The position numbers and the translations under genes are program-made. Positions 1 to 64,000 of a stretch of DNA of 64,000 nucleotides are shown here, in pieces. The DNA is from a virus: positions 29,932 to 93,931 of IMG/VR virus record IMGVR_UViG_3300044833_000114, one strand, 5' to 3'. Numbering within the stretch: position 1 is the first letter of the stretch; the number at the start of each line of letters is the position of its first letter. The notes under the pieces were generated by a model. That model was not told the DNA's origin. It searched no databases and worked only from the letters and a program-made list of their open reading frames with translations.

Positions 1-2
1 CC

Positions 3-551
3 CCACCGCCACCTCTCGCTGCGAGACCGCGTTTTAGACCGGTAACAGTCTTGGATTTGCTAACCGGCACGACGGGCAGTGGGTTAATTGCACTATCGTC
101 AAGTCCGACAATCTCGAACCCCTTAATCGCAGGGACGATCACAAGTTACAACGGCACCGCCACCGTAGGGGCTGGAATCCCTAGCATAGTCGCGCAAGTC
201 AACAACACTACAGCATCTGCAAACATTGGGACCACAACGCTGTTCTCACCTCAAGCAGCCGGACTCTACCGAGTATCTTACTCAGTAATCGTAAAGACGG
301 TAGGTGGAACATCAACGTTGCCGAATTTGACTTTTGTCTGGACCGATGCCGATAACGCTACATCGCAGTCCGCAAGTTTCGCCGCAGGCACACCTACAGC
401 AAACACCCTCACGACTTTGTTTACCGGGACTCAAATTATGTCTGTTAGGTCTGGAACCCTTATTCAGTACAAGACGGGCGATGTAACAGCATACGCGTCC
501 ACAGGTGCTGCGATGGTTTATTCAGTACGTATCAGACTTGAGGCTCTCTAA
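3..551 (+). CDS. Tail fibre / receptor-binding protein, C-terminal part (frame is open to the window edge)
   Basis: Thr/Gly/Ser-rich, beta-strand-like sequence; no stop between position 3 and the listed TTG at 51; precedes the virion/lysis genes. Confidence 0.55.
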   Translation, partial: PPPPLAARPRFRPVTVLDLLTGTTGSGLIALSSSPTISNPLIAGTITSYNGTATVGAGIPSIVAQVNNTTASANIGTTTLFSPQAAGLYRVSYSVIVKTVGGTSTLPNLTFVWTDADNATSQSASFAAGTPTANTLTTLFTGTQIMSVRSGTLIQYKTGDVTAYASTGAAMVYSVRIRLEAL

Positions 552-563
552 AAGGATCGTAAC

Positions 564-926
564 ATGGCACCGTCAAAAACAAATCAATCGCTCCTCATGG
601 AGCTAGTCTCTGGACAATCATCCCTCGTGACCGAAGTGAGGATGTTGAACACACGTCTGTTCGAACAGAACGGAGTAATTCCGAATCTCTATCAGAAGCA
701 CGAAGAAGCAATGAAAGAGATTCAAAACGCGAAAGACAAAGTCACAGACGCCGTCAATGAGTTGAAGAACACAGAACTAAAAGAGCACGACCAAAAGATC
801 GGGGATCTGGAAAAGAAAACCTCTCTCGTGTTGTGGCGCACAGCTCTCATAACCAGCGTCGCCGGTTCGGGTGTGGGAATCGGAGTCACAATGTTATTCA
901 AAAAGATTTTCAAGGTCTCAGTATGA
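564..926 (+). CDS. Coiled-coil protein with a C-terminal TM helix (holin/hemolysin-like)
   Basis: AAGGA RBS; heptad-rich middle; hydrophobic C-terminal LITSVAGSGVGIGVTMLF followed by KK. Confidence 0.45.
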   Translation: MAPSKTNQSLLMELVSGQSSLVTEVRMLNTRLFEQNGVIPNLYQKHEEAMKEIQNAKDKVTDAVNELKNTELKEHDQKIGDLEKKTSLVLWRTALITSVAGSGVGIGVTMLFKKIFKVSV

Positions 927-1345
927 ACATTGACTTTCGCGAACCCAACGAAGCAGATCTCCCCCATATTTCCCGATGGATCACAGAGGACTCCTGCCCA
1001 CAGCATCACGGAGTGGATCCAAAATTCTGGTTGCCCGAAGTAGACAAAGACGGCAACCGAACTGTTGGGACCAAGAGCATCGCGGTCACTGAAGCCGGCA
1101 AACCGGTCTTCTACCTGAAGCTCGAGAACGTGATGCGCTGCTACATCCAGTTCCCTCCTGACGCAGAGCGGGACAAGCTGACTACTTCTATCGCGCTCAA
1201 GAAGGCGTTCCTGACCGTGGCCGCTGGCGCGAAAGCACTCGGATATCGCGAAATGATTTTTGAAACAAAGTCGGAAGGACTGGCCGGATTCTTTTCCAAG
1301 TTTAATTTCACCCCTGTCGAAAACAATTTTCTTGTGAGGATTTAG
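923..1345 (+). CDS. GNAT-like acetyltransferase (podophage gp13-like position)
   Basis: ATGA overlap at 923; 'FREPNEADLPHI' start and 'AKALGYREM...FFSKFNF' end fit a GNAT fold; lies just before the ejection genes. Confidence 0.5.
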   Translation: MNIDFREPNEADLPHISRWITEDSCPQHHGVDPKFWLPEVDKDGNRTVGTKSIAVTEAGKPVFYLKLENVMRCYIQFPPDAERDKLTTSIALKKAFLTVAAGAKALGYREMIFETKSEGLAGFFSKFNFTPVENNFLVRI

Positions 1346-2008
1346 ATGAGTACCCTAATCGAATTCAAATACGTTGGACCAACCTACACCAACTGCGATC
1401 CCTCGAACGCACAGAAGGGCGCGCTGTCTTCGGACCAGGGTTGGCAGTCCACACTGACCAACTCCTACAAGAGCGTCTTCGGTCTCGGCACCCAAATGTA
1501 CCAGAAGCTGTCCGCCGGACTGGACAGCGTCATCTCTAAGGGCCGCGAAGCCATGGGGTACAGCCCTCAAGAATTGGCGCTGAAGAACTCTGAGGCAATC
1601 AATTCCGCAGCTGCGTCGGCGAAGTCTGTCAATCGCGCGATCGGAGCAAAGGCCGCGACGTCGAGCGCCACACCTGGTGTTGAGTCCGGCGTAGTTCAGG
1701 CTGAACGCGCAGGCGCTGACACCTCGATCATGAACAATCTTTCGAACAAGGAAGCCGACATCACAGAGTCAGGGTTTCAGGTTCAACGCGAGGGTTTCGA
1801 CAAAGCCGTCGCCGAGAAAGAGGGATCTCTGTCCGCTTCTTTCAGTCCGTCGACGTCGATGGACTCGGGCATCAATTCCGCAAACGCAGCTGTTTCGGAG
1901 CAAGCGAACGCCAACGAGCAGCAGAGTAGCTCGTGGATGGGTATGGTCGGCGGTCTCGCTGACTCTGCCGTCGGCGGACTGTCCCAAGGATTGGCGAAAA
2001 AGATTTAA
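1346..2008 (+). CDS. Putative ejection / DNA-transfer (internal virion) protein
   Basis: Ala/Ser/Gln-rich helical protein with a Gly-rich hydrophobic C-terminus (WMGMVGGLADSAVGGL); genomic position. Confidence 0.5.
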   Translation: MSTLIEFKYVGPTYTNCDPSNAQKGALSSDQGWQSTLTNSYKSVFGLGTQMYQKLSAGLDSVISKGREAMGYSPQELALKNSEAINSAAASAKSVNRAIGAKAATSSATPGVESGVVQAERAGADTSIMNNLSNKEADITESGFQVQREGFDKAVAEKEGSLSASFSPSTSMDSGINSANAAVSEQANANEQQSSSWMGMVGGLADSAVGGLSQGLAKKI

Positions 2009-2025
2009 TTCAAAGGAGAAAGGTC

Positions 2026-2442
2026 ATGGCAAACACTAAGCGCATCGAAGCCCTAGCCGACGGAATAGCATTCCTGAACAGAATGCACGACCCGGCATCG
2101 GACGCGTATCAACTACGCAATCCAGGGCTCGCAAGAGCCTACAGCTACCGGCATCTCGGAGAAGTAGACAACAAGGGTCGGAGAATTTTCACCTCGCTCA
2201 TCGGTGGTTACCGGTTCCTGATTCAGGACCTGGAGCGAAAATGTTCCGGACAGACTCGGGCTAACGGCTACAACGGAAAGCTCCACAACAACGACAAGCT
2301 TCCCGATCTGTTGAAGACCTTCAAACTCGACAATATCGAGGACGGTCACATCTTCACACTGCTCGACTTTTTGGACAAGGCATTACCTGGGCAAGGCGTA
2401 TCGTCCCAGACTCAACTCTCGTTTTTTCTTGAGGAAAACTAA
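2026..2442 (+). CDS. Virion-associated lysozyme-like / hypothetical protein
   Basis: AGGAG RBS; 'RNPGL...GRRIFTSLIGGY' resembles NNPGN-type phage muramidases. Confidence 0.3.
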   Translation: MANTKRIEALADGIAFLNRMHDPASDAYQLRNPGLARAYSYRHLGEVDNKGRRIFTSLIGGYRFLIQDLERKCSGQTRANGYNGKLHNNDKLPDLLKTFKLDNIEDGHIFTLLDFLDKALPGQGVSSQTQLSFFLEEN

Positions 2443-2444
2443 TC

Positions 2445-4502
2445 ATGGGCGACGCACAACAGCAACAAGTAGATCCCGCTTTGTCGAATGTTTTGGAGAA
2501 AGCCAACGTTCCGCTCATCACTCCGCAAGAGGACCAGGAACAAGTCGCGCGCGCCGCGCAACCTGCCGCCCAGCCCGCAGCGGCTCCTGCTGCTGGCGGT
2601 GCACCTAGTGCTGCACCCGCTCCGGCTCCAGCTGCCCCGGGGGCTGCGCAGCCAGCTCAACCCGCGGCGGCAGGAAGCGCTCCGGCCCAAGACCAGAGTC
2701 GCCTCGGAAACATAGAGGATAAGGGCAAGCACGTCCTCGGAGACATCTTCCAAACTCTCGCCGGCGGCAAGAAAAAGGAATGGCAGCAAACGCCTAACGG
2801 GCCTGTCGCCACTTACCGCGACCTCAAACCTGGTGAGATGGCTCAAGGTATTTTGGCTGCGGCGATCACCGGTCTGGCTTCCGGCTACGACCCGAAGAAC
2901 CGCGGCAAGGGTCCGGCGATGTCGTCTGCGTTCAGTGCTGGCTTCAAAGGTGAGCAAGAGCAACGCGACAAGCAGGCCGACCAGAAGGAACAAGAAGCTC
3001 AGAAACAATTCAGCAATCAGAACCTGTCCGACGAGATGGTTCTCAGAAAGCAGAGGGCTGCCACCGAGCAGCAAGAAGCGGTCCAGAGAATGTCCAAGGA
3101 CGCCCAGGAAATCCAGCAGATTCAACAGAGGGCTGCAGAAGGAAAAACCCTTTTTGATGAAGGTCAGAAAGATCGCATCATCAACCAGGTCGGAGCCTTC
3201 GAATCCAAGAAGACGGCCGGATGGACTGAGATCCCTCACCCTGTTACGCCCGGAGAAAGTTTCGGGTTTGCTGACATGAAGGAAGCGCAGGAGTACGCCA
3301 ACAAGTATGGCGCTCACCTGCTTAACCCCGGCGAGTTCAACACAGCTCCTGTCTACAATCCGGCGAGCGGCCTGTGGGTTCCGATGCAACAGCCCAAGGG
3401 CTACGACGAACTGAAGCAAGTTCGTTTCGCGAAGATGGAGAACGGGCAGCCCGTGAAGGATCCGAAAAACCCCGGCAAGTATTTGTCGGATGGTTCGAAG
3501 GACGCTACCGGACGCGCGATGACTCCGGCCGAGATGACGAACAAGGACTACGAGAGCTGGTTGACCGGCGACTCGAAAATCAGAATGGACAAAGCCACAG
3601 CTACTGAAAAGTATGCCATGGCATCCGAGCTGATTGCCAAGCAACAGAAAGACAAGATGCTGGCGCAAGCTGATTCTCGATACGCCGACGCCGGCGGTGA
3701 TCCGTTCGCTGTCAACATCAAAGACGGAACATGGACCATGACAGACGGAGATCGCAGCCGCTTGAGAAACGCGGCCGTGAGCAATCTCGCAGGAATGGAG
3801 AAGGCTCGCGAAGCAGCGCAGAAGGAACTGGAGAACGCGAGTACGGCAGATGAAAAAGCCGCAGCAAGAGCGACCTTCGAGAAGGCTGACCAGGGTTGGA
3901 ATTACTACAACACTCAGCTATCCACGTTGAACGGTCGCATCAGCAAGGCGGGTTCTTTGGCCAACTCCTACATCAGGAACTTCTCTGATGAGAACGGGTA
4001 CAGCGGAGATAAGGCCCTGGAGAAGTTTGACGAAGCTGTCAAGCGCGGGGACTACAAGACCTCGGGCATGACGCCCGAAGAACTCACGCGGACTCGAGGG
4101 AATCTTCTCTCAGCTCAATCGAAGGCCGAGGCGGCTAAGAAAAATCCACTCCCCGCAGACCCGATGGCTCAGAAAGCGATCGCACTGTTCCAGAACACAC
4201 CGAAGGAACAGATCGCCGGACACATCTCTGACGCGGTGACGAAGGGGACACTGACCGCAGACCAGGGTGACCAGCTCTACAAATACTACCAACTCACTCC
4301 TCCACCCTCTAAGTCTCAAAGCAAGGCTCAGTCGTCGCTGGAAGGTATCGGCTCCAACTACAGCATGGTGCAAATGCCTGACGGCTCTCAGCAGAAAATC
4401 GGCAACGACCTGGTGTCTGAGTTCGTTTCAAAAAGAGGCGCCAAGCTAATTGGTCAGGGAACCGACGCACGATCCAGCACGGAAGTTGAAAGAGAGAAGT
4501 AA
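2445..4502 (+). CDS. Putative ejection / internal virion protein (685 aa)
   Basis: GAGGA RBS; Ala/Pro/Gln low-complexity N-terminus; coiled coils; sits between the small and large ejection-type genes. Confidence 0.55.
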   Translation: MGDAQQQQVDPALSNVLEKANVPLITPQEDQEQVARAAQPAAQPAAAPAAGGAPSAAPAPAPAAPGAAQPAQPAAAGSAPAQDQSRLGNIEDKGKHVLGDIFQTLAGGKKKEWQQTPNGPVATYRDLKPGEMAQGILAAAITGLASGYDPKNRGKGPAMSSAFSAGFKGEQEQRDKQADQKEQEAQKQFSNQNLSDEMVLRKQRAATEQQEAVQRMSKDAQEIQQIQQRAAEGKTLFDEGQKDRIINQVGAFESKKTAGWTEIPHPVTPGESFGFADMKEAQEYANKYGAHLLNPGEFNTAPVYNPASGLWVPMQQPKGYDELKQVRFAKMENGQPVKDPKNPGKYLSDGSKDATGRAMTPAEMTNKDYESWLTGDSKIRMDKATATEKYAMASELIAKQQKDKMLAQADSRYADAGGDPFAVNIKDGTWTMTDGDRSRLRNAAVSNLAGMEKAREAAQKELENASTADEKAAARATFEKADQGWNYYNTQLSTLNGRISKAGSLANSYIRNFSDENGYSGDKALEKFDEAVKRGDYKTSGMTPEELTRTRGNLLSAQSKAEAAKKNPLPADPMAQKAIALFQNTPKEQIAGHISDAVTKGTLTADQGDQLYKYYQLTPPPSKSQSKAQSSLEGIGSNYSMVQMPDGSQQKIGNDLVSEFVSKRGAKLIGQGTDARSSTEVEREK

Positions 4503-4515
4503 AAGGACTCGATAA

Positions 4516-7500
4516 ATGTCTTCATCTAATCCTCTCGACGCTTTGACTCCTCAGAACCCGACCACCAATCTAGGGGGTCAGCCCATGCCATCGGGCAACC
4601 CTCTAGATCAGTTATCGAAGGAGAATCAAACTCCTTCGCTGCCTGCACCGACTGCGATGTCGCAAACGGCGCCGGTGAACGGGAATCCTTTGGACCAGCT
4701 TCTGACCAAACCTCAGCCGGCGGAAACACCGGTAGCGGCTACCATTGCGCCCACCTCTCTTGCAACGACAGGCGCAGTCGCAGGTAACCCGCTCGATAGT
4801 TTGAATCCGCTCGATCGGCTTTATCCGGCCGGAAGAGTGTTGACCAACAAAGAAGCTGCGTACGGAAACAGCGATCCAGAAAAGATGGAGGACGAGCCCT
4901 GGTACAGCAAGGCGTGGGAGTGGATGGACTCTCCGCTTTACGATTTGCACAAATGGGGTACGCGCACAGGTGCGGGAACATTTGAGCGCGGACTCGAGAC
5001 TGGGTTGGAGGATATCGGATCAGGATTCCTGAGTCCCCTCCAACTCGGTCTAACAATCGCCACGTTCGGCGGCAGCACCGTGGAAGCCGCGGGGATCGGA
5101 GCCCTGCGGTCTATCGGTGTTTCTGAAATCGCTGCGCCGATCGTGGCTCGCGGGGCGAAGGCCTTGATGACCGCAGGTTTCAGCGCACAGATGATCGGCG
5201 GGATGCTGCAGCAGTCCCCGCAGCTCCTGGACGCGCTGAAAGACGGCGACACAGAGAACGCAACCAGGCTTGCGACCAACATCGCGGCGTCCGGACTATT
5301 CCTGACGCAAGGCTTGAAGCACGGCTATGAAGACGTCAACGCCGTCAAGAACTACGTCAAGGGGAAGAACCTCACCACGACAGAGCGCTTGGCTCTGGTG
5401 ACGGAACTCTCCGGCAATTACGACGCTGCGAAAAGCGCAGGCACGGACTACGCGCGCAGCCGGCAGGAAGACATCGTCGCGCAGCTGAAGGCTGCCGGGG
5501 CGTTCGGCAACGACACCACCGAAGCTGGCATGCGTCACTTCATTACTCAGGGCGGCGACCTCGAACGCATCGCCAAGATGCGCGGCATCGCGGACGGCAC
5601 CATCAAGCCTCGGCCTCTGACTGCGGAAGAATCGGCTCAGCAGGACCAGGCGGCTGAACTGCGAGACTGGGCCGGCAAGAGCCACGACATCACGAAGAGA
5701 AACGACGGATCTCTGCAGACCTTCTATCTCGACGACAGCGCGCCGGGTACACACAAGCTGGGCCAGACGTTGTCTGCGTCCGGAGACAAGGACGACGCTC
5801 ACTACGTTCAGATGAAGAATCCTTTCTCTGTGCGGACGGAAGAGTCGTTGCAGAAATACATCGAGCAGGCTGGCGGCGAGGAAGCAGCGAAGAAGAAGTT
5901 AGCTGACGCCGGTTATGATGGCATCGTCTACAAGACGGCGGAAGACGAACCGAAACTCATCACCTTCGGGAACGATCAGTATCGCCCGGTGCCGGAGTTC
6001 AAAGCCGCGCACGATGCTGCGTGGAATCGCGAGCATGTGTACTACGCTGTCGACAAGAAGAATTTGGAGCATGTTCTAAATCAAGGTATCGGAAAGAATC
6101 CAAAGAAAGCAAACGTTGTGTACTCCGCTACTCCTGAGGAAGCTCTCAAGTCTGCGACACTACCAGACAGCGGAAAGAAGAGCGACCTCACCGTTCTATC
6201 AGTGCCACGTCAAGAAGTCGAAGCCGGCGCTCGCGAGACGAACGCCGCCATCCACGGAAAGCTTAAGCGCGGTGCGATCGGCCCTGTCGACGTCGCCGGG
6301 AAATCTCCTGTAGAGGGAGAGGTTGCTTACAGAGTGCGGGACGTCGGGGAGGAAGGAGTTCCTAGCGAGAGCCATTCTCAGGCCACGATGTCACTCTCCG
6401 AAGCCAAGGAAAGAATTTTCGACAGCCGAGGAAAAATCCAAGGCAAGCCTCAGGAGATCGTCGCCATTCCTTTGGGTGGATTAGAGTACGACAGGAAACC
6501 CGGCCCCAACGGAAACGACTGGGTCAAGTTCAAAAAGGATGTTCCGGAATCCAACGTAAAGCAGTTGTCAGATCTGGGACCTAAGCCTGTTGCGGATGAC
6601 ATGCTGATCACCGAGAAGCGGCACATGCCAGGTCACCTCCTGGAAATGGAGACCGACAAGGAAGGAAACCCCAAAGCGACCGGCCGCTCTTTCCCGCTGC
6701 GCCCTCTCGGCGCCGAAGATATGCCAGGTGACAACTCTCGTTTCAACAACAGCTACACCGAAGAAGAGAAGCAGAAATATCTCGCCGGTCTCGACGCAGC
6801 GCAGAAGCTCACGCCTGAACAGCAGCAGATCGCCCAGACGATCCGGAAGATCTACGACAACTCTTTCCAGCGCGCATGGGAGAAGGGTATGGTCCGCGAC
6901 TGGATCCAGTCCTATCACCCGCAAGCATGGGCCAGCGATCCCGGCGGGATGTGGAAGTGGTTGTTCAACAAGGACACCGAGAAGGTCACCAACGGCGCCC
7001 TGAACGACCTCCGTCACCAGACCAACGACGGGAGCTTCGACACCAACATCAACTCCGCGCGCCACCGCGCATTCAACACGGAGTTCCAGGGCATCATGGC
7101 AGGCGAGAAGTTCAAGACCGACGACCTGTCGATGCACCTGTTCAATCACCTCAAGGCCGTCGAGCACGCCGCAGCTGCGCGAGACTACCTGAACAATCTC
7201 CGCAAGCAAGACACCAAGGCTACCGACGGCAGGCCGGCAGTAGTCCTGCAAGGCAAGGCGCGAGTAATCGGCGGAGAAGAGAATCCAGCTGTCGCTATCA
7301 GCCCCGCGTCTGCGCAGTCTATCCGCATCACTCCAGAGAAGATCGAGATGATGCGTGTACCGGATCCCAAGACTGGCGTGAGCCCTCTTGAAGACGGCTT
7401 GGAGAAAGGCATCATTCAGAAACTCCCGTGGACCTCTGCTGACGAAAAGGGCAACAACGTTCCGGCGTACGCCTACACGTCTGACGGCTACGTCCTGATG

Positions 7501-9045
7501 GACCACCCGTCCACGCGCGCGTGGGGATACATCGGCCAAGACACCGCTGGCAACCCGGCGCTGATGGAAGGCAAGATGATGGTGCATCCGGATCTCGAGA
7601 AGGAAGTTCGTCGGGTCCTGGGCATCGATAAGTCCGTAGTTCGTGAGAGTAAGATCCTCAGCGGCATCAACAAGGCTGCAGGCGAAGCCAAAGGATTGAT
7701 GCTCTCCATCTCTCCGTTCCACATCGGGCAGGAAGGGCTGCGCGCTCTTATGGTCGGCATCAACCCGTTCAAGTACGGGCACATGGACATCAACGAAAAC
7801 CCCAACCTGCTGCGAGGCGTTAAGAACGGATTGCTGCGCAACGACTACCAGGCCGAGGACAACTACTCGAGCGGGTACGCAAGCCACAGCAAAATCATCA
7901 GCAAGATTCCCGGCCTCAACCGGATGCAGAGCGCGATGCAATCCTTCCTGTTCGAGAAGTACATTCCCGGACTGAAGGACCGCTCCTACTTGAAGCTGTA
8001 CGAAGACGTCCTCGCGAAGAACCCCAGCCTCCTTCCAGATGAAGCCGCGTCCAGAGCTGCTGACATGACGAACGATGTGTTCGGCGGACAGAACTGGCGC
8101 AAGCTCGGCGTCTCCGCCTCAACGCAAGACTTCATGCGGATGTTCGCTCTGGCTCCAGACTGGCTCACATCGGAAATCAGAATGGGTATGCGCGCGTTCG
8201 GAATGATGGATAAAGAAACCGGAGCCCTGTCGCGCCGGATGATGGCCACGCAGATGGCCTGCATCTGGGGTACAGCTCGCGTCATGAACATGATCACATC
8301 CGGCCAGATGCACAACGAGGCTCCGTTCGGCGTTGTACGGAAGAACGACAAGGGAGAAGAAGTCATCTACTCTGTTCGTACTCTTCCGACCGACATCGTC
8401 CACGCGCTGAGCGATCCCCGCGGATTTATCGCCGGTCGCGTAAACCCTCTCACCGTTCGTCCTGCCGTGGAATTCATTTCCGGTCGCGACGCGATGGGGC
8501 GCAGAGCTCCGATGGATGTGCAGGCTCACGACCTGGTTCGCAACGTCGTTCCGATCGTGGGACAGAACCTCATCAAGGGAAACGACGTCAGCACTCTCGA
8601 CCAGATCTATAAGGGCACGGGCGGGAACGTCTACCGCTACAGAACGGAAGCCGAGAAGATGGCAGAGCAGTACGCCTCCGACCGGATGCCGTCCGGCCCG
8701 GTGGACCCGGAGAATCTCCAAGCTCACCAACGGGAGATCCGTCTCGAGGATGCTTACCGCAAGGGGCAGATCGGGAAGGGAGAGCTCAAGCAGAGTCTGG
8801 CACCGAGACGTGTGGACGAAGTTGTCCGCCGCTCGAAGATGACCCCTCTGCAAGCTCGCTTCGATCGGCTGCCGATCTCGGAAGCCATCAACGTTTGGAA
8901 CTCCGCGACCGCACAAGAGAAGGACACGTTGCACGACGTGCTGTGGAAGAAGAAACGGGAATGGCTGAAGCTCCACAAACCAGCGGAGCGTTCAAGCGAA
9001 CCGGTGTGGCGCAAGATGCAGAACACCTGGGCTGACCTGCAGTAA
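4516..9045 (+). CDS. Large internal virion / ejection polyvalent protein (1509 aa) with ART-like segments
   Basis: N-terminal NPLD repeats; hydrophobic helices at about aa 170-270; 'HYVQMKNPF...GYDGIVYK' resembles the ART-PolyVal signature. Confidence 0.6.
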   Translation: MSSSNPLDALTPQNPTTNLGGQPMPSGNPLDQLSKENQTPSLPAPTAMSQTAPVNGNPLDQLLTKPQPAETPVAATIAPTSLATTGAVAGNPLDSLNPLDRLYPAGRVLTNKEAAYGNSDPEKMEDEPWYSKAWEWMDSPLYDLHKWGTRTGAGTFERGLETGLEDIGSGFLSPLQLGLTIATFGGSTVEAAGIGALRSIGVSEIAAPIVARGAKALMTAGFSAQMIGGMLQQSPQLLDALKDGDTENATRLATNIAASGLFLTQGLKHGYEDVNAVKNYVKGKNLTTTERLALVTELSGNYDAAKSAGTDYARSRQEDIVAQLKAAGAFGNDTTEAGMRHFITQGGDLERIAKMRGIADGTIKPRPLTAEESAQQDQAAELRDWAGKSHDITKRNDGSLQTFYLDDSAPGTHKLGQTLSASGDKDDAHYVQMKNPFSVRTEESLQKYIEQAGGEEAAKKKLADAGYDGIVYKTAEDEPKLITFGNDQYRPVPEFKAAHDAAWNREHVYYAVDKKNLEHVLNQGIGKNPKKANVVYSATPEEALKSATLPDSGKKSDLTVLSVPRQEVEAGARETNAAIHGKLKRGAIGPVDVAGKSPVEGEVAYRVRDVGEEGVPSESHSQATMSLSEAKERIFDSRGKIQGKPQEIVAIPLGGLEYDRKPGPNGNDWVKFKKDVPESNVKQLSDLGPKPVADDMLITEKRHMPGHLLEMETDKEGNPKATGRSFPLRPLGAEDMPGDNSRFNNSYTEEEKQKYLAGLDAAQKLTPEQQQIAQTIRKIYDNSFQRAWEKGMVRDWIQSYHPQAWASDPGGMWKWLFNKDTEKVTNGALNDLRHQTNDGSFDTNINSARHRAFNTEFQGIMAGEKFKTDDLSMHLFNHLKAVEHAAAARDYLNNLRKQDTKATDGRPAVVLQGKARVIGGEENPAVAISPASAQSIRITPEKIEMMRVPDPKTGVSPLEDGLEKGIIQKLPWTSADEKGNNVPAYAYTSDGYVLMDHPSTRAWGYIGQDTAGNPALMEGKMMVHPDLEKEVRRVLGIDKSVVRESKILSGINKAAGEAKGLMLSISPFHIGQEGLRALMVGINPFKYGHMDINENPNLLRGVKNGLLRNDYQAEDNYSSGYASHSKIISKIPGLNRMQSAMQSFLFEKYIPGLKDRSYLKLYEDVLAKNPSLLPDEAASRAADMTNDVFGGQNWRKLGVSASTQDFMRMFALAPDWLTSEIRMGMRAFGMMDKETGALSRRMMATQMACIWGTARVMNMITSGQMHNEAPFGVVRKNDKGEEVIYSVRTLPTDIVHALSDPRGFIAGRVNPLTVRPAVEFISGRDAMGRRAPMDVQAHDLVRNVVPIVGQNLIKGNDVSTLDQIYKGTGGNVYRYRTEAEKMAEQYASDRMPSGPVDPENLQAHQREIRLEDAYRKGQIGKGELKQSLAPRRVDEVVRRSKMTPLQARFDRLPISEAINVWNSATAQEKDTLHDVLWKKKREWLKLHKPAERSSEPVWRKMQNTWADLQ

Positions 9046-9060
9046 CAGGAGGCAAGACAG

Positions 9061-9315
9061 ATGAGCAGAACCACGACCAACACGGTGCAACATCCTGAGC
9101 ACGGCGAAGTAGACTGCGACCGTTGCCTCAGGAACGTATCCAATAGCCGACTGCCTGACGGCGGTATGACGGCTGGCTATTACGTGGTGACCGGCCAGAG
9201 CGGTTGGGCTGAGTTCGCCAACCCCGGGGAGCAGTACGTATGTGACGCCTGCATGTGGTCTGACCCACGGTATGCGGCTTCCTACCTGCTACGTGGTGCA
9301 CAGCCATGCAGTTGA
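9061..9315 (+). CDS. Small Cys-rich (2x CxxC) hypothetical protein
   Basis: AGGAGG RBS; CDRC and CDAC motifs. Confidence 0.6.
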   Translation: MSRTTTNTVQHPEHGEVDCDRCLRNVSNSRLPDGGMTAGYYVVTGQSGWAEFANPGEQYVCDACMWSDPRYAASYLLRGAQPCS

Positions 9316-9339
9316 CAGATCAAAAAGAGGAACTAATTT

Positions 9340-9753
9340 ATGGTGCCATCTGACTACGTAGTTTGCCAGCTCGCAAATTTGATGTGGAACGAAAGCCACG
9401 ACGACCTGCTGCTCGGCATGACGGTGTGCGGATTAATCGTCCGCAACCGCATGCTCGCCGGCTGGGAAGACGGGCAGTGGCTCCGCCTGATCCAGAAGCA
9501 CGACAGCTACAACATGACGGGCGCAGCGCCTCGCGTGTTGAAGATGGGAGACCCCCATCACGACCAGATGTTCCGTCGCTGCCTCGCCGTCGCAGAGAAC
9601 ATTTACAACGCGAGAGAAAGGGATATTTGCGAAGGGGCTGTGTGGTACGGCCGGCTCAATGAATGTTCGGATGAATTCAAAGAGAAAATTGTTCGACGCA
9701 TGGGCGAGCACGCAATGGTCGCCACCGTCGGAAGGAATGCGTGTTTCAAATGA
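9340..9753 (+). CDS. Cell-wall hydrolase, SleB/Hydrolase_2-like
   Basis: 'LMWNES...LIVRNRM...GAVWY...VGRNACFK' follows the Hydrolase_2 pattern (catalytic E, V..V..NR, GA..Y, IG.H.F). Confidence 0.55.
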   Translation: MVPSDYVVCQLANLMWNESHDDLLLGMTVCGLIVRNRMLAGWEDGQWLRLIQKHDSYNMTGAAPRVLKMGDPHHDQMFRRCLAVAENIYNARERDICEGAVWYGRLNECSDEFKEKIVRRMGEHAMVATVGRNACFK

Positions 9754-9980
9754 ACGACGATATCCGCAAGACCAAGTACACGAAAGCAGAAGTCGGCTAC
9801 AAGAAATCAGACGACCCGTGCAAACACCGCTGCGGGATCTGCGAGTATCATCTCCACGTCCCGGGGACATGCCGGCTGGAGTGCGGCATCGTTGCTGGGC
9901 CGATCCAGGACACGGATGGGTGCAAGCTCTTCAGCATCGACCTGGTCGACGCTGCGATGCATCCTTTCCCAAAATCGTAA
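9750..9980 (+). CDS. HiPIP-like (high-potential iron-sulfur) small protein
   Basis: K..V.Y...CxxC-x13-C-x12-C, with 'VAGPI...GC..F'. Confidence 0.55.
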   Translation: MNDDIRKTKYTKAEVGYKKSDDPCKHRCGICEYHLHVPGTCRLECGIVAGPIQDTDGCKLFSIDLVDAAMHPFPKS

Positions 9981-10134
9981 GCGTCTTCGGCGAATCACCT
10001 AGCAAACGAGACCACTCTTTCATAGTGTGTAGCTGTCCGCTCTGCAGAGCTCGCGCTATTCGCTCCAACACGCCGTCCGCATCCTGCGGTATCTTATCGC
10101 GTGGTGTCCAACGGTCAGCATATCTGTTTGGCAT

Positions 10135-10368
10135 CTATTCTCCTGGCTTGCCTGGTTTCAATGTGTCGGGGCTTTCCGTATCATTCTCTCTTAGTATCCA
10201 GCGCACCAAGCGTATGAAGTCTACACGCTCAACTGTCACGGTATCGCCTAGCGTGGTCCTTATTCGTGCTTGGTGCTCTGCTAGGATTATGGTCAATGTT
10301 GGTAAAACTAACGTGTGGCCGGGAAGCGCGCTTGTCAGACTGTAGTATGTGTCGTTCTCTACTTCCAA
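10135..10368 (-). CDS. Hypothetical protein, paralog of 10392-10643
   Basis: Shares 'P.LTI..A...A.I.TTLG..VTV.R..F..LVR.ILREND' with its neighbour. Confidence 0.7.
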   Translation of the reverse strand: MEVENDTYYSLTSALPGHTLVLPTLTIILAEHQARIRTTLGDTVTVERVDFIRLVRWILRENDTESPDTLKPGKPGE

Positions 10369-10391
10369 AAGGTCATCCTCAATTCTGTCTT

Positions 10392-10643
10392 CTATCCCGT
10401 TTCCCCTATCGCGCGTCTCACGCTCTGTGGCACGCTTTCCACGTCCCTGTCGTTCTCTCGTAGTATCCTTCTAACTAAGCTCATGAACTCCGCGCGGCTA
10501 ACGGTTACGACCTCGCCGAGTGTCGTGTGTATCTTCGCTTCCCTGTCAGCAATGACGATTGTCAAGCACGGTGGCACAGCCAAACTTCCCGACCTGGCAC
10601 TCTTTAGCCTGTACGTTGAATCCTGCGCAGCATCCGTTTCCAT
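10392..10643 (-). CDS. Hypothetical protein, paralog of 10135-10368
   Basis: Same shared motif; tandem arrangement. Confidence 0.7.
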   Translation of the reverse strand: METDAAQDSTYRLKSARSGSLAVPPCLTIVIADREAKIHTTLGEVVTVSRAEFMSLVRRILRENDRDVESVPQSVRRAIGETG

Positions 10644-10936
10644 CGTTTCTTCCGTTCTAAATGCCGTTGGCCGAGCCCATCCATGTTAACCGCTATTTTT
10701 CCCCGCGGTTTTAAGCTCGGCCGTTTGGCATCTGTTCCCTCTGGAGTTATTCGGGACATTCCTTTCCAGTGAGCATTACGGCGCCAGGTTACATTTGTTT
10801 TCCTCCCGCATACGTATTACTCCCTAGTCACGTACTGTGTCAAGTGAAATCGTATACTTGATGTATCATCCGCTACGTAGACGGTCCCGATCCGCTCTTC
10901 GACTTCGATCTGGTCTCCGCCGTGCTGTGCTGTGGA

Positions 10937-11329
10937 TTAATGTTTCCCGGGAGATCCCGATCGTGGATCGGGTTCTGGCAGAAGGGCTTTAGCCATCTGA
11001 CGAAGTTCGTTCAGATTCTCTGCGGTCGGCTCCGCTTCAAAATACTTCTCGCTTATCAACTTCACGAGTTCGCGTCCTTTGTCCGTAATCTCCAAGGTAT
11101 TGAACCGCACATCCTTTCTATCCTTGGTCCTTTTCAGCAGACCTTTATCCTGCAGCGAGTTCACCACCTCTGTGACGACGTTCTCATTCTTATCCCGCAC
11201 CTTCGCCACAGCGGTCTGAGTAGCAGGCCGCTCTGCTATGGCTGTGAGCACCAATAGCTCGTTGGCCGAAATCCCCACCACGTCTTTCAGGTCGCGCTCG
11301 ACGCGCTTCCAGCGCGCAGCAGCAGCCAC
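10937..11329 (-). CDS. MarR-family winged-helix regulator (candidate immunity repressor)
   Basis: 'ELLVLTAI...TQTAVA...VVNSLQDKGLLKR..D.KD.R...LEITDKG' is the MarR wHTH pattern; lies near attP/int; start codon uncertain. Confidence 0.8.
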   Translation of the reverse strand: MAAAARWKRVERDLKDVVGISANELLVLTAIAERPATQTAVAKVRDKNENVVTEVVNSLQDKGLLKRTKDRKDVRFNTLEITDKGRELVKLISEKYFEAEPTAENLNELRQMAKALLPEPDPRSGSPGKH

Positions 11330-11386
11330 AGCTTCCTTTACAAATTTAGATATCTTTGAAATTGTTTTACCCTGCCTCTATTACCT

Positions 11387-11422
11387 TTGCACACACGTAC
11401 GATACAGAGTAGAATAGTATCG
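11387..11422 (+). promoter_or_regulatory. Sigma70-type promoter with an overlapping inverted repeat (candidate MarR operator)
   Basis: TTGCAC-N17-TAGAAT; CGATAC...GTATCG inverted repeat straddles the -10; divergent from the MarR gene. Confidence 0.55.
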
Positions 11423-11548
11423 TTGGTATACGGCTTATCTACAGGGGACCTGCCCGGTTGTCCGCCGTGGTTTTGAAATTCAATAAATTCTAACGTACGA
11501 ATTTGTTTGCGGAGCATACCTGCTTACCCGCATTAAAGAAAGGGAAAA

Positions 11549-12076
11549 ATGATATTCAACCTGAAGACTCGGAGGTTCGCGCACTTGCACTTTTCCTCCG
11601 CAACTAAGTGTGCCCTTTTGGTATTTGTAGGTTCTTGGGTTGGCGCAACTGTGGCTGTTCATTTTTGGCGCACGACGCTGGGAATACTTTTCGGGAGCAT
11701 CGTCGCCGCAGGGTTATCCGGGTTGGTGTGCAAACTGCAATCCCACAATGTACGTACGGAACTGAGCGGGCTGCAGGCGTACCAGGCGCAGGCGTTCCAC
11801 CACCAAATCACGGTGATGAATTCACTCACCAAAATTTATTTGATGACCGACCTTATCGGGCACCCTAGCCACCAGCCCTGCGAAATTTGCGACTCATATA
11901 AGAGCGCCGTCTACGCTGAGGTTGACAAGATTCGCAAGTCCGTTTACCGAAGTGTGGAGATACTTATGGGCAGTGAAGAGGACTTCGACATCCCGCAAGA
12001 GCTCAAGAATGACGCGACACGGAACAAACAGTTAGCGGAAAAAGAGAAAGTGAAGGCTCACACTAACCGAGGGTAG
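11549..12076 (+). CDS. Membrane protein with two N-terminal TM helices (possible superinfection exclusion / moron)
   Basis: Two hydrophobic segments at aa 21-61; lies between the repressor and attP with its own promoter. Confidence 0.5.
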   Translation: MIFNLKTRRFAHLHFSSATKCALLVFVGSWVGATVAVHFWRTTLGILFGSIVAAGLSGLVCKLQSHNVRTELSGLQAYQAQAFHHQITVMNSLTKIYLMTDLIGHPSHQPCEICDSYKSAVYAEVDKIRKSVYRSVEILMGSEEDFDIPQELKNDATRNKQLAEKEKVKAHTNRG

Positions 12077-12130
12077 CCCCGGGCCGAAAGAGAGTGAGGG
12101 CTTGTTCAAATACTCATGCTCCTTTCCTTT

Positions 12131-12339
12131 AGGGTGAATCAAGGGTTAATCCACCCGTTTGCTTTTGTTTCGCTTCTTGCAGATAAGTGGCGCCGATTCA
12201 ACGGGTTAGTTTTTGTAAAACTGATAGTTATTCAGATTCAGAGTCTGGAGTCCTACCAATTGGACGACCTCCCAAACTGTATGATTCTACGCTGCTTGCG
12301 TCTGTTTTCCCAGTCCTGATTGAGGGTGAACAGGGTGAA
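12131..12339. other. attP: attP site: tRNA-Gln-derived core flanked by arm-type repeats
   Basis: AGGGTGAA/AGGGTTAA pairs at 12131 and 12142 and at 12323 and 12332 flank the tRNA fragment, directly downstream of int. Confidence 0.75.
12233..12274 (-). tRNA. tRNA-Gln(CTG) 5' fragment (acceptor 5' strand, D arm, anticodon arm), not a complete tRNA
   Basis: TGGGAGG-TC-GTCC AATTGGTA GGAC-T-CCAGA CT CTG AA TCTG; no T arm or 3' acceptor strand follows. Confidence 0.8.
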
Positions 12340-13402
12340 GCAGAGATGGAATCGAGTTGAGAATTCGCTTCCTGTACTCTGGTCTGAGATGAGTGTATAG
12401 CTTGACCATTTCATCGCTACCGTGCCCAATCCAAGCGCGAATCGTTTCGATTGGCGTGTTGCATTCGACAAGATAGCTGACCCTGCCGTGCCGGAAAGCG
12501 TGCGTCCCAGATTGCGGGATGCCCAGTTTTCTCAGCAGCGGATACAGAACCCGGTTGAGAATTCTCGGATGTTTGAACGTGGTTCCGTGTTTCGTTTGAA
12601 ACACGAAGCCGAGTGTTCTACCGTTCAAATGTTTTTTGATCATCTCACCCAGGCCGATCTGGATATCGATTGTCCGATAAGCTTTCAGGCTCTTCGGACT
12701 TTGAACCTTGCCGCGCCGTACCGACCGTCGAACATGGATCAGTAAGCGTTGCAGATCGACATCCTCGACGCGCAACCCGTACGCTTCCCCTGAGCGCAAT
12801 CCTGTTTCAGTAAAGACTGCGAACAAAGTCTTGTACGGCTCTCTCACGGCATCAACGATCATCTGCATCTGCTCCGGAGAATGACAAGGATGCTGCCGCC
12901 TCGGTTCCAAGGCGGACGGAAAGTGGATCAGCGTCTTATCAAATTTTCTTCCGAGAACCATCTGCAGCGTCTTCGCGATCCCGCGTTGGGTGTACGGCGA
13001 TAACCTCGACAGTGATCCCAACCACTCGTTCACCGACTCTTCCCCGATCAAATCAACCGGATGCTTCCCCCACTGCGGGAGAAGATACGTGTTGATGTGC
13101 CAGTTCATGGTGTCCTGAGTGCCTAGTTTCTGCCGCACGAGATACATCTGCGTCCACCTGATTACGCGTTTTTCGAATAACTCGCTGGACGGGATAACAT
13201 ACGACGGCTCGTTTAAGCCTTCGGATGCTATGACCGATTTAAGTTTCCGGCGAGCTTCTGATTTGGTCATTTCCGAGACAGGTCCTAGGACGACCGCTTT
13301 GTTGACGCGCCGATCCTGCCCTGGCACATCCACAAGATAGCGACCACGATATGACCCGCTACGGACTTCAACTGAACCGTTCTGCCCGATTCTACGAGAC
13401 AA
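12287..13402 (-). CDS. int: Tyrosine integrase
   Basis: GLRSGE, SPKS, HAFRH, WIGH and LYTH catalytic motifs; N-terminal arm-binding segment 'GSVEVRSGSYRGRY'; likely TTG start at 13402 (listed ORF extends to 13642). Confidence 0.92.
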   Translation of the reverse strand: MSRRIGQNGSVEVRSGSYRGRYLVDVPGQDRRVNKAVVLGPVSEMTKSEARRKLKSVIASEGLNEPSYVIPSSELFEKRVIRWTQMYLVRQKLGTQDTMNWHINTYLLPQWGKHPVDLIGEESVNEWLGSLSRLSPYTQRGIAKTLQMVLGRKFDKTLIHFPSALEPRRQHPCHSPEQMQMIVDAVREPYKTLFAVFTETGLRSGEAYGLRVEDVDLQRLLIHVRRSVRRGKVQSPKSLKAYRTIDIQIGLGEMIKKHLNGRTLGFVFQTKHGTTFKHPRILNRVLYPLLRKLGIPQSGTHAFRHGRVSYLVECNTPIETIRAWIGHGSDEMVKLYTHLRPEYRKRILNSIPSLLHPVHPQSGLGKQTQAA

Positions 13403-13472
13403 CGATTTACCCCGCTTTCTCGTTGAATCGGCGTCGGCTATCACGGTATCAGGTTTAGGAAATTGGATCAAA

Positions 13473-13721
13473 CTAGGCGTCCAGACGTTCCAGAATTCGG
13501 TCGACGATGGCGTAACAATTGACTTCTCCGACTTCCGCGTAGCTACAAATTCCCTCGCGAACAATGTCCACCAGTTCTTCTCGGAGATCTTCCTCGGTGG
13601 TGTCTTCCTCTTCCGGTTCCTCCTCCCAGGGGTGGTATCCAAACTGCGTCCGGTTGTTGTGGACGGAGTTCCGGGGCGACATGCGACACTTCTTGCACGG
13701 ATACGCGGAGACGCTCATCAA
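13473..13721 (-). CDS. Small Cys-containing acidic hypothetical protein
   Basis: Overlaps the stop of the upstream ATPase; EEEPEEEDTTEED tract. Confidence 0.5.
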   Translation of the reverse strand: MMSVSAYPCKKCRMSPRNSVHNNRTQFGYHPWEEEPEEEDTTEEDLREELVDIVREGICSYAEVGEVNCYAIVDRILERLDA

Positions 13722-14767
13722 GCCGCCTTTGTTCTTTCTGCCGGGTCCATGCTGGCGATGATTTCATCTAGGTCGTGAGCCATAGTTCTATCCATGTTCC
13801 ACACGTATTTCTTGCGAAAGTCTTTCAGCTGATCCAGAGGGCTAGCCATTGTTGGAATGAAAAACGAACGGAGCAGTCGAAGAACGGATTTCACTTTCTC
13901 CGGAACAAGCACCCACTTGATCCCGGCGTTAGTGGCGCGCTGGATTTCTTCCTGGCTGGAGACAGGCACCGCATGTATTCCGTAGGACGAACTGAAATAA
14001 CTAGCTTGATCTAAGGCCAATCTGGAAGTTGGCGCGGCGTGACTCTCAACGTACTCGACGTCGGGAGCTTCCTCGTTCATGAGCTCTACGGCTCTCTTGC
14101 CGCCTCGATCGGTCCAGAGCTTACTGGTCTCCCACGCCAGGTCGAAGCCGGATACCATCCCGCGGTCCCGATCCAGATTGATGGTGCCGGCACGGAAAGC
14201 GTAGCCGCACTTGAATCCTTTAACTGTGGTCACATACAGTCCGCCGACGTAGATGCGCCCCATCTGGTCTGGAGCCTCGAGGATGCTGTTGAAAGTCTCA
14301 TCTTGTGGCCGGATGTTTTTCCGGATCGTGTCCCAGTCGGACTCCGTCACATCGCCGACGATGAACTCCACGCCTTCGCGTTCTTCCACAGGCTCTGTGT
14401 AGATCTTGAGTACCACGGAGTTGAAGGTGTCATCGTGCTCCAGCTTTGGTTGCCAGCTCTCCGAGCCCGTCAATACTTCGACGGGATTACCCAAGCGCGC
14501 GAGCACGAGCAGAGAAAGCTTGAATCCTTCTCCGAACTTGCCGCGAAGATTTTGTTCGCGCTTCGATGAGTTTCCGAGAACGAGCATCGAATGATCAAGC
14601 CGACCGCGCGTAGTCGCGATGCGAAGTAGATTGCCGTCGTAGGTCAACGAAGCTTTGCAAACTCCGTCCGCGGTTTCGTCGAGCGCATTCTGCCAGAGCT
14701 CACGCACGGCTTCCCACAAACCCCAACCGATCACGTAGCCGTCCGACATTGGTAAAGTAAATTTCAT
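13718..14767 (-). CDS. GHKL (HSP90/MutL-like) ATPase domain protein
   Basis: 'EAVRELWQNALD' (N box), 'LGNSSK', 'GKFGEGFKL' (G2 box). Confidence 0.8.
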   Translation of the reverse strand: MKFTLPMSDGYVIGWGLWEAVRELWQNALDETADGVCKASLTYDGNLLRIATTRGRLDHSMLVLGNSSKREQNLRGKFGEGFKLSLLVLARLGNPVEVLTGSESWQPKLEHDDTFNSVVLKIYTEPVEEREGVEFIVGDVTESDWDTIRKNIRPQDETFNSILEAPDQMGRIYVGGLYVTTVKGFKCGYAFRAGTINLDRDRGMVSGFDLAWETSKLWTDRGGKRAVELMNEEAPDVEYVESHAAPTSRLALDQASYFSSSYGIHAVPVSSQEEIQRATNAGIKWVLVPEKVKSVLRLLRSFFIPTMASPLDQLKDFRKKYVWNMDRTMAHDLDEIIASMDPAERTKAA

Positions 14768-14978
14768 CTGATCACCCTATCGCGAAACAAATAACCGATC
14801 GCAAAACAAAGACCGCCAAACACAACCACCACTGCTACGGGGTACCAATCCATCAGAACCACTCCCATAATTCGTTGTCTTTCAACGGGTAGAAAACATG
14901 ACCGCGCGAAGAATAGTGTGACGACCACACAAACAGACCGTGTTCGGTTCGGATCAAGAGTTCGTTGCATCGCCAAGG

Positions 14979-15182
14979 CATCAGTAGTACTCCTTCAACT
15001 CGTGGTCCTTACAAATGGCGTTTGTTGCTTGAGCCATGCCACAGATTCTTTTGTCGGATACTTGTACAGGTGCAGCGTCCCGGGCGTGTATTTCTGCCCG
15101 TTCATAAAGGCGATTTGCTTTGCTTCTTCCAGCGTGGCCTGTTCGTACTCAACCTTGTTCATCAGTAGTACTCCTTCAACTC
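14979..15182. repeat. 23-bp perfect direct repeat (14979-15001, 15160-15182) flanking a 55-aa gene
   Basis: CATCAGTAGTACTCCTTCAACTC occurs twice. Confidence 0.9.
14995..15162 (-). CDS. Small hypothetical protein (MNKVEYEQ..., 55 aa; absent from the ORF track)
   Basis: AGGAG RBS and TGATG coupling; read manually. Confidence 0.55.
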   Translation of the reverse strand: MNKVEYEQATLEEAKQIAFMNGQKYTPGTLHLYKYPTKESVAWLKQQTPFVRTTS

Positions 15183-15665
15183 ATGTGCCTTCGCGATCGC
15201 GCGTTCCTTAGCTGTAGCTCCGACGTAGCTGATCATGACCCCCACTGGCGGACACACGCTCCACCACTCCATGGTGTCGAACCTCTTATCGATGCCGACG
15301 GCGATGTTGGCAACCCACTCCACGTTCTTGAGGCACTCGAGATATCGGTTGTTGTTTGTCATCCCTCTTTCGTACGGATGGCTCTGAACGAACTTCCTAA
15401 GCTTCACCAGGGCAATGCTGTCCTCCAGCTGCTTGATGAGATCAGGCGTCTCGCCCTTGACTGTGAGTTTCAGGCTGTCGAACATTTCCTTCGTGAATAT
15501 AGGGGGGACCAATATCTTTTTGTCACTCCAATTCATGTACTGGACGGGACCGGGGCCGACCGGTACCCTAACAAGTTTCTCTTTCTCAACAGCGGCTGGC
15601 TTCGTCGGATGGAGTTCGAACCATCGCTTGCGTAGTAATGCTTCTTTCTGTTCGAGCGTTGACAT
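15162..15665 (-). CDS. Hypothetical protein
   Basis: AGGAG RBS; coupled with its neighbours. Confidence 0.6.
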   Translation of the reverse strand: MSTLEQKEALLRKRWFELHPTKPAAVEKEKLVRVPVGPGPVQYMNWSDKKILVPPIFTKEMFDSLKLTVKGETPDLIKQLEDSIALVKLRKFVQSHPYERGMTNNNRYLECLKNVEWVANIAVGIDKRFDTMEWWSVCPPVGVMISYVGATAKERAIAKAHELKEYY

Positions 15666-16312
15666 CAAACCTTAGCTCCTTCCACCTTTAGGATGCAGCA
15701 TGCTCCGTACGTGAACGGGCCGACGCGGAAGGCTTCGTCACCAACAGGTCTGCAACACCGGGCGCACACGATGCTCCGCGTTGGCTTCAGCGCGACGGTC
15801 GTTAGATTTTCCTGAACCTTGGTGCTCATTGTTTCCCTTCCAGCCATCGCTGTGCCCTGCGTACGAAGTATTCCTTCTTGTGGCAGTGTTCCCATCCATG
15901 ATCGTGCTCAAAACCTGCACAGATGTGATGCAGTGCCTTGAACGCACCTCGGAACTCGCGGTGTAGCTTCTCAGCCAGTGCTTCGACTTCACCGGTCTGA
16001 TTACCGTGTTCTGCTCTCTGGCTTTGTTCAGCCACAGACCGCAACCATGCTAGGCGTTCAGGTGTCATCACTGCCGCTTCCATGTCTTGCAGGAACCGTT
16101 CTGCGGCTTTGCCTGTTATCGGTGGTGTGGCTTCTATAGGTCTACTCATTCGATTCCCTCTTTCACGTCTCGTTCGACGTGGTGCTTCCAATGCTTCTTG
16201 ATGAATGGGAACAGCAAGCCGCTGAGCACTAGGTCGAACAAGACCATCAGGAAGATCTCGAACTGCCAATGCGCCTTGTCGCGGAGCAGCGTCCAGAACG
16301 TTTCGTGATCCA

Positions 16313-16588
16313 TCACCCTTCTCTCAGGAACAAAGCTTCTTTGATTAGATCAAGCGCTGCGTAAAGAGCTTTCTTATATCTCTCTTCTCGCTCGCCTACC
16401 GGTGGCGCCGCTCCACCTTTGTTGTGCTTGCACCGGTCTTCCTGCGGTATCCCGTAATACCATTTCATGAATTTTGAGTCGTAGAAGCGAGGGTCGGGGA
16501 ATCCGTAGTCGTCCACTTTGAGTGAGCACCGCGGACATAACTGAAACTTCGTTCCGCTCGAGAGCGTGTGTCCGATCACTGCGTTCAT
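16313..16588 (-). CDS. Hypothetical protein (CxxC)
   Basis: GGAGG RBS; ATGA overlap. Confidence 0.55.
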   Translation of the reverse strand: MNAVIGHTLSSGTKFQLCPRCSLKVDDYGFPDPRFYDSKFMKWYYGIPQEDRCKHNKGGAAPPVGEREERYKKALYAALDLIKEALFLREG

Positions 16589-16935
16589 TGGGCCTCCACG
16601 GGCTCGCCGTACTCAACCATTTCTTTCAAACTGCTGTTTAAGCGATCCGCGCTCGGTCTTGCTGCAGGTACTTTGCCGTTCTCGTCGGTGCGCGGGTAGG
16701 CTAGGGACCAGGTGCTGCGACACACCAGACGTGTTTGTGGGTCTCCAATGTATCCGGTTGTTTCATACCGCACTGTCCGAAGTTCAATCAGGCCGTCTCC
16801 GTCCGCGATTAGCTCGTTGCCGCTGAACTTCACGACCTGGCGCTCGAGGGCATTACCGTTGCGCTTGAGGTCTTCGAACATCTCGTCGCGCTTGTCTTTC
16901 TCTGTCGTTGTGATCACTTCGAAATTATCGTACAT
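16585..16935 (-). CDS. Hypothetical protein
   Basis: AAGGAG RBS before MYDNF; continuous operon. Confidence 0.55.
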   Translation of the reverse strand: MYDNFEVITTTEKDKRDEMFEDLKRNGNALERQVVKFSGNELIADGDGLIELRTVRYETTGYIGDPQTRLVCRSTWSLAYPRTDENGKVPAARPSADRLNSSLKEMVEYGEPVEAQ

Positions 16936-17085
16936 CGTTTCTCCTTTGATGTCAAACATTGATTTAGTTTCTTATCTTCAAACGATACCGAATCCACTTT
17001 GTGTAGTAGCCAGATCGCAGAAGGTGAATGAAAACAGCCAACTTTTCTGGAATGGGTATGGTGATCGTCATATATCCTTCAAACG

Positions 17086-17580
17086 TTATCCTGCCACCAA
17101 TGTCTTCAGATCACCCTCTGACGTTTCCTTCGCGACCAGGGCTTCGTGCAGCAGAGCCTCGGCCTTCAGCAGTTCCGATTTGATCTTCTCCACGCGTGCC
17201 AGGTTCTGGGCCCAGTCCTTCGAGGCTTTAGCGTAGGCCGAGGCGGCGCGCATAACCTTGGAGGCGTGGGAGTCGTCAGTCGGCAGAGTGTCGAAAGATT
17301 CCTTGGCCGTTCGCGCAGGGATGAGGCTAGCTTTTCCGTTCGCTATGATCTGTAGGGGCCCCCACGCGTCCGGATCGGTCGACAATTCGAAATCAGTCTT
17401 CTTGTTGAACGCAGCCTGCTCGGCGAGTAGTGCCGGACCATCCATTTGCTCGATGTCCGGCGGTGGGGCTCCTGTGATCTCAGAGGGCGCCGTAGGCACG
17501 AACGTCTGAGGCTTCTTGCGCTCCAGGGATGCGCAGACCATGCATCTCGTTTGGTTGTGTTTCTCGCAACGCTCGTTCAT
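17086..17580 (-). CDS. Hypothetical protein (N-terminal CxxH..CxxC, C-terminal coiled coil)
   Basis: AGGAG RBS before MNERC. Confidence 0.55.
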   Translation of the reverse strand: MNERCEKHNQTRCMVCASLERKKPQTFVPTAPSEITGAPPPDIEQMDGPALLAEQAAFNKKTDFELSTDPDAWGPLQIIANGKASLIPARTAKESFDTLPTDDSHASKVMRAASAYAKASKDWAQNLARVEKIKSELLKAEALLHEALVAKETSEGDLKTLVAG

Positions 17581-17874
17581 TGTTTCTCCTGTTCTTTCTT
17601 TATCTGATAATAGGCCGGCAGCGGGTTGCGGTACGTCACAACTCCCGGTGGCTTTGGAAACGCTTTGTCCCACTCGCGCTCCCACCTGATATTCTCTGGT
17701 GTGTTGAAGCTGCTGAAAGATCTTCCCTTCGCTTGTAGCTCCTTCATGCCTTCTCCTCTTCCGTCGGAGCGGGATCAACACCGTTCTTCTCCAACTTCTT
17801 GACGCGAGCTTCTAGTTTCTTTACTTTTTCTTCAAGTCCTTCAATTAGACTCTCAACCCACCATCGCGGCGCGT

Positions 17875-18798
17875 TCATGCGATCTCCTTAGGAAGCGTGA
17901 ATCCCAATCCAGCTTTCGCAGCCCACTGCTTGCGGAGCTCCTCTTTCTCGCCGAGCTTCGAATAACGATCGGTGATGCCCTGCCCTTCGTGGCCCACCCA
18001 GTAGCGGATGATGTCCTCAGGCACGCCGATCTCGCGCAGCCGGGTAATCCGGAGACGCCGGAATGCGTGGAAGCCCTTGATGCCCAGGGGCTTGAGGCTG
18101 TACTTCTTCAGGTGACTCTCCCAGAGGGGCGTGCCCTCGCTCGTCTGGAACAGATAGGCGCCGGCCGGGAGGGTTCGAGAGGCTGTGTAGCCAACCAGGA
18201 ACTCGTTCAGCTTAGGGTCCAGGTCAACGATCCGAACAGCCGCGGGGGTCTTTGGGTCCTGTTCCTGACGGCCCCACAGGCTCAGCCGGACGTCTATGGC
18301 AGCCTTTGTGGGATCCCAGCCTGTGTGCACCCCGTCCCAGCCGTATCGCACGGCTGTGGCTTCACCTATGCGAAGACCGGTACCTGCAAGGATGGCGTAG
18401 AACACTCCGTAGCGATCCTTGAGAGCTGCCGCCAGCTGCTCATCGGTGACCGTGGGTTGCTTCTGCTTGACGACCGGGGGCAGGTCGATGAACTTGTGGT
18501 TCCATTCTCGAGGATAGAGGAGCACTCCGTCTGGGCTGACAGCCGAGGCCACGATCTGCTTGGTCAGCGAGACCACCTCGGTGATACTCTTGGGGCCCAG
18601 GCCTTTCGCCTGCAGGTCCCGAGCGAACTTGCGTAGGCCTCCGTTGTTGAAGGTCGCGAGATCCTCGGCACCGAGCAGAGGCAGGACGTGGTTCTTCAGG
18701 TAGGAGTTGTAAGCCTGAAGAGTCGCAGGCTTGATCGGGCCGCAATTCCTCGTGGTTAGATCTCTCACCAATTCTTCCGACTGCTGCGCGAAGTTCAT
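17875..18798 (-). CDS. Second tyrosine recombinase, lacking the arm-binding N-terminal domain
   Basis: GLRIGE, DPKT, HAFRR, WVGH and DRYS catalytic residues intact; 307 aa. Confidence 0.88.
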   Translation of the reverse strand: MNFAQQSEELVRDLTTRNCGPIKPATLQAYNSYLKNHVLPLLGAEDLATFNNGGLRKFARDLQAKGLGPKSITEVVSLTKQIVASAVSPDGVLLYPREWNHKFIDLPPVVKQKQPTVTDEQLAAALKDRYGVFYAILAGTGLRIGEATAVRYGWDGVHTGWDPTKAAIDVRLSLWGRQEQDPKTPAAVRIVDLDPKLNEFLVGYTASRTLPAGAYLFQTSEGTPLWESHLKKYSLKPLGIKGFHAFRRLRITRLREIGVPEDIIRYWVGHEGQGITDRYSKLGEKEELRKQWAAKAGLGFTLPKEIA

Positions 18799-19149
18799 CC
18801 CTCGCTCCTTTCAAAGGCGCCCTGAATTTCGGCGTATACCTTGTCGCGTTTTCGCCTACGTGCAGATAATCCGCAATCGCAAAAATCTCCGTGGGGCCCG
18901 TTGGTCGCACCGTACGAACAGTCCGGCGAATGTTCTAATGTTTGCGTTTCAAGATACGTAGCCGCTGCCTCCAACGCCTCGCGCACCTTGTTGGTCACAT
19001 GATCCTCACAGCCACCATAATGCTGGTGGACGACAGCCAGTAGAACGCTTTCTTCCAATCGCCTTGAGCCACGTAGGCCACAGTCGCAGCGACATCGAGA
19101 ACGATCATGATGTTGACTATGAAGTTTCCCCAGTTGATTGTGTGCCAAC

Positions 19150-19401
19150 TCATTCGGGCACCGGGCCGTCAGTGAATCCAACAGGCTCTCCTTTCAAGGT
19201 GACGAGATACGTGTCCCACCCGATGCGATGATCAATTCCGTCTCCGTACCCGTACTTTCGTACCTTGATGTCCGTGCTTCCGTGTAACACATACCCGCGA
19301 GTCTCTTCAAACACGATGTGCTTCAACTCTTCGAGCGTGTTGAACTCCTGGACTTCTTTCATCGCGGTTGCCAATCCGCCTCGCACTGGTCTGAACTTCA
19401 T
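19150..19401 (-). CDS. Hypothetical protein
   Basis: GGAG RBS before MKFRPVRGG; promoter just upstream. Confidence 0.55.
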   Translation of the reverse strand: MKFRPVRGGLATAMKEVQEFNTLEELKHIVFEETRGYVLHGSTDIKVRKYGYGDGIDHRIGWDTYLVTLKGEPVGFTDGPVPE

Positions 19402-19431
19402 GGTCTTCTTCTCCGTTCCATCAGTTTGAAG

Positions 19432-19459
19432 ATTATCACACGTCAACGTTCGATGTCAA
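19432..19459 (-). promoter_or_regulatory. Sigma70-type promoter
   Basis: TTGACA-N16-GATAAT with a TG extension, on the minus strand. Confidence 0.5.
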
Positions 19460-19463
19460 CGTC

Positions 19464-19826
19464 TTATTTGTTCTCCCAATCCCAAAACCCTTGATGCCCT
19501 CTGGCCGGGACAGGCTCCTTAAACTTCTGGATGCGCTCGAAGAAGTAGCCCCACCGCCCGGGTGCGTAGTCGCCATAAGGGTCCGGAGCGACGAACCGGT
19601 CGGGAAATTGGAGGAGTCCACTCTTGAAAGCCGTACCGAGCACGGCACCTGTTGGAATCGTGTCGGGGTTGTAGCCGAAGCGAATGCAAGCTTCGTGATC
19701 GACGTGCAGACCGGCATGAATAGCGACGGGGCCGACGTGATGCCAGGGACGCGGCCGTGTCTCTATGGGCTTTCGTCCGTCGACGATCAAACTAGCCCAG
19801 GGTTGCCACAGCGTGAGTGCTTTCAT
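19464..19826 (-). CDS. ASCH domain protein
   Basis: 'KALTLWQPWASLIV.G.K.IETR...IHAG...PARGHQGFW' signature. Confidence 0.9.
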   Translation of the reverse strand: MKALTLWQPWASLIVDGRKPIETRPRPWHHVGPVAIHAGLHVDHEACIRFGYNPDTIPTGAVLGTAFKSGLLQFPDRFVAPDPYGDYAPGRWGYFFERIQKFKEPVPARGHQGFWDWENK

Positions 19827-20052
19827 CTTCCCTCCGCTCTATTTCGTTCGAACTCTGCTTGCTCATCCCAAAACTTGTCTCCGCAATCGCACGGCACATA
19901 CTTTAAATGTTCAATACCGTCGCAGCATGGGCAGTTGGGAATCGGCCACCGGGCGGCTTTCGGGTCTCCCTTGGCACCGCACTCGCAGTCGGCGGGGTTG
20001 CCGGTCGGCGGAGTGAAGTGGCTGTAAACTATTTTCTTATGCGACATTAGCT

Positions 20053-20517
20053 TTATCTCCCTCCTTCGAATACGTTCGGATCTTTGAAGTGGCCGTCGAC
20101 GACCGAGACGAACTCGAAGACGCCGTGCGGGTCGTTGCTGCCCTCGAAGCTGATCATCTCCACCTGGCTCAGGTAGTTCGTCGGGCAGGTGTGCTCGTCG
20201 TAGAAGTACCGCTGGTGTTCGACGTACTTTTCCTTCGAGTCCTTCTGGCTGTGTGCGTACTTCCACGCATTCAGCGTCAAGATGATCGGCGGTTTCGTTC
20301 TAGACTTGAGCGTGACCGTCACCGGAGTCTCGACCTCACCGGTTGGGGTAAGCTTGAACATCCGCTCGCCGACTCGAGTCACGTTGAAATAATTGTGGCA
20401 CTCGGGGCACGCCCAGGATCCGACCTTCTGACCAACCTTGATATGGCTGACAGCGAAGTCATGTTTCTTGCACGACGGGCAGGTCACGAATAGTTTTTCT
20501 TTAGCTCGTACGATCAT
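20053..20517 (-). CDS. Zn-ribbon hypothetical protein
   Basis: CPSC and CPEC motifs; GAGGAG RBS. Confidence 0.55.
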   Translation of the reverse strand: MIVRAKEKLFVTCPSCKKHDFAVSHIKVGQKVGSWACPECHNYFNVTRVGERMFKLTPTGEVETPVTVTLKSRTKPPIILTLNAWKYAHSQKDSKEKYVEHQRYFYDEHTCPTNYLSQVEMISFEGSNDPHGVFEFVSVVDGHFKDPNVFEGGR

Positions 20518-20798
20518 TGTTTCTCCTCGGATACCGAATGTCGTCATCTCCCATGCTCTTACCGGTGCCGTCGGGCTTAACCCATCCGCGCCCGTCCCGA
20601 TAGTCGATCTTCCCTGCGTAGACGTCTTCCTCTTGCTGCGGAGTCATCCGCATGCCTGGGCAGTCCGTTGGCAGTGACCCTTCGGCGCCGCCGCAGACGC
20701 TGCACAGAAAAAGATTGCAGAGGTTGCAACCGTACGGCTCACCGCATCTTCCGTTGCACCTTGCTCGTGTGTGTTCCATAACCTCTCCCAAAAATTTA

Positions 20799-20850
20799 GA
20801 GAGGCGCGTCTAACATAGATTGCGGGGTGCCCGCCCCACACGCGCCTCTC
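20799..20850 (-). terminator. Branched hairpin / possible terminator after the helicase
   Basis: 11-bp stem GAGAGGCGCGT/ACGCGCCTCTC with two inner stems, followed by TAAATTTTT on the minus strand. Confidence 0.45.
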
Positions 20851-20878
20851 CTACTGCTTGGGCTGGACTGAGTGTAAA

Positions 20879-22981
20879 TCATTGATCACTGGACTTCACT
20901 CCATAGACCCCGGCCCCAAACAAAACTTCTTGCGGCAGTTGTCGATGATAGAGTCGAATCATCTTCTGACCGATCTTGAACATCTTGTCGGACAGTGACG
21001 TCTTCCCTGCTAGAATCTTTCCAAAGTTCGTGTCTCGTTTGTTGAAGCCGCACCCATCTTGATCTTGGGCTCCGTCGCACGAGGCTGCCAGCATGCGCAG
21101 CCCGCGGAGGACGGCTTGCTCTTGCTCGTCGGTGAAGGTTCGCGTTGCTGCCACAATGTCTTGCACCGTCTCTGGTCTAATGGGGTCGGTGAACGATTCG
21201 GGAAGAGAACCGAACTCGGGCTCGACGCGCATCTTCTCCAGCTCTTCCCGTGTGACGAAGCGACGCGGGATCGTGCCCGGGATGTGCGTGGGTGGTGGCG
21301 TCGGGATAATATCGACGACCCTGAACTCCGGCGCCTTGATCTCCGCCGGCAGCGTGTCTAAGGCCTTGTCGATTACTTCTTGCTTGTCGATGATGATCTG
21401 GGCCATGCGTTCATCGAGCGAACCCTCGAGCACCAGGTGGCGTACGAAGACGGTGTCGGTCTGGCCTATTCTGTGGCAGCGATCTTCGGCTTGACTAACG
21501 TTACCCGGGACCCAGTCGAGCTCACCGAATATGACGGTAGACGAAGCAGTGAGCGTAATGCCAACGCCCGCTGCGCGTATAGTTCCAATAAATACTTTGC
21601 AAGTTGGGTCCGACTGAAATCTGTCAACAGCCGCTTGCCTGTCTTCGTTCTTGCTGCGACCGTCAATATGAACAGCGGAATTCCCAAAGGCAGAAACAAG
21701 AGCATCCACGACCTCGTAGTGATGCACGAAGATGCAAACTTTTTCCAGCTCCTCAAGCGCGCTTTCAACGTGCTCCACGATGAAGGGGATCTTAGCGACG
21801 GCCACTTCCTTTCGTACCTGAGATAGCTGCGCGAAAGCTGGTGTTTCAAAATCCCCGTCAGCAATAGAATCTTTGTACTCCTCATACGTTTGCTTTTCCT
21901 TTTCGAGAATGTCTTCGAGGCCTTTGGACTCGAGCACCAGGACCTGACGGCGCTTCGGTGGAAGCTCTTTCAGCACATCCCTCTTGAGACGACGAACCAT
22001 GAACAAGGAACGCATACGCTCCTGCAGGTCATCCAGGTTGGAGGCGCCGCTGAAGTCCCACCCGAACTTGTGCTTGAATGCACCGCAGTACTTCTTGGCG
22101 TAAGCGAAGAAGTCTTTCTCGAAGCCCGGTGCGAGTGCCGAGATGATCGGCCAAAGTTCCTTTGGGCGGTTTACGATCGGCGTACCCGTTAGGAAGATTC
22201 GCCGCTGGGCTTTGATAGGTGTGATCTCCGGCTTCACTCCGATGACGTTGCCTTCCTCGTCTTTTATTTTTGATTCCTTGCGCCCGAAGATCTCCTGAGC
22301 TCGAGCCGTCTTGGGGTTCTTAACCATATGAGCTTCGTCGACGATCAGAACGTGCCATTCGGTCTTGCGGATGTCTTCCTGCCACTTGTGCAGCAACTCG
22401 TAGTTGAGAACCACGACGTCAGACGTGGGGAATTTCTTGGTGGTGGGCTTCACGATTTCGACCGACAAGTTCTTCGTGTCCCACTTCGTGAACTCGCGTC
22501 GCCAGTTCAGCTTGAGCGACGCGGGGCAGATGACGAGGACCGACCGCGCGTGGGGGTCGGCGTTGACAGTGCCGATGGCTTGGATTGTTTTTCCCAATCC
22601 CATCTCGTCACCGAAAAGAGTGTCTTTATGCTGAGTAGCATATGCAATTCCTCCCCGTTGGTAGGGGAGATAATCAAGGCTGGGTGGATGGGGAATTTCG
22701 ATTGCCGCATCGACTGACCTTGATGCCGCGATGGCTGCGAGACGACCTGCTTCAAACTCTTCAAACTTGGCTTTAGCTTCGGGAGAGATAGTCGGAGCAA
22801 GTGGGCGAAGTCCGGCGAGGCGCTGCGTGGCTGGGGTGCAGTACCACCGTTGTTGGTCCTTTGGTTTCTCCCAGTCGAATTTGAATCCGAATTGCTTGAG
22901 CGTTTCTTTGTGGTCATAGGTATCCCGCGTCCCTGGCGCATCTTCGACTTCGAAGCGATCGTTTTGCCACACGATTCTCAT
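20879..22981 (-). CDS. SNF2-family helicase (SMARCAL1/HARP-like annealing helicase)
   Basis: DEMGLGKT, DEAH, LTGTP, RRLKRDVL.ELP and QAEDRCHRIGQ motifs. Confidence 0.92.
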   Translation of the reverse strand: MRIVWQNDRFEVEDAPGTRDTYDHKETLKQFGFKFDWEKPKDQQRWYCTPATQRLAGLRPLAPTISPEAKAKFEEFEAGRLAAIAASRSVDAAIEIPHPPSLDYLPYQRGGIAYATQHKDTLFGDEMGLGKTIQAIGTVNADPHARSVLVICPASLKLNWRREFTKWDTKNLSVEIVKPTTKKFPTSDVVVLNYELLHKWQEDIRKTEWHVLIVDEAHMVKNPKTARAQEIFGRKESKIKDEEGNVIGVKPEITPIKAQRRIFLTGTPIVNRPKELWPIISALAPGFEKDFFAYAKKYCGAFKHKFGWDFSGASNLDDLQERMRSLFMVRRLKRDVLKELPPKRRQVLVLESKGLEDILEKEKQTYEEYKDSIADGDFETPAFAQLSQVRKEVAVAKIPFIVEHVESALEELEKVCIFVHHYEVVDALVSAFGNSAVHIDGRSKNEDRQAAVDRFQSDPTCKVFIGTIRAAGVGITLTASSTVIFGELDWVPGNVSQAEDRCHRIGQTDTVFVRHLVLEGSLDERMAQIIIDKQEVIDKALDTLPAEIKAPEFRVVDIIPTPPPTHIPGTIPRRFVTREELEKMRVEPEFGSLPESFTDPIRPETVQDIVAATRTFTDEQEQAVLRGLRMLAASCDGAQDQDGCGFNKRDTNFGKILAGKTSLSDKMFKIGQKMIRLYHRQLPQEVLFGAGVYGVKSSDQ

Positions 22982-22987
22982 TTGATT

Positions 22988-23016
22988 AGTATACCTCCTT
23001 TATGACGTAATGTCAA
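22988..23016 (-). promoter_or_regulatory. Near-consensus sigma70 promoter giving a leaderless helicase mRNA
   Basis: TTGACA-N17-TATACT; the ATG begins 7 nt after the -10. Confidence 0.7.
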
Positions 23017-23246
23017 ACGTTATCTTCGAACGTGTCGAGATCCATGACAAACGTTTCCCAGGCCTTCGTTTGGTAGATGATTGAAGACGTTGATTGTTCG
23101 TCGTCCCAAATAATTGTAGCGCCACCGGCAACGTGATCGCCGATGGTTCCGTAACTGTAGCCTTCATCTTCGGGCTGCATATTGAGTCGAACGCGCGCGC
23201 CCTTGGGGAGTTCTACCAGTTGCTCTAGCGTCAAGATTTGTACCAA
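23013..23246 (-). CDS. Hypothetical protein
   Basis: Small ORF in the minus-strand operon. Confidence 0.45.
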   Translation of the reverse strand: MVQILTLEQLVELPKGARVRLNMQPEDEGYSYGTIGDHVAGGATIIWDDEQSTSSIIYQTKAWETFVMDLDTFEDNV

Positions 23247-23487
23247 TACTCATAAACTCCGCCGCCACGACCTCCAGCAGCCATATCTGCGTAGACTTTA
23301 AACCTCCAACGCTGTCCGCACCGGGCGCACCTCACTCGGTGCCAATCGCCGTCCCAGTTTTCAAAGCGGGGCGTGAAACCTGGGCAGCGAAACAGACGGT
23401 GGAAAAATAAGAGCACCTTCTTCAATGTTTCTCCTTTGAAACACCGGGGGACAGGAAGGGGAGAGATCTACTCCCCTTCAAAATATT

Positions 23488-23724
23488 TTAAGAACGGGCT
23501 CCGCGGCGAATACAAATACAGTCATTGCAGAGAAAACCGTCTTCGGCGACTTTTCGTCCACATCCGTCTGCGCAAAATGCCTTGTACTGCGCTTCTCTGA
23601 CTTCACGCTGCATCGTGGTGCGGACTAACTTGGCTTCGCGCAGTGTGCTGTAAACATCGACCAGCTTTCCGTCCGGGTAAAGAACTTCGTAGCCCCAAGT
23701 TTCGCGCTTTTTGATGGTGAACAT
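23488..23724 (-). CDS. Hypothetical protein (C-terminal Cys cluster)
   Basis: CADGC...CNDC motifs. Confidence 0.5.
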   Translation of the reverse strand: MFTIKKRETWGYEVLYPDGKLVDVYSTLREAKLVRTTMQREVREAQYKAFCADGCGRKVAEDGFLCNDCICIRRGARS

Positions 23725-23726
23725 TT

Positions 23727-24062
23727 TTATTGTTTGACGCTCCGTCTTGATATTTCTAGCGGCGGGGGGACTTCACGCCGCGGAGCAAAGGCTCCTGTTT
23801 GTAGAAAATAGTCAGACATTTGTTTAAGTCTTGTGCCGGCCTCCTCGATGTCGCGGCGCCTTTGTTCCTCAGAAATATTTGAACGCGACGTCAGCGCCTG
23901 GAGGAAGGTCTGCATACCGCCGAGCATTACAACCTGATTGACTTTCCTTTTGATCATGATGGATGACAGGGATCTTGCTACTTCTTCGATGGCCTGGGCT
24001 AACTCAGAATCCGAAATATTGCCGTATTCTGAGTCAGCCAACAACGTGCTGGGATCGTTCAT
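23727..24062 (-). CDS. Hypothetical protein
   Basis: Helical ORF in the operon. Confidence 0.5.
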   Translation of the reverse strand: MNDPSTLLADSEYGNISDSELAQAIEEVARSLSSIMIKRKVNQVVMLGGMQTFLQALTSRSNISEEQRRRDIEEAGTRLKQMSDYFLQTGAFAPRREVPPPLEISRRSVKQ

Positions 24063-24092
24063 TTAGGGCCCGGGCGCGGGACTTACTCCTTT

Positions 24093-24494
24093 TTACTTCC
24101 TTTCGTGCATAGCCGCAGTTTCGTGATCGACTACGAAGAAGCGACGCGCATCCTTTCCACCCGGGGACAGCAAAGTATATTTCTTGTCGTACCCGTGCAG
24201 TTTGAACTGGTATCTAATTCGAGCCACAAACCTCTTGGGTGGCATCTCCTTGCCGTCAGGACCTACGAGTTTCTCAGGAATTGCAATCTCCAAAGCTTCG
24301 GATGGAGCTAACCCACCCTCCATTCCTTTCACGATATCGAGCCAGACCGGCATCGCCAAAAGAGCCGCTGGGGTTCCATGTCCTCTCCCCGTCGGTGGTA
24401 GCGCCGAACGGGAAATCTTGCGAACCGTGGGGCCGTCGATACTTGCGGTGTGAATAGTCTTATCTTCCTTCTTACGCATCGTGTGTTTCACCAT
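24093..24494 (-). CDS. Hypothetical basic (possibly DNA-binding) protein
   Basis: AGGA RBS; first gene after the promoter at 24534-24563. Confidence 0.5.
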   Translation of the reverse strand: MVKHTMRKKEDKTIHTASIDGPTVRKISRSALPPTGRGHGTPAALLAMPVWLDIVKGMEGGLAPSEALEIAIPEKLVGPDGKEMPPKRFVARIRYQFKLHGYDKKYTLLSPGGKDARRFFVVDHETAAMHERK

Positions 24495-24533
24495 CTTTCC
24501 TGTTCTCGTCTTATCGTCGAGAACATTTGTGCC

Positions 24534-24563
24534 ATCCTACGCCTCCCGTCTTCCGTATGTCAA
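24534..24563 (-). promoter_or_regulatory. Sigma70-type promoter
   Basis: TTGACA-N18-TAGGAT. Confidence 0.5.
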
Positions 24564-24811
24564 GCGACCGTTGTGACGGTATTAGCACCTCCATTGGCAC
24601 AACCCCAACATGCGGGTTTGAATGCTCCGTCTTTGTCCTTCAGTGCATAACCCGGATATTCCCCTTCGCAGAAGAAACACTTATCGTCATTCGCTGCGGC
24701 CCACGCCGCTCCTTCTGACTTCGTATCTGACATCGATTCTCCGTTTCATTGATCATGTGCTCTAGATACAGTGTGCTCGCGATATACATTTGGTTCAACG
24801 TTACTGTCGTA

Positions 24812-25021
24812 CTAGTGTGCTTGGTACTTCCGGCTACGCAGCACCTCAACGCGTTCAATCTTCCACATCGACCGGCCACGGTCTGGAAAGGCTCCGTGCC
24901 ATAGTTCTTGCAGAGCACGTTCGCGGGCCTGTTCCTCGTCCTCCGCAAACACGTCAACTTTACCGTCGTACTGCTCGTAAAATCCTGGCGTCGAACGAAT
25001 CCACACGCGATATTTGTTCAT
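24812..25021 (-). CDS. Hypothetical protein (MNKYRVWIRS...)
   Basis: GAGGAG RBS; ATGA overlap. Confidence 0.55.
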   Translation of the reverse strand: MNKYRVWIRSTPGFYEQYDGKVDVFAEDEEQARERALQELWHGAFPDRGRSMWKIERVEVLRSRKYQAH

Positions 25022-25293
25022 CCGAGCTCCTCTTCTTTGAGCAGTTCGTCGACCCGAGCTTTCAACCATTTGTCGAAACCAACTTGGTCGTACAGGCGTG
25101 AATGGCGACCATCAAAGAAGAAAAGTTCCGGCCTCTCCTTCTCGGCTTCGTTGATCCGACGTCTCATCCAAAGAATGAAGCCGCACATTTTGCCGCCGGG
25201 ATACGCCTCCTCGTCACGGAGCAGAATGTCTTCCGGCTGCTCTCCGTGCGCCTTGGCGTAGAGCACATACCTAGGATTGAAGTCTGTTGCCAC
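25018..25293 (-). CDS. Hypothetical protein
   Basis: AGGAGG RBS; GTG start. Confidence 0.55.
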   Translation of the reverse strand: MATDFNPRYVLYAKAHGEQPEDILLRDEEAYPGGKMCGFILWMRRRINEAEKERPELFFFDGRHSRLYDQVGFDKWLKARVDELLKEEELG

Positions 25294-25401
25294 TGTCGAC
25301 CTCCTGGAGAATCTCTGCCATCATCTGCAGCTCGCAGTCCGTGCAGTACTGCACTTCGTCTTTGTCCAGTTCGCAGTCGCACATCCAGCATTTGTTTTCC
25401 A

Positions 25402-25605
25402 CTAGTCTCTCCTCGCGTTCGGGTCTTGTGAAAGATTCGCCAATGCTTCTCGGATATAGTACAGGGCATCGTGCTCTGCGTCGTTTGAGTCTCCGTCGAG
25501 AGCGATGTCTGCCACATCGATCAAATGGTTCAGCTTCGTCAAAGTCAAAATCACTTTCTCGCCGGGTCTAGGTTCCCTTCCGAATTGATACTGACTCTTC
25601 GCCAT
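25402..25605 (-). CDS. Hypothetical protein
   Basis: GAGGAGG RBS; abuts the upstream gene. Confidence 0.55.
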   Translation of the reverse strand: MAKSQYQFGREPRPGEKVILTLTKLNHLIDVADIALDGDSNDAEHDALYYIREALANLSQDPNARRD

Positions 25606-25860
25606 CTACCCCTCCTCTGGTTCGTCGAACGGATCATCGTTACGATGTCCGTGTGCAGCGATGTTCGAAAGTTCCGTGGCCAGGTGGATGCGGACATGCT
25701 CTTCGAAAACATCAGACACAAACTCAGGAAGATTCTTGGCCTTTAGTCCGCGCTTCCCCACCGGAAACTCCCTCAAGACTTCTTCGGCGGCGGTGAGTGC
25801 CTTGTCTAGCACCTCAAGCTGATCGTCGTTCAAACTTAGAAACAAACCCTCTTTGCTCAT
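25606..25860 (-). CDS. Hypothetical protein
   Basis: GAGGAGG RBS. Confidence 0.55.
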   Translation of the reverse strand: MSKEGLFLSLNDDQLEVLDKALTAAEEVLREFPVGKRGLKAKNLPEFVSDVFEEHVRIHLATELSNIAAHGHRNDDPFDEPEEG

Positions 25861-26034
25861 CTATTCCTCCTCGCTCAAAGACTCAATCAAGTCGTCTATC
25901 GCGTCGTCGATGCCGCGCAGTTCTCTGTCACAATCAGTTTTCAGGACGGCTGCGTGGATGGCTTTATCCACAGCAACCTGCGCGACTTTGAGATTCCGAA
26001 GTACTTCCTTGGTGCTGTTCGTCATCGATCCTCC

Positions 26035-26400
26035 TTAAATTGGAAAGCAGAGTGCGCCGCAGGACGGGCACTCAACATCGGTGTAGACATCGCCCGGGGC
26101 TATTCGTTCCGACAAATCTTTTGCCGGGTTGAGTTGATTTTCGTAGAACTCGGTTTCGCAGTCTTGGCAGGCGTATAGCTTGCCTTCACCTTCCGGCAGC
26201 TTGATGAAGTCTCCGACGTGACCGGTCCATCGGCACTTGCAGGCCGCACCGGATTGTTCGTTCCACTCGTGATCTCCGTCCTCGACAACTGACCCTTCTG
26301 TCGTTAAGCCCACTTGCACATATGCCATGACGCTCAGCCGATCACCGCGCTTACAATTCGGGCACAGATAGTTGAAGTCGTTTCCAAGATGTTCGCTCAT
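26035..26400 (-). CDS. Multi-CxxC Zn-binding hypothetical protein
   Basis: CPNC, CKC, CQDC and CPSC motifs. Confidence 0.55.
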   Translation of the reverse strand: MSEHLGNDFNYLCPNCKRGDRLSVMAYVQVGLTTEGSVVEDGDHEWNEQSGAACKCRWTGHVGDFIKLPEGEGKLYACQDCETEFYENQLNPAKDLSERIAPGDVYTDVECPSCGALCFPI

Positions 26401-27259
26401 CAGTCTCTCGCCTCCTCGATGATTACGTTGTCCGCATTTGCGACCCACATGAGCAACTGCTCAGCCTCGTTGGCTTGTTCTAGGAACTGCTCGGAAAGGC
26501 TGCGGATTACTTTGTTTGACTTCGGTTCCAGTTCTCGAACGTTCTCTCTGAACTTGTCTCGCGCGATCTCCAGCGACAACTGCAAGAGACTTCGCTGGTC
26601 TTCTGTAAGTGCTACGCTGACGCTCATATTCCTACCTCCGCTCCCTGAGTCGCTTCCGCTTGTCGCATGTACATGTTCGTTGCGATTACGTCTCCGTCGC
26701 GCAGCCCTTCCGTTGCCAACGTCACCGACCAAAAATAGAGACTGTCGGTGTTGCCGCCTTCGGCGACAATGCGCAGCAGCTCCGCGGCCTTCTTGATCAC
26801 ATCCTGACTCGTGTAGGTCTTCATCGGATCTGCACTCCTCTCATTTTGGTGTGGTCTTCGTCTTCAAATTCGAAGTAGTCGATGTAGTAGCTTTTCTTTG
26901 GGTTATCGAAGTCGTACTTGTAGGTGTACATAGGGTGCTCTTTGACTTCGGTCGCAGGCACCGGGCCGTAGTCGCTGTCTGCGCGGAACACCGGCAGGCC
27001 CTGCGCTTCGATGCCTAGCTCCTGCAGATGGCGAACAAGTTCACCGACCGTTATTGGTTTTCCGCCTAAGCTCATGCTGCCACCAGCTTTCCGTCGACGA
27101 TCTCGAACAGCCGCATCGTTCTTGGATCTCCCGGCACCGTTCGTGCGTTGACGTAGACTTTGCCGTTCTCGCACCAGGGGTAGGAGACAAGCTCCTTCCC
27201 CTGAACCATCGCGAACGGTTTCATTCCTTGTGCCACGAGTCGCTCACGCATGCTTAGGC

Positions 27260-28000
27260 TCACGCTGCCACCTCCATGATTTGAATTAACTGCGGTTGCT
27301 GCACCAGGTGCGTCGTCGGCTGCACGAAGCCGGAGCAGTCTTTCCTTGCGCGTCCCTTTGCGCGCAGACCGATGATGCGGCTGTGTGGGTCCGTCTTGAA
27401 ACGAAGGTCGTGCAAGTCTCCGTCGTAGACTTTGTACCCTTGCCACGTCTTCGGAAGCTGATGTCCTCGCTTGACGCCAAACACTACTGCAACGTTGACT
27501 CCGTGCATTAGTGCGTCCATAGCGTCGTCGATGTTCGTCTCTGATAGTGAGAACGTCAAATGGTAGTTAGGCAATGTCCGTTCCCATGGTCGCGGGTGTT
27601 TTGTGTAGTCGTAAAGCTGAACGTGTGGAAACATCGGCGCAATAGTGTGAGCTAAGTACGGAAGATCAGACGTTCCGTTGAGTCGCACGCAAGGCTTTAG
27701 GCCGTCACGTTTCGCCTTACGGACGAGTGCTTCAATCTCCGAACACAATTGTAGCACGAACGCCGAACGATCTTGAATCAAAAACTTCGTCTTCCGAATG
27801 CGCGCTCGGTTGATCATCGGAAACGCAGCCGCCCTGCCTGCAGTGAACAGGCAAGCCGCCTTGCATCCCGCTGACGCCGAAGCACATGTGTTGGTGACGC
27901 CGGACGAATCAGCTGGAGCGAGATAAAGGATCCCTGTTAGATAACCCTTCTTCTCACCCTTGATCGTCTTGGCGTCGTGGCTTACGGATAGTAGTTTCAT
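27260..28000 (-). CDS. GP88-like protein (radical-SAM-like Cys motif)
   Basis: 'LYLAPA...CASASAGCKAACL..AGR...RLNGTSD...YDYTK...DGD.HD.RF...GLRAKG.A'. Confidence 0.7.
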   Translation of the reverse strand: MKLLSVSHDAKTIKGEKKGYLTGILYLAPADSSGVTNTCASASAGCKAACLFTAGRAAAFPMINRARIRKTKFLIQDRSAFVLQLCSEIEALVRKAKRDGLKPCVRLNGTSDLPYLAHTIAPMFPHVQLYDYTKHPRPWERTLPNYHLTFSLSETNIDDAMDALMHGVNVAVVFGVKRGHQLPKTWQGYKVYDGDLHDLRFKTDPHSRIIGLRAKGRARKDCSGFVQPTTHLVQQPQLIQIMEVAA

Positions 28001-28317
28001 GATTGTCCTTGATCCTGGCCCTCCGCTTTGAAGATGGCCTTATTCGCAGCAGCATCGGCAACCATCAACGAGAAGTGTTTCCTAACGTCCAGTTTTACGA
28101 CGCCGCGAAGTTCCCGTCGCAGGTCGCGGAGTGCATCCAACATCTCCGGCGCCGCTGCGATGAGACGTGCGTTGGACATCACTTCGGTGCCCGTCTGTCC
28201 GTTGGATGAGATTTCGGCTATCACTGCCTCACTTCCCGGCGCAATGACTAGACCGTTTGGCGATTCCTCCGAGACTTCAACAGTCCACGGTCCCGGAGTA
28301 AATTTCACTTCAGTCAT
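27997..28317 (-). CDS. Conserved phage hypothetical protein (TPGPW...NARLIAAAPE family)
   Basis: Common phage early-gene motif. Confidence 0.65.
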   Translation of the reverse strand: MTEVKFTPGPWTVEVSEESPNGLVIAPGSEAVIAEISSNGQTGTEVMSNARLIAAAPEMLDALRDLRRELRGVVKLDVRKHFSLMVADAAANKAIFKAEGQDQGQS

Positions 28318-28403
28318 GTTTTCTCCTTTTCTTGGGGCACACAAGTGCATCCCGCACCACGGCCTTGTTAATTAACAGGGCCGTGGTATGTGAGGCGCTT
28401 TGC

Positions 28404-28598
28404 TTACTCTTTTTCTTGTACGGGTGTGACGACTGCGATCAGTCCGGGTCGGCGCATCTCCCCGAACTTTCTAGCTGCAGCCTGGTCCATTGCGCGGATG
28501 ATGGTGTAGGTTTGTCCGTCCTTCTCGTCTCGCACTAGGTTCTCGGGGCGCACGCTGCCCCGATACCACTCGATGCGGTACCGCCGGCGGTCAGACAT
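28404..28598 (-). CDS. Hypothetical protein
   Basis: Ends at a structured element. Confidence 0.5.
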   Translation of the reverse strand: MSDRRRYRIEWYRGSVRPENLVRDEKDGQTYTIIRAMDQAAARKFGEMRRPGLIAVVTPVQEKE

Positions 28599-28851
28599 TT
28601 CGCTCATCTTGTTCGTAGGCGAGCTGGTCCAGATAATCCTCTGAACCTTTCAGCGTGTGTTTCTTCACGTTGTTCAAGACTTCCTCCAGCTCCTCGACCG
28701 AGATGACGTTGGCCGCGATGCAGTATTCGCGCAAGTCGAGAATACGCACCTCGGCTGTCTCTGCGTTCTTGGCGAACACGGTATCATGAAACCACTGCTG
28801 CTCGTCGTTGTCGTAGCTGATGACCAAGTAGCGGTTCAGTTTTTTAGGCAT
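28591..28851 (-). CDS. Hypothetical protein
   Basis: GGAG RBS. Confidence 0.55.
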   Translation of the reverse strand: MPKKLNRYLVISYDNDEQQWFHDTVFAKNAETAEVRILDLREYCIAANVISVEELEEVLNNVKKHTLKGSEDYLDQLAYEQDERNV

Positions 28852-29461
28852 TGTGTTCTGCTCCGTATTTCTGCGCGGCTGTTTCGCCTTGCGCGGTTAG
28901 CTTTGCTATGTGTGCTGCTTCGCTCTTCGCGGCTGCTGTGGCTTCTTCCCTGCAGTACTTGATATCGCCGATGAAACCCCAGCACGAATCCAGGTGCGAG
29001 TCTTCTGGGCTCTCGATGATGTAGCCGTAGACTTCGCCGGTGAGATAGCTGTCGTACTCGGATACCTCAGCCACCAGCAAGTCGATCGCTTCCTGACGCC
29101 GCTTCTTGGTGACGTTCTTGCACATCCAGTTCTCACGGATATCTTTCTTCTCCGCGTAGATGAATCCAACCTGACCGCTGTCCCACGGACAAGAGAACGG
29201 GGAAGTACGCATCGTGATGCCGCTGTGGTCGTAGAGATAAAGCGGCAGAGCTACGCCGCCCTCTTTCTCAATGCGCTCCACGAACTCTTTGGCTTCTTCC
29301 ACGCTCATGCTGTGCTTGTCGCCCAGGTCGTAGCGACGGTGAAAGCAAACCATGTGGCCGAAGTTGTCGTGGTCGGTGCGCGGATTGAATGGTTCAGAGT
29401 CCTGCAAGATGCGAACGGTTAGCCCGTCCACCTCGAAGCGCTCTACGTCATCGTTGTGCAT
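28844..29461 (-). CDS. Conserved phage/plasmid hypothetical protein (HRRYDLGD...LYDHSG...WDSGQVG)
   Basis: AAGGAG RBS directly after the element at 29476-29532. Confidence 0.65.
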   Translation of the reverse strand: MHNDDVERFEVDGLTVRILQDSEPFNPRTDHDNFGHMVCFHRRYDLGDKHSMSVEEAKEFVERIEKEGGVALPLYLYDHSGITMRTSPFSCPWDSGQVGFIYAEKKDIRENWMCKNVTKKRRQEAIDLLVAEVSEYDSYLTGEVYGYIIESPEDSHLDSCWGFIGDIKYCREEATAAAKSEAAHIAKLTAQGETAAQKYGAEHNA

Positions 29462-29687
29462 ACGTTCTCCTTTTATTGGGCGAGTGATGCCCGACAGCGC
29501 CACCATCACTGATGGCGCTGGCATGCTCACTCCCTGTCTATGTTGAACCACTGCTCTCCCAGCTCTTCTTTCTGCTCGGTGCTTAAGGCTTCGTTTAAGA
29601 CTTGAAACAAGGTCTCTTCCGGCAGCACGTTAATAACCTGCCGAAGTAAATCTGCGGTTTGCTCTGTTGTCAGCTTTCCGATATCGA

Positions 29688-30002
29688 TCATGCTTCCTCC
29701 CTTTTTGCGTAAGATGGTGCGAAGAACTCGAACAAATCTGCGTCGTGTTCGCGCAGGAATTCCCACTCGCGGTCAGACAAGAGCAAATCATCTGCTGGAG
29801 TTGATTCGAGATTGTCATAATCGAGAAGGTCTATATCGACGCCTCCCTCATTGATTGCTATATTGGCGACACCTCCGTTGATCGTCACAAGCAAATACGG
29901 CTTAAATGCTTGCGCGATCTTCTTGCTTGCCGTCCTGAGTCGTCCGTGCTCCAAAGCGCTCGCGGCACTCCGGAGTAAACGTGCTTGTTCTGCTCTGGTC
30001 AT
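29688..30002 (-). CDS. Hypothetical protein
   Basis: GGAGG RBS. Confidence 0.5.
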   Translation of the reverse strand: MTRAEQARLLRSAASALEHGRLRTASKKIAQAFKPYLLVTINGGVANIAINEGGVDIDLLDYDNLESTPADDLLLSDREWEFLREHDADLFEFFAPSYAKREEA

Positions 30003-30183
30003 TTCGCCTCCAATGATTTGTTGTGCAGCTTGACGATGTGCTTTGCGACTTTCTCGGATATAGCTACTCCGGTGACTTCTTCTTCGCCGTCTTCGCTTGT
30101 GATGATGAACATCCCGGCGTGTAGACCGTAGGTCTTCTCGTCATCTGCAAGCTGCCATACCGCCCATTTCTGCTTGAGTATGT

Positions 30184-30444
30184 TCATGACACCTTCCTTT
30201 CGTTCTGCGCTACGTGGCGCGGGCAGTACTTGCTTCCTTGGGTTGCGTCTTCGATGCACAACCCGGCGTCGCAGCACGAAGGTCCGTAGCTTATTTCTGC
30301 TCCCGCCAAAATATCCGAAAGCTTGTGGTAGGCGTCGCGCGCCGGTCCCTCCGACTCTTCGCCGGAGAACTCACGGTCGATGAACTGCGTGTACTCCGCG
30401 CGCTTCTCGTTGACTTCAATCGTGATCGTGATCTTTGCACTCAT
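30184..30444 (-). CDS. Hypothetical protein
   Basis: GGGAGG RBS; ATGA overlap. Confidence 0.5.
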   Translation of the reverse strand: MSAKITITIEVNEKRAEYTQFIDREFSGEESEGPARDAYHKLSDILAGAEISYGPSCCDAGLCIEDATQGSKYCPRHVAQNERKVS

Positions 30445-30765
30445 GCTGCCTCCCTTTCCTGCTTCTTAAACTCAAGTTTCTGCTTTGGTTTTGGTGTCGG
30501 CCTCACTGCGCGGCCGAAAGAGAGTACGAAACCTACAGACACAACGAACCACGCTGAGAAAACTCCTGCTGCTATCATCAGGCCTCCCTTTCTATGAACG
30601 GCTGCACGCGGTTTGCTTCGCGCTGCCATCCCTCAAACTCTTGAATCTCCAGCTCCAGCTCTGTTTCTGTTTGTATTTCTGTTTGAGTCTCTTGCATGTT
30701 TCTCCTTTGCTTGGGAAGTGAATCCCGACGCGCACCCTCTCAGCGAAGGTGCGCGGCATGTTCAC

Positions 30766-31695
30766 TCACGCTGCGACTGCTGCCAGCTCCGGTTCTTGTT
30801 GCGGTTGCTCTACGGGCTTCTCGAACTTCACGTCTCGGATGTGATCGCAGGCTTTCTGCGCCGCGCTGATGGATTGCATCAGCATCTTCTTGTTGTTGTC
30901 GTTGAGCTTGAGCTTCTCAAGCCAGTGCTTGATGTAGGCCGCACTGTTCTCGACGACCGCAGGGGCGATGCCGACGACACCGCACAGCATCGAAGCGCCG
31001 AACTCTGCGACCAGCTCCTCAGCGCTGTACTTGTCGCCGCCAAAGCCATCACCGTTCGTGATGCCTTCGCGACTCAGCCTCTTGAGTGCGCCGGTTGAGT
31101 GCACCATCTCGTGGAACAAGGTGCTGTAGTATTCGCGTTGCTCCTTGAATGCTCCGCGAACCGGCGTGCCGATCAGGTCTTCGGACGGACGGTAGAAGGC
31201 TGCACCGGCGTCCACCAGCTTCGGCTTATCCGGGTATCCATCCCAGATTGCTTGCGCCGCCGGCAGATCCTCGATTGGTGCCTGGGGTTTGTTGAGCCCG
31301 AGTTCTTCGGCTAGCTCCGGGTTGCACTGGGTGATGTTGAAGACGTGCCAGGTCTTCCAGTACCCGGCGCGCGTGGTGCCGTCCTCGCCCGTCTCTTCGT
31401 TCCTGCTCTTGCGGTCATAAACTGCGTACTTGCAGATCGCAGTTCCCTTCTCACCCTTCATGACGTGACCGCCCAGGTCCTTGGCCTGCTTCGCAGTGAG
31501 CCACCAGGGAGAAGCCTTCTGCTGCAACATGAGCAGGAAGACATTCATTCCGCGGTACTCTTTCTGACTGATGAGATTCTTGGGAAGGCCTTGACTGACC
31601 CAGGGCTTGCGCCACGGGACAGTGCCTGCCTCAAGCTGCGATATGATCTGGTCTGCCGCTTGCTGATACGGCGACACTTTCTTCTGGTCTTCCAT
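30766..31695 (-). CDS. ardC: ArdC-family antirestriction / ssDNA-binding metalloprotease-like protein
   Basis: 'G.VPWRKPW...N..S...YRGMN...W.T.KQA..LGG.V.KGEKG', 'AFYRPSED.I..P', 'YYSTLFHEMVHSTG', 'Y..EELVAE.GA', 'SAAYI..WL'. Confidence 0.9.
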   Translation of the reverse strand: MEDQKKVSPYQQAADQIISQLEAGTVPWRKPWVSQGLPKNLISQKEYRGMNVFLLMLQQKASPWWLTAKQAKDLGGHVMKGEKGTAICKYAVYDRKSRNEETGEDGTTRAGYWKTWHVFNITQCNPELAEELGLNKPQAPIEDLPAAQAIWDGYPDKPKLVDAGAAFYRPSEDLIGTPVRGAFKEQREYYSTLFHEMVHSTGALKRLSREGITNGDGFGGDKYSAEELVAEFGASMLCGVVGIAPAVVENSAAYIKHWLEKLKLNDNNKKMLMQSISAAQKACDHIRDVKFEKPVEQPQQEPELAAVAA

Positions 31696-31751
31696 AGTCA
31701 CCTCGATTGGGAATGAGTCCCGGTCGCCCTACCAAGGCAGGGCGAACGCGT

Positions 31752-32042
31752 TCACTCCGTAGGTATGTCCAGCTCGAATTCAAACGGATTGAAGTAATGC
31801 GGACGATGTATCTCGTCGCCATCCCCGTCATAAATTGTGTTGTCGAAGTTCTCAATGAACTTCTCGACGTCGGCGGGCAGATCAACTCGCACTTTGAGAG
31901 CCGTGACGGTCGCGTATGAGCCTTCAACGTGCACGATTGTATTCAGAGCTTCACTCATGCACAGAGCTATCGGGCAGTGATTTGGGTCGTCCTGTATTCC
32001 TCTCGCGATGTGGTCTTTCGTAACTTCAAATTTACGCAGCAT
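31752..32042 (-). CDS. Hypothetical protein flanked by two near-identical structured elements
   Basis: AGGAGG RBS. Confidence 0.6.
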   Translation of the reverse strand: MLRKFEVTKDHIARGIQDDPNHCPIALCMSEALNTIVHVEGSYATVTALKVRVDLPADVEKFIENFDNTIYDGDGDEIHRPHYFNPFEFELDIPTE

Positions 32043-32099
32043 TCGTCCTCCTGTTTGGGAATGAGTCCCGGCGAGCCCACCGTGATGGGCTCGACGCGT

Positions 32100-32291
32100 T
32101 CACTCTGCGAAAGTAACGAACGTTATTTCGAAGTACTCATCCTGCGGCCCCGACTCATTGTCCATGCCTCGTTCCGGTTCGTACTCCTCTTTCCAGTACT
32201 CTTGCAACTTGTCTTCTGTTGGCTCTTCGCGAAACAGAGCGAAGTCTTCTCCGTGTCTGTGGTGATAAATCCCCAACCAATGACCCTTCAT
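32100..32291 (-). CDS. Small acidic hypothetical protein
   Basis: AGGAGG RBS; ATGA overlap. Confidence 0.55.
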   Translation of the reverse strand: MKGHWLGIYHHRHGEDFALFREEPTEDKLQEYWKEEYEPERGMDNESGPQDEYFEITFVTFAE

Positions 32292-32488
32292 GCGACCTCC
32301 TGTTTTCCTGCGTAGTGGATTGTTGGCTTGCTAACGCTGGGTGGTGCGCCTTTCTTGTTGAGCACGTAGCCGTCGAAGTGCATGTCCCGCTCAATCTTCA
32401 AACCAAACGGGCCTTTGACAGACTGAAGCTCGGACAGATTGAAGTAGCCGAGTTCCTTCTCGTGGCCTTCGACCAGACCGAAGAACAT
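32288..32488 (-). CDS. DUF2958-family protein (apparently N-terminally truncated)
   Basis: 'FFGLV.G.E.ELGYF.L.EL....GPFGL.IERD.HF'. Confidence 0.7.
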   Translation of the reverse strand: MFFGLVEGHEKELGYFNLSELQSVKGPFGLKIERDMHFDGYVLNKKGAPPSVSKPTIHYAGKQEVA

Positions 32489-32700
32489 AAACTCAGTCCA
32501 TGTCTCCTTCGGGCATTCGGTGCAGTCGAAGCATGCATGCTCGGGGCAGACCAGCGAACCCTCGACTGCGTACCAGGATCACAGCGCCCTCCTTGTGTGG
32601 CCGCATCTTAGGCAACGCCACCACTTACCGAGTACGTTGGCTAACTCAAACTTGCGTTGCTTCTGACAATGTGTGCAGGTCAGCCAGCGAATGTCGGGAG

Positions 32701-32961
32701 TCATAACACTCCCGCTGACTTCGCCACTTGTTCCTCAAAGTTGCCGTGGTCCAGCCATCGCGACACAAACTTCGTGACGCAAGATTGTCCACAGACATCC
32801 GCATCGAATGCAGGATTAGTTCCGTTAGAATCTCCCGCTGCCATAATGCGAAGTTCGACGTCGCCACTCTTCAACGTAACCACGACGTGAATCCTCCACC
32901 AGTGGTTCGCCTCTTTCTTCGGCGCACCGCAACAATCGCAAACAACTACTTTGTTCATCAT
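32701..32961 (-). CDS. Zn-binding hypothetical protein
   Basis: CDCCG...HWW...DVCGQSC motifs. Confidence 0.55.
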   Translation of the reverse strand: MMNKVVVCDCCGAPKKEANHWWRIHVVVTLKSGDVELRIMAAGDSNGTNPAFDADVCGQSCVTKFVSRWLDHGNFEEQVAKSAGVL

Positions 32962-33212
32962 TGGTTGCCTCCAAAGTCGTACTCGAATGCAGCGTCGTGA
33001 CCTAGCGTGCGCAGGCCCACCACCGTCATGCTGCCGTCTTTGGCGCGGTACTCTGAAGTGTCCGAATAGCGGAATTGTTGCTTAGGCCAATACTCTGAAT
33101 CGTGCTTCCGTTGAACCCTTGGCCGCACAGGCTGTAGGGAGATGACTGTGTCCAGGGTGCCGTCATCTTCAAGACACACGTCGAACAGTACGCCGTTTGC
33201 GCGTATTCTCAT
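32958..33212 (-). CDS. Hypothetical protein
   Basis: Follows the element at 33224-33281. Confidence 0.5.
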   Translation of the reverse strand: MRIRANGVLFDVCLEDDGTLDTVISLQPVRPRVQRKHDSEYWPKQQFRYSDTSEYRAKDGSMTVVGLRTLGHDAAFEYDFGGNQ

Positions 33213-33278
33213 CGTCACGCCTCTTGGGGGAAAGTATCCCGCAAGCCCCCAAGCTAAGCCGGAGGGCTTACGCGCTAC

Positions 33279-33881
33279 TTACTCCACAGCTTTCTTCCAG
33301 ATGCTGAACGAGATGTCGAACTGACCTACGCCGTCGATGTTGAAGAGCAAACGCTTGTGACCTGCGTCGTGCAAGCGCTTGTATATCGCTTTAGGGTTGT
33401 CATTCTGTCCTGGGTGAAAGCCGCTCTCGAAGTCTCCTTCGAGCTTGATGTAGCCGTAATCGGCTGGGCTGATGTGGTCGTTGAGTGCACGGCGTGGGTT
33501 GTCTTCGATGCTTTCCAGATACTCTTCTATCGGGCAGCAGTCCACACAGAACAGCTCGCAGTCGTTCATGATGAAGTAACTGGGCTGCCATCCCCAGCAG
33601 TTAGGGCTCATGCGAATAGCCTTGTTGCACTCCTGACAGTTAGACCATTCGTCCGACCACTCGATCTCGTAGCCGTAAGCTTCCAGCAAACGAGTCGCAT
33701 CACCGGAGAACTTGTTCCAGTTGCCGAACAGAATTCCCTTCTTCGGGTCTTTGTAGCCTGGTTCCGCGTACTCGTGGGACCAGCCTAGGTTCTCGATCTC
33801 GCTTTCTCTTGCTCGCAAATCGTATGGTCCGCAGGATGGCGGACGACACAGCGACTTGCGAAGAATGTACTCTGGAGTCAT
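33279..33881 (-). CDS. Conserved phage hypothetical protein (CxxC pairs, GFHPGQNDNP)
   Basis: AAGGA RBS after the element at 33897-33959. Confidence 0.6.
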   Translation of the reverse strand: MTPEYILRKSLCRPPSCGPYDLRARESEIENLGWSHEYAEPGYKDPKKGILFGNWNKFSGDATRLLEAYGYEIEWSDEWSNCQECNKAIRMSPNCWGWQPSYFIMNDCELFCVDCCPIEEYLESIEDNPRRALNDHISPADYGYIKLEGDFESGFHPGQNDNPKAIYKRLHDAGHKRLLFNIDGVGQFDISFSIWKKAVE

Positions 33882-33956
33882 AGCAGTCCTTTCGCGTTGG
33901 GAGAATGTCCCGCAGCGCCCACACTCTCGGATGGGCGCTACGTGCTCTTCTCTCAC

Positions 33957-34223
33957 TTATCCGTTCGGATTCATTGCCTTCTCGCCCCAACCTCTGGGGT
34001 GAGGTTCTTCGTGGTCTACATATTCGTCGTCGCGTTCCGCTTCTATCTCGGCGCACCAGTTGCATGTATCGCCCTGCTCAACATCAGATCCGCATTCTCT
34101 GCACTCAAAGAAGCGCACCCAGTCTTGGCGCTCCTCAACCCAAGTCTTCTTGCTGTTGGGGCAGCCTGTCTCGTGACAGAACACGCCGTTTATCATCAGC
34201 GCTTCGCATTGGTCGCAGCGCAT
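33957..34223 (-). CDS. Cys-rich hypothetical protein (CDQC...INGVFCHETGCPN)
   Basis: GGAGG RBS. Confidence 0.6.
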   Translation of the reverse strand: MRCDQCEALMINGVFCHETGCPNSKKTWVEERQDWVRFFECRECGSDVEQGDTCNWCAEIEAERDDEYVDHEEPHPRGWGEKAMNPNG

Positions 34224-35151
34224 GAACACACCTCCAGTACTTCGCGCATCCCAGATGTTAGACTGGGATGCACACTGTGCTGGATTATCCGTTCTCCCTA
34301 CGATGTGCTGACGATACGATTCAGAGAGCACACGGTTCAATAGTAGGGAGGTAACTGTCTTTCTAGTACTGGCGTTTACCTGGCACTTCGTACAGTGTGC
34401 GGCGCTGGACGCCCTAGGCCACCTTCAGAGTTTCGTGGCGCTCTTGTGTGCCGTACACGCGGTCGTGTTCACGCTTTTCAACAGCTTGTATCAGGCGTTC
34501 AGCAGTCTCAACGGCGACCATTGTGGAATGGTTTTCTGCTGAATAAACCAATGCTGCCATCAAACAAGTTAGAGTTTTCTTGTCCATCTATCGGTCCTCG
34601 TCGAAGTGTTGCCGCAACGCTGGGCAAACGTTCAATTGGTCCGCACTGAAGTACGCGGAAACGTCTTCCGGCGTCCTTGGACCTAGGATGAACTCGTCAC
34701 TCTGGGTAAGATTCTCTTCGACGTAATTGAACTCCTGATTGAAAGCCTGCTCCGTGCTTTCGATTGCACGCCGATGACGCTCAGCGCTAGCTGGATCATT
34801 TCGCATCTGGTTCTCCCTTTGTTGGATTGAGTCCGCGTGAGCCTGACTCGGCAGGCACACTCCGGCGAAGGAATGCACCTGATGTGGCAGGCTGTGTTGG
34901 CGAGATTACTGGCGAGGTTCTGGCGAGGAAACTGGTGCTGGTGTCTCTGTGCTATCCCAACCGAATGGGACATACACGTCGCTGTTCTCGACACCGTTGG
35001 CGTTATAGTCTGCAACGCGCATGGTGCCACGCGCATCTCGGATGTAAGTTCGGTCTGAGGCTTTGATTTCAGTCTGCATAGTTTCTCCTGTTGGGCGAGT
35101 GGCCCGTGTAGCCCACCTGAATGGGCTACCCATGCTACTCGCGCTACTGAC

Positions 35152-35349
35152 TTACTTTCCGCAGCTGACGATGAGCGTGTCGCCCACTTTGGTAACGGTG
35201 GGATCTCCGCCGTTCTGGCAGCTTACGCCTACTTCGCTCACACTCAAGCGGGACAGCTTGTAGATGTATTCCACTTTGTCCTTGGCATAAGCTCCCAAGG
35301 CAAAGACCGCTAGCAGTGAAGCAACAAACAGAGTCTTTCGCTTGTGCAT
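35152..35349 (-). CDS. Small secreted protein with a signal peptide
   Basis: Basic N-terminus, hydrophobic core, AYA cleavage site; bounded by two elements. Confidence 0.55.
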   Translation of the reverse strand: MHKRKTLFVASLLAVFALGAYAKDKVEYIYKLSRLSVSEVGVSCQNGGDPTVTKVGDTLIVSCGK

Positions 35350-35408
35350 GTGTCACCCTTGACGCTAGTTGCGTCGTCCTGCCCTCCGTGAAGAGCAGGC
35401 CGCCGAAA

Positions 35409-35582
35409 CTAGCGACAATCGCCGAAAGTCTTTGCGTACAGCTTTGCGTACAGGACGATGCGCTCAAACTTGGCGAACCCATCCTCGACACTCTCAGGCA
35501 CCGCTATAGCTTGCGTGCGGTAAGCCTCTGCGATGTCCCGGAACATGTGGCGTGCCGGCCTAACCGTGGTCTCTATACCCAT
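35409..35582 (-). CDS. Hypothetical protein
   Basis: GGGAG RBS; bounded by two elements. Confidence 0.5.
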   Translation of the reverse strand: MGIETTVRPARHMFRDIAEAYRTQAIAVPESVEDGFAKFERIVLYAKLYAKTFGDCR

Positions 35583-35643
35583 GTTGTCTCCCTTGGGCGA
35601 GTGGCCCATCGAAGGCACCGTAGTGCCCTCGCCGCGCTACTCG

Positions 35644-35820
35644 CTACTCCAGGTACTCCTGATGCAGTTCTTCATCTAAACGCGCTAGAGTGTTCAGCGC
35701 GTCCGCGTCATGAGCCCAACATTGAGCGTGGAGCAGCATCCTGCGCGCTAGTCTCAGCAAGGTGTAATGGCTCACTTCACCTGTGCGAGACAGTTCCAGA
35801 GCTGTCAGCAATACTTGCAT
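35644..35820 (-). CDS. Hypothetical protein
   Basis: GGAGG RBS; bounded by two elements. Confidence 0.5.
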   Translation of the reverse strand: MQVLLTALELSRTGEVSHYTLLRLARRMLLHAQCWAHDADALNTLARLDEELHQEYLE

Positions 35821-35887
35821 GGATTCCTCCCTTCGTCGCGTAAGTAGACTCAACCTGGCGCTCCGCAGAGCGCTAGGCAAAGGCTAC

Positions 35888-36070
35888 TCAATCAATCCAA
35901 GCGAAGTATTGCTCATCTACGCGCACAGGGTTGGGCACCATGCGTAGACTCACACCAACGGCAAGGTGCGCTATGAGCACTAGTTCAGCGTCGTTGGTGA
36001 TGACTGTCTTACCTTGACGCATCTGATACAGCTTAACCTTGGCTTCGTTCAGAACGGATACGGCTTGCAT
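35888..36070 (-). CDS. Hypothetical protein
   Basis: AGGAGG RBS; bounded by two elements. Confidence 0.55.
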   Translation of the reverse strand: MQAVSVLNEAKVKLYQMRQGKTVITNDAELVLIAHLAVGVSLRMVPNPVRVDEQYFAWID

Positions 36071-36167
36071 AGACGGATTCCTCCTGTGGACGGCGCTGGG
36101 TGCCCCGATTGGTCACTAAGTGACCGCAGCTATCCCCTGCTCTCATTCAGGGGATAGCGACTGGCAC

Positions 36168-36290
36168 TTACAAACTGGCGATAGCGGCATGCATGAAAAT
36201 TTGAGCAAGAAAGCGGCGCAACGTGGGATTAGACTCAAACTGTGGCATTAACCTCATGTACTCATGGTGACAAGCGAGACGAGCAGACAT
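36168..36290 (-). CDS. 40-aa hypothetical protein (MSARLACHHEY...; absent from the ORF track)
   Basis: AGGAGG RBS; fills the gap between two elements exactly. Confidence 0.5.
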   Translation of the reverse strand: MSARLACHHEYMRLMPQFESNPTLRRFLAQIFMHAAIASL

Positions 36291-36361
36291 AGTTCTACCT
36301 CCTAGGATTGAGCCAGTAAGCGCTCGTCATACCCACTCTTTCGAGTGGGCATGGTGTGCGG

Positions 36362-36670
36362 TTACTTGACAGACTTGAGATACTCCGCGGCCGCATCAGA
36401 CTGTTCGTCGTTCTTGAAGAACAGCTTGCCGTAGTTGGCGCTAGCGTGGACCATCAGCTTAGGCATGTTCCTGGCTACGATGAGCCATTGCGTAAACGTC
36501 AGGGTAACTGGGAAGTGTCCAAGGCCATACATGGACAGAGAACCCTTCTCGGTTACTTTGATAGCCTGTCCCTTCTGTTCCGCTTTGCGCTCTAGCTGCG
36601 CAATGCGTGCCAGCAATTCTTCACGTGTCGGTTCAGCTGAAACCTGTGGTGCAGTCTGTGTCGTAGTCAT
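36362..36670 (-). CDS. First gene of the leftward block; conserved phage protein (KVTEKGSLSMYGLGHFPVTL)
   Basis: GAGAGG RBS; motif seen in phage early genes. Confidence 0.65.
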   Translation of the reverse strand: MTTTQTAPQVSAEPTREELLARIAQLERKAEQKGQAIKVTEKGSLSMYGLGHFPVTLTFTQWLIVARNMPKLMVHASANYGKLFFKNDEQSDAAAEYLKSVK

Positions 36671-37253
36671 AATGCCTCTCTTGTTTTGGATTTGAAGTCT
36701 AAAGACTTCCCCTAGACCACGCGCTAGTTAGAACGCGTAGGCTAGAGACTGTCTTTCGACAGCACAGGGCAAGAGTAATCACCCTAGTCACCCGCCGTGT
36801 GAGACACGGCCCGTAAAGCACACCTATAGCGACGGCCCGACAGCGCGGGAAGCTATAGACACACCTCAAGCGGTACCCTTACCGCATGGAGACTTGCTGT
36901 CACGCGCGATGGGCACACTTCGACCCACGCGTGATTCAGACTTGGCTCGGGAGAGACGTTTACCCTACCCCACGACTCCAGTGGCCCAACCTCAAGGCAT
37001 ACCCTGAGTGCTGACTCCCCATCCGCGGTATGCGCGATGGCGTCATCAAGTGCCTTGATTCAATCCACTGGCCATATCGTGGGCTACTCTATCGCAGTAA
37101 CCCGTTGCCTTTGTTCGCTCTTCCTGCGAACCGATTGTCTCTCGATTGCCGGTCTTTCTTGCGAACGCAGTTACTAATGCATTCGCGGAGCCAAACGCGG
37201 AATCGCGTCGAATTTTGAGTTCGAACGTTGAGTTCAAACGACTTTTCGAACGA

Positions 37254-37354
37254 AGTACTAGTATTTTGTTGTCTCATTTGACGTGAGATTCTCACACAAC
37301 TTTTCTCAAACGTGAGAATCGAACCGAGATTTGAGACGACTTTGTACTAGTACT
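37254..37354. repeat. About 100-bp nested imperfect inverted repeat (cruciform)
   Basis: AGTACTAGTA/TACTAGTACT, GTTGTCTCA/TGAGACGAC and GATTCTCAC/GTGAGAATC. Confidence 0.7.
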
Positions 37355-38144
37355 GCGCTTCAGTGTCGGACCAATGACAACACGCCTAAGCTGTTGAATA
37401 CGCTGGAGTTATTAGTTCTCGAAAAGATAAATGTAACGCGCGTGCGGAGTTATGGCGTCGAACTGCGCGGGCCAGGTGACGAGTCGCGCGTGTCGATCAT
37501 TGCGGCGCCGGGTGCCCCGTTCTGTAGCTTAAAGCAACAGCTGTTGGTTATCTCTTTAGCTTAATCAACAGGTGTCGTTTATCTGGACGTGGGTTAACGT
37601 GTGGATTTTCAGCGGCTTGCGAGCGCAAAAACATCAAGTGCTTTGTTTTCTGCAAGTTACGGCAAACTTTTGCATCCATATATGCACGGAATTTTCGCGC
37701 CGTGCAGATGTTCGTCTCGCGCGCGTCTCTTCAGTGTACAGACTGATGTGACGTAGAGTCGCGCGTGTGTCTCGTATCTTGTTGAGTTTATTAGTCTTAT
37801 TGATAGGGGACCCTATAGGGTAGGGGGGACAGGGTCTTCCACTTCTGGCGCGATTGGTACCGGTCACCTGGCTGATTGAAAACGAAATAAAAAATATCTG
37901 TACATTATATGTACTTCATCCAGGGCTCTCGAAAACAGATCCGAAAATATGTGAAGGCCCCGGGTGGCCCGAAAAAATTCCAGAAAAATTTTTGTCGCGT
38001 GTTGTCGCTCGGCGCTCGAAGAGCAGATGTCGACCAGGGGTGGATCGCTCGCTGAAAATTTCCTGTTCAAGAAAGACCCACCTGGGGGAAACTTTCCAGC
38101 ACGAAATGCGATACGAGGGGCCCTGATTTACACCCTAAAAAGGG

Positions 38145-38510
38145 TTAGGATGGAATTAGGTTTTAATTAGGATGTAATTCAATTTCATCCTAAGATTTGG
38201 GGGTCCGGCGAATTACATCCTTTTCATCCTAAACCGTTTTTAGGGGAAAAATCTAGTCTATCTTGTTGAAAACAAATGACTTGGAATTACATCCTTTTCA
38301 TCCTTGTGTGTCGGTGAACGTTTGAATTACATCCTAATTACATCCTGAACTTTTTAGGTTGTAATTCAGAACCTATACTACAGAAAACAAAGGATATAAA
38401 GTCGCAAAAGTATTTCAACCTTTTCATCCTAGACCCTGTGTGTGTGTGTGTGTGTGTGTGTGAATCACGAACTTACGTTCTTCTTCACACACAGGCTAGG
38501 ATGGAATTCA
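38145..38510. repeat. AT-rich iteron-like repeat cluster (candidate replication origin)
   Basis: Many copies of (G)AATTACATCCT and TTTTCATCCT in both orientations. Confidence 0.6.
38437..38462. repeat. (TG)13 microsatellite
   Basis: Read directly. Confidence 0.95.
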
Positions 38511-39187
38511 AATAACGGCAACTGGACGACTTTATAAGCCCCCAAAGGGGCACCCAGCGCCTCCCGTCCCGCCTCCCTCCCGTCAAGTTTTCCGCCACAA
38601 AAACCTGACACCTTTCACTCTTTCCACCCCGTTCACCGTTCCGTGAAACACCCTCTTTCAGTGAACGCCGCTGTCGCTCCGCTGTAACGAACCCTCGGAA
38701 CTTATGAACAACCTCCGAGGTCTCTGTCCGAAATGCGCAGTCTTCTTCGGACAAACCCCTTGCGGAGAATAGACCCCCAATCTCCGCAACGGATCTTAGT
38801 TGCCAAAAGCGACACATGCCACCAGTCGTCAGTATTACGAAGAGAGTCGGGTGGTAGAAGTCCACAGGCAAAGTCGCTACGGATTGCAATCCGGTGCGGC
38901 AGAGCAAATGGGCCGTTGACCCTACCGACCTCCGCTGAGAGGGCTGGAAGTCTTCTCGAGAAGCCAGGAGCCGCTGCAGCCCCGGTCCACGGACAAGCCA
39001 GCACCGGTTATCCCGTCCGGCCTTTTCAGATTCAAGGAGATCAAATCATGAGAACACTTGCGATTCTGCTTCTCCTCACCGCTGTCCCCACCAGCATCGG
39101 CGCCGACAACATCGCGCGGCGCTTCTTTCCCGGCTTTCAGACCTTGCCGCCAACTCCTCCGAGGAACATGGACCCCGTGATTTACGC

Positions 39188-39469
39188 ATGAAGGAGCAGC
39201 CAGTGAAGAAAACACCACGAGCCAAGTTTATAGCGGAAGCGGGCGTCGACACGAAAAGACTCGCCGCATGCGTGTGGGACGCCATGCAACAAGCTTCGTC
39301 ACACGACCCCGATCACGCCGGGGAACTCGATCTCCTGGCCAACCTAATTCAGGCCGAGGCCAAGCTGCAGGAGAGACGGTTTAGAGACGTTTGCGCTCGT
39401 CTATCCGTTCTGGAACGCAACGCCAGCTTAGTGATCCGTCAATGGAATAAATCAGGTAGAAAATCATGA
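39188..39469 (+). CDS. Hypothetical protein
   Basis: Start of the rightward operon; ATGA overlaps. Confidence 0.5.
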   Translation: MKEQPVKKTPRAKFIAEAGVDTKRLAACVWDAMQQASSHDPDHAGELDLLANLIQAEAKLQERRFRDVCARLSVLERNASLVIRQWNKSGRKS

Positions 39470-39676
39470 AGATCAGTGACATCCCAACCGATCGTCTGCA
39501 GCAGGTAGCAGAAAATTTCGCGTCCTCGAAATTATCAATGACGGGGGTCTTCTTCGTGTACGACACAACCCAGTCGTCACGAGGAGAAGACGCCATAACG
39601 ACTTTCACCTTCACGAGAAACGAAATCCTCGAGGAGTTGGAGTCCCGACTCGACGTGCAAGAGAGCGGGTACTGAC

Positions 39677-40006
39677 GTGAACGCCATTCACATCAGAGAT
39701 CCACGCAAAGACAAAGTTCGCGCCGCCATACAGTCGCTCGCCGGCCGGAATCACTACCCAGTCCAAGACGACAGGTTTGGCGGTCGGATAGACAAGAAGT
39801 TCCGCGGATTGATCGACGAACAATCGTTTCTCGATCTGATCGAAGGCGAATCCATTATGGATATCTGGTGCTACCTACAGTCAGATGGCACCAAGCTTTA
39901 CGAGCTCGTTTCCACCGGACTCCTTCTTCGTAAGACCGAATTCGTGCGTGGACTGTTCATCTTCACAGGTCCTCGCGATCTGACTGACCTGGATTTTCGT
40001 CCATGA
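39677..40006 (+). CDS. Hypothetical protein
   Basis: ORF in the rightward operon. Confidence 0.5.
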   Translation: MNAIHIRDPRKDKVRAAIQSLAGRNHYPVQDDRFGGRIDKKFRGLIDEQSFLDLIEGESIMDIWCYLQSDGTKLYELVSTGLLLRKTEFVRGLFIFTGPRDLTDLDFRP

Positions 40007-40032
40007 TTTTAAAGAACTAAAAGGAGATTGAG

Positions 40033-40362
40033 ATGTCAAATAAATTAGTAGCAGCAAAAACGGAACGGTGGTGCGCAGTCTGTGGAAACGTGTCTAAGTT
40101 CGCCGGCAGCGTGAACCAGGTGCAGATCACAGACAAAATGGTCAAGCACTACGAGACCGCGCACTCTGATCGCATGTCCAAGTGCTTCGACGAGTACGGC
40201 CGCACCTGGAACGAGCAGTACGACGCAGCTCTCAAGGGCCTGTGGAACTGCAAAGGACAGGTCGACAAACTCACTGCCGAACTCAAGTCCGTCACGGATA
40301 CCCGCAACTCTCTGGCTGCGCGACTGAACGCCATCATCATGATCCTCGAGCGGAAAGATTAA
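40033..40362 (+). CDS. C2H2-like Zn-finger plus coiled-coil protein
   Basis: CAVC...H...H; AAGGAG RBS. Confidence 0.55.
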   Translation: MSNKLVAAKTERWCAVCGNVSKFAGSVNQVQITDKMVKHYETAHSDRMSKCFDEYGRTWNEQYDAALKGLWNCKGQVDKLTAELKSVTDTRNSLAARLNAIIMILERKD

Positions 40363-40371
40363 GGAGAGACC

Positions 40372-40593
40372 ATGTATTACGTTTGTGAGTGCGGTGAAGA
40401 GTTTGATGCAGAGCGGACCGGAGCGCGCGAGCACATGCTCGAGCAGCACCTGGACCTGATCGAAACCAGGTTCGATGATTTCCTATCCGACGTAATCGAC
40501 GATGATATCGACGTCTCGGATGCAGAGATCTACGAAGAAGCAATCGACGATGTACTCGACGACTTGCTCGACGAGTTCGAAGACGGAAACTAA
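40372..40593 (+). CDS. Highly acidic small Zn-finger protein
   Basis: CECG...H....H; about 28 of 73 residues are D/E. Confidence 0.65.
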   Translation: MYYVCECGEEFDAERTGAREHMLEQHLDLIETRFDDFLSDVIDDDIDVSDAEIYEEAIDDVLDDLLDEFEDGN

Positions 40594-40952
40594 TGGAAAC
40601 CAGACTAACTAACGCCTGGTTGCAACGTCAGTTCAACCACTTCAATAGTGTCTACTTCGGTGGTCGGATCCACCCCTCAGTTAACGTCGTGTTCGGGAAC
40701 ACGCAGAAAGAAGGCTCCAATGGCCTTTATAACTACGCAACTCGAACAATCACTATCGACGATCAACAACGAAAACTGGGAAACGCTCGCCACATAAAGA
40801 CGGATCTTTTGCACGAAATGGTCCACGCCGACTTGGACATAAACGACGGGTACGTAGGAGACCAGATGGAGAAGGATTCATCTCACGGCGCTCGGTTTCA
40901 GGGGGAGATCTGCCGGCTGTGGAGGATCGGCGCATACGACGGATTGTTGTAA
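40593..40952 (+). CDS. SprT-like zinc metalloprotease
   Basis: 'F..FN..YF.G', 'LLHEMVH', 'HG..F'. Confidence 0.8.
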   Translation: METRLTNAWLQRQFNHFNSVYFGGRIHPSVNVVFGNTQKEGSNGLYNYATRTITIDDQQRKLGNARHIKTDLLHEMVHADLDINDGYVGDQMEKDSSHGARFQGEICRLWRIGAYDGLL

Positions 40953-40986
40953 CGAGTTTGAAGACGGGAACTAAAGGAGATCGAAG

Positions 40987-41238
40987 ATGAGCGAAACGAC
41001 AGACGCAATAAACGCAGCAGAAGCGGCGTTGGAACAAGCGAAGCAGGCACTCGAAGCACAGACGGCAGTCCAAGCGGCATCTGGGGTTTCTGAACAACTT
41101 ACAGGAGCACTGCAAGCGAACAACAGCACGCCTTCGACTGCGGTGACGCGTGAAGAGTTCGACGCAATCCGAGCAGAGCTGAACAGCTTGAACGGTCGCA
41201 TCGCAGACTTCAACAATCGTTCCGGTCAGCGCATATAA
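40987..41238 (+). CDS. Coiled-coil hypothetical protein
   Basis: AAGGAG RBS. Confidence 0.55.
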   Translation: MSETTDAINAAEAALEQAKQALEAQTAVQAASGVSEQLTGALQANNSTPSTAVTREEFDAIRAELNSLNGRIADFNNRSGQRI

Positions 41239-41243
41239 GAACC

Positions 41244-41705
41244 ATGCTCTGTACTTATGCCGGTTGCGGTCGTCAATCTTTAGTAAAAGGGATGTGCCAA
41301 AAGCACTATCAGAAGAAATACGAGAAGGAAAACCCCGATTACGTAGAGAAGAAGAAAGCAGCAACCCGAGCGTGGTACCGGCGTAATCCCTCGAAAACGT
41401 CAGCACACCGCATGAGTCCCAAAGCTAGGTTCGCCAATTTTAGAAAATGTGCGCAAAACAGAAAACTAGAAGTAACAGTTTCGTTCGATGAGTTTTGCTC
41501 TCTGATAATCCTTCCTTGCTTCTACTGCGGAGGGTCTTTGCCTCCCCAAGGGAGCGGCATCGACAGAATAAATTCTGACACAGGCTACGTGAACGGAAAC
41601 GTCAGACCGTGCTGCGGCTCCTGTAACACCGCCAAGAATACTATGACTGAGAATCAATTCAAGGAGTGGGTTCTTAAGGTATTCAACTATTGGGTGAGCC
41701 ATTGA
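41244..41705 (+). CDS. HNH homing endonuclease
   Basis: 'CFYCG...GIDRINS..GY..GNV.PCC..CN..K'. Confidence 0.85.
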   Translation: MLCTYAGCGRQSLVKGMCQKHYQKKYEKENPDYVEKKKAATRAWYRRNPSKTSAHRMSPKARFANFRKCAQNRKLEVTVSFDEFCSLIILPCFYCGGSLPPQGSGIDRINSDTGYVNGNVRPCCGSCNTAKNTMTENQFKEWVLKVFNYWVSH

Positions 41706-42643
41706 GATTCAACATCTGCACCAAACTGGACAACGGCGCGGGACTTGAAGCGGACTACCGTCTGCTCAAGTCCCTGCTGGAGTCTTGGGGCCACGTAGTC
41801 GAAGGAGTGAACCACTTCTACCCGTACCAAGCGTCCGAAGCGGATGTGAATATCTTTCTTGAGCTGATCGCCGAGCCTGTCATTGGGAGGGCGAAGCAAT
41901 CCTGGTTCATCCCGAACCCCGAGTGGTACAGCCTCTGTCACGACGCGCTGCTTACGCGGCTGGATAAGGTGCTCTGCAAGACGCGCGAAGCCTTCAACAC
42001 ATTCTCGCGGAAGGTCGGCGCGAATAGGTGCGTGCACATCGGATTCGAATCCAAAGATTTGTATGACCCGTCGGTCGAACGCCAGCGCAAGTTCCTCCAC
42101 GTAGCCGGCAAAAGCAGCTACAAGAACAGCGAAGCCGTCGCGTATGCATTCGCGAAATTCTTCTCATCGCCGTGGGACAAGGACGACTTCCGAGAACTGG
42201 TCTACGTCGGCGAAAACCAAAATCTCATGAACATCGCGCGCGACCACAAGAACGTCACGTACATCAAGCACGCCGGCGAAGATGAGCTGAAGCGCCTGAT
42301 GAACGAGTGCCTGTTCCACATCATGCCGAGCAAATCCGAAGGCTGGGGTCACGTCATTCACGAAGGTCTGGGATGCGGCGCCGTAATGATCACGACGGAT
42401 TTTCCTCCGATGAACGAGTTCACTGGGGCATCCGTATTCATCCCGTCGCAGAAGAATGAGCCGTGTTGCCTCGGTCACAACGCCTGGGTGGGGGCTTTCG
42501 ACGTCAGAGACTCCATCGAGAAAGCGTGGAAGATGACGCCAGCTGAGATCTTCGCAGCGCAGAAGAAAGCTCAACGTTATTTTTACCAGCAGCGTCAAGA
42601 GTTTCGAGATCGACTTAAACAGGTTGTAGACGGAGCTCTCTAG
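41702..42643 (+). CDS. Glycosyltransferase, GT-B fold (GT4-like)
   Basis: 'HIMPSKSEGWGHVIHEGLGCG' EX7E motif; 'TTDFPPMNE'. Confidence 0.8.
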   Translation: MRFNICTKLDNGAGLEADYRLLKSLLESWGHVVEGVNHFYPYQASEADVNIFLELIAEPVIGRAKQSWFIPNPEWYSLCHDALLTRLDKVLCKTREAFNTFSRKVGANRCVHIGFESKDLYDPSVERQRKFLHVAGKSSYKNSEAVAYAFAKFFSSPWDKDDFRELVYVGENQNLMNIARDHKNVTYIKHAGEDELKRLMNECLFHIMPSKSEGWGHVIHEGLGCGAVMITTDFPPMNEFTGASVFIPSQKNEPCCLGHNAWVGAFDVRDSIEKAWKMTPAEIFAAQKKAQRYFYQQRQEFRDRLKQVVDGAL

Positions 42644-43278
42644 TGGAAGACATCGAAAAACTCGTACTACCCTACACCGGTGTTTCTCCGACGCGCGTGC
42701 ACGCCCTTCGCCTTTTAGCAGAACAGATCGAAGCGAAAGGGATTCTGGGGGACGTCGTCGAATGCGGAGTATGGAACGGCGGCACCGCCGCTTTGTTGGC
42801 TGCAACGGCTACCAGGTCCCCGCAGAAAAGGACCGTGTGGTTGCTGGATTCGTTTGAAGGCTTTCCGGCTTCTACGGAGAAGGACGGCGTGAGTCTTCGC
42901 GACAATCTTGTGGCCAAGGACTTCACCGGCAAGATTGTCGGCAACGTTCAAAAAGTAGAGGAAGTTCTTAGGCTGGTTGGCGCAGACATGGGTCAAGTGA
43001 AGATCCTACCCGGCTGGTTCAAAGACACTTTGCTGTCCGTCACCTCTGAGAAAATCGCGCTCTTGAATATTGATGCCGACTGGTACGCGTCCGTGAAGGA
43101 AGTTCTCGAGGCCCTTTACGACCGCGTGGTTCCCGGCGGTTTCGTTTCATTCGACGACTATGGCTTCTGGCCAGGATGTCGCGCCGCGGTTGATGAATTC
43201 GTAGCAGCAAGAAAACTGAACTTCGTGATGCACGACGTCGATCAGGATATGCGTTGGTTTTGCAAGGAGAGGTCATGA
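42643..43278 (+). CDS. TylF/MycF-family sugar O-methyltransferase
   Basis: 'GDVVECGVWNGG', 'DSFEG', 'GWFKDTL', 'IDADWY', 'GG...FDDY'. Confidence 0.9.
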   Translation: MEDIEKLVLPYTGVSPTRVHALRLLAEQIEAKGILGDVVECGVWNGGTAALLAATATRSPQKRTVWLLDSFEGFPASTEKDGVSLRDNLVAKDFTGKIVGNVQKVEEVLRLVGADMGQVKILPGWFKDTLLSVTSEKIALLNIDADWYASVKEVLEALYDRVVPGGFVSFDDYGFWPGCRAAVDEFVAARKLNFVMHDVDQDMRWFCKERS

Positions 43279-43835
43279 CCGTCGAATCTAGATCAGGCCT
43301 GGGCTCGTACTTGATAGAGACAGTAGCCATCCGAGAACAACTTCCGGTTCTGGTTCGAGAACTGGGTGTTCGTACCTTCCTCGACGCTCCGTGCGGCGAC
43401 CTCAACTGGATGAAGCAAACCAACCTCGAGGTTGAAAAATACATCGGTATAGATCTCCTTACAGACGACAACTGGTGGTCTTACGCCAGTCTGAAACGTG
43501 AGTTCCTGGTCGGGAACATCTTGTACTTCTACCTGCCCCGCGTCGATATGATTTTCTGCCGCGACTGCCTGGTGCATCTCTCGAACGCGTCGGCGATCAA
43601 GGCCTTAGAAAATTTTAAGCGAAGCGGCTCGAAATATTTGGTAGCCACTACCTACCCCAACGTCCGCACGAATAGTGATCTAGACGGCGACATGGTTGGT
43701 TGGAGGAAAGTGAATTTGGAACTGCCACCCTTCAATCTCGGAAATCCTCTGCGAATCATTACCGAAGCCGGCCCACGGTGCGAACCCGGACAAGACGATT
43801 TCGGAAAAGTGCTCGGCGTTTGGTCTTTGCAATGA
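43275..43835 (+). CDS. Class I SAM-dependent methyltransferase
   Basis: 'SGLGS', 'LDAPCGD.NW', 'YIGID', 'CRDCLVHL'. Confidence 0.8.
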   Translation: MTVESRSGLGSYLIETVAIREQLPVLVRELGVRTFLDAPCGDLNWMKQTNLEVEKYIGIDLLTDDNWWSYASLKREFLVGNILYFYLPRVDMIFCRDCLVHLSNASAIKALENFKRSGSKYLVATTYPNVRTNSDLDGDMVGWRKVNLELPPFNLGNPLRIITEAGPRCEPGQDDFGKVLGVWSLQ

Positions 43836-44548
43836 GAGACACGATGCAAAGCATGTGGGTGGGGGATCGACTGTCGTCGATGGAGCAGTTGTGCATCAAG
43901 TCGTTCCTCGACAACGGTCATCCGTTCCATCTGTACACGTACGGCGCCGTCGCAAACGTCCCCGAAGGTGCGACGGTCCTGGACGCCAACACCATACTGC
44001 CGGCATCAAGCATTTTCAAGACCTCCGGCGGCTTCGGCGACGGATCCTACGCCGGTTTCGCAGACCTATTTCGTTTCAAGCTTCTGATGGAAAAAGGCTC
44101 TTGGTGGGTGGACACGGATGTGATCTGCCTAAAACCTTTTGAGTTCGCAGGCGCTTTTGTTTTGACAGGCGCACCTCCCATCTACACCAACGCGATCATG
44201 AGGGTTCCGACGAATAGTATTTTCGCGTCCTGGCTGTATACAGAAGCCGAGCGCCGTCGATCCGTGGGAATGGCATGGGGGACGATAGGAACAAGGTTGA
44301 TCACCGAAGCGATCGCCACATTCGGGATGCAGGGGTACCTGTACCCGCACGAACTTTTCTATCCGATAGACGACCACATGCTGATTGCCTCAGGTCGATC
44401 ACAAGAAATTGATCAGCTGTGCGAAGGATCAGTTGGGATCCACTGCTACAACGAGTTGTGGCGACAATCCGGCCGAGACAAAGACGGCAACTACCCAGCT
44501 GACTGCTTGTATGAAAGGCTGCTGCGGAAATTTGGAATAAGGAATTAA
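43832..44548 (+). CDS. GT32-like (alpha-1,4 / OCH1-like, DxD) glycosyltransferase
   Basis: 'W.G..LS..E.LCIKSF', 'FADLFRF', 'WVDTD', 'WG.IG'. Confidence 0.8.
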   Translation: MRDTMQSMWVGDRLSSMEQLCIKSFLDNGHPFHLYTYGAVANVPEGATVLDANTILPASSIFKTSGGFGDGSYAGFADLFRFKLLMEKGSWWVDTDVICLKPFEFAGAFVLTGAPPIYTNAIMRVPTNSIFASWLYTEAERRRSVGMAWGTIGTRLITEAIATFGMQGYLYPHELFYPIDDHMLIASGRSQEIDQLCEGSVGIHCYNELWRQSGRDKDGNYPADCLYERLLRKFGIRN

Positions 44549-44558
44549 GGAGACAGCG

Positions 44559-45164
44559 ATGGACTTCGAGCAGATCTTTCAACTAATTAGCAAAGACGAA
44601 CGCGTGCTGCTAAGCCGAGATCGGGCCCGGTGCCTCTACGACTGCGCACAAGATGCGCTGCGAGTCGACGGCGAGTATTGGGAGACCGGAGTGTTTCAGG
44701 GCGGCAGCGCACGTCTGCTGGCGGAAGTGCTACGTGGTAGGGATCGCACGTTGAGACTGTTCGACACCTTCGAAGGGTTCAAAGGTCTGACTCAGGAAGA
44801 TGGAGACTTCGGTCACGTCGGCTGGTTCTCCAACACATCCCTGGGGATGGTGAAGCAATTCGTGGACGCAGACTTCGCGCTCTACTACCCAGGCCTCGTG
44901 CCAGAGACTTTCGCCGGCCTCGAAAATTCGAAGATCGCATTCGCCCACCTGGACACGGATCTGTACGAACCCATCAAGGCTGCATTGGATTTTGTTCTTC
45001 CACGCCTGACACCTAACGGAATCATCGTTGTCGACGACTACGGGGACTCGAACTGGCCCGGTGTCAGGGCAGCTGTGATTGAGTCATTCGACCCAAAGAA
45101 GTTTCCCCTGAATCTGTACGTACGCAAGTATGGCGAGCACGATTGCCAAGCGGTGATTCGGTGA
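44559..45164 (+). CDS. Second TylF/MycF-family O-methyltransferase
   Basis: 'ETGVFQGGS', 'FDTFEG', 'HLDTDLY', 'VDDY'. Confidence 0.85.
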   Translation: MDFEQIFQLISKDERVLLSRDRARCLYDCAQDALRVDGEYWETGVFQGGSARLLAEVLRGRDRTLRLFDTFEGFKGLTQEDGDFGHVGWFSNTSLGMVKQFVDADFALYYPGLVPETFAGLENSKIAFAHLDTDLYEPIKAALDFVLPRLTPNGIIVVDDYGDSNWPGVRAAVIESFDPKKFPLNLYVRKYGEHDCQAVIR

Positions 45165-45859
45165 GCGGGAAAGTCAGCATCATCATTCCCGTCTTCAACG
45201 GTCAACGATTCATCCACGATGCAATCGAGTCTGCGTTGGGTCAGACGTACAAGAACAAAGAAGTGATCGTGGTCGACGATGGTTCCACGGACATAACCTG
45301 GAACATCGTCCGCAGCTATCGGTTCCGCGCAATGGGCATCTGGCAGAAAAATTCTGGCGCATCCGCGGCCCGAAACAACGGGATCGCAAACTCTAGTGGA
45401 GAGTTCATTCTACCTCTCGATGCGGACGATCGGATCGATCCGCTGTACCTGGAGAAGACGGTTCCTTTGATGTCGGACTCTGCGGTTGGTGTCGTCACCA
45501 CGCAGTACCAGTGTTTTGAAAACGATGATCGCACGTTCCGTCCAGTTAATCCAACGCTCACCCTGGAGACGGCAGACAACGTCATTCCGGTCTGCTCTCT
45601 GATACGCCGTAGCGCATTCGATCAAACCCCTGGCTACACGAGTCGCTTTGTTGACGTCAACGGCGTCGGGGCGATCGGCTACGAAGATTGGAACCTGTGG
45701 CTCGACATCCTCAAGCGTGGGTGGAAGGTTGCCGTTGTGGACGAACCACTTTTTCATTATCGCGTGAAGGTTGCTCCAACGTGGAAGAAAGAACCGTCCG
45801 ATGAATCGTTGCGGCAAATCATTCGAAGCCTGCACCCAGAGTTGTACGGGAGAACGTAG
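45161..45859 (+). CDS. GT2-family glycosyltransferase
   Basis: 'VSIIIP', 'VVDDGSTD', 'ARNNG', 'LDADD', 'YEDW'. Confidence 0.9.
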   Translation: MSGKVSIIIPVFNGQRFIHDAIESALGQTYKNKEVIVVDDGSTDITWNIVRSYRFRAMGIWQKNSGASAARNNGIANSSGEFILPLDADDRIDPLYLEKTVPLMSDSAVGVVTTQYQCFENDDRTFRPVNPTLTLETADNVIPVCSLIRRSAFDQTPGYTSRFVDVNGVGAIGYEDWNLWLDILKRGWKVAVVDEPLFHYRVKVAPTWKKEPSDESLRQIIRSLHPELYGRT

Positions 45860-46261
45860 ATGGGAGATACCATTCAAAACCTTTGCGGATGCGGGTGCGG
45901 AGTTCGTGTTGCACGAACGTTTAAACGCGGACACGGCGCCCGAGTCGGTAGAGGGCCGAGGACCCACGGAAGAACACACACTCCTGAATACTCTTCTTGG
46001 GATGCGATGAAAAGTAGATGCAACAACCCTAACACGAAAGATTGGGATAGGTACGGAGGGCGTGGAATAAAGGTTTGTGAACGCTGGATGTTATTCGAGA
46101 ATTTTCTTCAAGACATGGGGCCAAGGCCTGAAGGAACAACTTTAGACCGCAAAGATAACGACGGAAATTATGAACCCGGAAACTGTAAATGGTCGACGGA
46201 CTCTGAACAGGCCAAGAACAGAGCGAATAGAGAACGAACGGTCGGAGGACAATTCGCATGA
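45860..46261 (+). CDS. HNH homing endonuclease
   Basis: 'W..MK.RC...[19 protein letters not shown]...[15 protein letters not shown]'. Confidence 0.85.
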
Positions 46262-46968
46262 GAGACACCATCAGTAGCTTGTGGGTCGGCAGCTCCCTGT
46301 CTCCGATGGAGAACATGTGCATCAAGTCCTTCCAGCGACAGGGGCATCCGTTCCGGCTGTACGTCTACAACCCAGTCGCGAATGTTCCCGCGGGAACCCT
46401 CGTCGCCGACGCGGAGCAGATCGTCCCAAAGTCTGACATCGCGCGTTTTCAAAATCTCGCAAATTTCTCGGACTACTTCCGGTACTCGATGCTGTTTCAG
46501 AACGGCGGTTATTGGGTAGACCTGGACAACTTCTGCCTGCGGCCGTACGACTTCCCCGAAGAGTACGTGTTCTCTTCGCAGCTAACATCCGACCGCGGAA
46601 TGGACGAAGGAAACGCCGGAGTGATTAAGGCTCCGAAAAATAGTCCAGTGATGCAGTACTGCCTGAACAAGATTGATCGCATGGATGTGTCGAGATCCGA
46701 GTGGGCTGCGATCGGCCCCATCATGTTGCGCGAAACTTATCAGCCGCTCCGCCTGGGCCACTACATGAAGCCTCACCACACGTTTTGTCCCCTGCACTAT
46801 TTTGAGGCACCGGCCAACGTTTTTAGTTTCGGTACATGGGACATTCAGTTCCCTTCCTCGACTTACTCAGTCCACCTGTGGAACGAAGAAGCTCGTCGTT
46901 CCGGCATCGACAAGTACGCCGCGCACCAGGGAAGTCTCTTCGAGAGGCTGAAGGAGACGGTGCAATGA
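46258..46968 (+). CDS. GT32-like glycosyltransferase, paralog of 43832-44548
   Basis: 'FSDYFRY', 'WVDLD', 'W..IGP'. Confidence 0.8.
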
Positions 46969-47126
46969 TTCAGACCATTCTTGCTCTGCTCTCTCTGGCA
47001 GTGTCGATCCTCGGCATCTTCATGTCCCGCGCCAGGACGAAGAAGCTCGAAGATCGCGAGACCGCGATCGAGGCGCGCGAAGCAAGACTAGAACGCGCTG
47101 TCGGTTTGACGGGTGAATCCGAATGA
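46965..47126 (+). CDS. Small membrane-anchored protein
   Basis: AAGGAG RBS; N-terminal TM helix. Confidence 0.5.
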   Translation: MIQTILALLSLAVSILGIFMSRARTKKLEDRETAIEAREARLERAVGLTGESE

Positions 47127-47521
47127 ACTCAAACACGAAACTTAAAGTGGTCTTAACCATAATTCTAGCTGTGATTTTCGTGTACATCCTTCAGGGCGCC
47201 GAGCCAATCTGTCGGGGACTGAAGCTCAAATACCTAGAGTACAACGACGCGTACTTCGACGGCGTGCTCCCACGAAACACAATCGTCGAATACGGAACGT
47301 GCCCAGACGCTCAATCAATAGCTTGTACGACGCACCCGGGAGATGTTTTTAAGATCACTCTCGTTAAGGAATACAACCTCGCTCCAGTTCAGGCGCACGT
47401 AAATCTGCTCCACGAAAGCTGTCACATCGTTACCTGGACGGAGTTGGAGGAACACGGGCCTAGATGGAAAGATTGCATGCACCGAATTTATCAAAAGGGT
47501 GCATTTGAGGGAATACTATGA
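47123..47521 (+). CDS. SprT-like metalloprotease with an N-terminal signal/TM segment
   Basis: 'YN..YFDG.LP', 'LLHESCH', 'HGP.W'. Confidence 0.7.
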   Translation: MNSNTKLKVVLTIILAVIFVYILQGAEPICRGLKLKYLEYNDAYFDGVLPRNTIVEYGTCPDAQSIACTTHPGDVFKITLVKEYNLAPVQAHVNLLHESCHIVTWTELEEHGPRWKDCMHRIYQKGAFEGIL

Positions 47522-48411
47522 AAGACATCATCCTACTTCCAACTTACTATCGTCCGGAGTATCTGCAGCTCTGCCTCGAGCATCTCGCGCAAGCTGATGG
47601 CATCACGAACAAACAGATTTGGATTCTGCAGGACCAGCACCAGGACGACCTCATCCGTCACGCCGCCGAAGAGAACTGGACACAGGAAGTGCTCGCGGCA
47701 TGGCAACCATATCTCGCCCTGGACATCAAGTTCTTCCGAGCCTCCTCACACACCACCGTCGGGAACAGCCGAAACGTTCTGGAAGGATACCGGCGCGCGT
47801 TCGAAACAGACGCGCAGTTCGTCTACCAGATTGAGGACGACGTGTTCGTGCAACCAGATTTCTTCAGGTGGCACGAAGCCGTGCAGAACGATGGTGACTA
47901 TTACTGCTCGATTGCCAACGGCTGCTACTACCGAAACAAAGAAGTCCGCACCGACGTCACCGATCCCGGCGCCTACCTCACTTCACACAAAGACTTCGGT
48001 TCGTACGGCGTGTGCTGGCGCCGCGAGAAGATCGGTCTGTTCGTGGAGCACGCGCGCAACGAGTACTACACCAACATGGACAGTTACGTTCGTCAACACC
48101 TCTCTGGCACTCCGCTTGGGGACGCGTTCACGGAGCAGGACGGACTCATCGAGCGCGTGATGTGGAAGACGAACGGAGTCACCGCATGGCCTTATACGCC
48201 GCGCGCATACCACATGGGTTTTTACGGATATCACCGCGCCGGCCAGCGGCCTAACGGATTCCTTGAAGCCAAGCTGGAAGGCCTTCGCAAGATGGTTTCG
48301 GATCCCGCCACGTTCGCGAACCCAATCAACAACCCCTACAACGATTTGGTTCCCTTCCCCTCCACGCCCCCAGGCCCGTGGGAGAAGGTGACGAAGGTTC
48401 AGGAGTTCTAA
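47518..48411 (+). CDS. GT-A fold glycosyltransferase
   Basis: 'PTY.RPEYL..CL', 'IEDD', 'EQDG'. Confidence 0.7.
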   Translation: MKDIILLPTYYRPEYLQLCLEHLAQADGITNKQIWILQDQHQDDLIRHAAEENWTQEVLAAWQPYLALDIKFFRASSHTTVGNSRNVLEGYRRAFETDAQFVYQIEDDVFVQPDFFRWHEAVQNDGDYYCSIANGCYYRNKEVRTDVTDPGAYLTSHKDFGSYGVCWRREKIGLFVEHARNEYYTNMDSYVRQHLSGTPLGDAFTEQDGLIERVMWKTNGVTAWPYTPRAYHMGFYGYHRAGQRPNGFLEAKLEGLRKMVSDPATFANPINNPYNDLVPFPSTPPGPWEKVTKVQEF

Positions 48412-49250
48412 TGCGAGACATCGTCATTGTGCCGACATACGATCGCCCAGAATTTCTTTGGGTCTGCCTCGAGCAGCTCTTCAAGGCGAAAGGCGCCAAC
48501 GAAAAGTGGGTGTGGGTCTGTGAAGATATTCACGCTGACAAGCCGAAGAGTTTTGTAACCGAAATGGAAATGCTGGCGACGATCCGGTATTTCGAAAACC
48601 TCACTGAAAGATATCTGTGGCCTAAGCTGAAGTATGTCGGACGAAAACCTCACACCACTTATGGAAACAGCTACAACCTCCTGGCCGCGGTGCAAGAAGC
48701 ATCGACGGCAGACGCGGAGAAAGTCTACATCGTTGAGGATGATGTTCTAGTAACGAAAGATTTCTTTGAGTGGAACGACCAAGTGTTCAGCAACTTACCC
48801 CCATGGGTTGCATGCGCCGGCCGACTGAACCGAAGTCTCAACTTCGCGATGAACGGGCCCGACGCAATGGACGAGAGCATCAAGGACGTCAACGCGTGTA
48901 AGGCTGTCATCGGCGCCTACAACTCCTGGGCGACATGTTTCAGCAGGCAAGCCCTAGACGAAATCGTCAGCATCATTCCGTCTTACGATACGTTCAGGCC
49001 AGGGTTTGAACAAGACATGCTGATTCAAAATCATATGAGACGTAACAAGCTAGTGTCTGTTTGGCCGTTCGTCGAACGTGCGTTCCACTTCGGTTGGACC
49101 AGTTACCACAGGTGCGGACGGCCCATCACAGGGAATCTTGAAGAAAAGGTGAAGTTCATTCAGACGGCCGTGCGTAGCAAAAGCATTCTGTGCGAGATGG
49201 CGTCGCTGCAAGAAATGGATACGTTCTTCGATCCGACGGAAGCTAGGTGA
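48411..49250 (+). CDS. GT-A fold glycosyltransferase, tandem paralog of 47518-48411
   Basis: 'PTYDRPEFL.VCL', 'GNS.N.L', 'VEDD', 'EQD'. Confidence 0.7.
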   Translation: MRDIVIVPTYDRPEFLWVCLEQLFKAKGANEKWVWVCEDIHADKPKSFVTEMEMLATIRYFENLTERYLWPKLKYVGRKPHTTYGNSYNLLAAVQEASTADAEKVYIVEDDVLVTKDFFEWNDQVFSNLPPWVACAGRLNRSLNFAMNGPDAMDESIKDVNACKAVIGAYNSWATCFSRQALDEIVSIIPSYDTFRPGFEQDMLIQNHMRRNKLVSVWPFVERAFHFGWTSYHRCGRPITGNLEEKVKFIQTAVRSKSILCEMASLQEMDTFFDPTEAR

Positions 49251-49699
49251 CGCCCGCGGCTCGAGCGCGGTATTTGATGGACAACTACAAGTTGACCATC
49301 GAGCAGTCTGATGCGATCGACGCTTATCAGAAGGGTCTTTGCGCCGTATGTGGTCGTCCAGAGCACGTCCCCGGTCGCCGCCTCGCAAACGATCACGCGC
49401 ATCTCGACGGTCTCATTCGCGGTCATCTTTGCTCGCAATGTAACCCTCTACTGGGAAAGCTGGAAAACGCCTTTATACGCCTAGGCCTACACAAAGTACC
49501 AGGTCTGGACTTCGTGCAAATTGTTGAAAACTTAGCGGCTTACGTGAAGAACCCCCCAGCCACGGCAGCTCTCGGCCAGCCTAAGTTTGGGTACCCGGGA
49601 AAGACGAACACCAAGAAACACCGAAAGATGCTCACGAAGCTTCGGAAGGTGGAGAAAGGCATGCCACCACTGGTCAGTATTACGGAGGAGCCGAAATGA
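49247..49699 (+). CDS. Endonuclease VII-family nuclease
   Basis: 'CAVC...L.NDH.H..G.IRG.LC..CN..LG'. Confidence 0.85.
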   Translation: MTPAARARYLMDNYKLTIEQSDAIDAYQKGLCAVCGRPEHVPGRRLANDHAHLDGLIRGHLCSQCNPLLGKLENAFIRLGLHKVPGLDFVQIVENLAAYVKNPPATAALGQPKFGYPGKTNTKKHRKMLTKLRKVEKGMPPLVSITEEPK

Positions 49700-50418
49700 G
49701 CACAACACCCAACCCGATAGCAACCCTGGTCCCCTCCTGGGTGCACAACTACGCGGCTTTCATCAAAGCCCACGAGAAGCTCCTGATCATCGCAGCGGCT
49801 AGCTTCCTGACTTTCCACTTTTACTCGAAAGCGATCAATGCCTGGGAGGCGTTCGATAAGCGCCGCGTCAACATAGACCAGCAGAAGATCGACTCGCAGC
49901 ATCAAGAGAACGCCACCCTGGCCGAGCAGCTCTCCGCCCTCAAGATCACGGTGGACACCAACGCAAAGCTGGCAGCACAGCAGATCGCAGCGAGCCACAA
50001 GCAAACGCAGCAGCAGCAGCTGTTGGACCTGCAGCTCCCGCTCCCAAATCTAGGGCAGCGCTGGATCACCCTCCTGAACCTTCAACCTGGAGACATCACA
50101 GCTACTCCCGACAACAAGCTTGCCGTTACAGAATCGGCGTCCCACACCACGGTGAACGCGCTGGAAACAATTCCTGATCTGACATTGACGCTGTCTAAGA
50201 CGAAGTCTGAGCTCGACGGTTGCAACACGGTTCGTTCGAAGCAAGACGAAACGATCGCAGGCGTGAACAACGAGTTGGTTCTAGAGAAGAAGGGCAGAAC
50301 AGACGACGCGAAGCTCGCGAAGGCTGCGCAACGGAAAGCATGGAAGAACGGCTTCAAGTGGGGTTTCGGAGCCGGGGCAGCAGCAGTCGCCGCAATCAGA
50401 ATCGTTTTTCACTTCTAA
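49696..50418 (+). CDS. Membrane-anchored coiled-coil protein (spanin-like?)
   Basis: N-terminal TM, long coiled coil, hydrophobic C-terminus. Confidence 0.4.
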   Translation: MSTTPNPIATLVPSWVHNYAAFIKAHEKLLIIAAASFLTFHFYSKAINAWEAFDKRRVNIDQQKIDSQHQENATLAEQLSALKITVDTNAKLAAQQIAASHKQTQQQQLLDLQLPLPNLGQRWITLLNLQPGDITATPDNKLAVTESASHTTVNALETIPDLTLTLSKTKSELDGCNTVRSKQDETIAGVNNELVLEKKGRTDDAKLAKAAQRKAWKNGFKWGFGAGAAAVAAIRIVFHF

Positions 50419-50427
50419 GGAGCTTTG

Positions 50428-52119
50428 ATGTCGCACAACACCGAAGCAGGGTCGGCACTAATCGCGGAGACAGTGAAAGTTTACGAGAAGAACGGTGGAA
50501 ACATTCGCGCCACCGCAATAGAGCTGGGTATCGCACGCAGCTCGGTTCGCCGGCGCGTCGCGAAAGTAGGCCTAGGAAAGAAGCCACTGGCTGGCGGAAC
50601 GCGTCACGGAGTCAAAGCGAAGGTCGAGAAGCTCCCGGTAAGCGGGGAGATCAAGAGATTCATCCTGACATCTGCGCAGAACAATACGTACGTCAACGAA
50701 GAATTTCTCGATAACTTGGAAGCCCTGTCCGATTACTACGACGCCGAGATCATAGTCGGAACGTACACCTACAATCAGAATGCCTACGGCCCCAAGAGCG
50801 TTAAGAAAGACAGTTGGAGATCGAAGGCAAGCAACGGTTCATACGACAAAGAACTCTGGTACGACCCGAAGCTAAGGGATTACATCAAGGATTACCGCAT
50901 CCAGTTGGCGCCGGGTCTTGTGTGGGCGGGTGAATACAATGCGCTCCCGACCAACGTCAACCCTCTAGCCGGACTCGAGTCATACACCAGCCGAAACTCC
51001 GCGATCTTCCCTCATGCCAAGTTAGCGCTGCGCAGCATCCCGACGATGCAAGGCGAAGGCGTGAAGCTGAACTACACCACGGGCACCGTCACCGAGCGCA
51101 ACTACATTCAGAAGCGCGAAGGCGTGATAGCAGAGTTCCACCACATTTACGGCGCGCTGCTTGTCGAAGTAAACGAGAACGGTAACTGGTGGGTGCGCCA
51201 ACTTAACCAGGACGAAGGCACCGGCACACTGCAAGACCTGCACGTTCTTGTGCAGCACGGCGAGGTCATCTCGACGGATGCAACCGTCGAAGCGGTGACA
51301 CACGGCGACCTGCACGGCACGATGGCAGATCCGGAAGTGGTCGAGACCACGCTGGATATGGTCGACGCGCTGAAACCCAAATACCAATTCTTCCACGACG
51401 TGATGGAGGGGGCGGCAGTCAATCCGCACATGCGCAAGTACGCGGCGAACCACGAGAAGTTTTACACATGGCTGCGTGGCTACCACAAGCTGGAGAACGA
51501 AATCGTTGACACCGTCAAGCTGATGGTGCGATACGTTCGGCCCTTCTCGCAGAACGTGGTCGTGGATTCAAACCACGACGACGCGTGGATCAAACGGTGG
51601 CTACGCGAGTACGACTACCGCAAGGATCCACCCAACACCGAGATCTTCCTGGACCTGCAAGCCTACCTGTATGGGCAGATCCGCAACGGCGTGACTGACG
51701 AACAGTCCCGCGCCCGCAACGCGAACCCGAAGTATGTGCGCGACATCAACGTGCTCGAGTATGCGCTGCAGAAGTACGGCGCCCTGCGGCCAGATCAATT
51801 CAAGTTCCTGAAGGCCGACGAACCGTTCAAGACCTGCGGCAAGAAGATCGAGAACGGCATGCACGGCCACCTGGGTCCTGCCGGAAAGTTCGGCAGCCCC
51901 GCGGAACTCTCGAAGATGGGCCGCAAAGCTAACACGGCGCACACACACAGCACCGGCATATGGAACGGCCTCTACGTCGCCGGCACGAGCAGCAAGCTGC
52001 GATGGGATTACACCAAGGGTCCTAGCAACTGGACCAACAGCCACATCCTGACGTACCCGAACGGCAAGCGCACGATCGTCACCGTCTACAACGGCGCGTG
52101 GAGAGCGGAGAGCAAATGA
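50428..52119 (+). CDS. T5 A1-like nuclease (N-terminal HTH, metallophosphoesterase-like core)
   Basis: 'KRFILTSAQNNT', 'E.N.LPT...PL.G', 'HAK', 'TG..T..NYIQ', 'GAL.VE', 'VRQL', 'GDLH', 'SNHD', 'HGH' and 'HTH' match my recollection of T5 A1. Confidence 0.75.
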   Translation: MSHNTEAGSALIAETVKVYEKNGGNIRATAIELGIARSSVRRRVAKVGLGKKPLAGGTRHGVKAKVEKLPVSGEIKRFILTSAQNNTYVNEEFLDNLEALSDYYDAEIIVGTYTYNQNAYGPKSVKKDSWRSKASNGSYDKELWYDPKLRDYIKDYRIQLAPGLVWAGEYNALPTNVNPLAGLESYTSRNSAIFPHAKLALRSIPTMQGEGVKLNYTTGTVTERNYIQKREGVIAEFHHIYGALLVEVNENGNWWVRQLNQDEGTGTLQDLHVLVQHGEVISTDATVEAVTHGDLHGTMADPEVVETTLDMVDALKPKYQFFHDVMEGAAVNPHMRKYAANHEKFYTWLRGYHKLENEIVDTVKLMVRYVRPFSQNVVVDSNHDDAWIKRWLREYDYRKDPPNTEIFLDLQAYLYGQIRNGVTDEQSRARNANPKYVRDINVLEYALQKYGALRPDQFKFLKADEPFKTCGKKIENGMHGHLGPAGKFGSPAELSKMGRKANTAHTHSTGIWNGLYVAGTSSKLRWDYTKGPSNWTNSHILTYPNGKRTIVTVYNGAWRAESK

Positions 52120-52562
52120 AAACTGTATACCTTGCCGGCCTGATTTCAACGGAGAAGACGGAATCATTGACGTGGAGATATGACGCTGCGTCAGCGTTTG
52201 AAGGGAAGATGCGTGTTCTTTCTCCGATGCGAGGAAAGGACAAGCTCGGGAGCACGTCTAAGGACGGCGGGATCACCACGTCGGAACTTACAGCGAACGA
52301 CATCTTGATGCGTGACTATCACGACGTCAAGGAGTCACACGTAATCCTGGCGCACCTGGAAACGTTCGGGTCAACTCGACCGATGGTCGGAACGATCGCA
52401 GAGCTCGCTTGGGCGTGGATGTTGCAGATACCGGTTGTAGCTATCTGCAACAAGGATAACTACCTAATGCGAAATCACCCGTTCGTCAAAGCATTCGTTT
52501 CGCATTTCAGCGAAACAGTAGAAGAGGGTGTCACGTTCGTCGCCACCTATTACGGAGAATAA
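52116..52562 (+). CDS. Nucleoside 2-deoxyribosyltransferase-like / nucleotide N-hydrolase
   Basis: 'VYLAG', 'RD..DV', 'GT..ELAWA', 'HPF'. Confidence 0.75.
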   Translation: MKTVYLAGLISTEKTESLTWRYDAASAFEGKMRVLSPMRGKDKLGSTSKDGGITTSELTANDILMRDYHDVKESHVILAHLETFGSTRPMVGTIAELAWAWMLQIPVVAICNKDNYLMRNHPFVKAFVSHFSETVEEGVTFVATYYGE

Positions 52563-52564
52563 CC

Positions 52565-52927
52565 GTGACTGACACCAATCAATTTGTTGTTAAGGATTCC
52601 GGAGAAAGAGCGCAGTTCGATTCCGGAATGGTTCGAGACGTAACCACAGACAAAACAAACGTTTCGTTGGTGTTTGACGGCCCGATGTTTTGGAGATGGG
52701 CTGTACATCTCACGAAGGGCGCAATCAAGTACGCGCTCCGAAACTGGATGAAGGCCAACGGCGAGTCAGAACTGGAAAGGTTTCGTCAGTCCGCTTCCCG
52801 ACATTTCTACCAGTGGTACAGGGGAGACGTCGACGAAGATCACGCCGCAGCAGTGTTCTTCAACATCAACGGCGCGGAATACGTGAAGGAAAGATTAGCT
52901 GCAGAAAATTCAAAGGAGAAACAGTAA
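52565..52927 (+). CDS. dATP/dGTP diphosphohydrolase (DUF5664-like)
   Basis: 'F.SG.VRD', 'GA.KY..RNW', 'S..RH', 'EDH.AA..FN'. Confidence 0.8.
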   Translation: MTDTNQFVVKDSGERAQFDSGMVRDVTTDKTNVSLVFDGPMFWRWAVHLTKGAIKYALRNWMKANGESELERFRQSASRHFYQWYRGDVDEDHAAAVFFNINGAEYVKERLAAENSKEKQ

Positions 52928-53415
52928 TGATCACAGACGTCACACTACGCACGCTGGCGAGAACCACCCCCGAGGGTCAGGAAACAGTCACGTACAACCC
53001 CCAGGTCAAAGAAGAAGTGGAGAAGTTGCCCGAGTGGGCGAAGCAGTTTTCGTCGACCGACTCTCAAATTCGTACGATCAAGTGCGACGGAAAAGATGAA
53101 AAGGGCGTTGACTGCGTGAACACCGCTTCTTTCGATGTGCAGAATCAGGAACAGATCGCGTCGCTCCCCGACTGGATCAGGACGTTTCGCACCATCACTT
53201 TGGGGAACAACCGTCGCTTCGGGTACTGCTCGGACGTTTGCGAGGTCAACGGTGTAACCACCGGTGACCACAACGTTCCGGAGCCGAAGCAGGTGCAGGA
53301 AGCCACCCCGCTCGACGCGCAGCGCGCGATCGCAGAAGCGAAGGTCGCTGAGTCGATGAAGACGAAGAAGACCGACAGCGGCAAGCGCAGCAAGAAAATC
53401 CACATCGTCGAGTAA
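52927..53415 (+). CDS. Hypothetical protein (Cys motifs)
   Basis: AAGGAG RBS; TAATG coupling. Confidence 0.5.
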   Translation: MITDVTLRTLARTTPEGQETVTYNPQVKEEVEKLPEWAKQFSSTDSQIRTIKCDGKDEKGVDCVNTASFDVQNQEQIASLPDWIRTFRTITLGNNRRFGYCSDVCEVNGVTTGDHNVPEPKQVQEATPLDAQRAIAEAKVAESMKTKKTDSGKRSKKIHIVE

Positions 53416-53420
53416 ACCGA

Positions 53421-53771
53421 ATGGACACCATGGTTCACTTCAAGGGAATTCTGAAAACGCCCATCGTCACAGAAGTTGACGGTGGGTGGTTTCGGAACTG
53501 GTTTTGCCCCCGCCGGGTTCTGACGACATTTAAGTCCCAGAAACTGACGGTGCGCCACCGACTTGATCAAGAGCTCCGTGACGTCGTCGACAAGGTTATG
53601 CAGGACATGCAGCGCACACAGGGTCTAGTCGTGGTGAAAGATGAGACCAAGCCTCAAACGGATGCCAGCAATTTACAGTTCTGGCCACTACACAACTTCA
53701 GCCACATTGAGATCGAACTGAAAGTTCTAACCGTTCCGATACCGGCAGCTGGGAAGGAGACAGTCAATTGA
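53421..53771 (+). CDS. Hypothetical protein
   Basis: ORF in the operon. Confidence 0.5.
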   Translation: MDTMVHFKGILKTPIVTEVDGGWFRNWFCPRRVLTTFKSQKLTVRHRLDQELRDVVDKVMQDMQRTQGLVVVKDETKPQTDASNLQFWPLHNFSHIEIELKVLTVPIPAAGKETVN

Positions 53772-54235
53772 AGACATTCTTCGCAGTAGGAGAGATCAAC
53801 CCTGACATGGCTCGATCTTTTTTCTCCGGCCTGGTTCCTAAGGGCTTCACAGATGTGGTGATCAGTTCCCCAGGCGGCGACATCGGACTCACGTTTGGGA
53901 TGCATGACGTCATCAAGTTCTACGGTCTCCGTACGCACGGCGTAGGCCTTCTGCAATCGGCTGCGTCTGTGCTTCTGCAGGCCGGCAAGTGGCGCACTAT
54001 GACGAACGCCAGTTTGTTGGTCTTCCACGCGCCGGAAGAAAAGATCAGCGACGCGCAATGGCGCTTGCACACGCAGCTGGTGGAGATGGTGGCGCAGCGA
54101 ACCGGTCTCAACATCGCCGAGGCGCACGATCTGTTCGACAACATGTTTATCAACGCGAATCGGGCCCTGGAGCTAGGCCTGATCGACGAAATCGCGGAAG
54201 ACGCGAAAGTGATGAGGTGGGTCAAAGATGAGTAA
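53768..54235 (+). CDS. ClpP-like serine protease
   Basis: 'ISSPGGD', 'G...SAAS..LQAG..R....A....H', 'A..ALELGLIDEI'. Confidence 0.8.
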   Translation: MKTFFAVGEINPDMARSFFSGLVPKGFTDVVISSPGGDIGLTFGMHDVIKFYGLRTHGVGLLQSAASVLLQAGKWRTMTNASLLVFHAPEEKISDAQWRLHTQLVEMVAQRTGLNIAEAHDLFDNMFINANRALELGLIDEIAEDAKVMRWVKDE

Positions 54236-54765
54236 CGAAAAGTTGAAGGATGCCAAGGCGGCGTTCACATTCTCGCGGTTGCCGCGTTGGCACCGCATCG
54301 CAATCACGCTGTGGGAGATCATGCAGAAGAATGATTTTAATTCAGCTGAAGTCAACTTCGATGAGCAGATCGCTCCGATTGCGAAAGAGCTTGCTCAGTA
54401 CTCCGTGAAAGACTTCGCGGTTCGCTACGGACACTTGGCTGATGGCAAGGCGTAAATTCACCGACGGTGCCGACGAACTCGCACACCGGTTTAGACAGAT
54501 CCTCCAACAGCGGGATCCTCGGGACCCGAAAGCGTGGGTTGCTCGTTTGGCGTCGATCGCAGCTCTAGCGAGTATGTGGAAGATAGATTTGGGGCCGCAT
54601 TTTGCAGCCATCATTGCGTCTGAGTTTAAGCCACGAAAGAACACCATACCGGTTGACTTTGTGGATCCCGAAACCAAGATGCCGACCCCGCTAGAAGGTC
54701 CAGAAGAAAGCTCGGAACCGCCAGTTGGCGGCGGCAGCATTCTCGACGAGATGGGAGACAACTAG

Positions 54766-55173
54766 ATGGCGAAGATTGAATACGTTTCGTTCCAAGACAA
54801 AGTCAGCCCGTCCGATTGGCGCGTCGAAGCTATCGACGACATGACAGGCGAAGTCTACATCACACTCTTCGCCGGACCAGACGCCGAAGAGCGTTCTGTC
54901 GAATACGCGTCCTTCAAGAACGGGACACATCCGATCTTCAAAAAGGCTGCGCCAGTTGTTCCAGCCCCTCCACCGGCAACCGCGCCGATGAACCCTATCG
55001 ATATGGTTCGAGCAGCGTTGCCCAACACCATTCACCTCGTCACTGATAACGGACACGAGATTATGGTGACGCCGAGCGAAGTCAAGTGGAACTACGACGC
55101 TCGCAGAAAAGTTCTTACCGGCCGACCGAGGCCGGCGATCGAAATCCAAAAGGGGTTCACCCCGAAAGGGTAA
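54766..55173 (+). CDS. Hypothetical protein
   Basis: GGGAG RBS. Confidence 0.5.
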   Translation: MAKIEYVSFQDKVSPSDWRVEAIDDMTGEVYITLFAGPDAEERSVEYASFKNGTHPIFKKAAPVVPAPPPATAPMNPIDMVRAALPNTIHLVTDNGHEIMVTPSEVKWNYDARRKVLTGRPRPAIEIQKGFTPKG

Positions 55174-55177
55174 CAAA

Positions 55178-55891
55178 ATGCTAATCGCCGTCTTTGACTT
55201 CGAAACAACAGGGCTGGACCGAAACCAAGATCACGTCATAGAGGTTGGAGCCTTGCTGTACACCACCGGCCACAAACGGGTGGTGATGGCTGAGGATTTT
55301 CTGGTGGACCAAGAAGTCCCAGTCCCCAAAGAGGCTTCAAACGTAAACAAGATAAACAACCCGATGATCGATAAGTTCGGGCTCACTTCCCCGGACGGTC
55401 TGTCGAGGCTGCAGAACTACTTCGACATGGCAGAGGTTGTGGTCGGCAAGAACATCATCGACTTCGATCTTCCTTTCTATCGCAACTGGTGCCTTCGCGA
55501 GAAGGCGGAGCCGATCGAGCGTCCCACGATTGACATCGAGACTGATCTGATTGGTGTCGAAAACAAGAAGCTCTGCTACATGGCAGCAGACGACGGGTTC
55601 TTGAATCCGTTTCCGCACGCAGCTTTGCCAGATTCCTGGACCACACTTCGGCTGCTCGAGAACAACATCGAGAAGCACGGCCTGGAGAAGATCATGCAAC
55701 GCGCCGCGTCTCCGCGTGTTTATTTGCAGGCCATGGTCACATTCGACACGAACTACCAAGCGAAGCAACGAAAGTATCAGTGGAACAGCGATCGCAAGGT
55801 GTGGTTCAAGACTGTAAAAGAATCTGACGTTGAACTGGAAGCGAAAGACGCTCCGTTCGACATCAAGCGCATAGAGCCTGTTGCGCGATAA
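55178..55891 (+). CDS. DEDDh 3'-5' exonuclease (DnaQ-like)
   Basis: 'DFETTG', 'N..DFD', 'HAA..D'. Confidence 0.85.
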   Translation: MLIAVFDFETTGLDRNQDHVIEVGALLYTTGHKRVVMAEDFLVDQEVPVPKEASNVNKINNPMIDKFGLTSPDGLSRLQNYFDMAEVVVGKNIIDFDLPFYRNWCLREKAEPIERPTIDIETDLIGVENKKLCYMAADDGFLNPFPHAALPDSWTTLRLLENNIEKHGLEKIMQRAASPRVYLQAMVTFDTNYQAKQRKYQWNSDRKVWFKTVKESDVELEAKDAPFDIKRIEPVAR

Positions 55892-55947
55892 GTTTCGGAC
55901 GAAAGTCCGAAGATAGAGTACTAAATCAAAAATCAAAAGGAAAACAA

Positions 55948-56544
55948 ATGGCAATCATTTCAGACGACAAGCCACTGGGCCCAAAGAAAGAGTATCCGAT
56001 AGCGTCGGAAGGCGTAACCCTCCTCGTCCTGGCAGACGTGGAAGATCTCGGAATTCAGAACAGCGAGTTGTATGGACCGAAGCCACAGGTTCGGTTGACG
56101 TGGGTTCTCGACGAAAAAGATCCGGAAGGAAATTACTTCGTGGTCTCTCGAACCTTCACCAACTCTCTTCACGAGAAGTCCAACCTGTACCCCGTCGTGA
56201 CGGATATGTTGGGCGCTCGACCGCCCGTTCCTTACGACCTGGAAAATCTTCTGGGACGCGTCAACCTCGGCGTGATCAAGCGCAAGGTGGCCACCAAAGG
56301 AAAACACGAAGGAAGAACGTTTGCGAACATCGTGTCGTTCTTGAGCCCCAAAGCCGGCCAGACAATGGCGATCCCATCCGACTTTGTTCGCGGCAAGGAC
56401 GGCGGCTCATTCGGCAAGCTGCCCCAGCAACGTACGAATGGCGCTCAACCCCAACAGCAATCACGCACGGCGGCTCCTGCGCAGCGGCCCAACACGGCCC
56501 CAGCTGCTCCGGTGGAAATAGCCGACGAAGACATCCCGTTCTAA
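55948..56544 (+). CDS. Single-stranded DNA-binding protein
   Basis: OB-like N-terminus; Q/P/A linker; acidic 'DEDIPF' tail. Confidence 0.75.
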   Translation: MAIISDDKPLGPKKEYPIASEGVTLLVLADVEDLGIQNSELYGPKPQVRLTWVLDEKDPEGNYFVVSRTFTNSLHEKSNLYPVVTDMLGARPPVPYDLENLLGRVNLGVIKRKVATKGKHEGRTFANIVSFLSPKAGQTMAIPSDFVRGKDGGSFGKLPQQRTNGAQPQQQSRTAAPAQRPNTAPAAPVEIADEDIPF

Positions 56545-56655
56545 GCACCGCACTGATAAAGCGGAAAAGCTGGTAGGGACAACTGGAAAGCCCCGGGCCC
56601 CGGGTAAGCAGGCTTGACACGTCGGAGAGACGGCGACTTATTCCAAAGGACAAAA

Positions 56656-58806
56656 ATGTCGTTCAAAGACCTAGCGCTTCCGATGGCGATGATGGGTGTT
56701 CCGGTTGCGCGTCTGCAGCCGAAGAGCAAGGTTCCGATGGACAAGGCGTGGCAGAACCTCGCCACCACCGACGTAAATAAGATTCTCGCCTGGGACTCAG
56801 AGACTCCCGGCGCCAACTGCGCATGCGTTGCCAAGCCCGACGGCGTGTTGTTCTTCGAGACAGACGAGCCAGGAGTAATCGAACGATATGAAAAAGAAAC
56901 CGGAGAAAAGCTCCCGAAGACGTTCACCGTTTGTTCCCGCAAGGATCGATTTCACTTCTACTTCAATCAGACTGACGAGACTCGCAGATGCGGATCGATT
57001 ACTCAGAAAGAAATTCCATTTGGTTCGCTCCGCCAAAACAACGCTTACGTTGTGTCTCCAGGATCTATTCATCCTACGACAGGGCAGCCTTACGCTGTCC
57101 ACGACTCCTCCCCAATCATCCCTGCACCCGCGGGGCTAGTTGCTTGGCTCCTCTCCCAAAGGACCAAGGCTCAAACAACTAGCCCTTCCCTCCAAGGCGC
57201 AGATCCGATTCCTCTCGGGCAGCACGACGTAACTCTCGCGGCGATCGCCGGCAAGTTGCGACAAGACGGACTGGAGCGGGAAGAGATTGAGGCCGTGCTG
57301 GTTCGTACCTGCGAGCAGCGCTGCCAAGGTTACGGCAGCGACTACGTCGATATGTGCAAGAAGATCGCGAAGTCCATCTGCCGCTACCCGGCTGGAAACG
57401 CGGGACCAACCGTTTTGATCGGCGGAAAACTTCCGGGGCAGAACGTGACGCAAGCCCGGGCCCAGGAGAATTCTCCGCGTCCTGGCGTCGAACTTCTTCC
57501 CTCCGACCACGAGATCGTCGAGAACAAAATTCAAGCGACAGTTTTCGAATACCCCTATTGGTGTTGGAACGGAACGTTGTACGAAGACTTCGCCACACTC
57601 TGCGGAGAGAACAACGTAGTCCCGAAAGAGTATTTCATCGAAGCAGTCAAAACGGTTGTGGGGGCGATATGCGGCCACCGGATATTCCCGTTCAAGACCC
57701 CGAGTCAGGAAGGTCGATTCTACACAATTCTTATCGGGCCAGGGGGTTCCGGGAAATCCTCAGCAGCCAGGTGGGCTCGGGATTTGTTTATTAGCACCGG
57801 CCTTCTCTACGAGCTCAATCAGAGCGGGGGCTTTTTGAACATCGGAGTGGCACAGGGGTCTTTCGCCTCCTCGAGCGGACTGATCAAGAACGGATTCAGT
57901 AAGCACTCTCGCATTCTGCAGTTTTATGACGAAGCCACTACTGTGATTGAGAAGTTCGGAATCACCGGTGCGGGCGATTCGTTTCTAGACGCTGTCAACC
58001 AATTGTATGAATCAGGAGCAATGCCACAGCTGATCACCAAGAGCGACAAAGAGCCGAGCGTATCTTCAGGACGTCTCGTACACAACAGCATTTTGGGCTG
58101 CACGACAAAAGAGAAGTGGGCATCTGCGTTCGTTAAGACGAACTCTGAAAGCTCTGGATTCTTCCAACGATTGAACATAGTAACAAATGATTCCGAGGAT
58201 CGTGTTGCAAACTTCCAAGACCCTGATCTGTCTGCGCTTCGTGACCGGTTCGTTCGTAAGATTCAGCCTCTGGAGTTTCAAGAAGTTGTCGTTGTTAAGA
58301 CCCCAGAAGCTTCAGACATATTCGAGAAATGGTACAGGGATAAGAGAGGTGAGTGGCGCGATCTGCCAACAGATGTTACCGGCCGTATTCAGGTCCTCAC
58401 GCTAAGAAACGCGTCTCACCTGGCGTGGTTAATGTCTGGTGATGATGTTTTACCAGACGCCGAGAAGGCTGCTATTCCGATTGAGGTCCTGTGCGACGAA
58501 GACATCATGAATCGCGCCATCGCTCTAGCAGAGTATGAAATAGAAGCTAGGCAGGCGCATCAACCCGCTCGCGGAAAGAACGACTACGCGATCGTCGAGG
58601 ATCTTGTTCGTGTAGCAGTTAAACGCGCAGGGTCCATAGCCAGATACAAACTGAGTCGCGAGATCCGCGCTGATAACTACGGCGTTCAGATATTTGACAA
58701 GGCTATTCAAAACCTCGTTCAAGAGGGTTACATCAAAGTCGGCCAGCGCGAAGGAGAAGCTAAGCGCGGAAGAAAAACCCAGATCCTAATGTGGGTCGCC
58801 GAATAA
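56656..58806 (+). CDS. Bifunctional primase-polymerase with PriCT and P-loop (DUF3987-like) helicase domains
   Basis: 'K.P....W', 'HFYF', 'YVVSPGSIH..TG..Y', 'L...AG.LR', 'GPGGSGKS', 'YDE'. Confidence 0.8.
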   Translation: MSFKDLALPMAMMGVPVARLQPKSKVPMDKAWQNLATTDVNKILAWDSETPGANCACVAKPDGVLFFETDEPGVIERYEKETGEKLPKTFTVCSRKDRFHFYFNQTDETRRCGSITQKEIPFGSLRQNNAYVVSPGSIHPTTGQPYAVHDSSPIIPAPAGLVAWLLSQRTKAQTTSPSLQGADPIPLGQHDVTLAAIAGKLRQDGLEREEIEAVLVRTCEQRCQGYGSDYVDMCKKIAKSICRYPAGNAGPTVLIGGKLPGQNVTQARAQENSPRPGVELLPSDHEIVENKIQATVFEYPYWCWNGTLYEDFATLCGENNVVPKEYFIEAVKTVVGAICGHRIFPFKTPSQEGRFYTILIGPGGSGKSSAARWARDLFISTGLLYELNQSGGFLNIGVAQGSFASSSGLIKNGFSKHSRILQFYDEATTVIEKFGITGAGDSFLDAVNQLYESGAMPQLITKSDKEPSVSSGRLVHNSILGCTTKEKWASAFVKTNSESSGFFQRLNIVTNDSEDRVANFQDPDLSALRDRFVRKIQPLEFQEVVVVKTPEASDIFEKWYRDKRGEWRDLPTDVTGRIQVLTLRNASHLAWLMSGDDVLPDAEKAAIPIEVLCDEDIMNRAIALAEYEIEARQAHQPARGKNDYAIVEDLVRVAVKRAGSIARYKLSREIRADNYGVQIFDKAIQNLVQEGYIKVGQREGEAKRGRKTQILMWVAE

Positions 58807-59450
58807 TGCCGGCCACATTTACCTGTCCAGGAAATGAAGGGCACCCGTGTGGGAAGACGGTTGAACGAACCTCGTCTAGGCACCGATTTTGCGTGGAGTG
58901 CTCGCGAGAACACGAGAAGGCAATCGACGCGGCGTACAGAGTTGCACACAAGAAAGAAAAGAATTCGTACGACGTAGCGTACCGCGCTGCGCACAAGGAA
59001 GAGATCAAGGCGTACAACCTCGCGCACAGAGCCGCACACAAGGAACAGCACAAGGTGTACGACTCTGAGCGCAAGGAAGAGAGTTCTGTCAGAAGCCATC
59101 ATCGAATGATTTTCGGGACAAATAAAACTCCCCCAAGAAAGAACAACGAAGGCATGCCTTTCTGTGACGCCTGGAACCCAAAGAAAGGCGGTTCTTATAG
59201 AGCGGGAGGCGACTGGATCATAGCGAACCTAGGCAGAAAGCCAGAAGGTTGCACTCTTCACATCGTCGAGCACGAAAAAGGATTCGTCCCCGGCAACCTA
59301 GTGTGGACCGACCCGGTGAAGCAGAACGCTGAACAGATGTTCAAGATCATTGCTCGATTGAGGCGCGAGGTCAAGATTCTACAAGAACAGAACGATAATC
59401 TGAAAGCTCGTGTCAGCGTGTTCGAACACAACGCTCGGGTGGCAGCATGA
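58806..59450 (+). CDS. Degenerate HNH-like endonuclease with 15-aa repeats
   Basis: Three A(Y/H)R.AHK repeats; C-terminal 'LG.KPEG.TL......GF.PGN..W' resembles the HNH at 45860 but lacks the DR.DN motif. Confidence 0.55.
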   Translation: MPATFTCPGNEGHPCGKTVERTSSRHRFCVECSREHEKAIDAAYRVAHKKEKNSYDVAYRAAHKEEIKAYNLAHRAAHKEQHKVYDSERKEESSVRSHHRMIFGTNKTPPRKNNEGMPFCDAWNPKKGGSYRAGGDWIIANLGRKPEGCTLHIVEHEKGFVPGNLVWTDPVKQNAEQMFKIIARLRREVKILQEQNDNLKARVSVFEHNARVAA

Positions 59451-61597
59451 GAGAGCTCCATTTCGATTACGAAACCCGCAGTCCGCTCGAGCTTTCAGAC
59501 GTCGGCGTCGATGTTTACTTCTCATCACCTCTTACCGAAATCCTGATGATGGCGTACGCGTTCGACGACGGCCCGGTCAAGGCGTGGGAGACTCACAAAG
59601 GTCCGTTTCCCCAGGAAGTAAAGGAAGCTTTCGTTGATCCGAACGTAACGAAAGCAGCCTGGAACGCCAGCTTCGAGCGCACAGGCACAGAAAAGAAGTT
59701 CGGCGTACTCATCCCCTTCGAGCAATGGAAAGACCCGAGCGTCGGCTCCCGGCACATGAGTATGCCCGGTGGTCTCGACAAAGTCGGAAAAATTATTGAT
59801 CTGCCGAAGGACCTTCAGAAGAACGAAGAACGCGGCGAAGTCCTGCGCCGTATGTTCTGCATGCCGGCTCCGCTCAAGAAGAGAAAGCAAGCTACGAACG
59901 AGAACACCCTGTTCGACGTGTCGCCCGTCGAAGCGCCGGTGTACGAATACACATACCGCGACCACATCACGAATCCAAAAGAGTGGGAAGAGTTTGTGGA
60001 GTATTGCCGGCAGGACGTTGTAGCCGAGCGCGCGGTCGGAAAGCGCGTGGACGTCTTCCCACTCACCCCAACCGAGCAGCGCATGTATTATCTGGACCAG
60101 AAGATCAACTGGACAGGAATGTTTGCGGACAAGGATTTCGCGTCCAAGTGTTTCGACCTGGCCAAGAGAAACAAAGACGAGTACACGGACAAGCTGAAAA
60201 AGATCACCGGGCTCGAGAACCCCAACTCCAACCAGCAGATGCTTCAGTGGGTTCAGGCTCGAGGCTACCCCTACAACTCATTGCGTAAAGAGCCCGTCCA
60301 CGCCGCACTCACCGATGATCAAGTCAAACTCACAGACGTTGGCCGCGAAGCCCTGTCGATGCTCAAGTATTCGAAGAAGACTTCGTATACCAAGTTGTCG
60401 GCGATCGTGGATTGCCTCGGAGTGGACGGGCGTCTGCGTGATCAGTTCCTCTTCCTGGGCTCTGCGCGTGCAGGCCGCTGGGCCGGACGTAACGTGCAGC
60501 TGCAGAACATGGCGCGGCCGATCAAGGCCCTCGAGAGGAAGGGCATGCTCGAGCGAGCGATCGAGCTGATCCGAGCCTTTGATTACGAAGGCGTGCAGAA
60601 GGAGTTTCCGAAAGAGCCTGTCATCGATGTGATGACTTCGTGTATTCGATCAGCTTTCGTTGCTGCTCCCGGCAAGCGCCTCGACGTTTGCGATTTGAGT
60701 GCCATCGAAAACCGAGTGATCGGTTGGGTCTCCGGAGAGGACAAGATCCTCAAAGTATTTCGAGACGGGAAGGATCCGTACCTAGACTTCGCCTCCCGCT
60801 GGTTCAACATTCCGTACGCTGTTCTGGAAGCCGCATACAACAACGGAGATCCCGACGCCAAGTTCATGCGCCAGATCTCGAAGCCGGCTGTGCTCGGTTG
60901 CGGATACAGATTAGCCGGCGGCGACTGGGGCGAGAACAAGTACGGCGACAAGATCAAGACGAGCTTGTGGGGCTACGCAGAAAACATGCATTGCCCCATG
61001 ACGAAAGACCAGGCCCACCAGGCCGTTGCAGTGTTCCGCGGCGAGTACAAGAAAGTCGTCCAACTTTGGTACGACTCCGAGCGCGCCGTCGCGCGTTGCT
61101 TGAAGACGGGATCGACTGAGTGGATAGGCCCTACGCAGCTCGTTTGGTGTGACCGCCGCAAGAGAAAGAATGGCACCTACGTTCTACGCATTCATCTACC
61201 TTCCGGTCGATGTCTGCACTACATCAACGCTCGAATTCTAGATGTTGAGATGAACGGAAGGGACGGCGGAACGTACGTAAAGGAAACGTTCGTCTACGAA
61301 GGGATCGATCAGATCCTCAAGATATGGACCGACATCAAGTCCCACGGCGGGAAGATCGTTGAGAACATCGTTCAAGCAATTGCCCGAGACATTCTCGTTG
61401 AAGCGATGCTGAAGGCCGACGAGATCGGTTTGAAGATCGTGGGACACGTCCACGACGAGATCGTCACTGAGAACGACGACACCGAAGACGGACTCGGCCT
61501 AGAAGATTTGACCTGGTGTATGTCACAAACTCCGGAGTGGGCTCCAGGGCTTCCACTTAAGGCTGCTGGGTATTCTGGGCAATTCTATAAGAAATGA
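59447..61597 (+). CDS. polA: Family A DNA polymerase with 3'-5' exonuclease
   Basis: 'DYET', 'N..FE' and 'YC.QD' exonuclease motifs; motif A 'DLSAIENR'; motif B 'RQISKPAVLGCGY'; motif C 'HVHDE'. Confidence 0.95.
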   Translation: MRELHFDYETRSPLELSDVGVDVYFSSPLTEILMMAYAFDDGPVKAWETHKGPFPQEVKEAFVDPNVTKAAWNASFERTGTEKKFGVLIPFEQWKDPSVGSRHMSMPGGLDKVGKIIDLPKDLQKNEERGEVLRRMFCMPAPLKKRKQATNENTLFDVSPVEAPVYEYTYRDHITNPKEWEEFVEYCRQDVVAERAVGKRVDVFPLTPTEQRMYYLDQKINWTGMFADKDFASKCFDLAKRNKDEYTDKLKKITGLENPNSNQQMLQWVQARGYPYNSLRKEPVHAALTDDQVKLTDVGREALSMLKYSKKTSYTKLSAIVDCLGVDGRLRDQFLFLGSARAGRWAGRNVQLQNMARPIKALERKGMLERAIELIRAFDYEGVQKEFPKEPVIDVMTSCIRSAFVAAPGKRLDVCDLSAIENRVIGWVSGEDKILKVFRDGKDPYLDFASRWFNIPYAVLEAAYNNGDPDAKFMRQISKPAVLGCGYRLAGGDWGENKYGDKIKTSLWGYAENMHCPMTKDQAHQAVAVFRGEYKKVVQLWYDSERAVARCLKTGSTEWIGPTQLVWCDRRKRKNGTYVLRIHLPSGRCLHYINARILDVEMNGRDGGTYVKETFVYEGIDQILKIWTDIKSHGGKIVENIVQAIARDILVEAMLKADEIGLKIVGHVHDEIVTENDDTEDGLGLEDLTWCMSQTPEWAPGLPLKAAGYSGQFYKK

Positions 61598-61606
61598 GGA
61601 AAACAA

Positions 61607-62641
61607 ATGAATACGTCTGATTCCATCGTGGTGACAGGAGATCTGCTTCAGCTTTCTGAAGAAGAACGAAAGAAGTTCTACGTTCAAGTCTGCGACGCGA
61701 TGCAAATCAACTTTCGGACACGTCCGCTCCAATACTTCGAGCAGGTCGATCGGGGCGGAAGGCGCAGTCTGATTCTCTACGCGCTGCGCGATGCATCGAA
61801 TCAGCTTCGTGCACTGCACGGCATCGACGCAGAGATTTCGGACGAGCGCATCGTCGGAGACGCAGTCGTGTTCACTGCGACGGCGACCAACAACAAGGGC
61901 CGGAAAGATTCCGCTGTCGGGGCAATGTCTCTCAAGGGCCTCTCCGGAAAAGATTACGCCGACGCCATTATGGCTGCGCAGACGAAGGCCAAGCGGCGCG
62001 TGACCCTCGACATCTCCGGGTGCGGATTGCTCGACGAATCTGAAGTCGAGGGGATGCACGGATCCGTGGTGCCGGTCGGCACAGAAGGCATGTCCTCATC
62101 CTACGTTCCCATTCCCGCGGCCCCTACACCTGTGCTAGCCAGCGCGCCAGCGACGGAGGTTGTCGAGCTGAAAGGTGATGCTGCCAAAGTGTTTGTTGAC
62201 GCGTTGCAGAATCCTCCAGCTCCGGCGCCAGCAGCAATTGCAGCAGCGAACAAATACGCGGCTGCAGTCGATGAAGTTAAGTGGGAGGATTACCACAAAT
62301 CGGTCACCATCGTCGTCACCGAACCATCCATTGACCCGAAGATTATCGCTGCTCTGCCGACCTCCGAGAGCGTTGCAGCCAGCTTCGCAAAAGACCGAGT
62401 ACAAGACGAACAAGAGATCACCTCTCGCCTCAATTCATTCAGAAAAGACACGCTCTCTCTAGGCGGCATGAAGCCGTCGAAGGGGTTTGGTATCGCAGCC
62501 AAGTGGTCGAAGTTCTTGGCCAAGCATGCTCCGAACAAAACGATCGAAGAATATCAAACACTTCTCATAGCTCTCGACTTAGCGCTGGAGCAACTGGGGC
62601 CGTCCGGCGTGGTCGCGAAGATTGAACAGGAGATCGCGTGA
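61607..62641 (+). CDS. Putative single-strand annealing protein (RecT/Rad52-like)
   Basis: 'GDL..LS.EER..FY..VC...LILYA....QLR...A.M.AQTKAKRR.TL...G.G.LDESE'; replication context. Confidence 0.45.
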   Translation: MNTSDSIVVTGDLLQLSEEERKKFYVQVCDAMQINFRTRPLQYFEQVDRGGRRSLILYALRDASNQLRALHGIDAEISDERIVGDAVVFTATATNNKGRKDSAVGAMSLKGLSGKDYADAIMAAQTKAKRRVTLDISGCGLLDESEVEGMHGSVVPVGTEGMSSSYVPIPAAPTPVLASAPATEVVELKGDAAKVFVDALQNPPAPAPAAIAAANKYAAAVDEVKWEDYHKSVTIVVTEPSIDPKIIAALPTSESVAASFAKDRVQDEQEITSRLNSFRKDTLSLGGMKPSKGFGIAAKWSKFLAKHAPNKTIEEYQTLLIALDLALEQLGPSGVVAKIEQEIA

Positions 62642-64000
62642 GCACATTCCCCCTCAATCCAGAACAGAAGGAAGCCGTAGCGTTTCGCGAGGGCTACGCC
62701 GTTGTGCAGTCCGGCCCCGGCAGCGGCAAGACTCGCACGACAGTGGAGCGCGTCCATGCCATCCTCGACGAAGGTTATCCGGCCGAGACTCTCCTGGCTC
62801 TCACCTTCACGCGCGAAGCTGCCCAAGAGATGGCCAAGCGCGCGAAGCTGCCGGATGATCAGAAGATCTTCCGAACCTTCCACAGCTTCTGCCTGGAGCT
62901 GATTCACCAGGAGCGATCGCACTTGCCGTTCACACTCCTGCACGCTCCGCCCGAAGCCGGCCAGCAGCGCAAGCTTCTCGGAACGCTCTGCCGCAGTAAT
63001 CGTCTGGACTTCAAGAAGTTGGTCTCTTATATCTCCGCGATGAAGCGAAAAGGCTTTTCATTCGACGGAGCTATGGAGCAGGCACGCGGCGCCGAGGGAA
63101 TGCGGCTCGCGCTCGCGTACAAGCAGTACGAAACCAAATGCCGCGAAGAAGGTTGGTTGGATTTTGATTCAATGCTGATCGAGAGCGTCCGACTACTGGA
63201 AGCGAACGAAGAGGTTCGCGCCCGGTGGCAATTCAAGTTCGTTCTAGTAGACGAGGCACAAGACACCGATGACATTCAATGGAAACTGGTCCAGCTCCTC
63301 TCCGAACGGCACAAAAACGTTTTCGCTGTTGGAGACGAGGAGCAGCTTATTTACGCGTGGCGTGGAGCAGAAGCTGACGGACTTTCTAAGTTCGCTGGTC
63401 GATTCCCTGGATGCAAGACTATCTTCCTTTTCAGAAACTATCGATCAACAGAGGAGATCGTTCAGTTTTGCAAGAAGCTTTCTCCTAAACGAAGCGAACT
63501 CATCGACCGTATGGTATCCGAAGTCGGTCATGGAGCAGCTCCGGTTGTCCGCCGGTTTGCCTCCGATTCGGACGAGGCTTCAAAAATTCTCTCGATGGTT
63601 GCGGAACCAGAACGATCTGCCATCCTCACTCGCACGAACCGTCAGCTTGCCAGGTTCGAGAATGCGTGCATTGATAGGGGAATTAAGTATAACCTCCTCG
63701 GGAAGTCTGGATTTTGGACTCAACCAGAAGTCCGGTACCTTCTCGCTTACGTACAGGCCTCCCAGTTCCCTTCCGACGCAGCAGTAAAGACCATCATTCA
63801 GTCCCCCTATCGCGAGACTAAGTACCTCAAGAAGAAGGACTTGATCTCAGCTTTGGACAAGAACGCCAAGGATGAAAAAGCAAGCCTCGGGAAGTCCACA
63901 CCGTACATCACTGCTATGACGACACCCACCATCCTGAGGCAGTTCGACCCCCACCAACAAGACAATATCAAGAGGGTTGCGCAGTTCGTTCGGTCGTTTC
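62638..64000 (+). CDS. UvrD/PcrA/Rep SF1 helicase (runs off the window end)
   Basis: GTG overlaps the upstream TGA; 'LNPEQ.EAV', 'GPGSGKT', 'LTFT..AA.EM', 'TFHS', 'VDEAQD', 'VGD..Q.IY.WRGA', 'NYRS'. Confidence 0.92.
   Translation, partial: MSTFPLNPEQKEAVAFREGYAVVQSGPGSGKTRTTVERVHAILDEGYPAETLLALTFTREAAQEMAKRAKLPDDQKIFRTFHSFCLELIHQERSHLPFTLLHAPPEAGQQRKLLGTLCRSNRLDFKKLVSYISAMKRKGFSFDGAMEQARGAEGMRLALAYKQYETKCREEGWLDFDSMLIESVRLLEANEEVRARWQFKFVLVDEAQDTDDIQWKLVQLLSERHKNVFAVGDEEQLIYAWRGAEADGLSKFAGRFPGCKTIFLFRNYRSTEEIVQFCKKLSPKRSELIDRMVSEVGHGAAPVVRRFASDSDEASKILSMVAEPERSAILTRTNRQLARFENACIDRGIKYNLLGKSGFWTQPEVRYLLAYVQASQFPSDAAVKTIIQSPYRETKYLKKKDLISALDKNAKDEKASLGKSTPYITAMTTPTILRQFDPHQQDNIKRVAQFVRSF

Follow-up and report, generated by a model that had tools for sequence, protein, structure and literature searches.

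A repeated, two-state RNA element punctuates the early-gene block of an uncultured phage with a 94-kb genome. On the minus (mRNA) strand the element forms a long imperfect hairpin, and its 3' arm is able to pair instead as a 4-5 bp mini-hairpin (c/c') lying just before the next ribosome site. We observe its structure, the covariation of both folds, its strand, its placement between genes and its conservation in relatives directly. Our tentative proposal is that the elements act in cis as RNA signals within the polycistronic early transcript, and that they may well be RNase III-type cut sites at which both cleavage products are left capped by a hairpin.

Ten canonical copies lie on the minus strand between 29.4 and 36.4 kb of the window (the whole 64,000-nucleotide stretch analyzed here), and besides these there are three clear variants and two doubtful ones, so that the "about 15" elements counted by the first-pass annotation is a slightly generous figure. 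The four examples that it quoted (30768, 29532, 35411 and 36366) match the minus-strand letters exactly, 4/4, and each of them is predicted to form one long, imperfect hairpin with a folding energy of -27 to -36 kcal/mol. A covariance model built from two copies only (R1) recovers seven further copies, with E values from 2.5e-8 to 0.08, and a second covariance model (R2) additionally finds the copy at 36308-36367. By covariance-model search the element is confined to the early-gene block, with none elsewhere in the 94-kb genome. All structural alignments were taken from the covariance model, as MAFFT misaligned the copies. A hand-written motif scanner was dropped as too permissive (271 and 231 matches on the two strands). 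The copies, all on the minus strand, are as follows.

36308-36367, minus strand: canonical copy with a GAAA tetraloop and c/c' GAGC/GCTC (R2 24.2 bits, E 5e-4, non-seed; fold)
35593-35644, minus strand: canonical copy with a UACG loop and c/c' GGGC/GCCC (R1 seed; fold)
35359-35413, minus strand: canonical copy with c altered to GACGC and matching changes in the 5' middle region and c' (R1 E 4e-4; alignment; mini-hairpin fold)
35091-35142, minus strand: canonical copy with a lower part identical to that of 35593-35644 and an unrelated upper stem (R1; alignment)
33897-33952, minus strand: canonical copy (R1 E 8.8e-6)
33225-33282, minus strand: canonical copy (R1 E 0.08; R2 40.8 bits)
32055-32105, minus strand: canonical copy (R1 E 2.5e-8)
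31707-31757, minus strand: canonical copy just upstream of the ArdC-like gene, a position also occupied in L096 and L097 (R1)
30711-30767, minus strand: canonical copy downstream of the ArdC-like gene (R1, R2)
29476-29534, minus strand: canonical copy with a GUGA loop (R1 E 4.3e-5)
36109-36170, minus strand: variant with a 6-bp c/c' (GGTCAC/GTGACC) overlapping a' (fold, sequence; below model threshold)
35836-35890, minus strand: variant with a UGCG loop and a weak c/c' (fold; R2 10.8 bits)
28332-28409, minus strand: degenerate variant with a long upper stem, extended c/c' and weak a/a' (fold)
34827-34911, minus strand: doubtful; another kind of long hairpin, then a 3-bp c/c'-like hairpin (R2 11.5 bits; fold)
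36692-36756, minus strand: doubtful; a three-hairpin leader before the first gene (fold; no model match)

The geometry of the long hairpin is nearly constant. In 27/27 aligned copies the helix spans 21-25 positions (median 22), i.e., two helical turns, and it is built from a lower stem (a/a') of 5-8 bp, a weak middle in which folds and alignment place two 2-bp G-C steps flanked by three 1x1 purine mismatches, and an upper stem (b/b') of 9-12 bp that is 99.6% paired; in several copies the apical loop is a stable tetraloop of the GNRA or UNCG type. Pair cells are paired in 95% of cases versus 66% in shuffles. The covariation suspected from inspection of the letters holds up: a/a', the middle region and b/b' each exceed 1000/1000 shuffles, and they also beat shuffles in 17 copies from relatives that were kept out of model building. 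The fold belongs to the mRNA-sense RNA because G-U outnumbers A-C by 43 to 5 overall (30 to 0 in the b helix), which bears out the earlier remark that the wobbles favor the mRNA strand. Across relatives, the sequence is conserved beyond pairing at the top of the upper stem, in the 5' middle region and in the CGGG of the 3' arm. The lower parts are identical in two pairs of neighboring elements.

The second fold draws on the same 3' arm. As had been claimed, the c/c' pairing covaries, with at least eight complementary pairs represented; fold prediction for the 3' fragment gives c/c' in 10/10 canonical window copies, and its stability is greater than that of 95% of shuffles in 18/27 copies. The mini-hairpin begins 1-2 nt past the upper stem, an A-rich spacer follows the element, and neither fold pairs the Shine-Dalgarno sequence (SD) or the start codon in any window copy. 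Strand c covaries with two alternative partners. Such clear evidence of a bistable RNA is unusual, and it makes the choice between processing and ribosome-driven switching directly testable. Because c must pair with two partners, much of the conserved sequence is explained. This weighs against the idea that the element is an operator for a phage or host RNA-binding protein (e.g., a translational repressor or a dedicated endoribonuclease) that reads the mismatch ladder and the top of the upper stem. Such an operator would account for sequence conserved beyond pairing across relatives, but the larger proteins of the block show no RNA-processing, RNA-binding or nuclease domain, and we consider it improbable.

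What kind of signal has this architecture? The early RNase III sites of phage T7, which we take to be the signals R0.3, R0.5, R1, R1.1 and R1.3 (names reportedly used by Dunn and Studier in 1983), were folded for comparison, and they consist of a lower stem, an internal loop and a 9-10 bp upper stem within ~50 nt; in the site that separates gene 0.4 from gene 0.5, the lower stem includes the stop codon of gene 0.4. Like the T7 sites, the element is intercistronic in an early operon, measures ~50 nt, spans two helical turns, ends in a small loop, is interrupted between its stems at the same position and has a stop codon in or near the lower stem. As the T7 early sites share this architecture, RNase III-type cut sites are the best reading of the elements. 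Among the models offered in the first-pass annotation, putative RNase III processing followed by refolding into a 5' hairpin is accordingly the best fit on account of the two-turn helix, the weak middle, the T7-like layout and the point at which c/c' begins. The two systems also differ. The middle of the element alternates 1x1 mismatches with 2-bp steps in a ladder, whereas that of the T7 sites is one asymmetric loop; there are 10-13 copies per operon here versus five in T7; and we know of no T7 counterpart of the covarying alternative c/c' hairpin. Against T7 positions 500-7000, the best R2 score was 9.9 bits, at a non-site. Since the model fails on the T7 sites, the likeness is one of architecture and not of homology. 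One copy in the L097 relative shares a 15-nt apex sequence, letter for letter, with the hairpin apex between T7 genes 1 and 1.1, an identity noticed post hoc. The early mRNAs of the Bacillus phages SP82 and SPO1 likewise carry RNase III sites: conserved hairpins recur between their early genes and are cleaved by the host double-strand RNase. The likeness to the element is one of description, and host and phage lineage differ.

We envisage processing as follows. In the full transcript, each element would be one two-turn hairpin. The 3' arm would then be cut in the weak middle by the host's RNase III or a comparable double-strand nuclease, leaving an upstream mRNA that ends in the stable upper hairpin and is thereby protected from 3' exonucleases; we infer the cleavage, the enzyme and the stabilizing effect from the two folds and the T7 layout. 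The downstream mRNA would begin with the freed 3' arm, which would snap into the c/c' mini-hairpin and cap the new 5' end, while AA, the SD and the start codon would stay open. Internal loops are known to restrict RNase III to one cut and to leave a protective 3' hairpin (PMC1540722), and cuts made in vivo are separated by two positions that tend to be paired and G-C rich (PMC6212723), which the 2-bp G-C steps of the element resemble. RNase III also binds the bulge-helix-bulge motif without cutting it (PMC1540722), and the mismatch/2-bp/mismatch middle could be of this bind-not-cut kind, which counts against cleavage. If cut-and-refold is true, a single 55-nt signal separates the cistrons and caps both the upstream 3' end and the downstream 5' end with the ribosome site left open. 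T7-style mRNA processing would then extend to a lineage of uncultured phages, the uniform expression of a fast-changing block of small genes (functions unknown) would be explained, and the parts could be useful for synthetic operons.

The placement of the elements invites a second interpretation. The 28 junctions in the block comprise ~13 overlaps or abutments of 1-4 nt, 13 elements and 2-3 others, in agreement with the earlier statement that elements occupy most non-overlapping junctions, and in ~24/29 copies the stop codon of the preceding gene sits between -8 and +5 nt from the helix base, likewise as claimed. In termination-coupled translation, a ribosome halting at the lower-stem stop would melt strand a and the middle, and the freed 3' arm would fold as c/c'. 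Folding in this way would shorten the spacer, or in some variants expose the SD, making translation of the next gene dependent on, or improved by, translation of the gene before it. The element would then be a ribosome-operated two-state RNA in which the terminating ribosome flips the 3' arm into c/c', shortens a 60-nt spacer to a few nt and hands on the ribosome or its 30S subunit. Nearly every junction in the block is either a 1-4 nt overlap, the classic arrangement for coupling, or an element; a switch also predicts that c should covary with two partners; and part of the SD lies in the lower stem in four L097 copies (593, 868, 1193 and 1456) and in L257 copy 2251. The stop-codon tie, the overlap-or-element junctions and the SD-burying L097 variant would also fit a translational role. 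However, with the SD and start codon free in both folds of all window copies, nothing is switched at the ribosome site, and a translational switch, another of the models of the first-pass annotation, is unsupported for these copies because of it, burial of the SD being confined to the L097 and L257 copies just named. Coupling requires neither an upper stem of 9-12 bp nor a total length fixed at two turns; genuine T7 RNase III sites, too, have stops in or beside the lower stem; and two copies in relatives have no nearby upstream stop. We regard the ribosome-operated element as unlikely. If it is true, RNA structure would take the place of overlapping stop and start codons, and unrelated genes could be plugged into the operon as self-contained cassettes.

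It is rather unlikely that the elements are never cleaved and serve as punctuation, i.e., as REP-like barriers to 3' exonucleases combined with insulators that keep ribosome sites clear of upstream coding sequence. The very stable folds, the always open SD and the A-rich spacer are as expected of such devices, as is the persistence of elements in relatives whose intervening genes differ, and each small gene would then be a portable expression unit. Yet this leaves the conserved weak middle, the constant two-turn length and the selection on c/c' unexplained, and c/c' cannot form while the far stabler long hairpin is intact.

No Rfam family, intrinsic terminator or promoter accounts for the element. 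In agreement with the earlier judgment that it is not a described family, an Rfam 15 search gives no match in the window; at the E-value threshold only a chance miRNA-precursor match appears (26.5 bits versus a gathering score of 90), and the relatives yield only a tRNA. The family is thus absent from Rfam and could be added. Ribozymes sought at the equivalent junctions in relatives were not found. Intrinsic terminators were considered and rejected: 0/11 terminator-like sites coincide with elements, and the hairpins are followed by NCGGG, not by a T-run. Promoter-like sites number only three over 12 kb, which is below the count in shuffles, and none coincides with an element.

DNA-level recombination sites bounding mobile one-gene cassettes, of the attC or PeSL kind, are a highly improbable explanation. 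PeSL (promoter-early stem-loop) cassettes of T4-type phages combine a sigma-70 promoter and a terminator and act in DNA recombination (PMC2839356, PMC4122927). Like them, the elements recur between the genes of a hyperplastic block, made up of small genes of unknown function that vary from one relative to the next; unlike them, the element has no promoter or T-run, and its constraint is on the RNA strand. As in attC sites, an imperfect hairpin stands beside single genes and has mismatches separating its inner from its outer paired boxes, whereas here there is no IntI, no conserved R'/R'' core, and the signatures are specific to the RNA strand. The only integrase in the window (12287-13564) scores 39.3 bits against TIGR02249, with a cut-off of 265, so that it is not an integron integrase. 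Neither the attC core sites RYYYAAC/GTTRRRY nor PeSL promoter/terminator halves are visible, and the outer strands of the aligned copies read RAGTRN/NYACTY. Recombination is favored by the differing gene content, which in one case differs by an element plus one gene, and by the identical lower parts of the two neighboring pairs; the G-U excess and the GNRA/UNCG loops point to RNA. The attC-like model of the first-pass annotation is the weakest of its three, given the strand-specific G-U pairs, the RNA tetraloops and an integrase that is not of the integron type. Recombination may occur as a side effect of the repeats.

Finally, how widespread is the element? The covariance model finds none in ~2.4 Mb of other phage loci. 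Neither R1 nor R2 matches in 95 loci carrying relatives of the DNA polymerase, the 205-aa protein (28844-29461) or the 200-aa protein (33279-33881), and R2 has no match in 99 loci with distant ArdC homologues, where the positive control, L097, was detected under the same filters. Given these blanks, the family is restricted to one lineage. Megablast of the block against GenBank phages gave no match; in IMG/VR, the ArdC-like protein on its own turned up no close relative, and a degenerate 3' motif of 19 nt went unmatched; and a scan of genome contigs found no close prophage (best 45% identity). An ArdC-like homologue, P0002, is 89% identical. Within the lineage, the covariance model detects the element in four contigs from related uncultured phages, for a further 17 usable copies, and the elements persist where proteins are 57-70% identical and the genes between elements are almost entirely different. 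One such difference is exactly an element plus one gene: window positions 28409-27997 lie between two genes that are adjacent in L097.

What are the hairpins that separate the early genes of this virus? The source record is a 93.9-kb IMG/VR virus, rated complete, of which the window is bases 29932-93931; it has no close relative among GenBank phages, and a genome search found no tRNA. An operon of leftward genes starts at about 37 kb and holds about 28 small genes in its first 8.5 kb (36.7-28.3 kb). The remaining genome, with its own family A DNA polymerase and primase-helicase, also encodes a helicase and a generic tyrosine integrase (12287-13564, minus strand), given which the phage may be temperate. 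Two genes with a named product lie in or next to this early block:

30766-31695, ArdC-like anti-restriction protein, within the early block
27260-28000, GP88-family protein, just beyond the lower end of the 8.5-kb stretch

Each gap between non-overlapping genes of the block folds into a single long imperfect hairpin (-27 to -36 kcal/mol). In the most regular copies the 5' side begins with a 6-bp lower stem (a/a'), above which three mismatches alternate with two 2-bp steps; a 9-bp upper stem (b/b') closed by a 4-nt loop forms the top; and the 3' side mirrors these parts and runs on through CCCAA and a short spacer to the Shine-Dalgarno sequence (SD) and ATG. A covariance model from only two copies (R1) recovered seven further copies on the same strand (E 2.5e-8 to 0.08), and a second model (R2) added one at 36308-36367 and gave no further convincing hit in the window or in the remaining 30 kb of the genome. 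Alignments were taken from the covariance model, MAFFT having failed to align the copies. The first-pass annotation, whose quoted minus-strand sequences are letter-for-letter correct, had counted about 15 elements; ten are canonical, two are only doubtful, and three are clear variants:

36170-36109, minus strand, clear variant element
35890-35836, minus strand, clear variant element
28409-28332, minus strand, clear variant element

No Rfam family is present in the genome, in keeping with the earlier view that the motif belongs to no described family. About 13 of the block's 28 junctions are overlaps or abutments of 1-4 nt, 13 carry an element, and two or three are of other kinds. One 190-nt gap (34223-34416, minus strand) is without a family element and very strongly structured (-76.9 kcal/mol over 202 nt), with a long-range inverted repeat of 9 nt whose arms lie about 125 nt from each other; the gap may hold an internal promoter or regulatory region, or a small RNA.

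Related uncultured phage contigs were reached through protein anchors, the closest relative (ArdC 89% identical, P0002) being left out of the comparison. The search of related phages with a model, proposed in the first-pass annotation, found the element in four loci: R2 detects at least 11 copies in L097 and 2 in L096 (ArdC 61-62% identical), 4 in L257, which belongs to the same 92-kb contig as L003 (DNA polymerase 68%, helicase 57%, GP88 64% identical), and 2 in L256 (helicase 69% identical), all intergenic and on the coding strand. Elsewhere, in phage and metagenome loci totalling about 2.4 Mb, R2 gave no match below E 0.1, with filters under which the positive control, L097, was detected. 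Thus the element family is real, is confined to one lineage and has been kept across 57-70% protein identity. A 253-codon ORF of L257 carries 18-nt repeats (GGCAACGCGCGGGTGTNC-like) in tandem at 1700-2060 and would thereby encode a six-residue repeat protein.

Of the pairings originally described as covarying, those of the long hairpin beat every shuffled control.

Pairing and covariation in 27 copies (19 model pairs) against 1000 shuffles, from a model-fitted alignment, which is biased towards that model's structure
Pair cells forming a standard pair: observed 95%; shuffled mean 66%, maximum 71%
Covariation score: observed 0.75; shuffled mean 0.22, maximum 0.28
Shuffles reaching the observed value: 0/1000

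The result stands for every helix separately and for the relatives' 17 copies, none of them used in model building (94.6% paired); pairing in the upper stem reaches 99.6%, with as many as six pair types in a column. G-U pairs, which would become mismatches on the opposite strand, outnumber A-C pairs by 43 to 5 overall (upper stem alone, 30 to 0), and several copies carry an apical tetraloop of the UNCG or GNRA type (UACG, GAAA, GUGA, GCAA, UUCG). The structure is therefore a property of the mRNA-sense strand, the strand that wobbles and tetraloops had been said to favour. These signatures contradict one of the three models first offered, attC-like DNA recombination sites, as does the lack of an integron integrase and of promoter or terminator halves. 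The genes found between elements differ almost completely from relative to relative, one difference being exactly "element plus one gene", as such sites would have it; we nevertheless consider them highly improbable, and recombination at the repeats may be a side effect. In two pairs of elements (35593-35644 and 35091-35142; 32055-32105 and 31707-31757) the lower parts are identical over 12-13 nt on the 5' side and 16-17 nt on the 3' side, and the upper stems, each compensated, differ completely. The pattern suggests that the frame was duplicated or gene-converted, with selection for dissimilar upper stems, which perhaps avoid mispairing or deletion.

Strand c, the four or five bases 3' of the upper stem (usually GGGA or GGGC), has two possible partners: the 5' middle region, with which it pairs in the long hairpin, and c', the bases after a' (usually UCCC or GCCC), to which it is also complementary. 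Eight complementary c/c' pairs occur (GGGA/UCCC, GGGC/GCCC, GGGG/CCCC, GACGC/GCGUC, GAGC/GCUC, GAAGC/GCUUC, GGGCU/AGCUC and GGUCAC/GUGACC). In copy 35359-35413 an altered c is matched by changes in both its partners, direct evidence that selection acts on both pairings. With the 3' fragment folded alone, the c/c' hairpin is predicted in 10/10 canonical window copies, and it is stabler than 95% of shuffles in 18/27 copies overall. It starts 1-2 nt 3' of the upper stem and leaves AA, SD and start codon unpaired; a' forms its loop without a linker, so that c/c' and a/a' are mutually exclusive, as the first-pass annotation had recognized for several copies. Since the long hairpin is favoured by well over 10 kcal/mol, c/c' can form only once the 5' arm has been removed or is occupied. 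Stabiliser or insulator hairpins that stay uncleaved would leave c/c' unexplained, and we judge them decidedly unlikely. Ahead of the first early gene, the leader (36692-36800, minus strand), a region unscored by the model, folds into three separate hairpins, the last of which resembles an extended c/c' hairpin.

We tentatively propose that the elements are RNase III-type processing sites, the best reading among the three models; cleavage, enzyme and stabilising effect are all inferred. Helix base to apical loop spans 21-25 positions (median 22) in 27/27 copies, a length of two dsRNA turns, which matches RNase III substrates in size, and the weak middle of the helix is where an RNase III-like enzyme would cut. 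A cut on the 3' arm beside c would yield two capped products, an upstream mRNA ending in the upper hairpin and a downstream mRNA starting with the c/c' hairpin, which would explain selection on both folds. A protein operator, for which we found no candidate protein among the larger proteins of the block, is very unlikely.

In about 24 of 29 copies the upstream stop codon lies -8 to +5 nt from where the lower stem begins, bearing out the remark that strand a usually contains or abuts it; two copies in relatives are without a nearby stop. The next start codon follows 10-18 nt past the element, and the SD of window copies is unpaired in either fold. One L097 sub-variant (593, 868, 1193 and 1456, within 593-1507) has no c/c', and the first GGAGGA bases lie inside its lower stem (UCCGGUG / UACCGGA); the L257 copy at 2251 buries its SD similarly, and a second L097 sub-variant (1732-2201) has the c/c' pair GAAGC/GCUUC. 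A termination-coupled translation device would fit the tie to stop codons, the overlap-or-element pattern of junctions and the SD-burying L097 variant. However, it leaves the constant two-turn length unexplained, as well as the open SD, which speaks against a translational switch for the window copies, and we regard it as unlikely. Under RNase III-type processing, the same 3'-arm cut would release the SD of the burying variant. Six upstream genes end in GAG plus stop (window stops 35646, 33281, 32102, 31754, 29529 and 28406), and for four of these the ending is GGAG plus stop. Because the long fold pairs these bases with c' or a', the last codon of a gene is constrained by the element that follows it.

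For comparison, early intergenic regions of T7 (positions 500-7000) were folded. They share the element's layout: within about 50 nt, an internal loop separates a lower stem of 6-8 bp from an upper stem of 9-10 bp. At the T7 genes 0.4/0.5 junction the UGA of gene 0.4 lies within the lower stem, and thus an in-stem stop codon is no argument against a processing site. Internal loops hold RNase III to a single cut, leaving a protective 3' hairpin (PMC1540722). The 2-bp steps of the element resemble the two positions that separate in vivo cuts, which are as a rule base-paired and rich in G-C (PMC6212723). R2 does not match the T7 sites, which counts against homology. Finally, an identical 15-nt string, found in only two places among 342 loci (L097 3949-3963 and the T7 locus, L342 5367-5381), forms the apex of one L097 element and of the T7 genes 1/1.1 hairpin, a suggestive likeness that was spotted after the fact.
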